This document shows, in pieces, positions 1-46,571 of a stretch of 46,571 bases of DNA. Source of the DNA: Dehalococcoidia bacterium (lineage in GTDB: Bacteria > Chloroflexota > Dehalococcoidia > Lucifugimonadales > UBA3495). The number at the start of each line of letters is the position of its first letter. Position 1 is the first letter of the stretch. The position numbers and the translations under genes were made by a program. The notes under the pieces are model-generated. The model saw only the letters and a program-made list of their open reading frames with translations, was not told the origin of the DNA and made no database searches. The stretch lies in contig JASLXV010000013.1 in NCBI GenBank assembly GCA_030740155.1, positions 1 to 46,571 of the forward strand, read 5' to 3'.

Positions 1-31
1 CATTGGCCTTAATGTTTTCTGACTGGGACAC
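1..31 (-). CDS. Probable 5' end of a gene running off the left edge (GTG-SQSENIKAN...)
   Basis: Strong RBS (AAAGGAG, 37-43 on minus) just upstream of GTG at 31 or ATG at 33. Only about 10 codons are visible, so the product is unknown. Confidence 0.3.
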   Translation of the reverse strand, partial: MSQSENIKAN

Positions 32-340
32 ATTTGCTCCTTTCTGGAAGTAATGTACCTTCATTCCAGGAGCTCACGCCACTTCCACTTTCTCGGGTTT
101 TCTTACACCCCAATGTGTCCCATTATCGCTGACGGTCTACAACGCCGCATTACGCCGTCCAGCATCTGATGCGGTCGGGCCAGTGCCTCTTGTGTCCAGG
201 CCAGCTTATCAGAGGACATCGGCGTTACCGTCATCACGTTTCGGTCCCTGTTTTCCAGCGATGACGGGGAGGCTCCGCCGCCCAAATCTGGCTGGTTCTG
301 CGCTACCCAACGGGTCCGCGAGCGGGAATAAAAGAGTCCC

Positions 341-1612
341 TCAGAGGCCGGCGGCGCCGTTCCTCTCCGCTAGATTGAACAAACGCCTGACCACCGCCAC
401 GTACTCCTCATCCCCCGGCGTATCCTTCATCGAGCGAAAGGGGTGGTGCAACAGCTTCTTGACAATGGCCCGGCTCATCATCTCCACTGTTTGCCGATCC
501 TCAGCGCCCAGATGGGACAGGTCGCGAAGGGCGCGGGCCAATTCCTTCTCCCGCACTTCTTCCGCGGATCGCTGAATCTCTTTGATGGTGGGGAGAATGG
601 GGAGAGACCTCCACCACGACACGAGTTGGCCCACCGCTTCTTCGACAATCTCCTCGACCCTCACGACCTCGAAGCGTCGCTGGTGAAGGTTGCTTTGGGC
701 CAAGTACTTGAGCCGGTCGATGTTATATAGATGCACTCCGGGAATTCCGGCCACGGCAGGCTCGATGTCTCTGGGCACCGCGATATCCACCAACAGCAGG
801 GGCGCATTCGCCCGGCGCTCCATGGCCCTTGCGATGTGCTCGAAGCTGATAACCGGCTCTGTCGCGCCCGTGCCGCTCACGACGACGTCGACCTGGGTAA
901 GTACATTCCCCAAAGAGGAGAACGGGATTACCGTACCCCCGATGTCGGCCGCCAGCTCTCGCGAGCGCTGGTCCGTCCGATTGCTCACGAAGGCCTCGGC
1001 CGCACCCGACCCGAGGAGGGCCCGGGCGCTCAACATTCCCGCTTTGCCCGCTCCGACTATCAGTACCCGGCGGCCTTTCAGAGACCCCAGGACCTGTTTC
1101 GCCAAGCCGACGGCGACGCCCGGTATCGAGGCGCCGTGTCGTGCGATCGCGGTCTTGGCCCGGACCCGGCGTCCGACCCTGATGGCGTCGGTAAACAGCT
1201 GGTCCAGCTCCTTTCCTTTGCTCCCGGCCGCCTCCGCCATCCTCGAAGCGTCGGCGACCTGGCCCAGAATCTGAGACTCGCCAACCACCATGGAGTCGAG
1301 TCCCGCCGCCACTCGGAAGAGATGCCGCACCGCCTCCGGTCCGGCGTAAGCGTAGACGTACGGTGAAAGATCAGCGGGAGAGATGCCGCCCCAGGAGCCG
1401 AAGAATCTCCGGAGGCCGTGGAGGGTAACCTTTCCGGAGGAAACCGCGTAGAGTTCCATCCGGTTGCAGGTGGACAGGAGGGCGGCCTGGCAGCTATCTC
1501 GCAGGGAGCCCAGGACGCCATTGACCCGGTCCTCGCAGAGGGCCAGGCGTTCCCGCAGCTCAATGGGCGCCGAGAAGTGGTTCACCCCCACCACCAAGGG
1601 GGCGCCTACCAT
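341..1612 (-). CDS. hemA: Glutamyl-tRNA reductase
   Basis: GVNH..AP..LRE start, catalytic STCNR, GESQILGQV, NADPH-binding GAGKAG, DIAVPRDI. Start placed at ATG 1612 rather than the ORF-track start 1687. Confidence 0.95.
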   Translation of the reverse strand: MVGAPLVVGVNHFSAPIELRERLALCEDRVNGVLGSLRDSCQAALLSTCNRMELYAVSSGKVTLHGLRRFFGSWGGISPADLSPYVYAYAGPEAVRHLFRVAAGLDSMVVGESQILGQVADASRMAEAAGSKGKELDQLFTDAIRVGRRVRAKTAIARHGASIPGVAVGLAKQVLGSLKGRRVLIVGAGKAGMLSARALLGSGAAEAFVSNRTDQRSRELAADIGGTVIPFSSLGNVLTQVDVVVSGTGATEPVISFEHIARAMERRANAPLLLVDIAVPRDIEPAVAGIPGVHLYNIDRLKYLAQSNLHQRRFEVVRVEEIVEEAVGQLVSWWRSLPILPTIKEIQRSAEEVREKELARALRDLSHLGAEDRQTVEMMSRAIVKKLLHHPFRSMKDTPGDEEYVAVVRRLFNLAERNGAAGL

Positions 1613-1670
1613 GGCGCAACGCTCTTCCGTCCCGTCAGCGGGAGGGTTCAGGCCGGCCTGGGCGGTCGAA

Positions 1671-3293
1671 TCAATTCCAGTGATCAATTGCTTCCGGCAG
1701 ATGGCGCAGGGCGAACTCCAGCGTTATGACGGGCACAGCCTCCAGGCGCGCTGCCTTCTCGATCCGAAGCCGGGCGCGGCTTCGCCGCCGGTCGTCCGGA
1801 ATACGCCGGAGCTGCTCCAGGGCGGCTCGCGCCCACCGCAGAGACCCTCCGTCAAAGGTCGCTTGGGCCTGGCTGCCACCCTGTTGCCGGGCTGCGGCCT
1901 CCAGGGTGTCTGGCTCCACCACGAGGAAAGTCTCGCCCTCCTCCTGGCATACTGGGCAGATTACGGGCCGGTTCTTCCGGGCTGCGTGGCCGCACTGGCG
2001 GCACAGGTAGACCGTTCCGGCCTCTTTGCGAAGCGCTTCTACCGCCACGGAGAGGGCAGCCTCTTCCACGTTTGATTTCTCACGGCCTGATTTCTCACGC
2101 CGACCCGGCCGCATGGCCGCCACGGCCTCCCCGACAAGGGATGCGGACACAACGCTATGCCCCTGCTCCCGGGCCAGCCGCTGCACCAGCATTCGCAACG
2201 CGCCCCGGTACTTCTCGGGAACGTGGCCCATGGCAGTCTCTGCCTCGCCGGTCCACCGCAGCGTGGACGAACTCCACATCTCCAGAGGCGGGCTGTACCG
2301 CTGGCTCGCCACCAGGAGGTTGCAGGGGGCGAAGCGCAGGAGATGCTCGGTCACGCTCCCGATGTCCACTTCCGGGCTGCTGTGGGAGCCGATGCGTCCC
2401 ATCAGCAAGAGCCAGGGTTTGACCTTCTCGGCATAGGCCAGCACTTCATCGGCGGCCCGGCCCGTTAGCAGTGTGGTTTTCATACTCACACCTTGGGCCT
2501 CGGCCACGCTCTGGGCGACTTCCAGGTAGGTCTGGTAAAGCCGCGCCAGCCCGGTGTCGATGATCTCTTCATGGAGCTGCTCCTGCTCCTTGAAGCGAAA
2601 CAGACGCGCCGCCTCTTCGGAGAGCACCTCCACCATGCTGTGAAAGACCGCGTAGTGAAAATAGGGGTCGAAGGCCGCCACCGTCTCCACCGGACGCCCG
2701 TAGGCTTTCCCCAACGCCAAGGCCGCTTGCAGGGCGCCGAAGGCCTCCTGGCTTCCGTCCATGGCCACGACAATGGGCCTGCCGACTCCGTCGGCGAAAA
2801 CCTCCGGCTCTTTGATCACCAGGGTGTCGGTGCGGGTCCCCCGGAGCACCCGCTGGGCCACGCTTCCGACGGTGTCCGGCCGGCTGGTCCCATGCCCCCG
2901 GGCCCCCAATACCACCAGGTCGTAGTTCGAGCTGGTGATGTCTTCTACCAGGCACTCCCAGTTCTTCCCCTCGAAAGTCTTCCGGCTGAAGGGGACTTCC
3001 GCCTCCCGGCAGCGTTCCTCCAGGGCATCCAGGTAACTCTCGGAGATGAGCTGAAGGCCCAGGGCGATCAGTGAATCGTGGATGGCCCGTTGGCGCTCCA
3101 GCTCTTCGTCCACCAGGTACTCTTCAGGGAGGGTCGTCTCCATCTGACGGAACCGCCGCTCGTGCATCCGAGCGGCGTACACGTGGCTCCCCACCAACTC
3201 TCCCCCGAAGGCTTGGGCAAGCGACACGGCGGCCGTGGAGCAGCCCTCGCTGAAGGGCGAGTTGTCCAGAGGAACCAGAATCCGCTGATACAC
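1671..3293 (-). CDS. Multidomain universal stress protein (2x Usp + PCP_red-like helical domain + rubredoxin-like CxxC..CxxC + PCP_red-like domain)
   Basis: YQRILVPLDNS and IVVAMDGSQEA Usp starts, GSV..VL / GSVTEHLLRFAPC Usp ends, W(T/A)xxA..L..(V/I)P helical repeats, CRQC..CPVC. Start placed at GTG 3293 after GGAAAGGT. Confidence 0.85.
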   Translation of the reverse strand: MYQRILVPLDNSPFSEGCSTAAVSLAQAFGGELVGSHVYAARMHERRFRQMETTLPEEYLVDEELERQRAIHDSLIALGLQLISESYLDALEERCREAEVPFSRKTFEGKNWECLVEDITSSNYDLVVLGARGHGTSRPDTVGSVAQRVLRGTRTDTLVIKEPEVFADGVGRPIVVAMDGSQEAFGALQAALALGKAYGRPVETVAAFDPYFHYAVFHSMVEVLSEEAARLFRFKEQEQLHEEIIDTGLARLYQTYLEVAQSVAEAQGVSMKTTLLTGRAADEVLAYAEKVKPWLLLMGRIGSHSSPEVDIGSVTEHLLRFAPCNLLVASQRYSPPLEMWSSSTLRWTGEAETAMGHVPEKYRGALRMLVQRLAREQGHSVVSASLVGEAVAAMRPGRREKSGREKSNVEEAALSVAVEALRKEAGTVYLCRQCGHAARKNRPVICPVCQEEGETFLVVEPDTLEAAARQQGGSQAQATFDGGSLRWARAALEQLRRIPDDRRRSRARLRIEKAARLEAVPVITLEFALRHLPEAIDHWN

Positions 3294-3300
3294 CTTGACG

Positions 3301-3726
3301 CTACCTTTCCGTCGCCGGCTGGCCGAGCAGCGACGATAACATCGGCACAAGTTCCGTGCCCACCCGGTCCTTGGTGATGAAGCCGGCGGCTCCCAGATCG
3401 GCGGCCACCTGCCGTTGCCCTGGCTCCTCCACCGCCGTCATCATCAGGATCGCGGCTGATGGGCATTCTTCCTTGATTATCCTGGCAGCTTCAAAGCCGT
3501 CGATGCCCGGCATCCTGATGTCCATCAAAACGACGTGGGGTTGGTAGTCACGCGCAAGTTGGGTAGCGTCTTCCCCGCTGGCCGCCTCATATATCGACTG
3601 TATATCAAGCTTGTCATCGTAAGAGAGGATCATCGTGGCAAGCATCTCACGGGCTTTCGGGTGGTCGTCCACTACCAGCACCCGGTAAGATGATCCTCGG
3701 CACCGCCTGTAGCAAGCCATAACCAT
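3301..3726 (-). CDS. Stand-alone response regulator receiver domain (NarL/CheY-like)
   Basis: VLVVDDH, LMDIRMPGIDG phospho-Asp motif, conserved Thr and GFITK. No output domain. Confidence 0.85.
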   Translation of the reverse strand: MVMACYRRCRGSSYRVLVVDDHPKAREMLATMILSYDDKLDIQSIYEAASGEDATQLARDYQPHVVLMDIRMPGIDGFEAARIIKEECPSAAILMMTAVEEPGQRQVAADLGAAGFITKDRVGTELVPMLSSLLGQPATER

Positions 3727-3739
3727 TTTACCCCGTCGT

Positions 3740-4771
3740 CTAGCGGTTCGTTTCGCCGTCTTGCTTCTCCTTTCTCCGTAGCAGCCTCAGCCCCAGGACC
3801 TGGACGATAGCCACTCCAGCGACCACCAGAAGGGGGCTAATGTAGGCGAAAGGCCCCACAGCCTTCTCCAGGCTCAAGAAATACCAGGTGGAAATGGCTT
3901 TCTCGCCCCCCCGCTCCTTGCTGCTTCCATCCCAAGCCGCGAAGGCCAGCGGCATGGTATCGCCGCGCTCAAAGGAGAATCGCTCCTGGGCCCGGGGAAT
4001 GGAGATCACGGTCTTCCAGCCGCCTTCTTTCCTCACTCCCTTGCCGGAGCCGTCCTGCTTCCCCACGTTCACAGAGCTGATGGTGCCGAACCCTTCGGCC
4101 GTGAGCTTCTCCACGGGCGTTTTGGCCTGCAAATCGGGGTTGGCGAGGGAACTGCCCGCCCACCAGGAGGTATGAAATACCTTATTGGCCTCTTCTTTCC
4201 CGTAGTCGGACGCCTCGGCAATCTCACCCGGGCCCCGCCCCGTGAATGGGTACCAGTCCACGGCCATGTTGGGGAACTCGTCGTTTGTGTCGTAGTCACT
4301 GGCGAACTGCCAGTCCGCTTTCCAGTGGTAGATGGTGACCGGGTTGTTCAACTCCCCCATTCCGAAATACGGAATGCCCTTGGTCGACTCGGAGGGAAAC
4401 TGGACGGCAACGGCATCCCGGAAAGAGCCCACACCGCCAATGCTCACGTCTTCACCGGCGTCGTCCCATTCCAGCAAGAATGCAAGCCTGTTATCGTCGT
4501 AGAGCGCACGGGCCGTCACGATTCCCACCCCGGTTTCGTAGGTGCGCGGTTTTACTACCGCCTGGGGCGCCATTGGCACTTCCAGGGAATCCGCCTTTTG
4601 CCACAGGCTGGCCTCGGGATCGTCGGGGACACGGTCTACCTGCTTGGCGATGAGGCTTGCCTTCTGAGCCGACACGCTCCTGGTGAAAGGCCAGACTAGC
4701 CAGCCAACGGCGGCGGCGGAAGACGCGAGCAACATGGATCTTCGACTGATCAGAGATTTTCCGGCGTTCAT
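3740..4771 (-). CDS. nxrC: DMSO-reductase type II gamma subunit (EbdC/NxrC-like heme b protein) with Tat signal and C-terminal membrane anchor
   Basis: SRRSML twin-Arg signal, LEWDD, DAVAVQFP, PYFGMGE (Met ligand), YHWKADWQ, FAAWDGS..ERGGEKAISTW (Lys ligand). C-terminal hydrophobic helix followed by RRK. Located in the nxrAB operon. Confidence 0.8.
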   Translation of the reverse strand: MNAGKSLISRRSMLLASSAAAVGWLVWPFTRSVSAQKASLIAKQVDRVPDDPEASLWQKADSLEVPMAPQAVVKPRTYETGVGIVTARALYDDNRLAFLLEWDDAGEDVSIGGVGSFRDAVAVQFPSESTKGIPYFGMGELNNPVTIYHWKADWQFASDYDTNDEFPNMAVDWYPFTGRGPGEIAEASDYGKEEANKVFHTSWWAGSSLANPDLQAKTPVEKLTAEGFGTISSVNVGKQDGSGKGVRKEGGWKTVISIPRAQERFSFERGDTMPLAFAAWDGSSKERGGEKAISTWYFLSLEKAVGPFAYISPLLVVAGVAIVQVLGLRLLRRKEKQDGETNR

Positions 4772-4777
4772 GGACCT

Positions 4778-5524
4778 CTACCCCCTTTCCGCGGCGGGGA
4801 CAACGAGTGGGCAGGCCTCGCAATCCGGCATTCCTTCTTCGGATGGCTCCACGATGACCGGGTCGCCCACTTCGCCGGGCTCAAGCCCAAACGTTCGCAT
4901 CTCGAAGGTCAGAAACGCCATCAGCAGCTGGCCAATCAGCCCGTACAAGGTACTCCCAGTCCCCGTCTCTAGCTTCTGGACGAACCCAAACGCCCACTGG
5001 CCCAGGTGCTCCCCCAGGAACTTGGCCTGGGCTTCTCTACACACGGCCAACTGCTCTTCCGGGTGCCCTTTGGCGAGAGCGTAGGCTTCCTTGAGGCACA
5101 GAACGTGCATGAACTCCAACTCGACGCCGATATGGTCCAGGCGGTCATTGAAATCCGGGGCCAACTCCTGGCCAAAAGCCCGGTAGAACCCAGCAATGTC
5201 GGCCAGGTTCTGAGATTTCTGGAAAATGTGAGACTGCCCATACTCGGCCTCGTAAGGAGGAAACTCTTTGGAAATAGTATGCCCAAAGGTCCTGACGTAT
5301 TCGGACTCAAGTTCGCCGGGAGAGTAGGACATGATTGCGGGCCTCAAGGCCCGCAACGCCCCGAGGTTGGGCCGGTCCGCCAAGACCAAAAAGCGGTTCT
5401 CCAAATCCGGCAGGCGGCTCTGCAAGAACTCTACCAGGTCCGGGTCTGGGTAAGAGAATGCGGCAGAAATGAACTCGTAGGCCCTGCTCCGGGCCATCGG
5501 TTTACAGCCACAGGTTTCACACAT
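4778..5524 (-). CDS. TorD/DmsD-family molybdoenzyme maturation chaperone
   Basis: PPYEAEY, DIAGFYRAFG, DHIGVELEFM, FLGEHLGQW motifs. Start placed at ATG 5524 (GGGGG RBS), giving an MCETCGC N-terminus. Confidence 0.9.
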   Translation of the reverse strand: MCETCGCKPMARSRAYEFISAAFSYPDPDLVEFLQSRLPDLENRFLVLADRPNLGALRALRPAIMSYSPGELESEYVRTFGHTISKEFPPYEAEYGQSHIFQKSQNLADIAGFYRAFGQELAPDFNDRLDHIGVELEFMHVLCLKEAYALAKGHPEEQLAVCREAQAKFLGEHLGQWAFGFVQKLETGTGSTLYGLIGQLLMAFLTFEMRTFGLEPGEVGDPVIVEPSEEGMPDCEACPLVVPAAERG

Positions 5525-5537
5525 GGCCAACAACCCC

Positions 5538-6812
5538 CTAGATCGCGTTGTAGTGTTTGCCGGGGCGGATATATGTTGGCTCCTCTACCGACACCCGGGC
5601 TATCTCTTTGCCGCTCTTGCTGTACCCCACCACCGTGTCGTTGAACATCTCCCACTTCTTGCCGTTGATGGTGGTTTCAAAGACCTTCTCACCCTCGATG
5701 ATCTCATACCTGAAGGCAATCGTCTGAGAAGCCCGAAATAGTTGCAGCACGGCCAGCAACTCCCTGGAGGGAGCGGAGTATTTCTCGAGGGCCTCGTCCA
5801 CGCCGGGGCCGAACATCTGCCGGAGGTAGGCTCTGGGCGCCCACCGGGGCGGTATGTAGTACCCGTTGGGCTCGGTGCCGAACTGAGGGTAGAGGGGCAG
5901 GGCGATCTTCTCCGTTTTGATGAGGTAGTACAGAGGGTTGTCCCGGTCTTCGACCCAGCTCCCGTCCTCTTTGACCTCGACCAGCCCTTGGAGGCGTATC
6001 TTCCCCACGCAAGCCGCCATGCAGCGGGTCTCCATGGGCTCCCCCTCGGAGATGGGGTCCTTCCCTTCGATGCGGGGGTAGCAGGCGATGCACTTCTCCG
6101 TGACTCTCGTGGTGTCCCGGAACATGGGTTTCTTGTAGGGGCACTGCATGACGCACTTTCGGTAACCCCGGCACCTCTCCTGGTCGATGAGCACGATTCC
6201 GTCTTCTTGGCGTTTGTAGATGGCCTGCCGGGGGCAAGCGGCCAGGCACGCCGGGTAGGTGCAGTGGTTGCACAGGCGCTGGAGGTAGAAGAACCACGTC
6301 TCGTGCTCGGGAAGGGCCGCGGGCATCAGGTTTAGCAGGTCCCGCTGGTCCCGGGAGCCGGTGGCTGTATCCTCGTAGATGTTGGGAGACCGCCACTGCT
6401 CATCGGTGGGTTCGTAACCCAGGGCGACCTCCTCCCGCTGTTCCGAGTGTCTCGCTGCCTCGAAGATGGTCATACCTTCGTAGGCGCCATAAGGCCGCTG
6501 ATCGCCATCCCGCTGCGAAGGGTCCCAGATGGCCTCGCGGCCCGCATCCTGGTGAGCCTGGTCCAGCATACCCAGAAGCCTGGCATCCCAAAACTGGGGG
6601 TAGCCTCCGTAGGGCTTGGTCTCCACGTTGTTCCACCACATGTACTCTTGACCCTTGGAAAAGGTCCAGGTGGCCTTACAGGCCATCGTGCAGGTCTGTC
6701 AAGCGATGCAGCGGTTGGTGTTGAAAACGAAGGCGAACTGCCAACTGGGATGCTTCTCCTGATAGGGGTAGTGCATCTGCCGGCCAAGCTGCCAGTTGTA
6801 CACGTCAGGCAT
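5538..6812 (-). CDS. nxrB: Nitrite oxidoreductase/nitrate reductase beta (Fe-S) subunit, periplasmic NXR type, with in-frame TGA at 6699-6701 (candidate selenocysteine)
   Basis: The frame extends upstream of the ORF-track start to ATG 6812 (RBS AGAGGAG): [45 protein letters not shown], 424 codons in total. Contains QRLCNHCTYPACLAACP, CRGYRKCVMQCPYKK, KCIACYP, CMAACVG and ALPLYPQFGTEPNGYYIPP, typical of anammox/Nitrospira NxrB. Confidence 0.9.
6671..6698 (-). promoter_or_regulatory. Candidate bacterial SECIS element downstream of the nxrB UGA
   Basis: mRNA reads UGA-CAGACCUGCACGA-UGGCCU-GUA-AGGCCA: a perfect 6-bp stem whose apical loop starts with GU, 19 nt after the UGA. Confidence 0.55.
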
Positions 6813-7077
6813 TGGGCTCTCCTCTCTTGATCCAGCCGCGGCTCCATTTATCCCGGACCCGCTGAATTACCGATTGAACGTACTCCTCGCCCCTTTCGTG
6901 GTAGATGCGATGAGTTGCCTGGAAGAATGGGTTTGTGAAAATGGACATCAATTGTCCGTCGTTCCACCCCAAGAGCAGATACTCCTCCACCACGCACTCC
7001 GCCATGTAGTCCGCGTCCCCTTGGGGCAGGGCTATCCCCACCAACTCCATCGGGTCTTGGGGTTCGAAGGCTTTCAC
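6805..7077 (-). CDS. Small protein between nxrA and nxrB
   Basis: 90 aa, tightly packed against both neighbours. DPMELVG...MAECVVEEY...GW...F.NPFF pattern resembles small accessory proteins of type II DMSO-reductase operons. Confidence 0.75.
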   Translation of the reverse strand: MKAFEPQDPMELVGIALPQGDADYMAECVVEEYLLLGWNDGQLMSIFTNPFFQATHRIYHERGEEYVQSVIQRVRDKWSRGWIKRGEPNA

Positions 7078-7079
7078 GG

Positions 7080-10000
7080 TTAGCTCCTCACCCTGGTGAC
7101 GTCGCCCTTTATGTACCTGGCCATGAAGCTGCTCTCGTTGGCGGGTGAGTAGCCTGTGGTCGCCGGCGTCCAGACGCCTACGCCGTCCATCCCCCCTGCT
7201 TCGGCCTTCTCAATCTTTATCAGGGTCTCCTTGGGCACCGTGTTGATGCCGTGGTTGTCCGCTTCAAACCCGAAGATGAAGGACATGAGTGCCTTGGCCT
7301 TGTGAAAGAGGTTGTCCGTCTGGTGCATGGGCATGAGCCAGCTACGGGTGATGCTCTGCTGGGAGCCGTAGCGGAAACTGGACTGATACCCGGTGTCGGC
7401 CGACAAGGCGCGTCCATCCGCGCGGCTCTCGTGGGCCAGCACGCTCCTCTCGGTGGCGATGAACGAAGCGTGCTTCATCATTGTGAAGTTGTAGGGATAA
7501 GCAGGGTTATACTTGACCCGAATCTTCAGCCGGGAGACCTTGTAGAAGTAGTCGTCCTGCTGCCAACCAACATAGGGCCGGTCGGCGGGGTTGGCGTCCA
7601 CGTGCACGTAGTCGCCGTCCGCGATGTCCAGGTCCCGGGCTGCCTGGGGGTTCATGTGGATTTGCCACTCACCCACCCCCGGGCTCCGCTTGTCAACGCG
7701 GTAGGGGTCGCCGAAGTTGTTGCTCCAGATGAAGTTCCAGTCGGTGACTGTCCACTGGGAGTGAACGGTGTGGCGAGACTTGGGGGTGGTGCAGAGGAAA
7801 CGGTAGCCCAGGCCCCAGAGGGGGTTCTCTGTGTTCTTCACCTCAGCCCAGGTCAGCTTGTTGTTGGCCACCGTCCGGAGGTCCGCGTCCTGAACCTTCT
7901 CCAGCAGCATAGCCGGGGTGATGCCGTTGTTTTCCGGGCGAATGAAGGGGTTGGAGGACACGATGACGTTGGGCAGGTAAGGCGTGGCCTCCGGGGCCTC
8001 CCGGTGAACGACGAAGTTTTCGCCATACTCGATGGCCTCAGGGATGTCGCAGTAGGCGTTCAGCCTGCCGGTATCGGTCAGGAAGGGGACGCTTTCGTGC
8101 ACCTGCTCCCAGAAGGCGATCCTCGGGTAGCTCCTGAAGAGCATCAGCGCGCCGCCGCGCACCCCGTATTTCCCGTCCAGGACGTCCTTGGTGGTGTAGC
8201 CATGGCTGGTGGTTGAGGTGTCCAGCAGCCGGTCGATGTAAACGTCCTCGCGCCCCTGCCGGGCGAAGGTCCAGTAATCCTGGAACCGGGGGTCGCCGGT
8301 GAGTTCGGTCAGCTTCTCCGCCACGCCGGGATAGATTTGCAGGTCATCCTTGCTGTCGTATAGTGGCTTGATTCCGTCCTTCCCCCAAATCTGTAAGAAG
8401 GGGTTGGAGCACGAGTTGGTGATCTCCAGGCTCTGGAACTCCATCCAACAGTTGGCGGGCAAGATGAAGTCGGCGTACTCGCACGTGGCGGTCATCTCGA
8501 TGTCTTGAGTGACAATCATGTCAACCTTGGGGTTGACGTTCTTGATGAGTTCGTAGGCCCACTTGGCGTTGTTGATGAGGTTCACGTTAGTGGTCCAAAT
8601 GACCTTGGTTGGCGTGGGCAGGTGGGTCGTTCCGGTGAAAACCTTGCGGCCGAACTTCGGGGTGTCCACAATCAGCGCCTTGTCCCGGTGGGCCCAATAG
8701 CCGACTTCCTCGCCCCGGGCGTAGCCGTGGACATACTCCTTGGTCATCGGCTGGTTCGAGTCCAAGAGGGGATTGAAGGGGTCTTCCGCCACCCAGCCCT
8801 TGAAGCCGGGGCCCGACCACTCCGAACCCTGAAAGTTGGCGGCCTTGTAGTTCCCAGCCCAGGTGTGGGCGCCGCTGCCCGCTATCCCGATGCTACCTAC
8901 CAGCATCAAAGGCAGGTAGGTGGCCCGGTTGTGCAGGGTAGCGTGAAAGTAGTGGTTGATGCCTTCCCCGTAGTGGATGGAGATGGGATAGGCCTCCCTG
9001 GGCTTGCCCATGAAGTCGGGGTCCCAGAACCGCCGGGCGATGTCCTTGGTCAACCGCTCCAACATCTCTTTGGACACCCCGCAAATCTCGTGCACAGTGT
9101 CCATGTCATAGTCCCGGAGGTGAACCTTGTACATCTCCCAGAGGGTCATCACCTCCACCTCGGATCCGTCTACCAGCGTTGCCTTGCCAGTCCACTCCAG
9201 CGCCGGATCGATGCCCTTGTCCGTCAGCGTGTCGCCAACGTCGTCCCGGGTGATCGCCCTGAACCCGTTACTGTTAAAGTCCCATACCACCGGGTCGCCG
9301 ATGATCTCCCGCTGCTCCGATGTTATCCCCTGGATGGTGGAGCTGGGGCCCTTCGTGAGGTCTTGGTTGCTATACCCCGGGAAGATGTCCTTGCCCTTGA
9401 GCCGCTGGAGGGTATCGGTGCGCACCAGCAGCGGGAAATCGGTGTACTGCTTGACGAAGGGCTCGTCGTACCAACCTTTGTCCATGAGGGACTTGGTGAT
9501 GCCCAGAAAGATGCTGGTGTCGGACAGGCCGGGACGCACCGACATCCAGTAGTCGGCCTTGCTGGCGGCGGGGTTGTACTCGGGGGCGATGACCACGAGG
9601 CGCCCGCCCCGCTCCATGATCTCGGTGAGCCAGTGGGCCTCGGGCATCTTGTTCTCGATCAGGTTCTTGCCCACCTGGATGGTGAGCTTGGAGGAGCGAA
9701 CGTCGTTCATATCGATGTCCGAGGTCTGAAGGCCGTGGACGAAGGGATGGCCGGGCGCCTGGTCGCCGTGCCAGGTGTAGTTGGACCAGTTCCGGCTGCC
9801 CAGGGCCTCATCGGGGCCCACTCCACGGATGCGGCTATCCAGAAGGGCCATCATGTTGCTTATGCGGTAGAGCCCGTACTTTCCGATGACGCCCAGCAGG
9901 CCCATGCCGCCCCGGAACTTCATGGTCCGGGTGCCCGCTCCTCCCCAGTGCTCCAGCAACTCGGGTTCGTAGCCGTCTTGGTCGATCAGGCGCCGCCGCC

Positions 10001-10628
10001 CCTCATCGCCGCTGTAGGTCTCGGCGATGGCCATGAGTCCCTTGGCCAGGTACGTGCTGATTTCGTCCCAAGAAAGCCGAACGAACTCGTCGCTGCCTCT
10101 GGAGTCGAATTTGTACTTGGTGCGCCGGCTCGGGTCGTCGGAGAGAGAGAGGAATCCTTCGTCGGCCCACTGCTTCCATCCCTTGCGGACCATGGGATAC
10201 CGCAACCGGTATGGCCCGTATACCCGCCGATGGAAAGTGTAGCCTTTCAAGCACATACGTGGATTCCAGGCTTGCGTTGCCTGGTTGCCGTACAGGTCCT
10301 TGTAGTTCTGGTGCTCGTAAGGTTGCTCCACCCGGGTCACCACGCCGTTGCGGACGAAGGCCTGGATTCGGCACGCATGGGTATCGTTGGGAGAGCAGAC
10401 ATAGGTGAAAGAGCGGTCGTAAGAGTACTGGTTGCGGTATACGTCCTCCCAGGCCCGGTCGGGATAGTACTCCAGCGGGTTATCGATTTGGGCGACCGGC
10501 CTGAGGTTGCGCCCCGCGAAGACCGGCTCCGCATCTAGACCCCGAAGCACACCCGCCGCCGCCACGCCCCCAGCAAGGGCGCCGGCCCCTGTGAGAAACT
10601 TTCTTCGGCTTATCCTACTGTCCGCCAA
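7080..10628 (-). CDS. nxrA: Nitrite oxidoreductase/nitrate reductase alpha (Mo-bisPGD) subunit, Tat-exported, anammox/Nitrospira type
   Basis: TTG start after GAGGTG. SRRKFL Tat signal, FS0 motif CSPNDTHAC...RMCLKG with Asp ligand, NWSNYTWHGDQAPGHPFVHGLQTSD (Mo-ligating Asp), GKNLIENKMPEAHW, WAGNYK, TPKSRHTVHSQW, FRYGSQQSITR. Confidence 0.93.
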   Translation of the reverse strand: MADSRISRRKFLTGAGALAGGVAAAGVLRGLDAEPVFAGRNLRPVAQIDNPLEYYPDRAWEDVYRNQYSYDRSFTYVCSPNDTHACRIQAFVRNGVVTRVEQPYEHQNYKDLYGNQATQAWNPRMCLKGYTFHRRVYGPYRLRYPMVRKGWKQWADEGFLSLSDDPSRRTKYKFDSRGSDEFVRLSWDEISTYLAKGLMAIAETYSGDEGRRRLIDQDGYEPELLEHWGGAGTRTMKFRGGMGLLGVIGKYGLYRISNMMALLDSRIRGVGPDEALGSRNWSNYTWHGDQAPGHPFVHGLQTSDIDMNDVRSSKLTIQVGKNLIENKMPEAHWLTEIMERGGRLVVIAPEYNPAASKADYWMSVRPGLSDTSIFLGITKSLMDKGWYDEPFVKQYTDFPLLVRTDTLQRLKGKDIFPGYSNQDLTKGPSSTIQGITSEQREIIGDPVVWDFNSNGFRAITRDDVGDTLTDKGIDPALEWTGKATLVDGSEVEVMTLWEMYKVHLRDYDMDTVHEICGVSKEMLERLTKDIARRFWDPDFMGKPREAYPISIHYGEGINHYFHATLHNRATYLPLMLVGSIGIAGSGAHTWAGNYKAANFQGSEWSGPGFKGWVAEDPFNPLLDSNQPMTKEYVHGYARGEEVGYWAHRDKALIVDTPKFGRKVFTGTTHLPTPTKVIWTTNVNLINNAKWAYELIKNVNPKVDMIVTQDIEMTATCEYADFILPANCWMEFQSLEITNSCSNPFLQIWGKDGIKPLYDSKDDLQIYPGVAEKLTELTGDPRFQDYWTFARQGREDVYIDRLLDTSTTSHGYTTKDVLDGKYGVRGGALMLFRSYPRIAFWEQVHESVPFLTDTGRLNAYCDIPEAIEYGENFVVHREAPEATPYLPNVIVSSNPFIRPENNGITPAMLLEKVQDADLRTVANNKLTWAEVKNTENPLWGLGYRFLCTTPKSRHTVHSQWTVTDWNFIWSNNFGDPYRVDKRSPGVGEWQIHMNPQAARDLDIADGDYVHVDANPADRPYVGWQQDDYFYKVSRLKIRVKYNPAYPYNFTMMKHASFIATERSVLAHESRADGRALSADTGYQSSFRYGSQQSITRSWLMPMHQTDNLFHKAKALMSFIFGFEADNHGINTVPKETLIKIEKAEAGGMDGVGVWTPATTGYSPANESSFMARYIKGDVTRVRS

Positions 10629-10670
10629 ACCTACACCTCTAGAACTGGATCGCTGTTACTGGCTGTGTTT

Positions 10671-11438
10671 TTACCTGGGCGTGTGGCCCGTTTCGTCATA
10701 CAGGTACACGATGACCTTCCACGCCTCGTCCGATGACAGGTCATTGGAGTGAAGTGTGGAGGCGTCGGGTTCTTGGTCTGAGGCCACCCAACGGGGCATG
10801 GCGCTATTGAACTGGTTCTGGATGCCGCCGGTGGTCAGCCTCCAATAAACGTAGGGAAGCGTAAGCTGGGCAATGGTGCCCGGGTCTTGGAAGCTGGCGG
10901 GGCGAATGGGATAGCGAAAGCCCTCGGCGGCCGGGCCTTTGCCATCCAGTCTTTCCCCGTGGCATATGGCGCAGTTGCCCCCGTAAAGGAGTTTTCCTTC
11001 CTCAACAGCCGCTGGGCTCCAGTTGGCCGGCTCCGCCGCCCATTCCGGCACCTCAATGCGGCTCAGGATTTCTTCACCCGCGGTGGGGTGCCGCTGGAAG
11101 ATCTCCACGGGCGGAGAGTAGCTGGGACGCATGGCGCCATAGACTCCCCAACCCAAGACCAGCGGAACCACCAGAAGCAGGATCCAGCGTTGTGCCCGGT
11201 GTGTTGCGGTGTCATTCGCGGTTCCAACGAAAAAGTCCCGGAACCGCTGCATCCGGCCATCATCCAGGGTAACATGGATGATGACGCCGGCAATCACAAA
11301 CCCCATGTACAACAAGATAATGCTGCCTGGGAACACGGGCCGGACGAGCTTCAGCAGGACGAACATCCCGGCCAGGACCAGGAAAGCGCCTACGGGCAGG
11401 GGCACGTTGCGGGCCCAGGATGGAAGGCCGGGCCTCAT
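10671..11438 (-). CDS. Membrane-anchored monoheme cytochrome c
   Basis: Three N-terminal hydrophobic helices, CAICHG heme site, NSAMPRW distal Met. Confidence 0.85.
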   Translation of the reverse strand: MRPGLPSWARNVPLPVGAFLVLAGMFVLLKLVRPVFPGSIILLYMGFVIAGVIIHVTLDDGRMQRFRDFFVGTANDTATHRAQRWILLLVVPLVLGWGVYGAMRPSYSPPVEIFQRHPTAGEEILSRIEVPEWAAEPANWSPAAVEEGKLLYGGNCAICHGERLDGKGPAAEGFRYPIRPASFQDPGTIAQLTLPYVYWRLTTGGIQNQFNSAMPRWVASDQEPDASTLHSNDLSSDEAWKVIVYLYDETGHTPR

Positions 11439-12280
11439 TGTCCACCTCCAGAGGAAAGAAGATAATCGAGCAGGGCTTCAAGTTGTCCGGCGGTCATCTG
11501 GTCACCGAAGGTCGGGGGCATGACGCCGGAGAGGGTTCCCTCTTTTTCGAAGGCGCCGGGGTTCACGATGGACTCTATTACGTAGGCCCTGGGGCTCACC
11601 CCTCGGCCCGACGCTGTGTCCTTGAGGCTAGCCGCGTCCAGGGCCGGTCCCACCAGCACCACGCCAGGATCCAGGCTGTGGCAATTCCCGCAGTTGAACG
11701 CGGTAAAGATAGCCACGGGGTCTTTGACCGACGCTTCAACTGGCGATGCGCCGCCGGTGGCGGCCACTCCACCCGCCGTATCCCCTGATGGCCTGGGGAT
11801 GTCGCCTAATTTCGCCGAGGGCGTTCCTCCCAGAGACTGCAGGTAGTTGACGACCGCCACGATCTCTTCGTAGGTAAGTTTTGCCGGGGCGCTCGTGGCC
11901 GCCGGCATTATGTCGGCATACCCTTCCACCAGGTAGGCGCCCGGCTCGTAGAGGGCCTGGGCCAGGTATTCGACCAGGTCGCCGGGTCCTCCATCTACGC
12001 CCTGGGCCCTTCGGGTGGCCAGGCCGGCCCAGTTTGGCCCCCGGCCTCCCCCTTGAACCCCAGACCCGGGCTCGATCGTGTGGCAGGCCAAGCAACCCCG
12101 CTGGAGCGCGATGGTCTGGCCGACATCCGCCAACTGGGCCGGGGTCATGCTCGCGCCGATGTCCTGTTTCTCAGGGGGGTCCCATTCCGTCTGAGGTATC
12201 CAGTTGGCGAACCAGACGAAGAACCCAAGGATAATCAGGGCCGGGGCGGTGGCCACCGCGTACTGCCGAACTCGCGTCAT
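11435..12280 (-). CDS. Membrane-anchored diheme cytochrome c
   Basis: N-terminal TM helix, CLACH and CGNCH heme sites, each followed by an MP distal Met. ATGA overlaps with both neighbours. Confidence 0.88.
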   Translation of the reverse strand: MTRVRQYAVATAPALIILGFFVWFANWIPQTEWDPPEKQDIGASMTPAQLADVGQTIALQRGCLACHTIEPGSGVQGGGRGPNWAGLATRRAQGVDGGPGDLVEYLAQALYEPGAYLVEGYADIMPAATSAPAKLTYEEIVAVVNYLQSLGGTPSAKLGDIPRPSGDTAGGVAATGGASPVEASVKDPVAIFTAFNCGNCHSLDPGVVLVGPALDAASLKDTASGRGVSPRAYVIESIVNPGAFEKEGTLSGVMPPTFGDQMTAGQLEALLDYLLSSGGGQ

Positions 12281-14049
12281 GCCCGCTCCCCCGCAGCCTG
12301 CAACCGCTGCCCTCTGCTTGCCTCGGCCTCTGCTTCAACCACCGGGTCCCTTCCCATCATGCCGGAGATGGCGAAGGAGACGGCCAGCAGGGCGAAGAAG
12401 ATCAGAGTAATCAACGTTATGACGATGGCGGCCTCGCCGAGAGACGGAAGACCAGCCCCGGCGGAGGTGTCTTCCATGATGCCGAAGACGTGCCAGTTGA
12501 GGCGGACGCCACTCCTCGCGTAGCCCATGAGCCCCATGAGCCAGACGATGACGAAAGCCAGGGCTATGAGCACGTACTGGCCCCGCTGGGGCATGCTGCC
12601 CCATCGCACCGCGGCCACCGTCTGCGACCCCCGCAACAGGAACACGTCCAAGGTAAAGGTGAAGGCGATGCCGATCATGAGGACCACGATCTGCAACACA
12701 GACGTGTCGATCCGCGTTTCTGCCGAGGAAAAGTAGCCGACCACCCCCAGTACCGTGATAGCCACTGCGGTCAAGCCCAGAGCGCCCCACTGGATGATGT
12801 TCCCGGTGCGGCTCCACGGAACGGTCAGAACCCGCCCGGCCCGGCGGTAGAGGAGGTAGCTGGCGTAGAGGACCACCAGGATCAGGGTGACGGCGATCAT
12901 CTTGGGGGCCATAACCCCCAACGCCCCCAGGATGGGGTGGAAACCGCCGGTGGACTCCTCAATGGAGGCCGCCATGGTGTGGGGGGTCGCCCACACCATG
13001 AACCCGACGATAAGGACGACGTTGAAGACGGGGGTCCACTTCCGCTGGGCCTCAGAGCCGGGGATGCGGATGAGGCCCAGCCAGGCGTAGTAGGCCGCGC
13101 CGATGAAGAGGACGGCGATGACGATGGCCTGGATTATGAACAGCCAGGAGAGAACCCCTCCCATGAGGGTCACACCGTAGGTGGCAGAGTAGGAAAACAG
13201 CTCGAAACCGAAATAGTAGCCTACAAAAGGCAGGAAAAGCATGGTGAACAGGGCAATGAGGTTGCCGGTGTACCCCATCCAGTCGTAGAAAGCCCGGTCC
13301 TCTTCCCGTTCCGCGGCAATGAACCGGTAGGCGGCGTAGGCCCCTGCCAACAGGGCGCCGAGGGTGATGTTGGCCACCAGCCGGTGGATATTGAGGGGCA
13401 TCCAGCCCGGGTTCCACACGGCGTTATACAGGCTGGTCAGGTTGCCTACCTCGTCCACGCCGCCGGGGGTCATCATAAAGGTGGCCCAGGAGTCGGCGGT
13501 GAACAAGATGGCGGTGCCAAAGATGTTCAGGGCCAGCCCGAGCAGCAGGTGGATCCATTTCTTGTTGCCTTGAAGCTGGTTCCAAGAGTAGTAGTAGAAA
13601 TAGAGGGAAAAGGTCTCGGCGAGGAAAAACAACGGGTAAACCCACATGGTGGGCCCCATAATGTCCGTAAGGTAACCCATGAAGCGCGGGTACAGGGTAA
13701 AGAGCAGGATAGCCATCATGGCACCCAGTATCGCCGTGATGGAAAAGGCCGGGGGCAGCAACCGGGCCATCTCGTGCGCCAAGCGGTCGAAACGCTTTTC
13801 CTTGCGGCGCCAGCCCATGAACTCGATGACCAGGGCGAACATGGGCACCGCCAGCACGAAAGCGGCGAAATTCAAGTGGAGCTGGGCCGCCATCCACACG
13901 GCCAGCCGGCTGCCGACGCCCGCAAGCTCCCGGTATTCTCCGGTAGGTGCCGGCCCCTGGGCCCAGACAGTCCCCGTCCCCAGCAGCAGCAGCAGGGCCG
14001 CCAGCGACAGTGCTAAAAAGAGCTTCCACGTCCGTTTGACGAACATCAT
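12277..14049 (-). CDS. CydA-like (cytochrome bd subunit I-like) integral membrane cytochrome b; probable quinol-interacting module
   Basis: Many TM helices. QLHLNFAAFVLAVP and PLNIHR His motifs align with CydA. The canonical GRQPW is replaced (GVRLNW) and the operon has no cydB. Resembles the bd-like proteins beside NXR genes in anammox bacteria and Nitrospira. Confidence 0.8.
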   Translation of the reverse strand: MMFVKRTWKLFLALSLAALLLLLGTGTVWAQGPAPTGEYRELAGVGSRLAVWMAAQLHLNFAAFVLAVPMFALVIEFMGWRRKEKRFDRLAHEMARLLPPAFSITAILGAMMAILLFTLYPRFMGYLTDIMGPTMWVYPLFFLAETFSLYFYYYSWNQLQGNKKWIHLLLGLALNIFGTAILFTADSWATFMMTPGGVDEVGNLTSLYNAVWNPGWMPLNIHRLVANITLGALLAGAYAAYRFIAAEREEDRAFYDWMGYTGNLIALFTMLFLPFVGYYFGFELFSYSATYGVTLMGGVLSWLFIIQAIVIAVLFIGAAYYAWLGLIRIPGSEAQRKWTPVFNVVLIVGFMVWATPHTMAASIEESTGGFHPILGALGVMAPKMIAVTLILVVLYASYLLYRRAGRVLTVPWSRTGNIIQWGALGLTAVAITVLGVVGYFSSAETRIDTSVLQIVVLMIGIAFTFTLDVFLLRGSQTVAAVRWGSMPQRGQYVLIALAFVIVWLMGLMGYARSGVRLNWHVFGIMEDTSAGAGLPSLGEAAIVITLITLIFFALLAVSFAISGMMGRDPVVEAEAEASRGQRLQAAGERA

Positions 14050-14083
14050 CCAACCCCGATTAGGTTATCTTTGGAGCCGTTTT

Positions 14084-14101
14084 TAGTGCTTTTTTTCACA
14101 A
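14084..14101 (-). promoter_or_regulatory. Rex-type operator
   Basis: Minus strand reads TTGTGAA-AAAA-AGCACTA against consensus TTGTGAA-N4-TTCACAA, about 35 nt upstream of the first operon gene. Confidence 0.65.
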
Positions 14102-14151
14102 GCGCGCCTCGTTAGTTCCCCTGGATAGTTGCATTTGGGAGACGCCCCGGC

Positions 14152-14448
14152 TTATTTGGGCGCCGCAAGCCCTGACTGGCTGTTGATGAACGCAAGAACG
14201 TCATCGAGCCGCCTAGTGTAAGCCAACTTACCGGTCTGCACGTGGGTCACTCTCCAGCTCCACACCGGGTCTGCTTCGACCTCTTGTGATTCAAGCCAGA
14301 CCGTCAAAACAAAGGACACTCCGAAACCCCGGGACCCCGCTTCTTTGCTGCGCCTGGGCCCACTTTGTGATACTTTTTCCGCACCGGATCCTTCCATCTG
14401 GCTCACGCGCGGCGGCCACGAGTTTTGTTTTTCCCTGATCCAGCCCAT
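14152..14448 (-). CDS. Small hypothetical protein
   Basis: SFVLTVWLE...W..RVTHVQTG......LDDVLAFI pattern, which I recall from small Chloroflexi proteins. Start uncertain. Confidence 0.6.
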   Translation of the reverse strand: MGWIREKQNSWPPRVSQMEGSGAEKVSQSGPRRSKEAGSRGFGVSFVLTVWLESQEVEADPVWSWRVTHVQTGKLAYTRRLDDVLAFINSQSGLAAPK

Positions 14449-14666
14449 GAGTTAATAAACGGCGCTTCATGGCCCGGGTCGCCGCAGCCTTTCAACGCCG
14501 GGCCGCACTTTGTGATGCATTTCTCACACTCAGCCCTTAAACCCCGCTTAAATATAACTGCCAAGATTTCTGCCCGCAATTCTGCTGGACAAGAGCGACT
14601 TCTGGTGCGGATTCCTTGCTGGGAGGCGCTTTCCTTGGGCTTGCCAGTGGTGGCAGCAGACTCTCT

Positions 14667-15647
14667 CTATTCCCAGGGCACTCGAAGCCAAGCCATGCCT
14701 TGGGATGAGAGTAGTATCGGGGCGTACAGCCGCGGCTCACAACGAACTATCGCCTCAAGCTGCTCGATGTAGTCCTGGGCTCGGGCAAACGCTTCCTCAT
14801 CATCAGAGAGGGCCACGAACGCCTGAAAGTCGTCCAACGCGGCGCTACACTGGCCGCCCAGCCACCGGGTGACACCTCGAGCGAAGTAAGCATGTCCGCT
14901 GTGCGGCTGGAGGACGATGACGTGATGGAAGTCCTCCAATGCCCGTTGAAACTGCCGCAACTGGAAATAAGAGAGACCTCTGAAGTAATAGGCTGCCCAC
15001 CAGCCATCATCATTCGGCCCGATGGCGACGGTGTAGTTCCGTATGGCCTCATCAAACTCTCCTTGCAGCCGGTGGGCTTCACCCATTCCCTCGTAGGCGG
15101 TAGAGGAGGAGGACCCCAGGGAGATGGCCCGGTGGTAGTCCTGGTCCGCTTGGGCAAACCGGCTTAGCTGTAGGAGAACATGACCTCTTTTCATGTATAG
15201 GCGAGGCGTTTCTCGAATCTCTATGGCATTGGTGTAGTCCTTCACGGCTTTCTCGTGCTCACCGAGCATGTAGTGGGCCTTGGCTCGGCCCACGTAGGCT
15301 GCCGAGTCGGACGGCTCGACGGCGATGGCCTGGCTGTAAGCGCTGACGGCCTCCTCCCAGTTCCCTAGAAGGGCCATCCGGTCCGCTTGCTTGGAATAAC
15401 GCCAGAGGTCCATCCGGGGCTTATCATCGTATTGGAGGGAGGCATCTCTTGGGACGGTTGTCCCATCGGGCAACCCGACGTCAAGGGGTGTGGGTGACAG
15501 GTACTGGCTCTCACCAGCTCCTTCGTTTGGTAACGGAGATCCCTCCGATCCACAGCCGCTGGCGGCGGCCCAGACCACCGCAAGGCTCAGCAGGAGCGGT
15601 TGCCAGGCTTGTCGGAGCTTTCCAGCTTGCGCCTGATTCACTCCCAT
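14667..15647 (-). CDS. TPR-repeat putative lipoprotein
   Basis: Hydrophobic signal ending ASGC, followed by about 6 TPR repeats (AYVGRAKAHY, LYMKRGHV, AYYFRGLSY, AYFARG). Confidence 0.85.
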   Translation of the reverse strand: MGVNQAQAGKLRQAWQPLLLSLAVVWAAASGCGSEGSPLPNEGAGESQYLSPTPLDVGLPDGTTVPRDASLQYDDKPRMDLWRYSKQADRMALLGNWEEAVSAYSQAIAVEPSDSAAYVGRAKAHYMLGEHEKAVKDYTNAIEIRETPRLYMKRGHVLLQLSRFAQADQDYHRAISLGSSSSTAYEGMGEAHRLQGEFDEAIRNYTVAIGPNDDGWWAAYYFRGLSYFQLRQFQRALEDFHHVIVLQPHSGHAYFARGVTRWLGGQCSAALDDFQAFVALSDDEEAFARAQDYIEQLEAIVRCEPRLYAPILLSSQGMAWLRVPWE

Positions 15648-15765
15648 GATCCCTCACAGACGCGCGGTGCGCGGAAATACATCGTAGGAAATACTGAGCA
15701 CTCGTTTAACCCGCACTAAGGTGCCGAATACTTTGTCAGACTTACTTGAGGCTTATATCAGGGGC

Positions 15766-15797
15766 AAAAAAATGCACCCGCGAGGCAGCGGGTGCAT
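15766..15797 (-). terminator. Rho-independent terminator of the SARP/BTAD regulator gene
   Basis: 10-bp stem ATGCACCCGC/GCGGGTGCAT with a 6-nt loop, followed by a T7 run on the minus strand, just after the stop at 15823. Confidence 0.8.
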
Positions 15798-15822
15798 CAT
15801 TGGGCGCGGACCGGGAAGTGCC

Positions 15823-18075
15823 TCAGCGTTCGCCGAACTCCCGGATGAAGAAGCTGAGTTCTTCGGTTTCAGGCAGCGGACCAACGTCCAATTCCCGGAA
15901 TAGAACCTCACGGCATATCTGGTATTGCCGCAGCGCCTCGTCGCGCCGGCCGGTTGCCCAGAGGGCTCGCATAAGCCCTTGGTGGTTCTCTTCCCTCAGG
16001 GGATCAATATTTAAGGCTCGCCGGTATGCTTGAACACTTTTCTCCGGGGCGCTTTCCTCCATGTGGAGGCCAGCGAGTCTTCTTAACGTGGCTAGAAACA
16101 TCTCCTTGAGGACCTCTCGCTCCTCGCAGCACCACTCTGCGTAGGACTCGTCCTCGAGAAGGTCGCCACGGTAGAGGTCCACAGCCGACTCGTAGGCATC
16201 GATAGCCGCTGAAGGGTCTCCCTGTCGTTCCTGGCGCTCACCCAGGCTGATGTACTCCCGAAACTCCCGAATGTCGAGCCGGTATGGAGCCTCTGGGTTA
16301 AAGTAGTAGCGGTCACCGTCGTTGCAAATGAAGACCCAATTTTGGTCTAGATGCGAGGGCTCCACCAGCCTTCTCAGCGTGTGTGCCAGGACGTAAAAGC
16401 GGTTGGCGGCGGCCTCGGGGTCTGCCTCTGGCCACAGGAGTTCCTCCAGAGCATCCCGTGACACCCGGCGTCCACCGTTAATCAGAAGGATCTGGAGGAG
16501 GTTCATGGCCTTGCGCCGCTTGAGCATGTTGGGCACGGCCAGTTTGCCCTGCTGGTAGAGTTCGAAGGCCCCGAAGCAGCGGATTTCTAGGAAGGGGGAA
16601 ACGGGCTTAGCCCGTGAGCTATGGGCTTTCGGAAGGGGCCCCTCAGGCGAAACTTCCGCGCGGGCAGAACCCTCTCTTGCCTCCTGGCTCAGCGTGTTGT
16701 GGAGACGCAGAATCCGTTCTTGATTTTGCAGATTCTTCCATGCCTGTCTAACAGTGAGAGCCGCTTGGTCGGCTGTGGTCAGCAAAGCTGCCATGTATCT
16801 GGTCGGAGGTGAAGGGCCGTGCCCGCCATACCCTATTTGGACAACGCCCACCTTTTCTCCCCCTACCAGAAGGGGTAGGCAGTGGACCACACCGCTGCCT
16901 ACGGACATGTGCCGGCACCGCGAGGGCCATTGGTGTCTAGGCCCGTACAAAGTAACGCCCCGTCCTTCGGCCAGAGCCGGGCACATCGATGGGTCTTGGT
17001 CTTTGCTGTCAGGGCACGTCACCACCGCGAAATCGCCCTCTTTCACCCGCCGCACCAGTCCGCGGTTGTTCCAGTCGTACACGGCCAGCGCTCCTCCGGT
17101 GGCCTTCCCTATGAGCATCATCTGGCGCAACACGCCAAGCAGAAGGCCATCAAAGCCCTGTTCGGCGTCCGGAGGGACATCAAACGGACCAAGCCCAATG
17201 GTCTCTTTGCTCTGAGGAAGGCTTGCTTGCAAGGCGGTGCTAATCGGGCGGCTGGCCCAGTTGAGAAGGCGAAGAGCGCGAGCTGGGTCAAAGTCGAGGC
17301 GCCGCGCCGCCACGTTGAGAGCACCTATGACCCCGCCGGGACCGAAAAGAGGCACGCACACGTAGGAGTGAAACCCTTTATTCTTCACCTTCGTCCGGAG
17401 GAAACGAGGGTCCTCGGTGAGGCTCTGGGTAATGATGGGAGCCGCACCTCTTTGTATTAATCCGGGGAAGCCCTCGCCGGGGTGAAAACGGGTGATCTGT
17501 TCGAAAGAGTTCCTGAACGGGCCACGATAGGCTGTGAGGAGCATGTCACCGCCCCGCGGCTCTACCATGAACAATTCTGCTGCTTCTGCGTTGACCGCCT
17601 CACGGAGCCAGTCCAGAGCTTTTTCGATGCTTTGCTCAGGGCGGTCCGGTGACATGGAGGTTATGAGGGTTGTCAAGGCCGCCAGATCATGCAGCAGGCG
17701 TGCTGCGGAGGTCCCGTCATGGCCAGGTACAGAGGCAGCTAGATCGCCGGCTGCCGGGGTCGGAGGCCCTTGCCAGCGCTCGGATAGCGAGACAACGGCA
17801 CCGCCCGTAGGTTCGGGAAGGGCGACAAGCTCGCCGATGAACCTCTTCTTCGAGGCTCCCTGGCTCGCCAGCAGCAGCGAACAGCGGGCCGTCAGGTGAC
17901 CACTTTGGATAGCTTTGAATGCCGAACAGTTGAAACGGCAGACCGACTTGCCGAAGGTATCACTGCCCCGCACCACCTCATTACACGTCCGCCCCAGCGC
18001 GTCCTTTTCCGAAACGCCCAGGGTAACGAAGGCCGCGTAGCTCCATGCGACGACCCGTTGCCGGTCGTCAATCAC
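15823..18075 (-). CDS. PAS-GAF-GAF-wHTH-BTAD (SARP family) transcriptional activator, DnrS-like
   Basis: Cys-rich PAS (TCNEV..VCRFNC), GAF (GEGFPG..DPRF..VCVPL), second Cys-containing GAF, LEIRCFG wHTH, LYRGDLL and DPLREE..LMR..G.R..AL.QY BTAD. The true start may be ATG 18122 across a 1-nt frameshift. Confidence 0.88.
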   Translation of the reverse strand: MIDDRQRVVAWSYAAFVTLGVSEKDALGRTCNEVVRGSDTFGKSVCRFNCSAFKAIQSGHLTARCSLLLASQGASKKRFIGELVALPEPTGGAVVSLSERWQGPPTPAAGDLAASVPGHDGTSAARLLHDLAALTTLITSMSPDRPEQSIEKALDWLREAVNAEAAELFMVEPRGGDMLLTAYRGPFRNSFEQITRFHPGEGFPGLIQRGAAPIITQSLTEDPRFLRTKVKNKGFHSYVCVPLFGPGGVIGALNVAARRLDFDPARALRLLNWASRPISTALQASLPQSKETIGLGPFDVPPDAEQGFDGLLLGVLRQMMLIGKATGGALAVYDWNNRGLVRRVKEGDFAVVTCPDSKDQDPSMCPALAEGRGVTLYGPRHQWPSRCRHMSVGSGVVHCLPLLVGGEKVGVVQIGYGGHGPSPPTRYMAALLTTADQAALTVRQAWKNLQNQERILRLHNTLSQEAREGSARAEVSPEGPLPKAHSSRAKPVSPFLEIRCFGAFELYQQGKLAVPNMLKRRKAMNLLQILLINGGRRVSRDALEELLWPEADPEAAANRFYVLAHTLRRLVEPSHLDQNWVFICNDGDRYYFNPEAPYRLDIREFREYISLGERQERQGDPSAAIDAYESAVDLYRGDLLEDESYAEWCCEEREVLKEMFLATLRRLAGLHMEESAPEKSVQAYRRALNIDPLREENHQGLMRALWATGRRDEALRQYQICREVLFRELDVGPLPETEELSFFIREFGER

Positions 18076-18200
18076 GAAGGTCGCCTCCGCTGGGTGGACC
18101 GCTACCCCGGTTCTGTCCCCATTTCCTCCTCCCGGTGCTTCGGAAGGCTCAGGTCCAGCGTGGTTGTGTCACGCCTCATACCACGGGTTGAGCACCATTT

Positions 18201-18250
18201 CATACCCTGGTACGAGATGATAATAGTACCAGGGTGTGAGCAAACTCACA
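18201..18250. promoter_or_regulatory. Inverted repeat plus TGTGA-N6-TCACA site upstream of the SARP regulator
   Basis: ACCCTGGTAC (18204-18213) / GTACCAGGGT (18226-18235) perfect inverted repeat. TGTGA-GCAAAC-TCACA at 18235-18250 has CRP/FNR-family or Rex-like geometry. Confidence 0.55.
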
Positions 18251-18709
18251 ATAGGCGGAGCCAACAGGTAAGTGTTCAGACTTGAGGGGACGAACTTGAT
18301 TTGCTGGCCTCCGCCCCGGCCGTTCCGCGCCTGGCGGCATTATGTTGGCACAAGTGAGGAACCCAAATCCCCTCGAATGTGAACAGTTACGCCAACAGGC
18401 ACAAACGATCAACAATTGGAATGAAAAGGGTGGTCACCCGAAACGGTTTGGCTGGTATCGTGTCACCTTAGAACATTGCTGACCCGAGCCCCAAGAATCT
18501 GCCGGTGATGAATCCGCCGGGAATGACGAAAACGGCTCATGGCTATCGCTCGAAAAGGGAGCCCTTCATATTTGTGGATTTCGGAATTCCGGCTTGGCCG
18601 GAAAGACGCCGGAAAGACAATCGCAGTGAGGGGATGTCGCACAATTTCGCCGATGTAGAGCTATCTACAAAACAAGACACCAGGCACCAGGTGGATCCGG
18701 CGGATTCGC

Positions 18710-19972
18710 TCAGGAACCGGGGCCCTGCCCATCGTCTCCGGGTGCTCCGGCGGCGCCCTGGTCCGAGGGGCGCCGCCAGGGCATCCTGCCCATTTCGGAC
18801 ATCAATCCTTGGATTAGTTCCACTGTGACCACATCGTCTCCCCGGCTGCGGGCCCGTTCCTCTATGGCCCGCTTCACCCTCGACCGGATGAACCCCGGCG
18901 CCCGCTGAATCCGCGACTGGGCTTCGGGTGTCCAATCCAGCTCTCGCGGTGCGGCCGCCAAACCGCCAACAGGCTGATAGTCGCACCAGGGGTCTTCACC
19001 GAGGTAGTCGCCCGTCGTGGCGAAGGCACGAGCGCGGCAGCCGACGCACCCGTCCGCGAACTCGCACACCCCGCATCGTCCCGCAAGCTGGGGTCCGCGC
19101 AACGCCTTGAGGTGGCGCGAGCCCTCCCATATCTGCCGGAGGGTGTATTCCTTAACGTTGCCCGCCACTAGGGGCAGGTAGGGACAGGGTGTAAGGTCTC
19201 CTCTGGGGGTGATCCGGCAGTAGCTGGTCGCCGCCATGCAGCCCGCGCTTCCCAGCAGCGAGGAGCCCTGCTGAGCCGCTATTCTGGTGAAATGCGGGGC
19301 GCACCGGGCGCGGACCATCATTCCAGGGTAGTGGTTCTGGGCCTCCACCAGGTATTGGAGGGTCTGCTCGTACTGCCCCGGAGTGATGTCGGTGAGCTTT
19401 TCGCCCCGCCCGGTGCACACCAGAAAGTAGATCATGACGCCTTGCACCCCCCTTGCGGAGGCGAATTCGAGGAGCTGAGGTAGCTGCGCGCAGTTCCATT
19501 GGGTGACCGTGGTGTGCACCAGGACGCCGATGCCCGCCGCCTGGCATTGGTCGATTCCCGCGACGGCCCTGGACCAGGCGCCCGGAAGACCCCGGAATGA
19601 GTCGTGTTCCTCGGGGGTTATCGCGTCCAGGCTTATGCCGACGCTCATCACGCCGCTATTGGCCAGCCGCTTGGCCACCGTCTCGGTGATCAGGATGCCG
19701 TTACTTCCCATCACCACGGCTATGCCTTTCTTCGAAGCGCACTCGGCGAGGTCGTAGGCGTCGGCGCGGAGGAGCGGTTCACCTCCGGTGAGGATCAGCA
19801 TTTCCGTCCCCATGTCGGCCATCTGGCCGATCAGGTCCAGCCCCTCGGCGGTAGTCAACTCATCCTTGCCCACCTTGGCGGCGGCAAGATAGCAATGGTC
19901 GCAGGCCAGGTTGCAACCCGAGGTTATGTTCCAGGAGATGAGCCGGGGCTTATACTCAAGAGTCTCGTGCAC
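18710..19972 (-). CDS. Radical SAM/SPASM protein, AhbD/NirJ-like (heme biosynthesis), with C-terminal PCP_red-like domain
   Basis: WNITSGCNLACDHC, TGGEPLLR, RCAPHFTR, GCMAATSYCRI...PCPYL, CGVCEF..GC.GCRARA...GDYLGEDPWC, then a WTPEAQSRIQRAPGFIRSRVK tail. Confidence 0.8.
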   Translation of the reverse strand: MHETLEYKPRLISWNITSGCNLACDHCYLAAAKVGKDELTTAEGLDLIGQMADMGTEMLILTGGEPLLRADAYDLAECASKKGIAVVMGSNGILITETVAKRLANSGVMSVGISLDAITPEEHDSFRGLPGAWSRAVAGIDQCQAAGIGVLVHTTVTQWNCAQLPQLLEFASARGVQGVMIYFLVCTGRGEKLTDITPGQYEQTLQYLVEAQNHYPGMMVRARCAPHFTRIAAQQGSSLLGSAGCMAATSYCRITPRGDLTPCPYLPLVAGNVKEYTLRQIWEGSRHLKALRGPQLAGRCGVCEFADGCVGCRARAFATTGDYLGEDPWCDYQPVGGLAAAPRELDWTPEAQSRIQRAPGFIRSRVKRAIEERARSRGDDVVTVELIQGLMSEMGRMPWRRPSDQGAAGAPGDDGQGPGS

Positions 19973-19987
19973 GCTCTCGCTTCCTAG

Positions 19988-20635
19988 TTAAGGATGGTGA
20001 AACCCGGCCCCGCCGCCCCAAGAGCCCTTGGCTTCCTCCACAAGCTCCGAGGTGATCTCGCCGGCCCCCTTCCGCTGGGCGTGCGCCTCAATGGCCTCGA
20101 CCACCATCCCCCTGACAAAGGGCGGGATGCGCTCGATCCGCTCCAGGGCCTCGGCGCTCCAGCTCATCTCGCTGGTGGCCTTCTCCGAGCCGCTGGACCA
20201 CTGATCGTACTTCTCCTCCATCAGGGCCACGGTCACTATCGCCTCTCCTCTTCGTTTGGCCAGGTGCTCCACCCTTTGCCGGGTTAAATCGCGCATGATG
20301 CCCTCGGGCACCCGCCCCAAACGGGCCGCTGCCTCCGGAGTCCAATCCAGGTCCTCAACGGTGGACCCGCCGGTTGGCTCAGGAGAGGGCCGGCCGCCCC
20401 GCTGGTGCCGGCCGGCATCCAGGGATTGCTCCATCGGGGGAGAGGGATCATTCCCACCACCCCCCATCTGAATCCCGATGGCGCCAGCCAGTTCCGTTTC
20501 GCCGGGATTCGTCAGGAGGCCCACCTGGGCCCCGCAGGTCTGGCAACTGAAGGTCATCGCTGGGGAGCCTTCATCGGGGTCCCTGTTCTCCAAGCGTTGC
20601 ATCGGCGCGTCGCACTTTACGCAAAGGAGTTTCAA
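19988..20635 (-). CDS. Zn-ribbon + tandem PCP_red-like domain protein
   Basis: CVKC...CQTC, LTNPGET, then WTPEAAARLGRVP and WSAEALERIERIPPFVRGMV repeats. TTG start after GAAAGGAGG. Confidence 0.8.
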   Translation of the reverse strand: MKLLCVKCDAPMQRLENRDPDEGSPAMTFSCQTCGAQVGLLTNPGETELAGAIGIQMGGGGNDPSPPMEQSLDAGRHQRGGRPSPEPTGGSTVEDLDWTPEAAARLGRVPEGIMRDLTRQRVEHLAKRRGEAIVTVALMEEKYDQWSSGSEKATSEMSWSAEALERIERIPPFVRGMVVEAIEAHAQRKGAGEITSELVEEAKGSWGGGAGFHHP

Positions 20636-20726
20636 CCGGGGCCTCCTTTCACCAATGACGGGCCACCGACGACCGGAGGTTTTCCGCCACGGCGGTCAAC
20701 GCGCCGGCTATCGGCATCGAGCCGGT

Positions 20727-20930
20727 TTACGGCGCGTGGCCCTCTCCCCAATACCCGTGCATCGCCTCGGCCGCCCTAAGCAGCAATCGTTTGCCCGGAG
20801 CCGTGGTAGGTCCGGGGAAATGTCCGGGTCGAGAGTTCGGTGATTCTTGCAGGTCAACTATATCGTCTCTAACTTCAGAGAGCAAATGGTGGAAAATGGC
20901 ATCGACGGACACCGCCTGGGCACCTGCCAT
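20727..20930 (-). CDS. Possible small hypothetical protein
   Basis: ATG preceded by GAGAGGGG and co-oriented with the cluster. No recognisable motif. Confidence 0.3.
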   Translation of the reverse strand: MAGAQAVSVDAIFHHLLSEVRDDIVDLQESPNSRPGHFPGPTTAPGKRLLLRAAEAMHGYWGEGHAP

Positions 20931-21360
20931 CCCCTCTCAGGACCTATGCAATGCCCTTGCCTCTAGTGGGCCGGCAGCAATGATGGGACTGCGATACTCG
21001 ACTAGGGGTCATCCCGGGCTGGGCTTGACTCAAAGTGGGACAAGCATGCTGCCCTGAAGGTGGTCTGCCGTGCCGGTCCAGCCCCAGCCCAGCCGGGAGC
21101 CAACAACACCTCGGAACCGTGATCTTTGGCTGAGTTCCACTCAACTTGACCTCGGTCTTGCACAGCTGGATCGTGACCTCTTCAGAATAAGGTCCCCTTG
21201 TTTGGTGTGGTCCTCCTATGGGTGTCCAGGCTCGGACCTTTCCACTACCCTTTTTTGACCTGAACTAATGTTCTACGAAAATGGAAGTTGTTTGTGCTGT
21301 CTCTCCTCGAGACATCGCCCCAACGGATTTGGCCGCAATGCATGACGCCGGAAGTACTCA

Positions 21361-21669
21361 TTAGGCGAATCCGGGCAATCTGTACCTATCCGGGCGGTCA
21401 CTGAAATCCTCCAGTTCGGTCATCCCGAAGTCCAATTCAGCTAGCAGCACGCATTCTGGGTCCACACAATCTGCAACCGCGTCAAAAACTTGCCAATCGG
21501 TTGTCGGTCCCCCACACATGACACACCCGTGATTGAGGTAGTCTATGATTATTTGGCGGGCAGTTTCTGATGGCAGCCTGCCCGTGTGGTACGAGAGGAA
21601 CCCCAAACGGCGGAAATATTTGCCAGGAATCCGGATCGAGATGACTTTGGTAATTTGTGGTTCTGACAT
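21361..21669 (-). CDS. Ribbon-helix-helix (CopG/Arc-like) DNA-binding protein with Cys-rich C-terminal domain
   Basis: KVISIRIP strand, then helix, G..PSE..R..I..YL helix, then CVMC...C....C. RBS GAGGAG. Confidence 0.65.
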   Translation of the reverse strand: MSEPQITKVISIRIPGKYFRRLGFLSYHTGRLPSETARQIIIDYLNHGCVMCGGPTTDWQVFDAVADCVDPECVLLAELDFGMTELEDFSDRPDRYRLPGFA

Positions 21670-21741
21670 GGTAATTCTCCTCAGTTACAAAGTAATTTCT
21701 TAGAGTTACAAGGTAATCAGCGGTGGGAGTTACTTAGTAAT
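21641..21741. repeat. Five phased operator-like repeats (T(T/G)AC-N3/4-GTAAT)
   Basis: AGTTACAAAGTAAT (21683), AGTTACAAGGTAAT (21704), AGTTACTTAGTAAT (21728), plus degenerate TGACATGGTAAT and TGACTTTGGTAAT. GTAAT ends at 21654, 21675, 21696, 21717 and 21741. Confidence 0.8.
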
Positions 21742-21951
21742 CGATATAATCGATTTGTTTCAGGCTGGCTCTTCGGCTGTTCTGGTCTAGGCATTTGCTG
21801 GGTGGTTCCGAAAAAGATTCTCCAGATGCTGTCGATGGAGGGAGAGTGGTCCCAGAAGTTTTGAGGCGGGGCAATGGGATCGGCAGCCGGGACGTTCGAG
21901 GAGAGTGGGCCTACGTTTCGCTAGAGTTGATACGAACGTAAGAATCAGACG

Positions 21952-22143
21952 CTAAGCATTACTGGCCTCCGCCTCAGGGTCGTCTGCAGGTTCTTGAACT
22001 ATTTGCTCCCTGGCCGGTGCCTCGGCCCCTTGGTCAGGAGCGGAAAGCAGCCAATCGAATAACGCCCGCCAGGGCCCATCTGTCGCAGCTGGGCGAAGCT
22101 TTATGATGGGCGGTGGATTATTCGGTATATTGGGTGCAACCAC
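21952..22143 (-). CDS. Small hypothetical protein of the integrative element
   Basis: 63 aa, divergent from the recombinase operon, with a WRALFDWLL amphipathic segment. No family recognised. Confidence 0.45.
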   Translation of the reverse strand: MVAPNIPNNPPPIIKLRPAATDGPWRALFDWLLSAPDQGAEAPAREQIVQEPADDPEAEASNA

Positions 22144-22213
22144 GCATATAGGATAGCTAATGAGGATTAATTATTCAATTGGCGCTAGTAATGAGATATA
22201 TATCTATTAATAG

Positions 22214-22242
22214 TTGACAATACGCTTGTATCTGGCGATAAT
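22214..22242 (+). promoter_or_regulatory. Sigma70-type promoter for the HTH protein-recombinase operon
   Basis: TTGACA-17 nt-GATAAT in an AT-rich divergent intergenic region containing palindromes AGATATATATCT and CTATTAATAG. Confidence 0.75.
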
Positions 22243-22280
22243 AAGGATGCATTTGGCAGACAACCGAGGGGGAGGCTCTC

Positions 22281-23207
22281 GTGCCACGACCGAAAAGCAT
22301 CGCCTGGGAGAAGCGGCTAGCGGTGTTCCTCGACTACCGGCGAAGCCGCCAGAAAGTAAATCCGGTGGCCAATCGCCACGTTATCGCCCGTTCAACGGCC
22401 AGGGCCATTGTCAAAGAGTTCGTTGACATGGGCTTTTCGGAGCGGCCTCGGGCCAAGGTGTCAGAGGCTTTGCTGAAAGAGATGCAAGAGCAGCATCTCG
22501 GCAGCCTCGGCAAATTCACATGCGGGGAAGTGGGTTCCTTGAACCTCGGACCCGGCACCGAAAACGAGGTAGGACGGCAAGAAGCCTACGACGAGCCACT
22601 TCCGGCCTCCGAGGAAGCTCTGTGGCACCTCAGAGGCACCAGAGCCGAAAAGGTAATTCGGGAGGCGAGAGAAGCCGCCCGTGATTACCTGGGGCGTGAG
22701 TCCGAGGTGTGGCAGGACCTCCGGTCGGCCCTTGAAGAAGCATGCAAATTGCCGGAAAGTGAGGGTGCAATTGGCGATGACCCAGAGCCCCATCTGCTCC
22801 CGGCGCTAAAGCGCCGGCTACGCAACGCCTTTTTTGAAGGGGGTTTTCTGTCGGAACTCCCGCCTCCTAGTTGGCTGCAGTGGGAACTGGCACCAGACGA
22901 CCCCAGGGTTCTCAGACTACAGGGAGAGCCTGTTGGCGTCGGAAGAGCAGAGGACCACCAGCGATGCAGAGAGGGAGTGAAGGCCTTTCTTGCTAATAAC
23001 TTCCGAAAACATCAGAGGCGCTTCCTGGAGGTCTGGCAGTTGCGCAAGGACATGATGCTCGTGGGAGGGATTGTGGCGAAGGCAGTGGGGGGCGTAACGG
23101 AAGATGACATACGCAGGGGAATCTGTCCCGCGTGCCCATACCCGGAAGCAAGTCTGGAGCTGATTACAGGCCCTAGGGCAAGCAAGCGCCGTACAGAGGA
23201 GGATTGA
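22281..23207 (+). CDS. Hypothetical protein with N-terminal HTH-like segment, co-transcribed with the recombinase
   Basis: RBS GGGGGAGG. KVNPVANRHVIARSTARAIVKEF is HTH-like. C-terminal ICPACPY. Ends 4 nt before the recombinase start. Confidence 0.7.
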   Translation: MPRPKSIAWEKRLAVFLDYRRSRQKVNPVANRHVIARSTARAIVKEFVDMGFSERPRAKVSEALLKEMQEQHLGSLGKFTCGEVGSLNLGPGTENEVGRQEAYDEPLPASEEALWHLRGTRAEKVIREAREAARDYLGRESEVWQDLRSALEEACKLPESEGAIGDDPEPHLLPALKRRLRNAFFEGGFLSELPPPSWLQWELAPDDPRVLRLQGEPVGVGRAEDHQRCREGVKAFLANNFRKHQRRFLEVWQLRKDMMLVGGIVAKAVGGVTEDDIRRGICPACPYPEASLELITGPRASKRRTEED

Positions 23208-23211
23208 TGCT

Positions 23212-25110
23212 ATGAAGGTCGCCGCAGTCTGGTGCAGAGTCTCCACCCATGACCAGCGGGAGCTGTCCCTGGACAGCCAAGAAATCGCTGTCCGAAAGGC
23301 GCTTGAGGCCCAGGGCTATGATGCTCCACCGCAGTACGTATTGACGGTGGATTGGTCGAGCCTGGACCTGATGTCTTGTCCTGAGTTCCGGCAGCTCCGC
23401 CGATGGATCGTTGACGGCACAATCCAGGCAATGGGTACTCTTGACCGGGACCGGCTCCAGGCACAAGGTCTGCAGCGGCTCATCTTTCTCTCGGAGTGTA
23501 GAGACAAGGGTGTGGAGATCATCACCGCGCAAGGTCCGCCCATGCTGGAAGGCGGTGAAGGGCAACTGGTGGAACTGGCCCTGGCCTTGGGTAAGGAACG
23601 GTCGGTTTTGAGGGCACAGCAGGGCGCACGCGATGGACTACGGGACCGGGCTCGCCTCAAGGGTCTACCGCCCAACATGAACAAGCCTTTTGGGATGCGG
23701 TGGGAGAGCAACCGGTTGGTGCCCGACGAGAATTATCCTGTCGCCTGCGAAGTGTGGCGCATGGGCCTGGCAGGAGGGAAGAAGATCATGTCCATCGCCA
23801 AGGAATTGACTCGGAGAGGTATTCTCACCCCGAGCGGCAAGCTCGGTTGGTCTGGCTTTTCAGTGCGGCACATCTTGAGGAACCGGACATACGCCGGAGT
23901 GATTGAGGCGCTCAAGACCGAGTCAGTCGAGCCCAAAGTTCGAAGGGCGGCTACGTATGGAAAGTCCGGCAGGAGGCTCCGTCCCGAAAGTGAGCGTATC
24001 CGGCTGGAAGGTCTGGTGGACCGGCCGATCGTCACCGAAGCCGAGTTCGGATGGATGCAGCAGCGGCTGAAGGAGAACCAGCGACTGGCGTTAAAGAACA
24101 CCAAGCTCCGCTATTACCTGCTGAAGGGCATGATTCGGTGTGCCGCCTGCGGGAAGGCTTACGTCGGCGTCACCTTCAAGCGCCCCGGCAAGGAGTATTC
24201 CTACTACGTCTGCGGCGCCCATTGGAAGCGGCCTCTGCGGGGCGAGCTATGCCAGTCTCATAGTCTTGGAGCGGAAGCCATGGAGACGGCCGTCTTTGGC
24301 ATGGTTGTGGACTTCCTCGATGGCCCTGAAGGATTTGAGGAAGAGATGCAGCGGCGGCGTGGGATCTCTGCGGAAAGCGAAGCGAGCCTGATTCGGGAAT
24401 TGGAGTCGCTTAATCGGCAAGCTCGCGAAGAGCAGGAGGCCGAGGCCAGGGCATTCCGGCTGGCCTCCCGTGGAACGGTGAGCGAGGAAGTATTCAACCA
24501 GGAGATCGGGCTGATCCGTACAAAACAACGCTGGATTGCCGAGCAACAGGAGCGAGTGGAGCACCAGCTTGAGGACATTCAGCGGTACAGCTTCGACCCT
24601 CAGAGTATAGAGACGTTGCGCCAGCGACTGGAGGCAAGGTTGGCGGCGGCCACTCCCGAGGACCGGCGATTTGTCCTGGAGGCAGTCGGAGCCAATATAA
24701 TCGTCCAAGCAGATGGAGCCTGGGAACTCGAACTCCAGGTCCCGCGTGAAGTCCCGACACCCGAGAGCGATTTACAAATAGTGAACAGCCGACCAGCCCA
24801 CGTCACCATCCAGATTCACGTACGAGATATCCAGGTCCGCGGCCAGGGCCTCCAGGTCGTCTTCTTGGGCGCGGTCGCGCAGGCTTGCCAGCTTGGCGTG
24901 ACGGAACAAGGCATCATCCTCCAGGTTGATCTTGGCATCCAGGGCCACCGCCCGGCCGTCGTCGGTGATGACGAGGGGGTTTATCTCCACCAGGGAGCAG
25001 TCGTTTTCGAGAAGCAGCAGGTACATTGCCTCCAGTATCTGGACCACCTCCCGGACCGGCCCCGGATCCAGCTGCAGCCAGCCGGCCAGCCGGCGGGACT
25101 TATAGGCTGA
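23212..25110 (+). CDS. Large serine recombinase (integrase); last ~105 codons are read-through into antisense sucC
   Basis: WCRVST catalytic Ser, DRDRL, recombinase domain (IAKELTRRG..W....VRHILRNRTYAG), Zn ribbon (CAACG..YYVC..C), coiled coil. The natural end is near LQIVNSRP (~24795). Confidence 0.92.
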   Translation: MKVAAVWCRVSTHDQRELSLDSQEIAVRKALEAQGYDAPPQYVLTVDWSSLDLMSCPEFRQLRRWIVDGTIQAMGTLDRDRLQAQGLQRLIFLSECRDKGVEIITAQGPPMLEGGEGQLVELALALGKERSVLRAQQGARDGLRDRARLKGLPPNMNKPFGMRWESNRLVPDENYPVACEVWRMGLAGGKKIMSIAKELTRRGILTPSGKLGWSGFSVRHILRNRTYAGVIEALKTESVEPKVRRAATYGKSGRRLRPESERIRLEGLVDRPIVTEAEFGWMQQRLKENQRLALKNTKLRYYLLKGMIRCAACGKAYVGVTFKRPGKEYSYYVCGAHWKRPLRGELCQSHSLGAEAMETAVFGMVVDFLDGPEGFEEEMQRRRGISAESEASLIRELESLNRQAREEQEAEARAFRLASRGTVSEEVFNQEIGLIRTKQRWIAEQQERVEHQLEDIQRYSFDPQSIETLRQRLEARLAAATPEDRRFVLEAVGANIIVQADGAWELELQVPREVPTPESDLQIVNSRPAHVTIQIHVRDIQVRGQGLQVVFLGAVAQACQLGVTEQGIILQVDLGIQGHRPAVVGDDEGVYLHQGAVVFEKQQVHCLQYLDHLPDRPRIQLQPAGQPAGLIG

Positions 25111-25572
25111 AATGCCCGTTCCGGGGTCGATGGGCTCGGTGTGGATATCCTCAGGGTTCTTTGCGGCTACCTGCTCAATATCCACGCCGCCGTTGGGACA
25201 GGCCAGCACCACCAGGCCGCGATACAACGGATCGATGGTAATGGCCAGGTAGACCTCCCGGCTGATGCTGGCCAGTTCCTCCACCAGCACCTGATTCACC
25301 TACAACCCCTGGGCGCCCGTCTGGTGGGTAACCAGGTTCTTGCCGAGCAGCTCTCCAGCGAGTTGTTCGGCTTCGTCGGGAGAGCGCACGACTCGGATAC
25401 CCCCGGCCGTGCCCCTTCCGCCCGCGTGCACCTGGGCCTTCAGCAGCGCCTGGCCTCCAAGGTCAGCGGTGGCCCGCCGGGCCTCCGAAGGAGAACTGGC
25501 GACCGCACTGGCCGGAACCGGAATGCCGTAGCGCCGGAATATATCTTTGGCCTGATACTCGTGAATTTTCAT
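24772..25572 (-). pseudogene. sucC: Truncated succinyl-CoA synthetase beta subunit
   Basis: MKIHEYQAK, KAQVHAGGRG, EINPL, LDAKINLEDDALFRH. In-frame TAG at 25300-25302. Homology ends at YVNLDGDVG (~24796), before the NGAGLAM C-terminal domain. Confidence 0.9.
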
Positions 25573-25898
25573 CGATCCCTCTAAGGCTTCTCCGCGGAGG
25601 CGTCAACAGACAAGCCAGTCACGGAAGTCGGAGCGGGAAACCGTAGTTTAAGAGATTTTGACCACGCCGTCAACGCAGGCCACCAGGCTCTCTCTGTGGA
25701 CAAAACAGTCGGGGCGTTGCATAATCCGAATCCATCAAGAGGCTTGACGATACCCCGCGGAGTCTGCCGCAAGCCCCTTCCGCAACGGGTCCGGCAAAAC
25801 CGGTCCCACCACTCACCTGCCGGACGGTTTCCCGGAGGTTCGCGGCCGGACAAACCGAGGCCGATACCTCACCTGATCAACTCCCTTGGAGGTCAACG

Positions 25899-26762
25899 AT
25901 GCCTGCCAGTGTTCGGTATAACAAGGTGATCGACTTATTAGAGCAGGACAAAACCGTCTTCTGTTCCGGCATGGTCTGGAACGGGAACCTGGACGACCTG
26001 ACCTTCATCGCCGACTCAGACTACGACATGCTGATAATCGAGATGGAGCACCAGGGGTTCAGCCTCAACGACCTTCGCCTTTCCCTCCAGTTTCTACTGA
26101 ATCGCAAGAGGATCGCCGGGCAGGGCAACCTCCAGGCGGACCCGGTCCCAATGGTGCGCATACCGCCTAACCTGCGAGAGCACAACCAGTGGGTGGCCAA
26201 GCAGGCCCTGGATACCGGCGTCTACGGCCTGGTTTTGCCCCACCTCAACACGGTGGAGGACGCCCAGGCGGCAGTGGTAGCGGCCCGGTATCCGCAAGTG
26301 CCGGGCGTCGCCGACTTCGAGCCTCAAGGCGAGCGGGGCTGGTGGCAACGGATCGCCCCCCGGTACTGGGGCCTGACTCCCCAGGAGTATTACGACGCCG
26401 CCGACCTCTGGCCTCTCGATCAAGACGGGAATATCCTGCTGATGGGAATCATCGAAGAACCGGAGGGGGTCAAGAACATCCGGGACATCCTGCGCCAGGC
26501 CAGGGGGATCGGCGCCATCTGGGCCGGACCGGGGGACATGTCGGTGGCCATGGGACATCGCGGCAACGCCGGCCACCCCGAGGTTCAGGAAACCTTGTTG
26601 AAGATACTGGCAGCCTGCAAGGACGCCGGGGTGCCCTGCGCGGTGGGCGCCGCGGCGGCCGAGGTGCCGATGCGCCTGGAGCAGGGTTTCAGAATCGTCA
26701 TTACACCACCCGAGAAGACCACCCGGGGCCTGGCCGAGGGCCGCCGCCTTTCCGGCCGCTGA
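25899..26762 (+). CDS. HpcH/HpaI aldolase family protein
   Basis: IEMEH, VRIPP, KQALDTG..G..LPH, IIEEPEGV.NI, WAGPGDMS. RBS GGAGG. Confidence 0.88.
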   Translation: MPASVRYNKVIDLLEQDKTVFCSGMVWNGNLDDLTFIADSDYDMLIIEMEHQGFSLNDLRLSLQFLLNRKRIAGQGNLQADPVPMVRIPPNLREHNQWVAKQALDTGVYGLVLPHLNTVEDAQAAVVAARYPQVPGVADFEPQGERGWWQRIAPRYWGLTPQEYYDAADLWPLDQDGNILLMGIIEEPEGVKNIRDILRQARGIGAIWAGPGDMSVAMGHRGNAGHPEVQETLLKILAACKDAGVPCAVGAAAAEVPMRLEQGFRIVITPPEKTTRGLAEGRRLSGR

Positions 26763-26866
26763 GCGTCCGCCGGTCGAATTCAGCCGGCCGAATTCAAATG
26801 GACTCAAACCCGGTCCACCGACGAACTCATAGCCTGCACCAAGAGCCCGCCCAGTAGCCAACCTCG

Positions 26867-26925
26867 GTGGTTCGACAGGCTCGCCACGAACGGCGGAAAT
26901 CGGTTCGATTTGAGCGTATCGAAGG
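26867..26925. repeat. REP-like intergenic palindromic element(s)
   Basis: GTGGTTCGACAGGCTCGCCACGAACGG followed by TTCGATTTGAGCGTATCGAAGG, between convergent genes. Resembles the TTCGACAGGCTCA / TGAGCCTGTCGAA REP-type repeat family. Confidence 0.45.
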
Positions 26926-27043
26926 ACCGAAAGTGCCCTCTTTTGGGGTTGTTAGATAGGCTCCAAGGTCTGGCCTCGGGCCGGGAGCCCCGGCACTGCC
27001 GGGGCTTGCCCGAAGGGCGGCCGTCCGCGATCCGAACCGGCGC

Positions 27044-28279
27044 TCAGTTCCCCGGTGTGAATCCCTCGCCAGGGCTGTCCAGATACTTGAAAATATCGGC
27101 GTCGGCCGAAAGGATCACCGTGGTCCCCGTGTTCAGCACCTGCTCGTAAGCCTCCAAGCTGCGGAGGAAGGAGAAGAACTCCGGGTCTTCTTCCAATGCT
27201 TGCGCCAAAATACCGATCGCGTCGGCTTGGCCTTCGCCTCGCACCTGGTTGCTTGTCCTCTCGGCCTCGGCCAGGATGATCTCCCGTTCCTTGTTGGCTC
27301 CGGCGCGTATCTGCAGGTCCTGCTCGTCACCCTCGGCGCGAAACTTGGTGGCGATCCGGTTGCGCTCGGCCCGCATCCGCGTGAATATGGTGGGCGTCAC
27401 CGAATCGGGGAAGTCGGCCCGCTTGATCCTCACGTCAACTATCTCTATACCGAAAGGCTCGTCTCTCTCGACGAAATACCGAAGCGTGAACACGCTCCCA
27501 GCCTGCACTTTTTCCCCCTCCTGGATGCTCAAGAGCACGGTCCTGCTGGGTCCGTCGAAGCCCGTGATGATAATGTCGAAGCCTTCTAATTGGCCTCCGT
27601 CCGGCCCGCTGGTCACCTCAATGTCGGTAGCGTTGCCGGGTCGGTCGGCATTCTCGGTGTCAAGAATATCGGCAGCTATCTGGACATTGAACGCCGCCCC
27701 GCCCGAACTGGGGACCACCATGCTTTCGGTTACCTCTTGACCGTTAATGCGGAGCCTGACGCCTTCCAACACTTTCTCCAGCAAGAGGCTGCGGGAATCG
27801 GTGCCCTCGATCAGGGGAAGCCCTTCCTTTTCATCGACGACCTGGATACCGGCAGCATCTAGGACCGGCTCGGCGCCGATTATCTCGTTGCGGTCCCGGA
27901 GCGCGATCTGGGCGCGGAGGGCGGAAGTAACGATGTCGCCCAACCGGCTGCGGGCATTGGCCTCGGTTTGCAACGTCTTCCGGAACTGGAACACATCCAT
28001 GATCCGGTATCGGGCATAGGAGTCGATTACCAGGTTCTGCTTTTCTTTGTCAGGCATGGCGACCGGTGGAGCGTCGATGCGCAGGATGCGCCGCTCGAAC
28101 CGAATGACATTGTCCACAAAGGGCGCTTTGAGATAGATGCCCGGTTCAACCCGGGTTTGCTTGACGTCCCCAAACCGCAGGACGAGAGCCTGCTGGGTCA
28201 CGTCCACGACGAAAAGGGATTGGGAGAGCACAATAGCCGCAATTATGAGCAGGACGGCGCCAACAACCAGCGTTCTCAT
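27044..28279 (-). CDS. hflC: FtsH modulator HflC (SPFH) with large internal insertion
   Basis: QALVLRFG, PFVDNV, LVIDSYARYRI, FGIEIVDVRIKRAD, RMRAERNRIA..FRAEG, DPEFFSFLRSLEAY. Confidence 0.93.
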   Translation of the reverse strand: MRTLVVGAVLLIIAAIVLSQSLFVVDVTQQALVLRFGDVKQTRVEPGIYLKAPFVDNVIRFERRILRIDAPPVAMPDKEKQNLVIDSYARYRIMDVFQFRKTLQTEANARSRLGDIVTSALRAQIALRDRNEIIGAEPVLDAAGIQVVDEKEGLPLIEGTDSRSLLLEKVLEGVRLRINGQEVTESMVVPSSGGAAFNVQIAADILDTENADRPGNATDIEVTSGPDGGQLEGFDIIITGFDGPSRTVLLSIQEGEKVQAGSVFTLRYFVERDEPFGIEIVDVRIKRADFPDSVTPTIFTRMRAERNRIATKFRAEGDEQDLQIRAGANKEREIILAEAERTSNQVRGEGQADAIGILAQALEEDPEFFSFLRSLEAYEQVLNTGTTVILSADADIFKYLDSPGEGFTPGN

Positions 28280-28310
28280 AGACGCATCGCTCCGTTTGTA
28301 AAGCTAATCA

Positions 28311-29411
28311 TTATGGGCTCGGATTGGGGCCGAGTGGGATGGGGGTCAGGCCGTCCTGGCCGCCCAGTATCAACACAGCCTCGGACTCAGGGGACACGAT
28401 GATCTTGGTCACTCTCGGCAGCACGTTCTCCATCGCCTCCAGGAATAACCGCTGGCGGGTGACGGCTCTGGAGGTCTCGGATATCGAGTACTCCTCTAGG
28501 ACGGCGGTAAACCGGGCCGCCTCACCTTCTGCCCTGGCGATTCGTGCCTGAGCGAAGGCCTCTGCTTCCCTTTTTATCCGCTCCGCGTCACCCTTCGCCC
28601 TGGGGATAATGTCGTTCTCAAAGGAGCGAGCCTGGTTGATCTTAGTGTCCTTCTCCTGCCGGCCACGCAGGACATCGTCGAAGGCGTCCCGGACCTCTTC
28701 CGGAGCTTTCACATCCTGGAGCTGGACGTTCAGGACCGCGATGCCGGTGCCGTAGCTGTCCAATATCTCCTGCAACCGTTCCTTGGTCGACGCCGCCACT
28801 TCCTCCCGCCGGAGCACCAGCACGTCGTCGATGGACCGCTGGCCCACCACCAGCCGCAGGGCCGCCTCGGCGGCGTCCTTCAACGTGCGACCGTCAGGCT
28901 GGCCGGGAAGGACCGTACGTCCCGGCGTTTCTTCTCCGGGGTCGTCCACTCGAAACAGGAATCCGTTCAGGTCCTTGATGTTGTACTGGACCACCATCGC
29001 CACGTCGACGATGTTCAGGTCCCCGCTGATCATCAGGGCCTCGTCCGGGAAAGCGGAGATGGCCCCCGCGTCGGTCCCGCGGAACCCCAGCTCCATTCGC
29101 CGGGTCTCCGTGACCTGGAGCACGGCCTTCTTCCCGATCGGCGCCGGCCACCACCAGTGGAGGCCGGGTTGCTCCACGGGGTTGCCCTGTACCTCGCCGA
29201 AGAGCCGTAGGGCGGCGTTTTCGCCGGGGCTGATGGTGTATACCCCGGTCCCTACCCAAATAACCGCGATCAGGGCAATGATGCCGACCACCAGCAGCCC
29301 CACACCACCGCCACCCAGCCGCTTGCCGATAGGACCGAGTGCATCTCGCACGCGGCCCAATATCTGGTCGAAGTTCACTTCAGGTTGCCGAGAGCCTCCA
29401 GGTGGGTACAT
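28311..29411 (-). CDS. hflK: FtsH modulator HflK (SPFH)
   Basis: PGLHWWWPAPI, MISGDLNIVDV, APEEVRDAFDDV, IPRAKGDA, VTRQRLFLEAME. Confidence 0.93.
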   Translation of the reverse strand: MYPPGGSRQPEVNFDQILGRVRDALGPIGKRLGGGGVGLLVVGIIALIAVIWVGTGVYTISPGENAALRLFGEVQGNPVEQPGLHWWWPAPIGKKAVLQVTETRRMELGFRGTDAGAISAFPDEALMISGDLNIVDVAMVVQYNIKDLNGFLFRVDDPGEETPGRTVLPGQPDGRTLKDAAEAALRLVVGQRSIDDVLVLRREEVAASTKERLQEILDSYGTGIAVLNVQLQDVKAPEEVRDAFDDVLRGRQEKDTKINQARSFENDIIPRAKGDAERIKREAEAFAQARIARAEGEAARFTAVLEEYSISETSRAVTRQRLFLEAMENVLPRVTKIIVSPESEAVLILGGQDGLTPIPLGPNPSP

Positions 29412-29768
29412 GTTTCAGCATCCTCTTTGTTCGGAGATTCAGGCCCGGTCACCCCCGGTCTTGCTCAGCAAACCAAGCGTACCGCCATTGGCCCATTTGA
29501 TTCTACCACCAAGTAGGTGGTTAAACCACACCGCACCGGCGGCCAGGCACCCACCTATCGGCAGAAGGAGCGCCTAAATCCGGCGCAAGCAGGCGGAAGA
29601 AGGGCTCGGCCCTGAGCAACTCCGGGCATTACCAGGGGGCGTTGCCCCCGGCATTATCATTTCGGCGGGCGGGTAGGAAAAGTAAACCTTACTTGTTAAA
29701 CTGGGCGCTGGTACGCCGCGGCGCGGCAAACTAGACCGAAGACCGCTAGACGGGAGGGGACTAGGCCC

Positions 29769-30053
29769 ATGGGTGACACCGGCCTGACCATAACAACCGG
29801 GAGCGACATGACCCGCATCCAGGTATCATGTGAGCACCAGAATGGGATGATCTACGTGGTGCCCGCCGAGCGGAGTTGGGTCTGCGGCAGCGAGCACCTA
29901 CCGGCCCACGCCCTGGCCGGCTTCTTCCGGGAGCTGGCGGCATTGCAACTACCCGCGGTCCAGGACCTGATGACCCAGTGGGGTATCTATTACCGCGATC
30001 TGCCCCGTGGCGGTGGCGAGGCCGCGCCCCGTGCCGATGGCCCGGCTCCCTGA
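29769..30053 (+). CDS. Small hypothetical protein
   Basis: RBS GGAGGGGA, protein-like composition (CEHQNGMIYVVP..SWVC..HALAGF..MTQWGIYYR). Confidence 0.65.
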   Translation: MGDTGLTITTGSDMTRIQVSCEHQNGMIYVVPAERSWVCGSEHLPAHALAGFFRELAALQLPAVQDLMTQWGIYYRDLPRGGGEAAPRADGPAP

Positions 30054-30218
30054 ATCAGCGAAAACTGCCGGAATCTAACGGTGACGGCCCGGCGAGGCCG
30101 GGAAGGGGCGCACGCAGAGGTGATTGGTCACGCTCGGCCGCGCGGCAACCCGCAAGGGTCCAGTGAACGGGAGCCGCCCGGCTACCGGAGGCCCTGCCCC
30201 AACGGGCAAGGCGCCCGG

Positions 30219-32210
30219 TCATGCCTCTGGGTCACCGGGCGCCACGGCCGGCGATGGGTCGGTATGGCTGGACATAGTCGGCGCCGGCTGAGGGACCGTG
30301 GGCTGGTGCGGCGTCGGTGTGTAGGACGGCGGCGGCGGCGGAACGGCAGGCGTCCCCGTCCCCGGTTCGCCGCCAAGCTCGTCATCACCGATAATTGTGT
30401 TCAATTGAGCCCCGGTAACCGTCTCGTGTTCGATCAGGTACTCGGAGAGGCGAACCAGTTTGGGTTTATGGGTGACCAGTATCTCCTCCGCACGCCGGTA
30501 GGCCATACCGATCAACTCCTTGACTTCCTCGTCGATCTCCTCGGCCACCTTGTCGCCATAGTCACGCTCTTCGCTGATCTCCCGGCCCAAGAAAACCAAC
30601 TCTTGGCGTTTCCCAAAGGTGCGCGGCCCGAGAGATTCACTCATGCCATAGCGCTTGATCATACTTAGCGCGATCTTGGTCCCCCGCTCCAGGTCGTTAC
30701 TGGCGCCGGTGGTCACCTCGTCGAAGATCAACTGCTCCGCAACCCGTCCGCCCATGGTGACGACCAGCATGTCCAAGAACTGATTCTTGGTCCACAGGTA
30801 CCGGTCTTCATCGGGCAACAGAGAAGTGTGGCCTCCCATGGCCCCTCGCGCCACAATGGAAATCTTGTGGACCTGGTCGGCGTGGGGCAAAATCCAGGCC
30901 GCCAGGGCGTGGCCGGCCTCATGGTAGGCGGTCATCTCCTTTTCCCGGGCGCTGATGACCCGGCTCTTGCGCTCCGGGCCAGCGATGATTCGTTCCACCG
31001 CCTCCTCGAACTCCTCCATGAAAATGGCCTTCTTGTTGAACCGGGCCGCCAGCAGCGCTGCTTCGTTGATCAGGTTCGCCAGGTCGGCGCCGCTGAACCC
31101 GGGGGTCTCCTTGGCCAGTGTTTCCAGGCTTACTTCAGGGGCCAGGGGTTTGCCGGCGGAATGGACCTTTAGAATCGCCGTGCGTCCCACGACATCCGGC
31201 AGGTCCAGCGTAACCCGGCGGTCGAAACGGCCGGGGCGCAGCAATGCCGGGTCCAGAATGTCCGGCCGGTTCGTGGCGGCCAGCACGATAATGTTGGTGT
31301 TGGTCTCGAAGCCGTCCATCTCCACCAGGATCTGGTTCAGCGTCTGTTCCCGTTCATCATGCCCGCCACCCAGACCGGCTCCCCGGTGCCGGCCCACGGC
31401 GTCTATCTCGTCGACGAAGACGATGCAAGGCGCGTTACGCTTGGCCTGGTCGAACAGGTCTCGAACCCTGGCCGCCCCAACACCAACGAACATCTCGACG
31501 AATTCGCTTCCGCTTATGTGAAAGAAGGGTACTCCCGCCTCGCCGGCCACCGCCCTGGCCAGCAGCGTCTTGCCGGTTCCCGGCTGGCCCACCAGCAAGA
31601 TCCCCTTGGGGATCCGGGCGCCCAGGGAAAGGAACCGCTCCGGGTACTTGAGGAACTCCACCACTTCTTCGAGTTCGTTCTTGGCCTCTTCCACCCCGGC
31701 CACGTCGGCAAAGGTCACCCCGGGACGATTGAAGGGCATCATCCGGGCGCGGCTGCGGCCGAAGCTCATGGTCTGATTGTTGCTGCCCTGGGCTTGGCGC
31801 ATCATGAACAAGATGAGGCCACCGAAGAAGATCAGAGGCAAGAAGTTGAGCAGCAGCCCGAAGAAGCCGCTCAGGCCGCTTGAACCCTTGAAGGTAACCT
31901 CAACGCCGCCGGGCGGGCCCACCTCAACGCCGCTTTCCAGCATCAGGCCGATCACGTCGGTATCGCTGCCAATCCTGCTGGTGAACCGGTCTGAGCCGGC
32001 CCGGCCGGTGGCCCTGGGGTAAACGACCAGCTTCCTGCCGTCTACCAGGACCTCGCGGATCTCGCCGTTCTTGGCCATCGCGATGACGGTTGTCAGCGGT
32101 TCCTCGCTTCGTTCCGCGAAGCTGGGCAGCAAGGTGTAGAAGATAACGATAATTCCAATGATGACCAAGAGATAAACGAAGCTATTCCTCAGCCACCGGT
32201 TATTTCCCAT
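30219..32210 (-). CDS. ftsH: ATP-dependent zinc metalloprotease FtsH
   Basis: Two TM helices, Walker A GQPGTGKT, Walker [29 protein letters not shown] 32210 after GAGAGGT. Confidence 0.97.
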
Positions 32211-32267
32211 GCACACCTCTCACCATTCCCTTACCAAAAGCCCGCAAAACCATCTCCTGACATTTTA

Positions 32268-32328
32268 GCTGAGCAGGTTCCAAATTGCAAAACACGACCG
32301 CCCTGGCGCCCGCCGGCTGAGCAGGTTC
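32268..32328. repeat. 13-bp exact direct repeat in the ftsH upstream region
   Basis: GCTGAGCAGGTTC at 32268 and 32316 (48-bp spacing). Confidence 0.7.
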
Positions 32329-32336
32329 TAAGTTTC

Positions 32337-32396
32337 GTAACAACATATCTACATTGCGGCAATATTCGTGTAACGAGATTGAAACACCGCCGCAAA
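32337..32396 (+). promoter_or_regulatory. Actinobacterial-type GlnR box array upstream of glnA
   Basis: GTAAC-N6-GAAAC at 32370-32385 matches gTnAc-n6-GaAAc. Further half-sites lie in 11-bp phase (GTAAC 32337, GCAAT 32359, GCAAA 32392). Confidence 0.6.
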
Positions 32397-32677
32397 AACC
32401 CTTGCCTAGACTAGATCTGGACCCTTCGGGTACAAGGAGCTTGGTATCCATCAGGAGGAGGGGCACCGCTACCAGGCACTCCCTCGAAACGGACGCCGTT
32501 CGTGCCACGCGAACGGCAACCTGCTTTGTGGGCCGCCGCTCTCCGGACCATGGGCGGCTGCCGGACCTTCTGTGGTTTCCCTGACGCCAGCCACCGAGTA
32601 CAATGGCAATATCTTGTGGGGATTTCCTGGGGCATATCCTGGTGAAACATCCCGGGATTCGCCGCGGAGGGGCTACA

Positions 32678-34015
32678 ATGCCAGATGACCGGGCCGCCGA
32701 ACGTGAGTTCGTGTTGAGGAGCGCCCAAGAAAACGACGTCAAGTTCATCCGACTCTGGTTCACCGATATTCTCGGCAACCTGAAGGGCTTCGCCATCACT
32801 GCGGACGACCTCGAAGACGCGGTCGAGCAGGGAGTCGGGTTCGACGGGTCGTCCATCGAGGGGTTCGCCCGCATCGACGAGAGCGATATGCGGGCCTTTC
32901 CCGACCCCACCACTTTCACGCTGCTCCCATGGCGGCCCCGCCAGAACGCCGTGGCCCGCATGTTCTGCGACATCCGCACGCCCGGAGGCGGACCGTACAT
33001 CGGCGACCCCCGGAACGCCCTCAAGCGGAACCTGCAACGGTTGGCCCAATCGGGATTCACCTACTACGTCGGACCGGAACTGGAGTTTTTCTACTTCCGG
33101 GACGCCAACTCCCCGTATCCGCTGGACCACACCGGCTACTTTGACCAGCTCTCCGGCCAGCCCGCCAGTGACCTGCGCCGGGACACGGTGCTCAACCTGG
33201 CGGAGATGGGGATACCGGTCAAGTACTCTCACCACGAAGTCGCCCACAGCCAGCACGAGATCGACCTCCAGTACACCGACGCCCTGACCATGGCCGACAA
33301 CGTGATAACGGCCAAACTGGTCATCAAGGAGCTGGCCCAGCTACGGGGAGCCTACGCCTCCTTCATGCCCAAGCCGATCTCCGGGGCCAACGGCTCGGGG
33401 ATGCACACCCACCAGTCCCTCTTCCGGGGTAACCATAACGCCTTCTTCGATCCGGACGAAGAGCACCACCTGTCCCTCGTCGGCAAACGGTTTATTGCCG
33501 GGCTGATCCACCACGCCCCGGAGATCACCCTGGTCACGAACCAGTGGGTGAACTCCTACAAGCGCCTGGTCCCAGGCTTCGAGGCCCCGATGTACGTCTC
33601 CTGGGCCCACACCAACCGCTCGGACCTGGTGCGGGTGCCCGCCTACAAGCCCGGCCACGAAAGCTCGGTGCGCATCGAGTACCGGGCGCCGGACCCCGCC
33701 TGCAATCCCTACCTAGCCTTCAGCGTCATGCTGATGGCCGGGCTGAAGGGCATCGAAGAGGAGTACCTGGTGCCGCCCCCGGTAGACGGCAACGTCTTCG
33801 CCATGCTCCCCGAGCAGCGCCGGACCCTGGGCATCAAAAGCCTGCCCGCCAGCCTGGGCGAGGCCATCTCCATGGCGCAAGAGAGCCAGTTGCTGCGTGA
33901 AGCTTTGGGGGAGCATATCTTGAACAGCTTCATTCAGAACAAGAAGATGGAATGGGAAGAGTACCGGGCCACGGTGACCGACTACGAGGTCGCCCGCTAC
34001 CTACCCATCCTGTAG
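32678..34015 (+). CDS. glnA: Glutamine synthetase type I
   Basis: FDGSSIEGF, GPELEFF, HHEVAHSQHE, FMPKP..GANGSGMHTHQSL, NSYKRLVPGFEAP, IEYRAPDPACNPYL. ATG 32678 after GGAGGGG. Confidence 0.96.
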   Translation: MPDDRAAEREFVLRSAQENDVKFIRLWFTDILGNLKGFAITADDLEDAVEQGVGFDGSSIEGFARIDESDMRAFPDPTTFTLLPWRPRQNAVARMFCDIRTPGGGPYIGDPRNALKRNLQRLAQSGFTYYVGPELEFFYFRDANSPYPLDHTGYFDQLSGQPASDLRRDTVLNLAEMGIPVKYSHHEVAHSQHEIDLQYTDALTMADNVITAKLVIKELAQLRGAYASFMPKPISGANGSGMHTHQSLFRGNHNAFFDPDEEHHLSLVGKRFIAGLIHHAPEITLVTNQWVNSYKRLVPGFEAPMYVSWAHTNRSDLVRVPAYKPGHESSVRIEYRAPDPACNPYLAFSVMLMAGLKGIEEEYLVPPPVDGNVFAMLPEQRRTLGIKSLPASLGEAISMAQESQLLREALGEHILNSFIQNKKMEWEEYRATVTDYEVARYLPIL

Positions 34016-34204
34016 GCTCGAAGATTGGGACCGGCGGGGCCTCGCCGAGCTGCCGGCCAATCGCCGCAACGTTTGCCGTCCCCTTTAGCCGTCCCGTAGT
34101 ACCAAAAGTTGGGCCGGCGGGCCTTGCCGCGCTGTCTCCTGAGTGGCTATGTATCGGCGAGATCGGGCGATACTCGCTCCCCGCGATCCTCCCCAAAAGG
34201 GCTA

Positions 34205-36268
34205 TCAAGCCGGCCCGATTGAGAGGGTGTAGGGTGCCCACTGCTGGGTCCCGGGCGCGAGTGCCGCCACCACGACCACCAGCCGGTCCAGGTCCTGGGG
34301 CGCCGGGATAACGATCTCCCCCGAGTTGGCCCCGTCCAGCGGCACCACCGTCACCTGGTTCTCCCCAGCCATTTGGATAACCTGAACAATGTAGTCTTGT
34401 TTCACCCGGTTGCTGGTCAGAACAAACCCCTCAGCCCGCCACCCATTGGTGATCTCCACCAGGCCGGCCTCGGGCACCGAGACCCCCCGGACGCAAAGGC
34501 CGGCGCCGTTCACGGCATCGTCGGTGACATATTGAAAGCGCAGCAGGACCTCTCGCCCCGAGTAAGCGCCAAGGTCGACGGACTCATCGAGCCAGCCAAG
34601 GCTGTTGCCGGTGTAGCCCTCTCCAAAGCTGTTGCCGATGGGGTTTTCCGCCGTGGTATTTGGCGTCTCCAGGATATCCCAGGTCCGCCCGTCATCGACG
34701 GATACCTCCAGGTAGGCGTAGTCCCATTTCTCCTCTAGCTCATACCACACCTGGTAGACCAACGTGGCCCGGTCCAGGCCTGTCAAATCCACGGAGCGGG
34801 TCAGCGTCGAGTCGATGGAATCGCCCGAGTTGCTCCACCAGCATCCCCGCGAGTCCACGTCGACCGGCAGCAGGCGGTTCTCCGCCGGCCCGTCGAAGCG
34901 CAGGCGTAGTGGTCCTTCCAGCAATGAAAGCTCCACGTACTCCACGGCGTACTGGGGAATCTCAGAACTGTACTCAATGATCCCGTCGTAGGCCTTCGAG
35001 ACCCCCACCTGCACTTCCAGGTCCGAGTATCCGTAGACCCCCTGCCTTTCATCCAGAAGATTGGCCACCGCCCAATCGCGGAACACATCCGGAAAGGTGG
35101 CGGAGTAGCCGGCCGATCTCAGATAGGCGTTTACTCCGGCGATGCCATCCTCCTGTTCATTCAGCAGCGGCCGCAGGTCGTTGTTCTTCCCGTAGTGGTC
35201 CGCCAGGTAGTGCATGAACAGGGACGCCGCCCCGTAGTTGCGTCCGGCGCCGAATGGTAGCAGCGGCCATTGCACCAGTGAGGTGGGGCCGGACTGCAAG
35301 AACCGGTAGATGGTGGCTTGATCGAATCCGGCAATCGTGGCGGCCAACTCAGACAGCCCCTCATTGATCCAGGTTTCCTCGGAGGCGTCGGCGTTCCAAT
35401 GGGCCGCGTGTTGCAGTTCGTGGGCCAGTGTTTCCAGGTAGTCGGGGGATCCCATCGGGATGATACTGGAGTTGATGTAGATTATCTCCCGCTCGTTGCT
35501 GAACGGGACCACGCCGAGAGGGTATTCGTCCGAAGAACTGTAGTAACCCGCAACGCCCCGCAGGCGGCCATTCAGGATGTTCAGATGGGGATCGTTGTCC
35601 ACTCCTGGGGACCATTCCTCACCAAAGGCGGCGGTAACCCGGGGGTGCACCTGCTCCTCATAACCGGCGGCAGCCCTCTCGATATCCTTCTGGCGGATGG
35701 TCTGATTTTCCTCGACATACCAGTAAGCGTGGGGAGAAACCAACCGCAGCACAAAACGGCTCTGGTATACCGTCAGCCCCGACAAGTCGACCAGCCAAAA
35801 GGTGTCCTCCCGGCCTTGGGCGTAGCTCACCGGATCCGGGTTTACCACCCGCCGCAGGTCCTCCTCCCTGGCCCGCTTCAACCCAACTGCCAGCCCGTAG
35901 AGGTCCCGGTCGGGAGCCGGAACGAAGCTCGTCGCCACCGAGGAGGCGGGAGTAGCCGTCGGCGTCGCCGGCAATCGGCGGGTTCTTTCCGGCGCAAGGC
36001 CTTTTGGTGGAGTGAGCGCTGGTGAGACGGCCGAGTTGGGGGTGGGCGTCGAGGCAAGCTGCCCCGCCGGAGCGGTCCCCGACGGAACAGGCGTAGCTAC
36101 CGGCCTTGTTCCGTGCGGCTCGGGCGTGGTTGTCAGAACTAGGCCGGGCGCCGCGGGCGTAGCTGCCGAGGTTGGGCCGGGCTGGGCCGGCGTGGGGGTT
36201 GCGATGGAGGTGCACGCCGCCAGCGCGGCGGCCAGGAGGAACACCGGTATACACCAACGGGGGCTCAC
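34205..36268 (-). CDS. Lipoprotein metalloprotease, immune inhibitor A (M6)/M30-like
   Basis: GTG start overlapping the pth stop (GTGA), LAAC lipobox, Pro/Thr linker, AHELQH zinc motif, WINEGLSE, InhA-type C-terminus (WDYAYLEVS, RFQYVTDDA). Confidence 0.82.
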   Translation of the reverse strand: MSPRWCIPVFLLAAALAACTSIATPTPAQPGPTSAATPAAPGLVLTTTPEPHGTRPVATPVPSGTAPAGQLASTPTPNSAVSPALTPPKGLAPERTRRLPATPTATPASSVATSFVPAPDRDLYGLAVGLKRAREEDLRRVVNPDPVSYAQGREDTFWLVDLSGLTVYQSRFVLRLVSPHAYWYVEENQTIRQKDIERAAAGYEEQVHPRVTAAFGEEWSPGVDNDPHLNILNGRLRGVAGYYSSSDEYPLGVVPFSNEREIIYINSSIIPMGSPDYLETLAHELQHAAHWNADASEETWINEGLSELAATIAGFDQATIYRFLQSGPTSLVQWPLLPFGAGRNYGAASLFMHYLADHYGKNNDLRPLLNEQEDGIAGVNAYLRSAGYSATFPDVFRDWAVANLLDERQGVYGYSDLEVQVGVSKAYDGIIEYSSEIPQYAVEYVELSLLEGPLRLRFDGPAENRLLPVDVDSRGCWWSNSGDSIDSTLTRSVDLTGLDRATLVYQVWYELEEKWDYAYLEVSVDDGRTWDILETPNTTAENPIGNSFGEGYTGNSLGWLDESVDLGAYSGREVLLRFQYVTDDAVNGAGLCVRGVSVPEAGLVEITNGWRAEGFVLTSNRVKQDYIVQVIQMAGENQVTVVPLDGANSGEIVIPAPQDLDRLVVVVAALAPGTQQWAPYTLSIGPA

Positions 36269-36849
36269 GTGAGAGATGGATCGGCCGGTTTGGAGTTGAA
36301 ACGGTTCATGGCCCCGTCGATGCCCTCTTCCAGGATGCAATCGACCGCGGCCACCACCGAATCCAACGCTCCGGCGAGGATGGTTTCCTCCTCGCCGGAG
36401 AAACGGCCCAGCACGTAACCAACCGCGTCTTGCTCCAGGGGCGGAGCGCCAATGCCCAGCCGGATTCTCGGGAAATCCTGGGTTTGCAGGCTCTCGATTA
36501 TGGACTGGACCCCCCGGTGGCCCCCATCGCTGCCGCCGGGGCGGAGCCGCAGCTGCCCCACCGGCAAGGCCATATCGTCGTAGATCACCACCAGGTCCTC
36601 GGGGCGGGAGGCGAATCGGGCCCGCAGGTAGGCGACGCCTTCGCCGCTGTTGTTCATGAAAGAACGGGGTTTGGCCAGCACGATCTCCTCGCCGGCGCGA
36701 AATCCCCGACCCAGGACTACCTTGGCGCGGCGTTCCGCAACCCGGATGCCCCACTTCAGGGCCAACAAATCCACGCAGCGGAAACCAATGTTGTGGCGGG
36801 TGCCGCGGTACCGGGTTCCGGGATTGCCAAGGCCGATTATCAAGCGCAT
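36265..36849 (-). CDS. pth: Peptidyl-tRNA hydrolase
   Basis: GLGNPG..Y..TRHNIGF, KP.SFMNNSG, YDDM.LP.G.LR, GSDGGHRG, RIRLGIG. Confidence 0.97.
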   Translation of the reverse strand: MRLIIGLGNPGTRYRGTRHNIGFRCVDLLALKWGIRVAERRAKVVLGRGFRAGEEIVLAKPRSFMNNSGEGVAYLRARFASRPEDLVVIYDDMALPVGQLRLRPGGSDGGHRGVQSIIESLQTQDFPRIRLGIGAPPLEQDAVGYVLGRFSGEEETILAGALDSVVAAVDCILEEGIDGAMNRFNSKPADPSLT

Positions 36850-36851
36850 TT

Positions 36852-39415
<2,564 letters not shown>

Positions 39416-39766
39416 TCACTTCCGTTGCCGGAGCAAGATATATTGTAGCCTATAGGATTCGCACTTCCCGCACCACTAGCCCACTGGCATCCGGAAACGC
39501 CCCGGTTGGGCCGCCCGGCGCCACGGTTCAGAAGCAGCACGTCGCCCGCCCGCGGGCACTTCATGCCGGTTCGAGAAAAGGCAGCAAGCATAGCCTCTGG
39601 AACGATGGGCAGTCCAGGGGAGACCCGTCCTTTGGGACCCGATATCTAGCGAATGGGCCCATCCCTCCCAGCCTCGCCGGCCCCGTGGGCCGGCCCCAGA
39701 CGATTTTCGTGAAGAAGCCCCGGGGGCAACGCCGGTTGCCAGCCGCGGAATGAAGGTGATCTGAGT

Positions 39767-41047
39767 ATGGCAGAAACCCTGGCCGGCCAAGAGGCCGGCG
39801 ACCAGCCCCGCAATTTGCGCCAAAAGGGAATTTTTATCCTGGGCGGCCTGAGCACTGGCCACGGCGTCTTCCACTGGATCAACCACAGCTTCATGGTAAT
39901 GCTGCCCGAGGTCGAAGAAACCTTCAACCTGAGTTCCGTCGAAGTCGGCGCGATAAGCTCCACCAGGGAAGTTGCCGGGGGCGTGATCGCCCTGCCCGGA
40001 GGGGCATTGACCGACATGACCCGGCGCTATTGGGGAGCGGTTTTGGCGGTTTGCATGGTGGTGTTCGGGCTGGGTGGAATGGTGATGGGGTTCTCTCCAG
40101 TGTATCCGATGCTCCTGGTGGGCATGGCTATGCTAGCCATATCTTCATCTATCTGGCACTTACCCGGTGTGGCGGCCCTTTCCCTCCACTTCGCCCACCG
40201 GCGCGGCTCTGCCCTCTCCATACATGGAATCGGGGGCAGTGCCGGCGATGTAATAGGCCCGATACTCACCGGTTTCCTGCTGGGCGTCTTGACCTGGCGG
40301 GAGATCATCGGAATATATGCGGCGATTCCTCTTTTTCTCGCTTTCCTGGTCTTTTGGGCCTTCCGGGACATTGGAAAATTCGGCGCCGTCGCACCCGAGG
40401 TACCGAGCTTCCGGGCCCAGATATCGCAAAGCCGGGGCATCCTCAAGAATGCCAGGTTATGGGGTATCACTCTGGTGGCCAGCATCCGCGGCATGGCATT
40501 CATCGCCCTGATTACCTTTCTTCCCCTCTACCTTGATGACGTGGCCCAACTGAGCAAAGGGTTGCGGGGGGTTTACTTCGCGGCGCCGATGGTGGTCGGA
40601 ATGTTGTTCACGCCCATTATGGGATACCTATCGGACCGTTTTGGGCGGAAGCTGGTCCTGATCCCGGGCATGATCTTCCTGTCATCGCTGGCGCTGGCGC
40701 TGGCGATGTTCGGCGAGGGGGTCGCCCTGCCGATCATAATCGGACTGATGGGGATGTTCCTGTACAGCGACCAGCCCATCCTGATGGCGGCGGCCCTGGA
40801 CATCGTTCGGACCAGCGTTGCCGGAACAACCCTCGGGGTACTCTCCTTCTCCCGGTTCGGTCTCAGCGCCGCTTCACCATTGATTGGCGGCGTCCTGTAC
40901 GATATCGACAAAACCTACCCGTTCTTCTATGTCGCCGGTCTGTTCGCCCTGGCGACCGTGGTCTTGATGGCCGTGCCCCTGGGGACCGGCGATCAAACTG
41001 CCGGCTCAGCGCCCAACGAGCAGATCGGGGACCGCGCCGCCCGGTAA
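39767..41047 (+). CDS. MFS transporter (FSR-like)
   Basis: About 12 TM helices, GYLSDRFGRK motif A, WHLPG and RGSALSIHGIGG. Confidence 0.9.
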   Translation: MAETLAGQEAGDQPRNLRQKGIFILGGLSTGHGVFHWINHSFMVMLPEVEETFNLSSVEVGAISSTREVAGGVIALPGGALTDMTRRYWGAVLAVCMVVFGLGGMVMGFSPVYPMLLVGMAMLAISSSIWHLPGVAALSLHFAHRRGSALSIHGIGGSAGDVIGPILTGFLLGVLTWREIIGIYAAIPLFLAFLVFWAFRDIGKFGAVAPEVPSFRAQISQSRGILKNARLWGITLVASIRGMAFIALITFLPLYLDDVAQLSKGLRGVYFAAPMVVGMLFTPIMGYLSDRFGRKLVLIPGMIFLSSLALALAMFGEGVALPIIIGLMGMFLYSDQPILMAAALDIVRTSVAGTTLGVLSFSRFGLSAASPLIGGVLYDIDKTYPFFYVAGLFALATVVLMAVPLGTGDQTAGSAPNEQIGDRAAR

Positions 41048-41149
41048 TACCTCAAGCGCCGGGGAGCACTCGGCTTTCCAAAACAAGTGAGGGACCAGAG
41101 AGGAAACGTAGCGTCATCCTGTCCCTGGCCCCAGCACGCACCGTGGGTT

Positions 41150-41683
41150 TCAATCCTCGGATTGGTTAACCCCGCCCTGGGATGCCTCCCAACGTTTGAC
41201 CCTCTCGTCAAACCATGGCTCGATCCACCGCTGGAACCACGGTCGCAGCAGCTGGCCAAAGGGTAGAAGCCGGAGCCAGCCCCGGTAGGCCAGAATGGAG
41301 TTCTTATGCGGGGCGACGGACGCACTGTCGAATCTCTTCAGCAGGCGGTAGGTCATGAAATAGGCGAGAGGCGGTAGCCGGTTATGCAAGTGATCGGCGG
41401 TCACGTGGGCCAGGTGGGCCAACACAACGCCCAGCAGCAGGGGATGATAGAACAGCAGAGCCAGCGTCAGAAGACCCGCTGCCGAGTACTCCCAGGCATG
41501 GAGAAAAACGAAAACTCGGTTCGGCCGTCCCTTGACGTACCACTGGTAATAATCGAACACATGGTCGATGTCCATCAGCACGCCGGTCACCAGGGCCAAG
41601 GCGCCCGCCTCCGGCGCGCCCGTGGCAACCCCCACACCAACACCCACCGCGCCCGAAATAAACGTATGGCCTACTGGGCCCAT
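41150..41683 (-). CDS. Putative membrane-bound metal-dependent hydrolase (YbcI-like)
   Basis: N-terminal GH, DIDH, FLHAWE, H...DH metal-ligand pattern with hydrophobic segments. Confidence 0.6.
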   Translation of the reverse strand: MGPVGHTFISGAVGVGVGVATGAPEAGALALVTGVLMDIDHVFDYYQWYVKGRPNRVFVFLHAWEYSAAGLLTLALLFYHPLLLGVVLAHLAHVTADHLHNRLPPLAYFMTYRLLKRFDSASVAPHKNSILAYRGWLRLLPFGQLLRPWFQRWIEPWFDERVKRWEASQGGVNQSED

Positions 41684-42270
41684 TTCGCCTTCGTCATCGC
41701 ACCGTCCCGGGTATCATAATAATCACAGAGGGCATGCAGTGGTGCTTATCCATATTGGACCGGCATATCGGACCGGCTGCGCACCAAACTTATCGGCATG
41801 AGCACCTCAAGCGGTCATTATATCCTGTGGTTCAGGTGGCTCCAAATATCCTCAACTGAATCGCTTCACTTCAAGCAGGGGAACCGCCACTTTCAATTTT
41901 CGCCGGGATTCACCAGGCCTCTGAAAAGCGCACATTTCAAGTTGCCGGCCCTCGCCGAAATTGTGGTGACGACCCAACTATTCCGCCGAGGAGAGAACTC
42001 AAGCCGCTTCTCTCCGAGTGCAAAAAGGCTAGGGCTGGGGTGCGAAGTCTGCTTTCGTTCCCCGGATGGATGAGGCGTTCCGGGTAATAGCCGGTGGAGG
42101 TATTTGTAGACCGCCGGCGGAGCCTCCCTTAGCCGGCCTTCGTTCGACGCCAATCGGCCGCATCTTTACCGAAACATGCCTGGTCTGGAACGGGGGGGGC
42201 ATGGTATAATTCGTGGCTGTCAACTGGCCGCAGAAACGTTAGCGAGCGAGCCTCATGAGGATATGCAAAC

Positions 42271-43509
42271 TTGGATGATGTGATCGTGGTCGGCGCCGGA
42301 CCCGCCGGCAACAACGCGGCGCTGGGACTGGCGTCCCGAGGATACTCAGTCACCGTAATCGACGCCAGACAGCGGATCGGCGAAAAGCTATGCACCGGCA
42401 TTGTCGGCCGGGAATGCACCGACCGGTTCCCGATAGACCCAGCACTGATCTACCGTGAGGCGTTTTCCGCTGACGTTGTCGCTCCCTCCATCGGCCATGT
42501 CCGCTTCGAAACCGCCACTCCCCAGGCGCACATTATCGACCGGGCGGCCTACGTCGCCTCCTTTGCCCACCGGGCCCAGGCGGCGGGAGCCAAGTACCTC
42601 CTCGGCCACCGCGTCCTCCGGGCCGTACCCGAACCGGATGGCGTGACGATCATCACCGATGGGGGCCGCCACTGGGCCCGTTCCCTGGTGCTGGCCGCCG
42701 GGTTCGCCACGGCGTTGACCCGCCAACTCGGGATGGGCATGGTTGCCGACTACGTCACCGGCGTTCAGGCGGAGGTATCGACCAGTGGGGTCCCAGAGGT
42801 GGAGGTCTACCTGGGCCACGACGTGGCTCCCGGTTTCTTCTCCTGGCTGGTGCCCACATCACCCGGCCGGGCCTTCGCCGGGCTTCTGGCCCGGCAGCAA
42901 GCCCAATCTCACCTGGCCAAGTTTATCCAGGTACAACAACAGGACGGAAAAGTTACCGGTGTCATCCGCGGCGCCGCCTCTTGGGGTATTCCGCTCCGGC
43001 CCCTGCGGCGGACCTATCAGGACCGGGTCCTGGTGGTGGGTGACGCCGCCGGCCAGGTCAAGCCCACCACCGGAGGCGGAATCTACTACTCGCTTCTGGC
43101 CGCCGAAATCGCTTCGCAGGTGCTGGGTGATGCGCTGGCGGCCGATGACCTGTCGGCGGCCCGGCTAAGCCGGTACCAACGCCGGTGGAAGCGGCTACTG
43201 GCCCGAGAGTTGGAGGTGGGGTACTCCGCCCGCCGGCTATTCGAATTCCTCAGCGACCAGCAGATCGGCTCGCTGGTCTACCAGGCTGCCAATAACGGCA
43301 TTCACGCCGACCTGCTCAGTACCGTTGACACATCCTTTGATTGGCACAGCCGGCTGATCGGGAAGGTGCTTGGCCATCCGGTGCTGGGAGGCGCACTCCG
43401 CTTGATCAACCCGCTGCTGGCCCGCCTGGCGCGGACCCCGGAGCCCGGCTTCGCATTGCCACCGGTGGCCAACAGCCAGCCGGACCCCCTGGTCAACCTC
43501 TCCAGCTAG
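42271..43509 (+). CDS. Geranylgeranyl reductase family FAD-dependent oxidoreductase
   Basis: DVIVVGAGPAG, LCTG, FFSWLVP, VGDAAGQVKPTTGGGIYY. Confidence 0.88.
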   Translation: MDDVIVVGAGPAGNNAALGLASRGYSVTVIDARQRIGEKLCTGIVGRECTDRFPIDPALIYREAFSADVVAPSIGHVRFETATPQAHIIDRAAYVASFAHRAQAAGAKYLLGHRVLRAVPEPDGVTIITDGGRHWARSLVLAAGFATALTRQLGMGMVADYVTGVQAEVSTSGVPEVEVYLGHDVAPGFFSWLVPTSPGRAFAGLLARQQAQSHLAKFIQVQQQDGKVTGVIRGAASWGIPLRPLRRTYQDRVLVVGDAAGQVKPTTGGGIYYSLLAAEIASQVLGDALAADDLSAARLSRYQRRWKRLLARELEVGYSARRLFEFLSDQQIGSLVYQAANNGIHADLLSTVDTSFDWHSRLIGKVLGHPVLGGALRLINPLLARLARTPEPGFALPPVANSQPDPLVNLSS

Positions 43510-43668
43510 CCGCCCCGGCTGCACCTGCTACAATAGCGACCAGAGGCTCCTCTTCGCGGCCATCGGCAACTCGGCGGGTGCTTGCCACCTCAAATCGAAG
43601 GGGACCGCTCTCGCCACGGCCGGTTCGCCGAAAGCGATCTCCAACTGCGATTGACAGGACACCTTTTC

Positions 43669-44568
43669 ATGCCAAAACACATAGCAGACACGCGACAGCT
43701 AAACCGGGAGTGGATAGAGCAAGAGTTGTTTCCACTCTGCGACTCCCTGCGAGACGGGAAAGCCCCAGGTAGCCCCCTGGCGGGAAAGGCACTCTATTGC
43801 CTGTTCTACGAGCCGAGCTTCCTTACCCGCACCTCATTCGAACGGGCGATGACCCTGCTCGGGGGGCAGGTACAGTTCACCGAGGATGCATCACAGTTCT
43901 TTCCGGTCCGGACATCGTCCTACATCGAGAACACCGTCAGGTTCCTGAGCAGCCTCCATTTCGATGCGGTGGTGTTGCGCAGCAGCCAGCCAGGGGCGGT
44001 TGCCGCCGCCGCCGAGGTGGACGTTCTCCCCGTAATCAGCGGGGGCAGCGACGACGATCACCCGACTCAAGCCATCCTCGATCTCTACACACTCAAGCGT
44101 GAGTTTGGAACGCTGGACGGCATCAAGCTGGCCGTGGTGGGCCGGGTCGACCACCGGAACGTTAACGCGCTGCTCATGGCCCTAACGCTCTTTCGGGATG
44201 TTCAGGTGATTTTGGTCCCGTTTACGGGACAGGCCAAGCCCGAGGTGTTGGAGTACTGCCGGAACGCCGGACTGACAATCAGCGTCGAAACGACGTTGGA
44301 CCCTTTTGCTCCGGACCTGAACGCCCTCTATTTGAACGGAGCCGAGACGGCAGCCCACGCGCAACTGCTGGAGGACCGCGGCCTTGTGAAGGTCAAAGTG
44401 GACGAGGAGCTACTGCGCAGCCTCCGGACTGATTGCGTCATCCTCGACCCGATGCAACGCAGCCAGCCTTTGATCGCAGACAGCGGGGATGCCAGGTGGG
44501 CCGGCTACCGGCAAGCAGAAAACGGCCTTTTCGTCAGGATGGCGCTCTTGCTCGGAATCCTGGAGTGA
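43669..44568 (+). CDS. Divergent aspartate/ornithine carbamoyltransferase-family protein (PyrB-like)
   Basis: LFYEPSFLTRTSFE (canonical STRT altered), HPTQAILDLYT, C-terminal DPMQR and YRQAENGLFVRMALL. Start placed at ATG 43669. Confidence 0.8.
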   Translation: MPKHIADTRQLNREWIEQELFPLCDSLRDGKAPGSPLAGKALYCLFYEPSFLTRTSFERAMTLLGGQVQFTEDASQFFPVRTSSYIENTVRFLSSLHFDAVVLRSSQPGAVAAAAEVDVLPVISGGSDDDHPTQAILDLYTLKREFGTLDGIKLAVVGRVDHRNVNALLMALTLFRDVQVILVPFTGQAKPEVLEYCRNAGLTISVETTLDPFAPDLNALYLNGAETAAHAQLLEDRGLVKVKVDEELLRSLRTDCVILDPMQRSQPLIADSGDARWAGYRQAENGLFVRMALLLGILE

Positions 44569-44794
44569 AATAGGGTCCGGGCACCGCAACCACGAGCCCG
44601 TCGTCCAGCACCACTTGGCAGCCAGGGGCAAACTCGTCCGGAAAGTCGACTGGGCGTTGGTAAACGGCGCTATCAACGACACCCGTCGCGCCCTTGTCGC
44701 CGCGCCGAAACTTGAAGTGATGGCCCATGCCAGTGACGATACCTAAAGGCCGCAACGCGCGGCAATCAGTGAATGTCGCTGATATGATGTTGGC

Positions 44795-45388
44795 ATGGTC
44801 AAGACAATCATCTTCGACCTGGGCGGAGTCCTGGTTCACTTGGACTGGGACGGTCTTTGCGCTCCTTTGGCAACGCTATCGGGCTGGGGGGCCGATTCGG
44901 TACGAGCGGAAGCCTACGGCGGGGCAATTGTATTCGAGTTCATGCGCGGCTCCATTGGTCCCCAGGAATTTCACGAAGCGTTTTGCAACAAGTTGGGGAT
45001 TGTTGTCTCATACGACGACTTCGCCGGGATCTGGTGTGCGCTGATAGGAACCAAGGCAAGCATAATCCCTTTGGTGGAGCGGCTGAGGCCGGGCCATCGT
45101 CTGGTGGTAGCATCGAACACCGATCAAATCCACTTCGCCTACACGCTCCAGCATGTTGACGTCCTGCGCCACTTCGACCGGTACTTCTTGTCCTACGAGA
45201 TGGGCCTGTTGAAGCCTGACCCGGCGTTCTTCCGCCAGGTGTTGCAGGACCTCGACACACCGCCCGCCGACTGCATCTTCATCGACGATCGGCCTGAGAA
45301 CGTGGAATCGGCACGGGGAGTTGGCATTACCGCGCTACTGTTTGAAGGGATCGAAAGACTACAAATTGACCTTGATGGCGCCCTTTGA
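44795..45388 (+). CDS. HAD-family phosphatase (YihX-like)
   Basis: FDLGGVL motif I, SNT motif II, KPDP, FIDDRPENV. Confidence 0.92.
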   Translation: MVKTIIFDLGGVLVHLDWDGLCAPLATLSGWGADSVRAEAYGGAIVFEFMRGSIGPQEFHEAFCNKLGIVVSYDDFAGIWCALIGTKASIIPLVERLRPGHRLVVASNTDQIHFAYTLQHVDVLRHFDRYFLSYEMGLLKPDPAFFRQVLQDLDTPPADCIFIDDRPENVESARGVGITALLFEGIERLQIDLDGAL

Positions 45389-46362
45389 CCGTGGACGGTG
45401 GGCCGTGCTGAGAATTGACCGAGCCAGGCAATCGAGAGCCGTCAGCACGAGCGACGCCTGCCAGGGCGCTGAGCGGAACTTGGGAGCCAGGCTTATACAT
45501 ACATAGCCGGGCGCTCAAGTTGACGGCGCGCCTCTGGACCAAAACTATTGGTCGAATAGCCATTCTTGCTTCTCGCCTGATAGCCTTGATTCCCCCACTC
45601 TTATCTCCCCGATCTCCTTCAGGTGCCAGTGCACCGTTAATGCACACCAAGTACCCATTGGGGGTTCGCTGGGCGATGCCAGCCCCAGATTCGTTGCCAG
45701 TGCGCTCCGCTCGGGCCCTACATAGAAGTTGCAGCACTTATCTCGGAGGCTCAATCGTGGTAAGGCAGGGGCCTATTCCATGCGCCGAGGCGGCATGAAG
45801 GGCCGACCGGGACAAAGCGACAATCAGGCGATGGATCGAACAGGAAAAGTTGAAAGCTTACAGAATCAGCCTCAAATGGTTGACTGATGAGCAGGACCCA
45901 TGGCGGGCGGGAGAGGCGTTGAGCCCCACTAGAGGGCTCACACTTCGCCGACGCTTCGAGCCAGTCCCGGCCTGTCAGCTAGAGGCCCTGGCTGTCTTGC
46001 TGCATCGTGGCCAAGGAGAAGAGAGGCCCCTGTTGCAGCAGCGGACCGCCGAGAAGACACGAACGATAATGAACTACCAAAATGATACCCCGGCGCCAGA
46101 CGCCATCCCACGTGCTTAGCTTGTATGTGCTAGCACACTACACCGTCAGTGTCACCACGTGTTCCACTTGTATAGGCAGGACTGTTTGCTGCTGTACAAC
46201 TGCGCCTTGATGACATCAGTTTCGCGGGACGACAGCCGCCGGAGCCGGTGCCGGTAACAGAGTCAAGACGATGCGGGAAGGTGACTCTGGCCGAACTTGC
46301 TCCCCAGCTTCCCGTCGAGCCGGCTTCCCGCAACACTTGCGTTGCATAGAAGGGGTAGATCC

Positions 46363-46571
46363 ATGAGTTCCTCTGCCAACATGGTGGCCGGGTTCAGCAC
46401 TGGGACCGGCCCGCGGATCGATTGGCGCAAGCACAAGAGTTTTGCCGCGCTGGCGGTCCTGTTTGCGTTGCTTGCCCTTTCACTGGGTTGCGGTCTCATC
46501 GGCGGCGGCGACGACGCCGAAGAAGACCTCGCCGGAACGGAACAGACGGTTGAAGGCGAGGACGCGGAGGA
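46363..46571 (+). CDS. Putative lipoprotein, partial (runs off right edge)
   Basis: ATG after AGAAGGGG. RKHK, hydrophobic stretch and SLGC lipobox, then an acidic linker. Open to the window end. Confidence 0.65.
   Translation, partial: MSSSANMVAGFSTGTGPRIDWRKHKSFAALAVLFALLALSLGCGLIGGGDDAEEDLAGTEQTVEGEDAE

Follow-up and report, generated by a model that had tools for sequence, protein, structure and literature searches.

Is an in-frame TGA in the gene for the iron-sulfur subunit of a nitrite oxidoreductase (NXR) the mark of a decaying gene, or is it translated as selenocysteine? The question is raised by an nxr operon of a Dehalococcoidia bacterium (assembly GCA_030740155.1, contig JASLXV010000013.1), situated in a stretch of 46,571 nucleotides that is termed the window in the following. 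We propose that NxrB of this globally distributed dark-ocean organism is probably a selenoprotein, in which selenocysteine has very recently, and on a horizontally acquired NXR module, replaced a Cys ligand of the FS1 [4Fe-4S] cluster in an electron-transfer subunit of the NarH type.

The eight-gene operon announced in the original prediction is indeed present, with all genes on the minus strand between positions 3740 and 14049 (Table 1). They are arranged in the order cydA-like, dihaem cytochrome c, monohaem cytochrome c, Tat-nxrA, small ORF, nxrB, torD-like and nxrC, with distances between successive genes of -4, -4, 42, 2, -8, 4 and 6 bases that point at tight coupling, and the motifs quoted at the time (CSPNDTHAC, NYTWHGDQAPGHPFVHGLQTSD and MACK) were all recovered. 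Apart from the TGA in nxrB (codon 38), the 10.3 kb operon contains no other stop or frameshift. The resemblance of the cydA-like protein to cytochrome bd subunit I is limited to the N-terminal half (residues 47-284 on positions 2-237 of the 418 positions of PF01654). Hydropathy analysis indicates a single N-terminal hydrophobic segment for the dihaem cytochrome; the N-terminus of the monohaem cytochrome features three hydrophobic segments. The small ORF yielded no match in Pfam and NCBIfam searches and its Atlas clusters are all annotated as hypothetical, and 53 of 88 other regions compared, none of them among the Nitrospirota loci, contain a homologue at the corresponding place.

Table 1. Genes and sequence elements of the nxr operon (positions refer to the window)
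Feature	Position	Strand	Characteristics
cydA-like membrane protein	12277-14049	-	PF01654, 65.5 bits; ~12 hydrophobic segments
Dihaem cytochrome c, membrane-anchored	11435-12280	-	PF00034, PF13442; CLACH at 63, CGNCH at 197
Monohaem cytochrome c	10671-11438	-	PF13442, PF00034; CAICH at 156
nxrA, molybdopterin catalytic subunit	7080-10628	-	PF00384, TIGR03479; TTG start, SRRKFL Tat motif
Small ORF, 90 aa	6805-7077	-	between nxrA and nxrB
nxrB, four-cluster iron-sulfur subunit	5538-6812	-	PF13247, TIGR03478; 424 codons, TGA at codon 38
In-frame TGA, candidate selenocysteine U38	6699-6701	-	codon 38 of nxrB
Candidate bacterial SECIS hairpin	6671-6685	-	UGGCCU-GUA-AGGCCA; 19 nt between UGA and loop
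TorD/NarJ-like assembly chaperone	4778-5533	-	PF02613, 82.9 bits; TIGR03482
nxrC, haem b subunit (EB_dh fold)	3740-4771	-	PF09459, TIGR03477

Each of the three subunits finds its best solved match in the structure of Kuenenia stuttgartiensis NXR-ABC (PDB 7B04). For NxrA, the score is 1794 bits with Kuenenia NXR-A (7b04_B) compared to 167 bits with PcrA and about 127 bits with NarG, NxrB reaches 638 bits with 7b04_A compared to 174 bits with NarH, and NxrC matches 7b04_C with 62 bits. The N-terminus of NxrA, with SRRKFL followed by a hydrophobic stretch, aligns with the signal region of 7b04_B, and C78, N81, D82, C86, C126 and D289 align with Kuenenia C67, N70, D71, C75, C115 and D275. Judged by this alignment and by the residue roles that PMC8387239 describes for the Kuenenia enzyme (C/D/C/C for FS0, N70, D275, Met and Lys for haem), C78, D82, C86 and C126 are predicted FS0 ligands, N81 the predicted substrate Asn and D289 the predicted Mo ligand. 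NxrC has an SRRSML signal in its N-terminal part and retains the Met and Lys haem ligands (M155 and K305 in Kuenenia); hydropathy suggests a C-terminal membrane helix at 304-322, in contrast to the Kuenenia enzyme, which PMC8387239 describes as purified from the soluble fraction. Three Cys and one Asp at FS0, the substrate Asn, the Mo-Asp, MACK in NxrB and the ligands of haem b are thus common to both enzymes, and the conserved small ORF between nxrA and nxrB as well as the TGA in place of Cys at codon 38 of nxrB set the window apart.

In a tree of 66 NxrA rows, calculated without NarG, PcrA or Nitrotoga references and with a 39%-identical paralogue as sole outgroup, the protein from the window groups with periplasmic NXRs. 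Uncultured bacteria contribute the NXR-like enzymes of the large clade into which it falls, and the sister of this clade is NxrA of Scalindua, not that of Nitrospira; identities of the window protein amount to about 62% with Scalindua, 59% with Nitrospina and 52% with Nitrospira. Together with the Tat motif on NxrA and bit scores of at most 167 for all other references, which set the protein apart from NarG, PcrA and EbdA, this supports the assignment as a periplasmic-type, putatively Tat-exported NXR that had been made in the original prediction. The affinity to anammox enzymes stated there holds insofar as the two groups are sisters, but the window copy resides outside the anammox clade, and the cydA-like and cytochrome c genes that were said to accompany anammox nxr genes were not found at two Scalindua loci with the query used.

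The MACK motif originally quoted for NxrB does not mark the beginning of the protein. The reading frame starts upstream, with an ATG at 6812 that is preceded by the ribosome-binding site GAGAGGAGAG, and crosses the TGA, which had gone unreported. This codon takes the place of the second Cys in the first CxxCxxCxxxC motif and aligns with Cys38 of Kuenenia NxrB; by homology, it would specify a ligand of the FS1 cluster. The same position is occupied by Cys in all of 83 other nxrB loci, and the other Cys columns of NxrB are invariant in an alignment of 15 sequences. Among the Cys ligands of FS1 to FS4, the column checked, codon 38, is represented by TGA, and since selenocysteine is a chemical analogue of Cys, the set of Cys ligands would be complete if the codon were read in this way.

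The genome encodes the machinery for selenocysteine insertion, i.e. tRNA-Sec, SelB (322.8 bits), SelA (548.6 bits) and SelD (376.8 bits), and selD carries a TGA of its own. At least six other genes feature TGA in redox motifs, with a GU/GG-loop hairpin in five of six. Both the machinery and these further genes count for selenocysteine in NxrB. The hairpin downstream of the nxrB TGA conforms on all four counts to the published bacterial SECIS model as quoted in PMC13188914, as do 14 of 75 Cys-type controls (19%). It is short and borderline with an energy of -7.8 kcal/mol, or -8.4 kcal/mol with one extra pair, and it resembles that of the Prx gene on contig C74 of the same genome. The region as such does not fold better than shuffled sequences (z -0.07 and -0.62).

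Judged by its closest matches, the backbone of the window is that of a member of the Dehalococcoidia, in line with the placement originally suggested. The best named matches of LigA are Dehalococcoidia MAGs (84% and 70%), and the genome of a member of the same genus (G001) matches the window at 15624-18271 with 84% and at 24794-40000 with 81-85% nucleotide identity. Such a host had been regarded as unexpected; it is less so, as 11 named and six unnamed rows of the NxrA tree stem from Chloroflexota, including Chloroflexi CSP1-4, and the enzyme type is common in MAGs from this phylum. The same genome even contains a second nxr copy on contig C20, the NxrA of which groups with other Dehalococcoidia. 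The C20 copy looks lineage-typical and the copy in the window looks horizontally acquired. Window NxrB has a Cys form as its sister (P0006, 89% identity) and is part of a starred clade of 11 rows together with two Pseudomonadota MAG loci. On C20, nxrB is apparently intact and without stop and nxrA is frameshifted at a run of seven C, so that the two clusters could complement each other.

Several explanations other than selenocysteine have to be weighed. The TGA differs from TGC and TGT by a single base, and shortly after it, at 6612-6673, contigs from many organisms accumulate and break off; an error of sequencing or assembly is nonetheless as good as refuted. Two further metagenome contigs (L022 and L024), which show 4 and 46 differences to the window elsewhere, share this TGA, and so do zero-difference contigs of three runs in three studies (X1, X9 and X15; two DNA, one RNA). 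The operon stretch occurs almost unchanged in 20 runs of 12 studies, six of these runs being RNA, among seawater metagenomes and metatranscriptomes, and TGA is the allele in every assembly examined, RNA contigs included. The main rival is a plain nonsense mutation that would turn nxrB of this copy into a recent pseudogene; the operon may then be dead, or NxrA may be paired with NxrB from C20 or with traces of protein from leaky UGA read-through. We consider this possible, albeit rather doubtful. Just 15 of the 185 single-base routes to a stop in nxrB convert Cys to TGA, and the exact position on a conserved Cys ligand counts for selenocysteine, which is in wide use in this genome. Furthermore, all four nxrB differences in TGA-linked haplotypes are synonymous, for which the chance is P ~0.002 (0.218^4), or 0.011 (0.326^4) counting transitions alone, based on four sites only, and the remaining 10 kb are intact; these points and the uniform TGA allele, RNA contigs included, count against a pseudogene. 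A pseudogene would, on the other hand, agree with a derived TGA that is placed on a terminal branch and limited to a single near-clonal population, with Cys in the sister P0006 and all 83 other loci, a distribution that counts against selenocysteine. The TGA is absent from the gene carriers among Chloroflexota genomes (9 of 400 genomes from the phylum and 2 of 60 relatives), a pattern scan for the TGA form across 185,579 species genomes found nothing, and the searched text of a selenoprotein catalogue from 2026 lists none of the NarH/NxrB type. It is also conceivable that the stop-free nxrB on C20 renders the window copy dispensable, and the hairpin test has the false-positive rate given above. 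On balance, we favor the reading of codon 38 as selenocysteine.

It is very improbable that the NXR part is foreign to the Dehalococcoidia genome, be it through chimeric assembly or as a mis-binned proteobacterial piece. The genes directly adjoining the operon, encoding a SARP regulator and orf98 (14152-18271), are present in G001 with 84% nucleotide and 82% and 65% protein identity, respectively, which is the level found for the housekeeping side at 24.8-40 kb and counts against a chimera. In tetranucleotide make-up, the distance of the operon from the genome mean corresponds to the 97th percentile, but the C20 cluster, Dehalococcoidia-like by phylogeny, is equally odd. A foreign origin would be in agreement with Pseudomonadota MAGs as nearest named relatives of NxrB (75-82%), with the full gene order that is shared only with two loci from such MAGs, with an estimated contamination of 7.65%, and with a serine recombinase and a low-GC stretch at 21-25 kb of the window. 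Among the contigs compared, none was seen to span 14049-14152, where the operon and the adjoining genes meet; an RNA contig of X15, the record of which extends about 400 bases further, continues up to 14100, the end of the compared stretch. As a whole, the data appear best explained by an intact, acquired, outward-facing NXR module with a TGA that is read as selenocysteine, an explanation in which we place moderate confidence.

The encoded enzyme would be an outward-facing nitrite oxidoreductase or nitrate reductase of the kind present in anammox bacteria, Nitrospira and Nitrospina, operating in a widespread marine member of the Dehalococcoidia. NxrA is predicted to carry Mo-bisMGD and the Asp-ligated FS0 cluster, and electrons would travel from there via four clusters in NxrB to haem b of membrane-tethered NxrC, beyond which the cydA-like protein and both membrane-anchored cytochromes c probably receive them. 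With selenocysteine at codon 38, a selenolate would take the place of one thiolate ligand of FS1, the first [4Fe-4S] cluster, next to NxrA, and would probably tune potential or stability of the cluster. Regarding the catalytic direction, we are inclined to assume that an aerobic heterotroph gains additional energy by oxidizing nitrite; nitrate respiration is possible, and the occurrence of the stretch in RNA libraries does not discriminate between the two. A search for carbon fixation and terminal oxidase genes, as originally recommended, detected one haem-copper oxidase and none of the fixation markers RuBisCO large subunit, ACL citrate-binding domain and CdhC of CODH/ACS in this 93.7%-complete genome, the search for ACL being weak because no control genome gave a match.

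Among the 88 other regions, only those from a Betaproteobacteria MAG (L025) and a Xanthobacteraceae MAG (L026) feature all eight genes in identical order, with a USP/PCP_red gene nearby, and homologues of the cydA-like protein are found only there (73% and 71% identity, respectively). The corresponding values are 71% and 70% for the monohaem cytochrome, 68% and 67% for NxrA and 79% and 78% for NxrB. Both loci belong to another host phylum than the window; their codon 38 is TGC, and neither yielded a hairpin that would pass the SECIS test. The periplasmic NXRs of Nitrospira and Nitrospina are of the same enzyme type and superclade, with NxrB proteins that are 64-68% identical and contain MADK or MAHK instead of MACK. 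Their hosts are autotrophs. No adjoining homologue of the small ORF, TorD or NxrC was found at most Nitrospira loci with the queries used. NarGHI and the Nitrobacter-Nitrolancea NXR share the DMSO-reductase type II architecture and a NarH-type cluster chain and give far weaker matches (about 127 and 174 bits); these enzymes face the cytoplasm and their catalytic subunit is not known to carry a Tat signal. Known selenoproteins with selenocysteine for Cys in a ferredoxin-type cluster motif were likewise predicted from Cys homologues and belong to different protein families.

If selenocysteine is indeed inserted, a metabolic enzyme of the nitrogen cycle would join the selenoproteome and selenium supply would be linked to nitrite or nitrate turnover in the deep sea. 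NxrB would represent a kind of selenoprotein outside the 2026 catalogue, and the part tuned by selenium would be an electron-transfer chain rather than a catalytic site. Nature would also have performed an experiment on a selenolate ligand at a [4Fe-4S] cluster of a respiratory molybdoenzyme, with the Cys form just one codon away and a closest relative that is 89% identical. Whatever its nature, the function of the operon is widespread in seawater, and the host appears to be a heterotroph-like member of the Dehalococcoidia and not a classical nitrite oxidizer. Gene callers cut nxrB to a protein of 382 residues starting at MACK, so that databases and nxrB marker surveys mis-describe the gene. 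Some database proteins hint at candidate further cases, namely P0020 and P0098, which begin at MACK, and P0252, which ends at NRCIA.

The kind of enzyme encoded in the window is already known; what is new here is a UGA codon at the position of a presumed FS1 ligand, in an operon that is transcribed and globally spread. The ORF listing and domain scans bear out the original prediction of an eight-gene operon of the nitrite oxidoreductase (NXR) type within the limits proposed for it, and all three sequence motifs quoted at that time were found in the window proteins. The genes are tightly coupled, with gaps of -4, -4, 42, 2, -8, 4 and 6 bases. A search of the window against Rfam found no family.

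Coordinates of the features discussed (window positions unless a contig or locus is named; products of the operon genes according to domain scans)
Feature	Position	Strand	Description
Operon	14049-3740	-	eight genes, order as in the next eight lines
cydA-like		-	cytochrome bd subunit-I-like membrane protein; profile match to N-terminal half only
dihaem c		-	c-type cytochrome, N-terminal hydrophobic anchor
monohaem c		-	c-type cytochrome, N-terminal hydrophobic anchor
nxrA		-	1182-residue molybdopterin subunit, DMSO-reductase type II
small ORF	6805-7077	-	90 residues, without family
nxrB	6812-5538	-	NarH-type iron-sulfur subunit
torD-like		-	TorD/NarJ-like chaperone
nxrC		-	EB_dh haem b subunit
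TGA	6701-6699	-	in-frame codon 38 of nxrB
Variable nxrB sites	5706, 5741, 5934, 6066		among three TGA-bearing haplotypes
Raised contig depth	6476-6822		about 5- to 30-fold (80-750 vs about 8-30)
Contig breaks	6612-6673		
Difference cluster in nxrC	3990-4517		about 530 bases, L024 vs window
PCP_red-domain genes	1671-3350; 18710-19972; 19988-20635		flanking the operon
G001 match	15624-18271		84% nucleotide identity
G001 match	24794-40000		81-85% nucleotide identity
Low-GC segment	21000-25200		GC 0.55-0.58
Large serine recombinase gene	23212-25110		
Short G001-matching stretches	4-141; 18607-18685; 20962-21070; 26835-26963		80-140 bases, 75-90%
Second NXR cluster (L020)	C20:50713-57744		nxrA, small ORF, nxrB, torD-like, nxrC
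Apparent frameshift in C20 nxrA	near C20:55300		run of seven C
L154	G001 C174:11753-17325		SARP regulator, orf98, molybdopterin enzyme
TGA motif in L023	L023:601-636		RCLG-TGA-HTCTVACK

For all three core subunits the best solved match is the NXR of Kuenenia stuttgartiensis. NxrA reaches 1794 bits against it, compared with 167 against perchlorate reductase and about 127 against NarG; NxrB reaches 638 bits (other references 216, 191 and 174) and NxrC 62 bits (gamma subunit of ethylbenzene dehydrogenase 37). The residues to which the structure paper assigns roles (PMC8387239), namely the FS0 ligands C67, D71, C75 and C115, the substrate residue Asn70, the molybdenum ligand Asp275 and the haem ligands Met155 and Lys305, are all conserved in the window proteins, the NxrA equivalents being C78, D82, C86 and C126 for FS0, N81 for the substrate and D289 for molybdenum. 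The N-terminus of NxrA features a Tat motif, SRRKFL. NxrC carries a C-terminal hydrophobic helix, whereas Kuenenia NxrC is soluble.

Phylogenetic analysis of 66 NxrA sequences (quick search under LG+G4 with SH-aLRT as the only support; root placed on a paralogue of 39% identity) yielded a tree in which Nitrospira, Nitrospina and Scalindua branch off in turn, followed by a 39-row clade of enzymes from metagenome-assembled genomes (MAGs) of many phyla. The window NxrA lies in this last clade and adjoins an Elusimicrobia MAG (99, 71% identity). The predicted grouping with periplasmic NXRs was thus recovered, but within a MAG clade of its own beyond Scalindua and in a tree that holds no NarG, PcrA or Nitrotoga references. 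The window enzyme is of the known periplasmic NXR kind and belongs to a clade that many MAGs share, and the claim regarding its host is therefore modest. The host is less unexpected than originally proposed, as enzymes of this type are no rarity in Chloroflexota, though sporadic: Chloroflexota or relatives of the window genome make up 17 of the 66 rows in the NxrA tree, and a gene match is present in 9/400 sampled genomes of the phylum and in 2/60 close relatives.

The ORF listing begins nxrB at MACK because a TGA stands five codons upstream. The true start is an ATG at 6812 that is preceded by a GAGAGGAGAG site, and the frame reads MPDVYNWQLGRQ...NRCIA-TGA-QTCTMACK. TGA thus occupies the place of the second cysteine in the first CxxCxxCxxxC motif, aligned to Cys38 of Kuenenia NxrB. 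From NarH-type homology and the ferredoxin-fold rule we take this cysteine to be a ligand of FS1, the cluster adjoining the catalytic subunit. The same codon is TGC or TGT in all 83 other nxrB loci examined (75 found by pattern, eight MAHK or MACR variants read by eye).

The TGA is real. Two further metagenome contigs contain it and differ from the window at 4/6036 and 46/5725 positions, and the stretch is present in 20 public runs from 12 studies labelled seawater or marine, six of the runs being RNA libraries. Of four runs examined, three (two of DNA and one of RNA, each from a different study) have contigs without any difference that extend over the TGA codon, and the fourth has no listed piece over it; no variant at the codon occurs among the 40 variant rows listed of 346. 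Reassignment of TGA was ruled out: eight of the 16 window genes inspected terminate with it, so the code is standard. In the more divergent of the two contigs (L024), 41 of the 46 differences (28 synonymous, 13 not) are confined to a part of nxrC, as though a tract of a diverged allele had been recombined into it. Genes of many organisms are recruited to the conserved 5' part of nxrB, an effect that will blur nxrB marker counts; contig depth rises over this part in four marine runs, and contigs break within it.

We lean towards translation of the TGA as selenocysteine. The main alternative, which we regard as less likely, is that nxrB has recently become a pseudogene, perhaps compensated for by the NxrB encoded on contig C20 or by leaky read-through. 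Such a pseudogene would agree with a TGA that is derived and confined to one near-clonal population, no other lineage examined carrying it, and with the apparently intact nxrB paralogue on C20. The genetic equipment of the organism speaks against it, as the genome carries tRNA-Sec, selB, selA and a selD with its own TGA, and six other genes have TGA in classic redox motifs (selD, two DsbA-like and three peroxiredoxin-like). A hairpin, UGGCCU-GUA-AGGCCA, follows 19 nt past the TGA (-7.8 kcal/mol), agrees on all four points with the consensus model cited in PMC13188914 and is similar to the hairpin behind the TGA of the peroxiredoxin gene on C74 (stem of 7 bp, GUG loop, spacing 21); GU/GG-loop hairpins are present in five of the six reference TGA genes. 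While this argues for selenocysteine, the hairpin is short, 14/75 Cys-type genes pass the model in our own implementation (although only one of the 75 has the identical hairpin), and folds of the whole region around the TGA are no better than shuffles (z -0.07 and -0.62) and thus lend no support.

The kind of mutation also bears on the matter. Of the 185 single-base changes that would create a stop in nxrB, only 15 turn Cys into TGA and a single one is the change at this codon, which speaks against random decay, as do the standard code, the otherwise unbroken operon and the synonymous nature of all four variable nxrB sites. By chance the latter has a probability of 0.218 per change (P ~0.002), or 0.326 for transitions (P ~0.011), in a test comprising just four sites, which leaves room for a pseudogene. 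Genome-wide, nxrB is the only credible case of a U-containing CxxCxxCxxxC motif beside 42 all-Cys motifs. A second U-containing match resides in an arginine-rich frame and was taken as spurious. On the side of the pseudogene, the main text of a 2026 review of prokaryotic selenoproteins gives no match for nitrate reductase, NarH, dicluster, DMSO or beta subunit. The genome abounds in candidate selenoprotein genes: besides selD, two DsbA-like and at least three peroxiredoxin-like ones with TGA in UxxC, CUxxC or DxxUP motifs were noted on C8, C58, C74, C32, C95 and C40; a seventh TGA candidate, on C40, was dropped as its context is not clean.

A TGA-motif pattern scan of species genomes yielded no match; because it called for Thr (ACN) at the second codon past the TGA, QSC variants would have gone undetected. 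A 37-residue N-terminal query gave 117 matches, 21 short ones of which were examined. Database proteins P0020 and P0098 start at MACK and P0252 ends exactly at NRCIA, which may hint at further TGA cases; P0020's 90% cluster also contains a full-length Cys form, and P0252 was rejected as a case since its contig spans just 632 bases, in a region where contig ends are frequent. In the literature examined, no relevant report joining selenocysteine with nitrite oxidoreductase and iron-sulfur was found, nor one tying SAR202 to nitrite oxidoreductase. Metagenome contig L023 (1468 bases) has a TGA at the same second Cys in a different, small four-cluster beta subunit encoded behind a molybdopterin gene; no clear SECIS-like hairpin follows, and the case is therefore left as an aside.

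That a chimera or sequence error lies behind the NXR and TGA findings is very improbable. LigA, encoded on the same contig, has its best named relatives in Dehalococcoidia MAGs (84% and 70%), in line with the Dehalococcoidia backbone originally proposed, and LigA together with nucleotide matches to the same-genus genome G001 on both sides of the operon region speaks against a chimera. The SARP regulator and orf98 abutting the operon both occur in G001, there beside a different molybdoenzyme. The operon thus lies among lineage-typical genes, which makes a chimera unlikely, although no contig examined was shown to span the operon junction itself. By tetranucleotide make-up the operon is not separable from the Dehalococcoidia-like C20 cluster. 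The G001 molybdopterin enzyme (L154) is 26% identical to NxrA. Over its first 37 residues it is similar to the N-terminus of the window's cydA-like protein, possibly the trace of a recombination joint. A low-GC segment with a large serine recombinase gene divides the NXR side from the ftsH/glnA/ligA side and has the most deviant tetranucleotide make-up in the genome. Short stretches matching dozens of G001 contigs look like interspersed repeats.

The second NXR cluster, on C20, groups with Dehalococcoidia MAGs and same-family and same-order genomes in the NxrA tree; neither cydA-like nor cytochrome c genes were found beside it, and its nxrA is split by an apparent frameshift at a run of seven C. 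The nearest relative of the window NxrB is its sister, a Cys-form metagenome protein (89% identity); in the NxrB tree the window copy shares a starred clade of 11 rows with loci from two Pseudomonadota MAGs, and all named database matches at 75-82% are from Pseudomonadota. The full eight-gene order recurs in only these two Pseudomonadota loci of 88 other regions, many regions being cut by contig ends. We therefore read the window module as probably acquired horizontally, with a history different from that of the C20 copy.

NxrA and NxrB would be exported by Tat, guided by the TorD-like chaperone, and the complex would be tethered through the C-terminal helix of NxrC. Electrons could then travel between the Mo site, FS0, FS1 with its proposed Sec ligand, FS2-FS4 and haem b, with the membrane-anchored c cytochromes and the cydA-like protein possibly connecting the chain to the quinone pool or a haem-copper oxidase. 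A single haem-copper oxidase was found in the genome, on C54. A selenolate in this place would presumably alter the potential of FS1 or its stability towards oxygen. Markers for RuBisCO, ACL and CODH/ACS were not found in the 93.7%-complete genome, the ACL search having no positive control; on this basis we lean towards nitrite oxidation, which would supplement the energy supply of an aerobic heterotroph, the alternative direction being nitrate respiration at low oxygen.

Of 88 other NXR regions, 53 have a homologue of the small ORF at the equivalent site between nxrA and nxrB; no Nitrospirota locus has one. The ORF could encode a subunit or an assembly factor of the window's NXR clade that has so far escaped notice. 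The three PCP_red-domain genes flanking the operon are fused to USP domains, fused to a radical SAM domain, or duplicated, and a USP/PCP_red homologue also adjoins both Pseudomonadota NXR modules, in a Betaproteobacteria (L025) and a Xanthobacteraceae MAG (L026).

Follow-up and report, generated by a model that had tools for sequence, protein, structure and literature searches.

The beta subunit gene of a nitrite/nitrate oxidoreductase (NXR/NAR)-type operon in a Dehalococcoidia bacterium carries a TGA codon in frame, which raises the question of whether the gene is broken or whether the codon is read as selenocysteine (Sec). We examined this question for the 46,571-nucleotide stretch of DNA that holds the operon (the whole stretch is called the window below). 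An earlier note on this DNA had inferred a selenoprotein beta subunit. That view is supported by the reality of the codon, by the Sec machinery of the host, by the ligand column at which the codon falls, by a SECIS-like hairpin and by a second lineage with a TGA, and we conclude that UGA38 is probably read as Sec and that the beta subunit is, with the same confidence, a selenoprotein. The features on which the argument draws are as follows.

3740..4771, minus strand: EB_dh-type (ethylbenzene dehydrogenase) haem b gamma subunit, resembling NxrC (domain match)
4778..5533, minus strand: NarJ-like chaperone (Nitrate_red_del; domain match)
5538..6812, minus strand: nxrB-type gene for the beta subunit, with 424 codons and a terminal stop if one TGA is read through (translation, 7b04_A match, Fer4 dicluster domains)
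6671..6685, minus strand: SECIS-like hairpin 13 nt past the TGA, with a 6-bp stem UGGCCU/AGGCCA and a GUA triloop at 6679..6677 (minimum-energy fold, published model)
6699..6701, minus strand: in-frame TGA, codon 38, candidate Sec codon at an FS1 ligand column (NarH Cys19) (sequence, four of four runs, NarH alignment)
6817..6826, minus strand: purine-rich ribosome-binding stretch GAGAGGAGAG before ATG 6812 (read from the sequence)
7080..10628, minus strand: nxrA-type molybdopterin alpha subunit of 1182 aa, free of internal stops (PF00384)
10671..14049, minus strand: genes for two c-type cytochromes and for a cytochrome bd-like subunit I, lying upstream of nxrA (domain matches)

The nxrB frame starts with ATG at 6812..6810 and ends with the stop codon at 5540..5538 on the minus strand, and the TGA at 6701..6699 is the sole in-frame stop within its 424 codons. 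A start at ATG 6812 with a good ribosome-binding site had been claimed earlier and agrees with the purine-rich GAGAGGAGAG at 6826..6817 and with a frame that is open throughout but for the TGA. Against solved structures, the translation matched subunit B of NXR (PDB 7b04_A) with an E value of 4.6e-191 over residues 4-424, as well as 4ydd_B, 2ivf_B and 1q16_B, and Fer4 dicluster domains were detected in it. Judged by these matches, the predicted product is an NXR/NAR-type (type II DMSO reductase) iron-sulfur beta subunit. Gene callers give ORFs starting at Met43 and Met58 (P0125 and P0124, respectively), and public gene calls shorten TGA-bearing genes to 382 or 367 residues, the truncation by annotation pipelines that had been foreseen.

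Residues 25-76 of the window protein align without a gap to residues 6-57 of Escherichia coli NarH, which places position 38 on NarH Cys19. The FS1 ligands of NarH are Cys16, Cys19, Cys22 and Cys263, and Cys26 is an FS2 ligand (table in PMC5338063). The first motif of the window protein, C35-x2-C38-x2-C41-x3-C45, has the TGA at C38 and keeps C35, C41 and C45 in place, so that the claimed position of the TGA, at the second Cys of the first ferredoxin motif, is that of an FS1 ligand. NarH (1Q16 chain B) is of the cytoplasmic NAR type, with 512 aa and without Sec, and only its conserved parts align with the window protein; U38 lies on its Cys19, and the TGA of a second lineage, described below, lies on its Cys16. 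The NXR subunit B of Kuenenia stuttgartiensis (7B04), aligned over residues 4-424, has the same N-terminal motif as the window protein, with Cys38 at the position where the window has the TGA, and its operon shares with the window the molybdopterin alpha subunit, the NarJ-like chaperone and the EB_dh-type haem b subunit. Clusters FS1-FS4 of NXR-B are described as having cysteine ligands only, conserved across NXRs and NARs (Chicano et al., 2021, PMC8387239), whereas in the window this ligand set is not all Cys, the second FS1 ligand being encoded by TGA.

To be meaningful, the codon must be real. The window stretch was present in 20 public runs from 12 studies, all of seawater or marine origin, and the codon was examined in contigs of four runs from four studies (X2 and X9, DNA; X15 and X17, RNA libraries). 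The covering contigs of all four runs carried TGA at 6699-6701 with no differing letter, and TGA was the major allele in each. The same TGA is found in a metagenome contig (L134) with 4 differences from the window in 4272 bases. In X9, X15 and X17, codon 38 is TGC in minor contigs of about 90% similarity, which may stem from a sister strain or from other organisms; the alignment of the minor TGC contig shown for X15 is limited to one conserved stretch. The caution that a base-call error could give the same codon therefore does not hold here: the main contigs read TGA, and neither TGC nor TGT, in every run examined, and the agreement of four independent runs and L134 led us to reject a sequencing or assembly error. 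Use of UGA as a sense codon throughout the genome was likewise rejected; TGA terminates 825 of 2104 long ORFs, so the genetic code is the standard one and UGA has not been reassigned. Taken jointly, error and recoding have next to no chance of accounting for the TGA. As a separate observation, contigs from the RNA libraries X15 and X17 cover nxrB, which is not in itself proof of transcription or of read-through.

A search for selA, selB, selD and tRNA-Sec, as suggested in the earlier note, found the whole set in the host genome: a tRNA-Sec (69.4 bits, anticodon TCA), SelA, the SelB wing domain and SelD. The SelD gene itself has an in-frame TGA, as do the SelD genes of 37 of 41 relatives from the family and order. 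By this gene content, the host lineage is a Sec-using one. The names attached to related proteins suggest that the host is probably a Dehalococcoidia/SAR202-like bacterium. Since the quality figures of the assembly give a contamination of 7.65%, we checked whether the contig belongs to the genome. The genome has a single LigA, encoded on this contig, which is 80% identical to that of a genome of the same genus, compared with about 70% for members of the family and 50-63% for the order, and the tetranucleotide correlation between contig and genome is 0.992. On the evidence of LigA and of the tetranucleotide profile, the contig belongs to the Sec-using lineage. Another gene, hemA, was discarded as a taxonomic tie, as the genome holds three divergent copies.

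Five further genes of the genome have a TGA in frame within a Pfam domain, and they encode SelD, a thioredoxin-like/NHL protein, a deiodinase-like protein, a thiolase-like protein and a DUF3179 protein. An initial selenoprotein screen based on coding potential was too strict and missed both nxrB and selD. A paralogue-based screen was noisy, with 304 rows that were mostly off-frame; the rows retained were those with a Cys aligned in the best match, and the DUF3179 candidate was included by hand although its best match lacks such a Cys alignment. No further Sec candidate was evident within the window, and none of the 13 molybdopterin genes of the genome has an internal stop.

Next, we considered the RNA downstream of the TGA. 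A UGGCCU-GUA-AGGCCA hairpin 13 nt past the TGA, with a loop starting in GU and a spacing of 19 nt, had been claimed, and it is indeed part of the ViennaRNA minimum-energy fold, at 6685..6671. In the SECIS of E. coli fdhF, G23 and U24 are the essential loop bases when the U of UGA is numbered 1. By the same count, the G and U of the window loop are likewise bases 23 and 24. The published bSECIS model requires a loop of 3-9 nt and an upper stem of 4-16 bp (PMC13188914, Fig. 2 legend), with a G in the first two loop positions, a distance of 16-37 nt from the UGA and an energy of -7.5 kcal/mol or lower (PMC13188914). The bacterial SECIS prediction proposed in the earlier note came out positive by this model, narrowly, at -7.8 kcal/mol and a spacing of 19 nt. 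The model is loose, as 786 of 8810 Cys codons (8.9%) pass it too. Over the 62 nt after the TGA the fold energy is ordinary (z = -0.50), and it is equalled or bettered in 111 of 160 homologue rows; overall fold energy thus cannot carry the argument.

The shape of the hairpin is more informative when set beside that of selD from the same lineage. In most of 30 relatives, the selD SECIS has a stem of 8 bp and a GUN triloop, which is GUA in three genomes (L254, L255 and L262), and the window hairpin shares this shape, a stem capped by a GUN triloop. A stem of at least 6 bp with GU in a loop of 3-6 nt at bases 22-31 was found for four of the five other Sec candidates, against a background of 97/8920 Cys codons, 1095/90,719 sampled codons and 11/824 TGA stops. 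A GUN triloop on at least 6 bp at that distance is rarer still (9/8920 Cys codons, 756/897,674 codons and 0/824 TGA stops). These stricter criteria were chosen after the hairpins had been seen, so the ratios are inflated.

The earlier note had also cautioned that the hairpin might be a by-product of the codons. This is in part correct: the A-C-K-A codons favour the stem, which is why the complete 6-bp hairpin also occurs in the Cys homologues L123 and L165, and the fold as a whole is ordinary. The hairpin is nevertheless not general. At least four contiguous pairs form at this site in 21 of 158 Cys-bearing rows, and all six in 2 of 158. Applied from column 38, the hairpin criterion picks out 3 of 146 distinct homologue DNAs (the window, L074 and L165), and from column 35 again 3 of 146 (the window, L165 and L189). 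The window and L189 are each picked out from their own column, so in both TGA lineages a hairpin sits where the TGA of that lineage requires it. If the contiguous stem alone is scored, the L189 hairpin lies above the -7.5 threshold and fails.

We then compared homologues at the Cys column. All 80 loci from GTDB species representatives have Cys (TGC or TGT) there. Among 80 metagenome loci, 78 cover the motif, and 77 of these have Cys at column 38, L134 having TGA. An order-wide sample gave a strong match in 12 of 401 genomes, with a stop in the window's copy only. Across 175 homologous loci, the only in-frame stops are TGA38 (the window and L134) and TGA35 (L189 and L192), and one other gene is split by a frameshift. 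For a random nonsense change, 15 of 185 single-base paths hit a Cys codon and 3 of 185 hit one of C35, C38 and C41. The search for independent TGA/Cys pairs at this column, proposed earlier, had a mixed outcome: among the loci examined, a codon-38 TGA is absent from orthologues beyond one near-identical population, and a second TGA lineage did emerge, at the neighbouring Cys35.

The Cys forms nearest to the window protein share 89% identity with it (P0002), and one 424-aa protein, P0134, equals it except for S23R, W24R, T32I and U38C. The existence of this near-identical Cys allele implies that the TGA allele is young, and the conversion from Cys to Sec looks recent. Because the change is young, the intactness of the rest of the gene says little. 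In the main contigs of the window lineage, for which the evidence on selection is thin, nxrB has four synonymous SNPs and one conservative change (S255T). The truncated protein calls of this lineage vary at six non-synonymous sites (S255T, T364K, A366V, T415I, G418D and Y421S), a set in which synonymous changes are not countable. No frameshift or extra stop was found in the contigs with truncated calls (17 for P0124 and 10 for P0125), with the exception of P0062, where multiple shifts in and out of frame look like sequencing errors. Three further truncated calls from Met43 or Met58, at 71-81% identity (P0016, P0094 and P0141), might represent additional TGA lineages; the truncated form of P0162 is merely a contig-edge fragment.

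The second lineage comprises L189 and L192, two metagenome loci from different collections that are 70% identical to the window protein. Their TGA takes the place of the first Cys of the motif (FNINR-TGA-IACQTC), at the NarH Cys16 column. The two loci differ at 59 of 3390 bases (1.7% divergence). Downstream of the TGA, 11 of the differences are synonymous and 5 non-synonymous, corresponding to a pN/pS of 0.13 (binomial 1e-4 against neutrality); the neighbouring parts of nxrA and of the narJ-like gene give 0.03 and 0.10, respectively. The 90% cluster of L189 and L192 has 20 members, and the 15 listed include at least 11 distinct intact 367-aa forms, differing at eight sites, and one 424-aa Cys form. 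This lineage has kept the gene under constraint while carrying the TGA.

The genomic setting bears on what the loss of the gene would cost. An all-Cys paralogue (C20) in the same genome is 71% identical to the window protein and has its own alpha subunit, so loss of the window copy could be tolerated. The window operon is the second nxr operon of the genome and was probably acquired horizontally, as suggested by a gene for a large serine recombinase at 23212-25110 and by the proteobacterial affiliation (83%) of the closest named relatives. As to the earlier claim that an intact operon argues against decay, nxrA has no internal stop, the partner genes are present and the TGA allele is young.

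Reading of UGA38 as Sec could proceed as follows. During translation, codons 43-48 (M-A-C-K-A-T) would form the hairpin, with its GUA triloop 19 nt after the UGA. SelB charged with Sec-tRNA(Sec) would bind the hairpin and deliver Sec to the A site, and the product would be a full-length NXR/NAR-type beta subunit. The selenolate, together with Cys35, Cys41 and a distal Cys, would ligate FS1, the [4Fe-4S] cluster adjoining the catalytic subunit. Sec insertion, the binding of iron by Sec and a change in the properties of the cluster are what we infer from the data above.

The strongest rival to this reading is a nonsense allele, in which a point mutation from TGC to TGA knocked out the beta subunit of a second nxr operon, redundant and gained by horizontal transfer, and then spread by drift or hitch-hiking, the hairpin being a coincidence of the A-C-K-A codons. 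The redundancy it calls for is provided by the all-Cys paralogue, the serine recombinase and the proteobacterial relatives (83%) fit a dispensable island, and the nearest Cys allele is only four residues away, with Cys in all other homologues. The hairpin can be cited on either side, as it is energetically marginal and also present in the Cys homologues L123 and L165, yet a GUN-triloop hairpin follows only 9 of 8920 Cys codons. What weighs against a nonsense allele is that two coincidences are needed in each of two lineages, a stop that falls exactly on an FS1 Cys and, suitably spaced from it, a hairpin of SECIS shape. Drift of a dead gene also sits poorly with the pN/pS of 0.13 past the TGA of the second lineage, with the lack of any frameshift or further stop in contigs with truncated calls (P0062 aside) and with the status of TGA as the major allele in all four runs examined. 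On balance, we consider a nonsense allele unlikely, though a serious contender.

Alternatively, the UGA might be passed without selenium, through read-through by a near-cognate tRNA (Trp or Cys) or through re-initiation at Met43 or Met58. A UGA followed by C, as here, is a leaky context, which may favour read-through, and the ORFs of the gene callers do begin at Met43 and Met58 (P0125 and P0124); no Shine-Dalgarno-like stretch precedes either Met, which speaks against re-initiation. The outcome would be a non-ligand residue or a protein without the first three FS1 ligands, that is, with three of the four lost. Loss of FS1 impairs maturation, and PDB entry 3egw_B is a NarH with Ala at residue 16. 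With a full Sec machinery in the host and a SECIS-shaped hairpin behind the codon, Sec is the more economical explanation, and we regard passage without selenium as very improbable.

Insertion of Sec at UGA38, the reading we favour, would place the window protein beside several known systems. Sec in Fe-S-binding motifs is already known from prediction: a 2026 review lists predicted Sec at Fe-S-binding positions in an Fe-S cluster domain protein (UxxC), a CopZ-like 2Fe-2S protein and the ferredoxin HgcB (PMC13188914). As in the window, these are cases in which Sec replaces a Cys of a metal-cluster motif on sequence evidence, and the protein families in that list are other than that of the window nxrB. 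The same review mentions Ni-Sec. Its main text contains no nitrate reductase, nitrite, NarH, DMSO, dicluster or 4Fe-4S. The literature searched (full text, selenocysteine with nitrite oxidoreductase or SAR202) likewise held no report of Sec in the NXR/NAR family, where an entry under another name is possible, so that the earlier note's statement that Sec is not known for NXR/NAR beta subunits is upheld within this literature and the main text of the review.

FdhA and [NiFeSe] hydrogenase are respiratory enzymes with a redox metal bound directly by Sec, the arrangement that we propose for the window. There, the metal is the catalytic one and Sec belongs to the large subunit, whereas in the window it would ligate an electron-transfer cluster in a ferredoxin-like subunit. 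Like NxrA, FdhA is a member of the molybdopterin superfamily.

If UGA38 is read as Sec, this would be, within the literature searched, the first report of selenium in an enzyme of the NXR/NAR family, and a naturally occurring [4Fe-4S] cluster ligated by selenolate would operate in a respiratory electron-transfer chain, offering spectroscopists and enzymologists a natural system in which to see what selenium does to an Fe-S cluster. Selenium availability would also be linked to a nitrogen-cycle enzyme, in a population that occurs in the seawater metagenomes of 12 studies. It is tempting to speculate further, with a confidence that falls somewhat short of even, that marine Dehalococcoidia/SAR202-like bacteria have at least twice converted an FS1 Cys ligand to Sec in a periplasmic-type nitrite/nitrate oxidoreductase, by way of hairpins that were nearly preformed in the coding sequence. 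The Se-ligated [4Fe-4S] cluster might then tune electron transfer beside the molybdenum site, the enzyme and part of the oceanic turnover of nitrite and nitrate would depend on selenium, and the UGA would act as a selenium gate on expression.

A young TGA allele next to a near-identical Cys allele would offer a rare chance to see Cys replaced by Sec while the change is under way, possibly with the help of a pre-existing hairpin. For surveys of nxrB there is a practical consequence, in that truncated calls would be scored as broken or the Fe-S motif missed. Finally, close homologues of the window nxrB are found in metagenome-assembled genomes labelled with many different phyla.

An in-frame TGA also occurs in a second NxrB lineage, at the first motif Cys (NarH Cys16 column) of two metagenome loci, L189:1603-1605 and L192:1603-1605. 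Their NxrB forms a separate lineage with 70% identity to the window NxrB, and in both loci a hairpin (stem of 7 bp, loop CGUA) begins 12 nt 3' of the TGA. Between the two loci, pN/pS was 0.13.

The window hairpin was compared with the SECIS of selD, a TGA-bearing gene of the selenocysteine machinery in the host lineage. Across the relatives' loci of the host's order (L242-L271), the selD SECIS keeps an 8-bp stem and a GUN triloop, whose G is base 31 from the UGA and whose third base is free to vary. In one genome (L252) both stem strands have apparently been altered together, and the more distant loci (L250, L266-L271) use another loop or another hairpin. The host genome (G000; C-numbers denote contigs, L-numbers the retrieved loci) holds further candidate selenoprotein genes, listed here by the position of their TGA.

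Candidate selenoprotein genes in the host genome
G000:C25:26308-26310 (L240:1209-1211), in-frame TGA of a thiolase-like gene, motif EFYD-U-YT, Thiolase_C_1 at residues 244-374
G000:C93:22655-22657 (L241:756-758), DUF3179 gene, W-U-P-L-C, TGA inside the Pfam domain
G000:C95:42307-42309 (L238:508-510), thioredoxin-like/NHL-repeat gene, C-U-I-N-C, TGA inside the Pfam domain
G000:C20:1405-1407 (L239:706-708), deiodinase-like gene, T-U-P-P-F, TGA inside the Pfam domain

The L240 gene is a possible thiolase-like selenoprotein: a paralogue has Cys where it has TGA, and a 7-bp hairpin with the loop CGUGU lies 3' of the TGA.

Among the metagenome protein calls, P0062 (367 aa, from a JGI contig of 20,445 bases) is the same as the window NxrB from Met43 over about 300 residues, after which the frame is lost and regained several times, a pattern that looks more like sequencing error by indels than like decay. 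Over window positions 6559-6680, the rise in contig depth exceeds 100-fold for the DNA runs and is about 27-fold and about 43-fold for the two runs from RNA libraries. The stretch coding for QEYMWWNNVETKPYGGYP here is almost invariant at the DNA level in NXR genes of many organisms, and the depth is therefore uninformative on the window's organism.

A gene for a large serine recombinase separates the nxr region from two housekeeping genes, ftsH and ligA.

23212-25110, + strand, large serine recombinase with Recombinase and Zn_ribbon_recom domains

Together with the best GTDB match of NxrB, which stands at 83% and carries a proteobacterial label, this recombinase suggests that the nxr cluster is on an acquired island. 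A small PCP_red domain recurs in three genes near the nxr operon (window 1671-3350, 18710-19972 and 19988-20635, all on the - strand). One arrangement joins it to universal stress protein domains, another to a radical SAM domain, and in the third it stands alone as two matched stretches.

The host genome encodes three homologues of glutamyl-tRNA reductase (hemA).

Window 341-1687, - strand, hemA homologue
G000:C68:24982-26211, hemA homologue
G000:C8:24870-26201, hemA homologue

The window copy shares no more than 40-44% identity with any relative's hemA.
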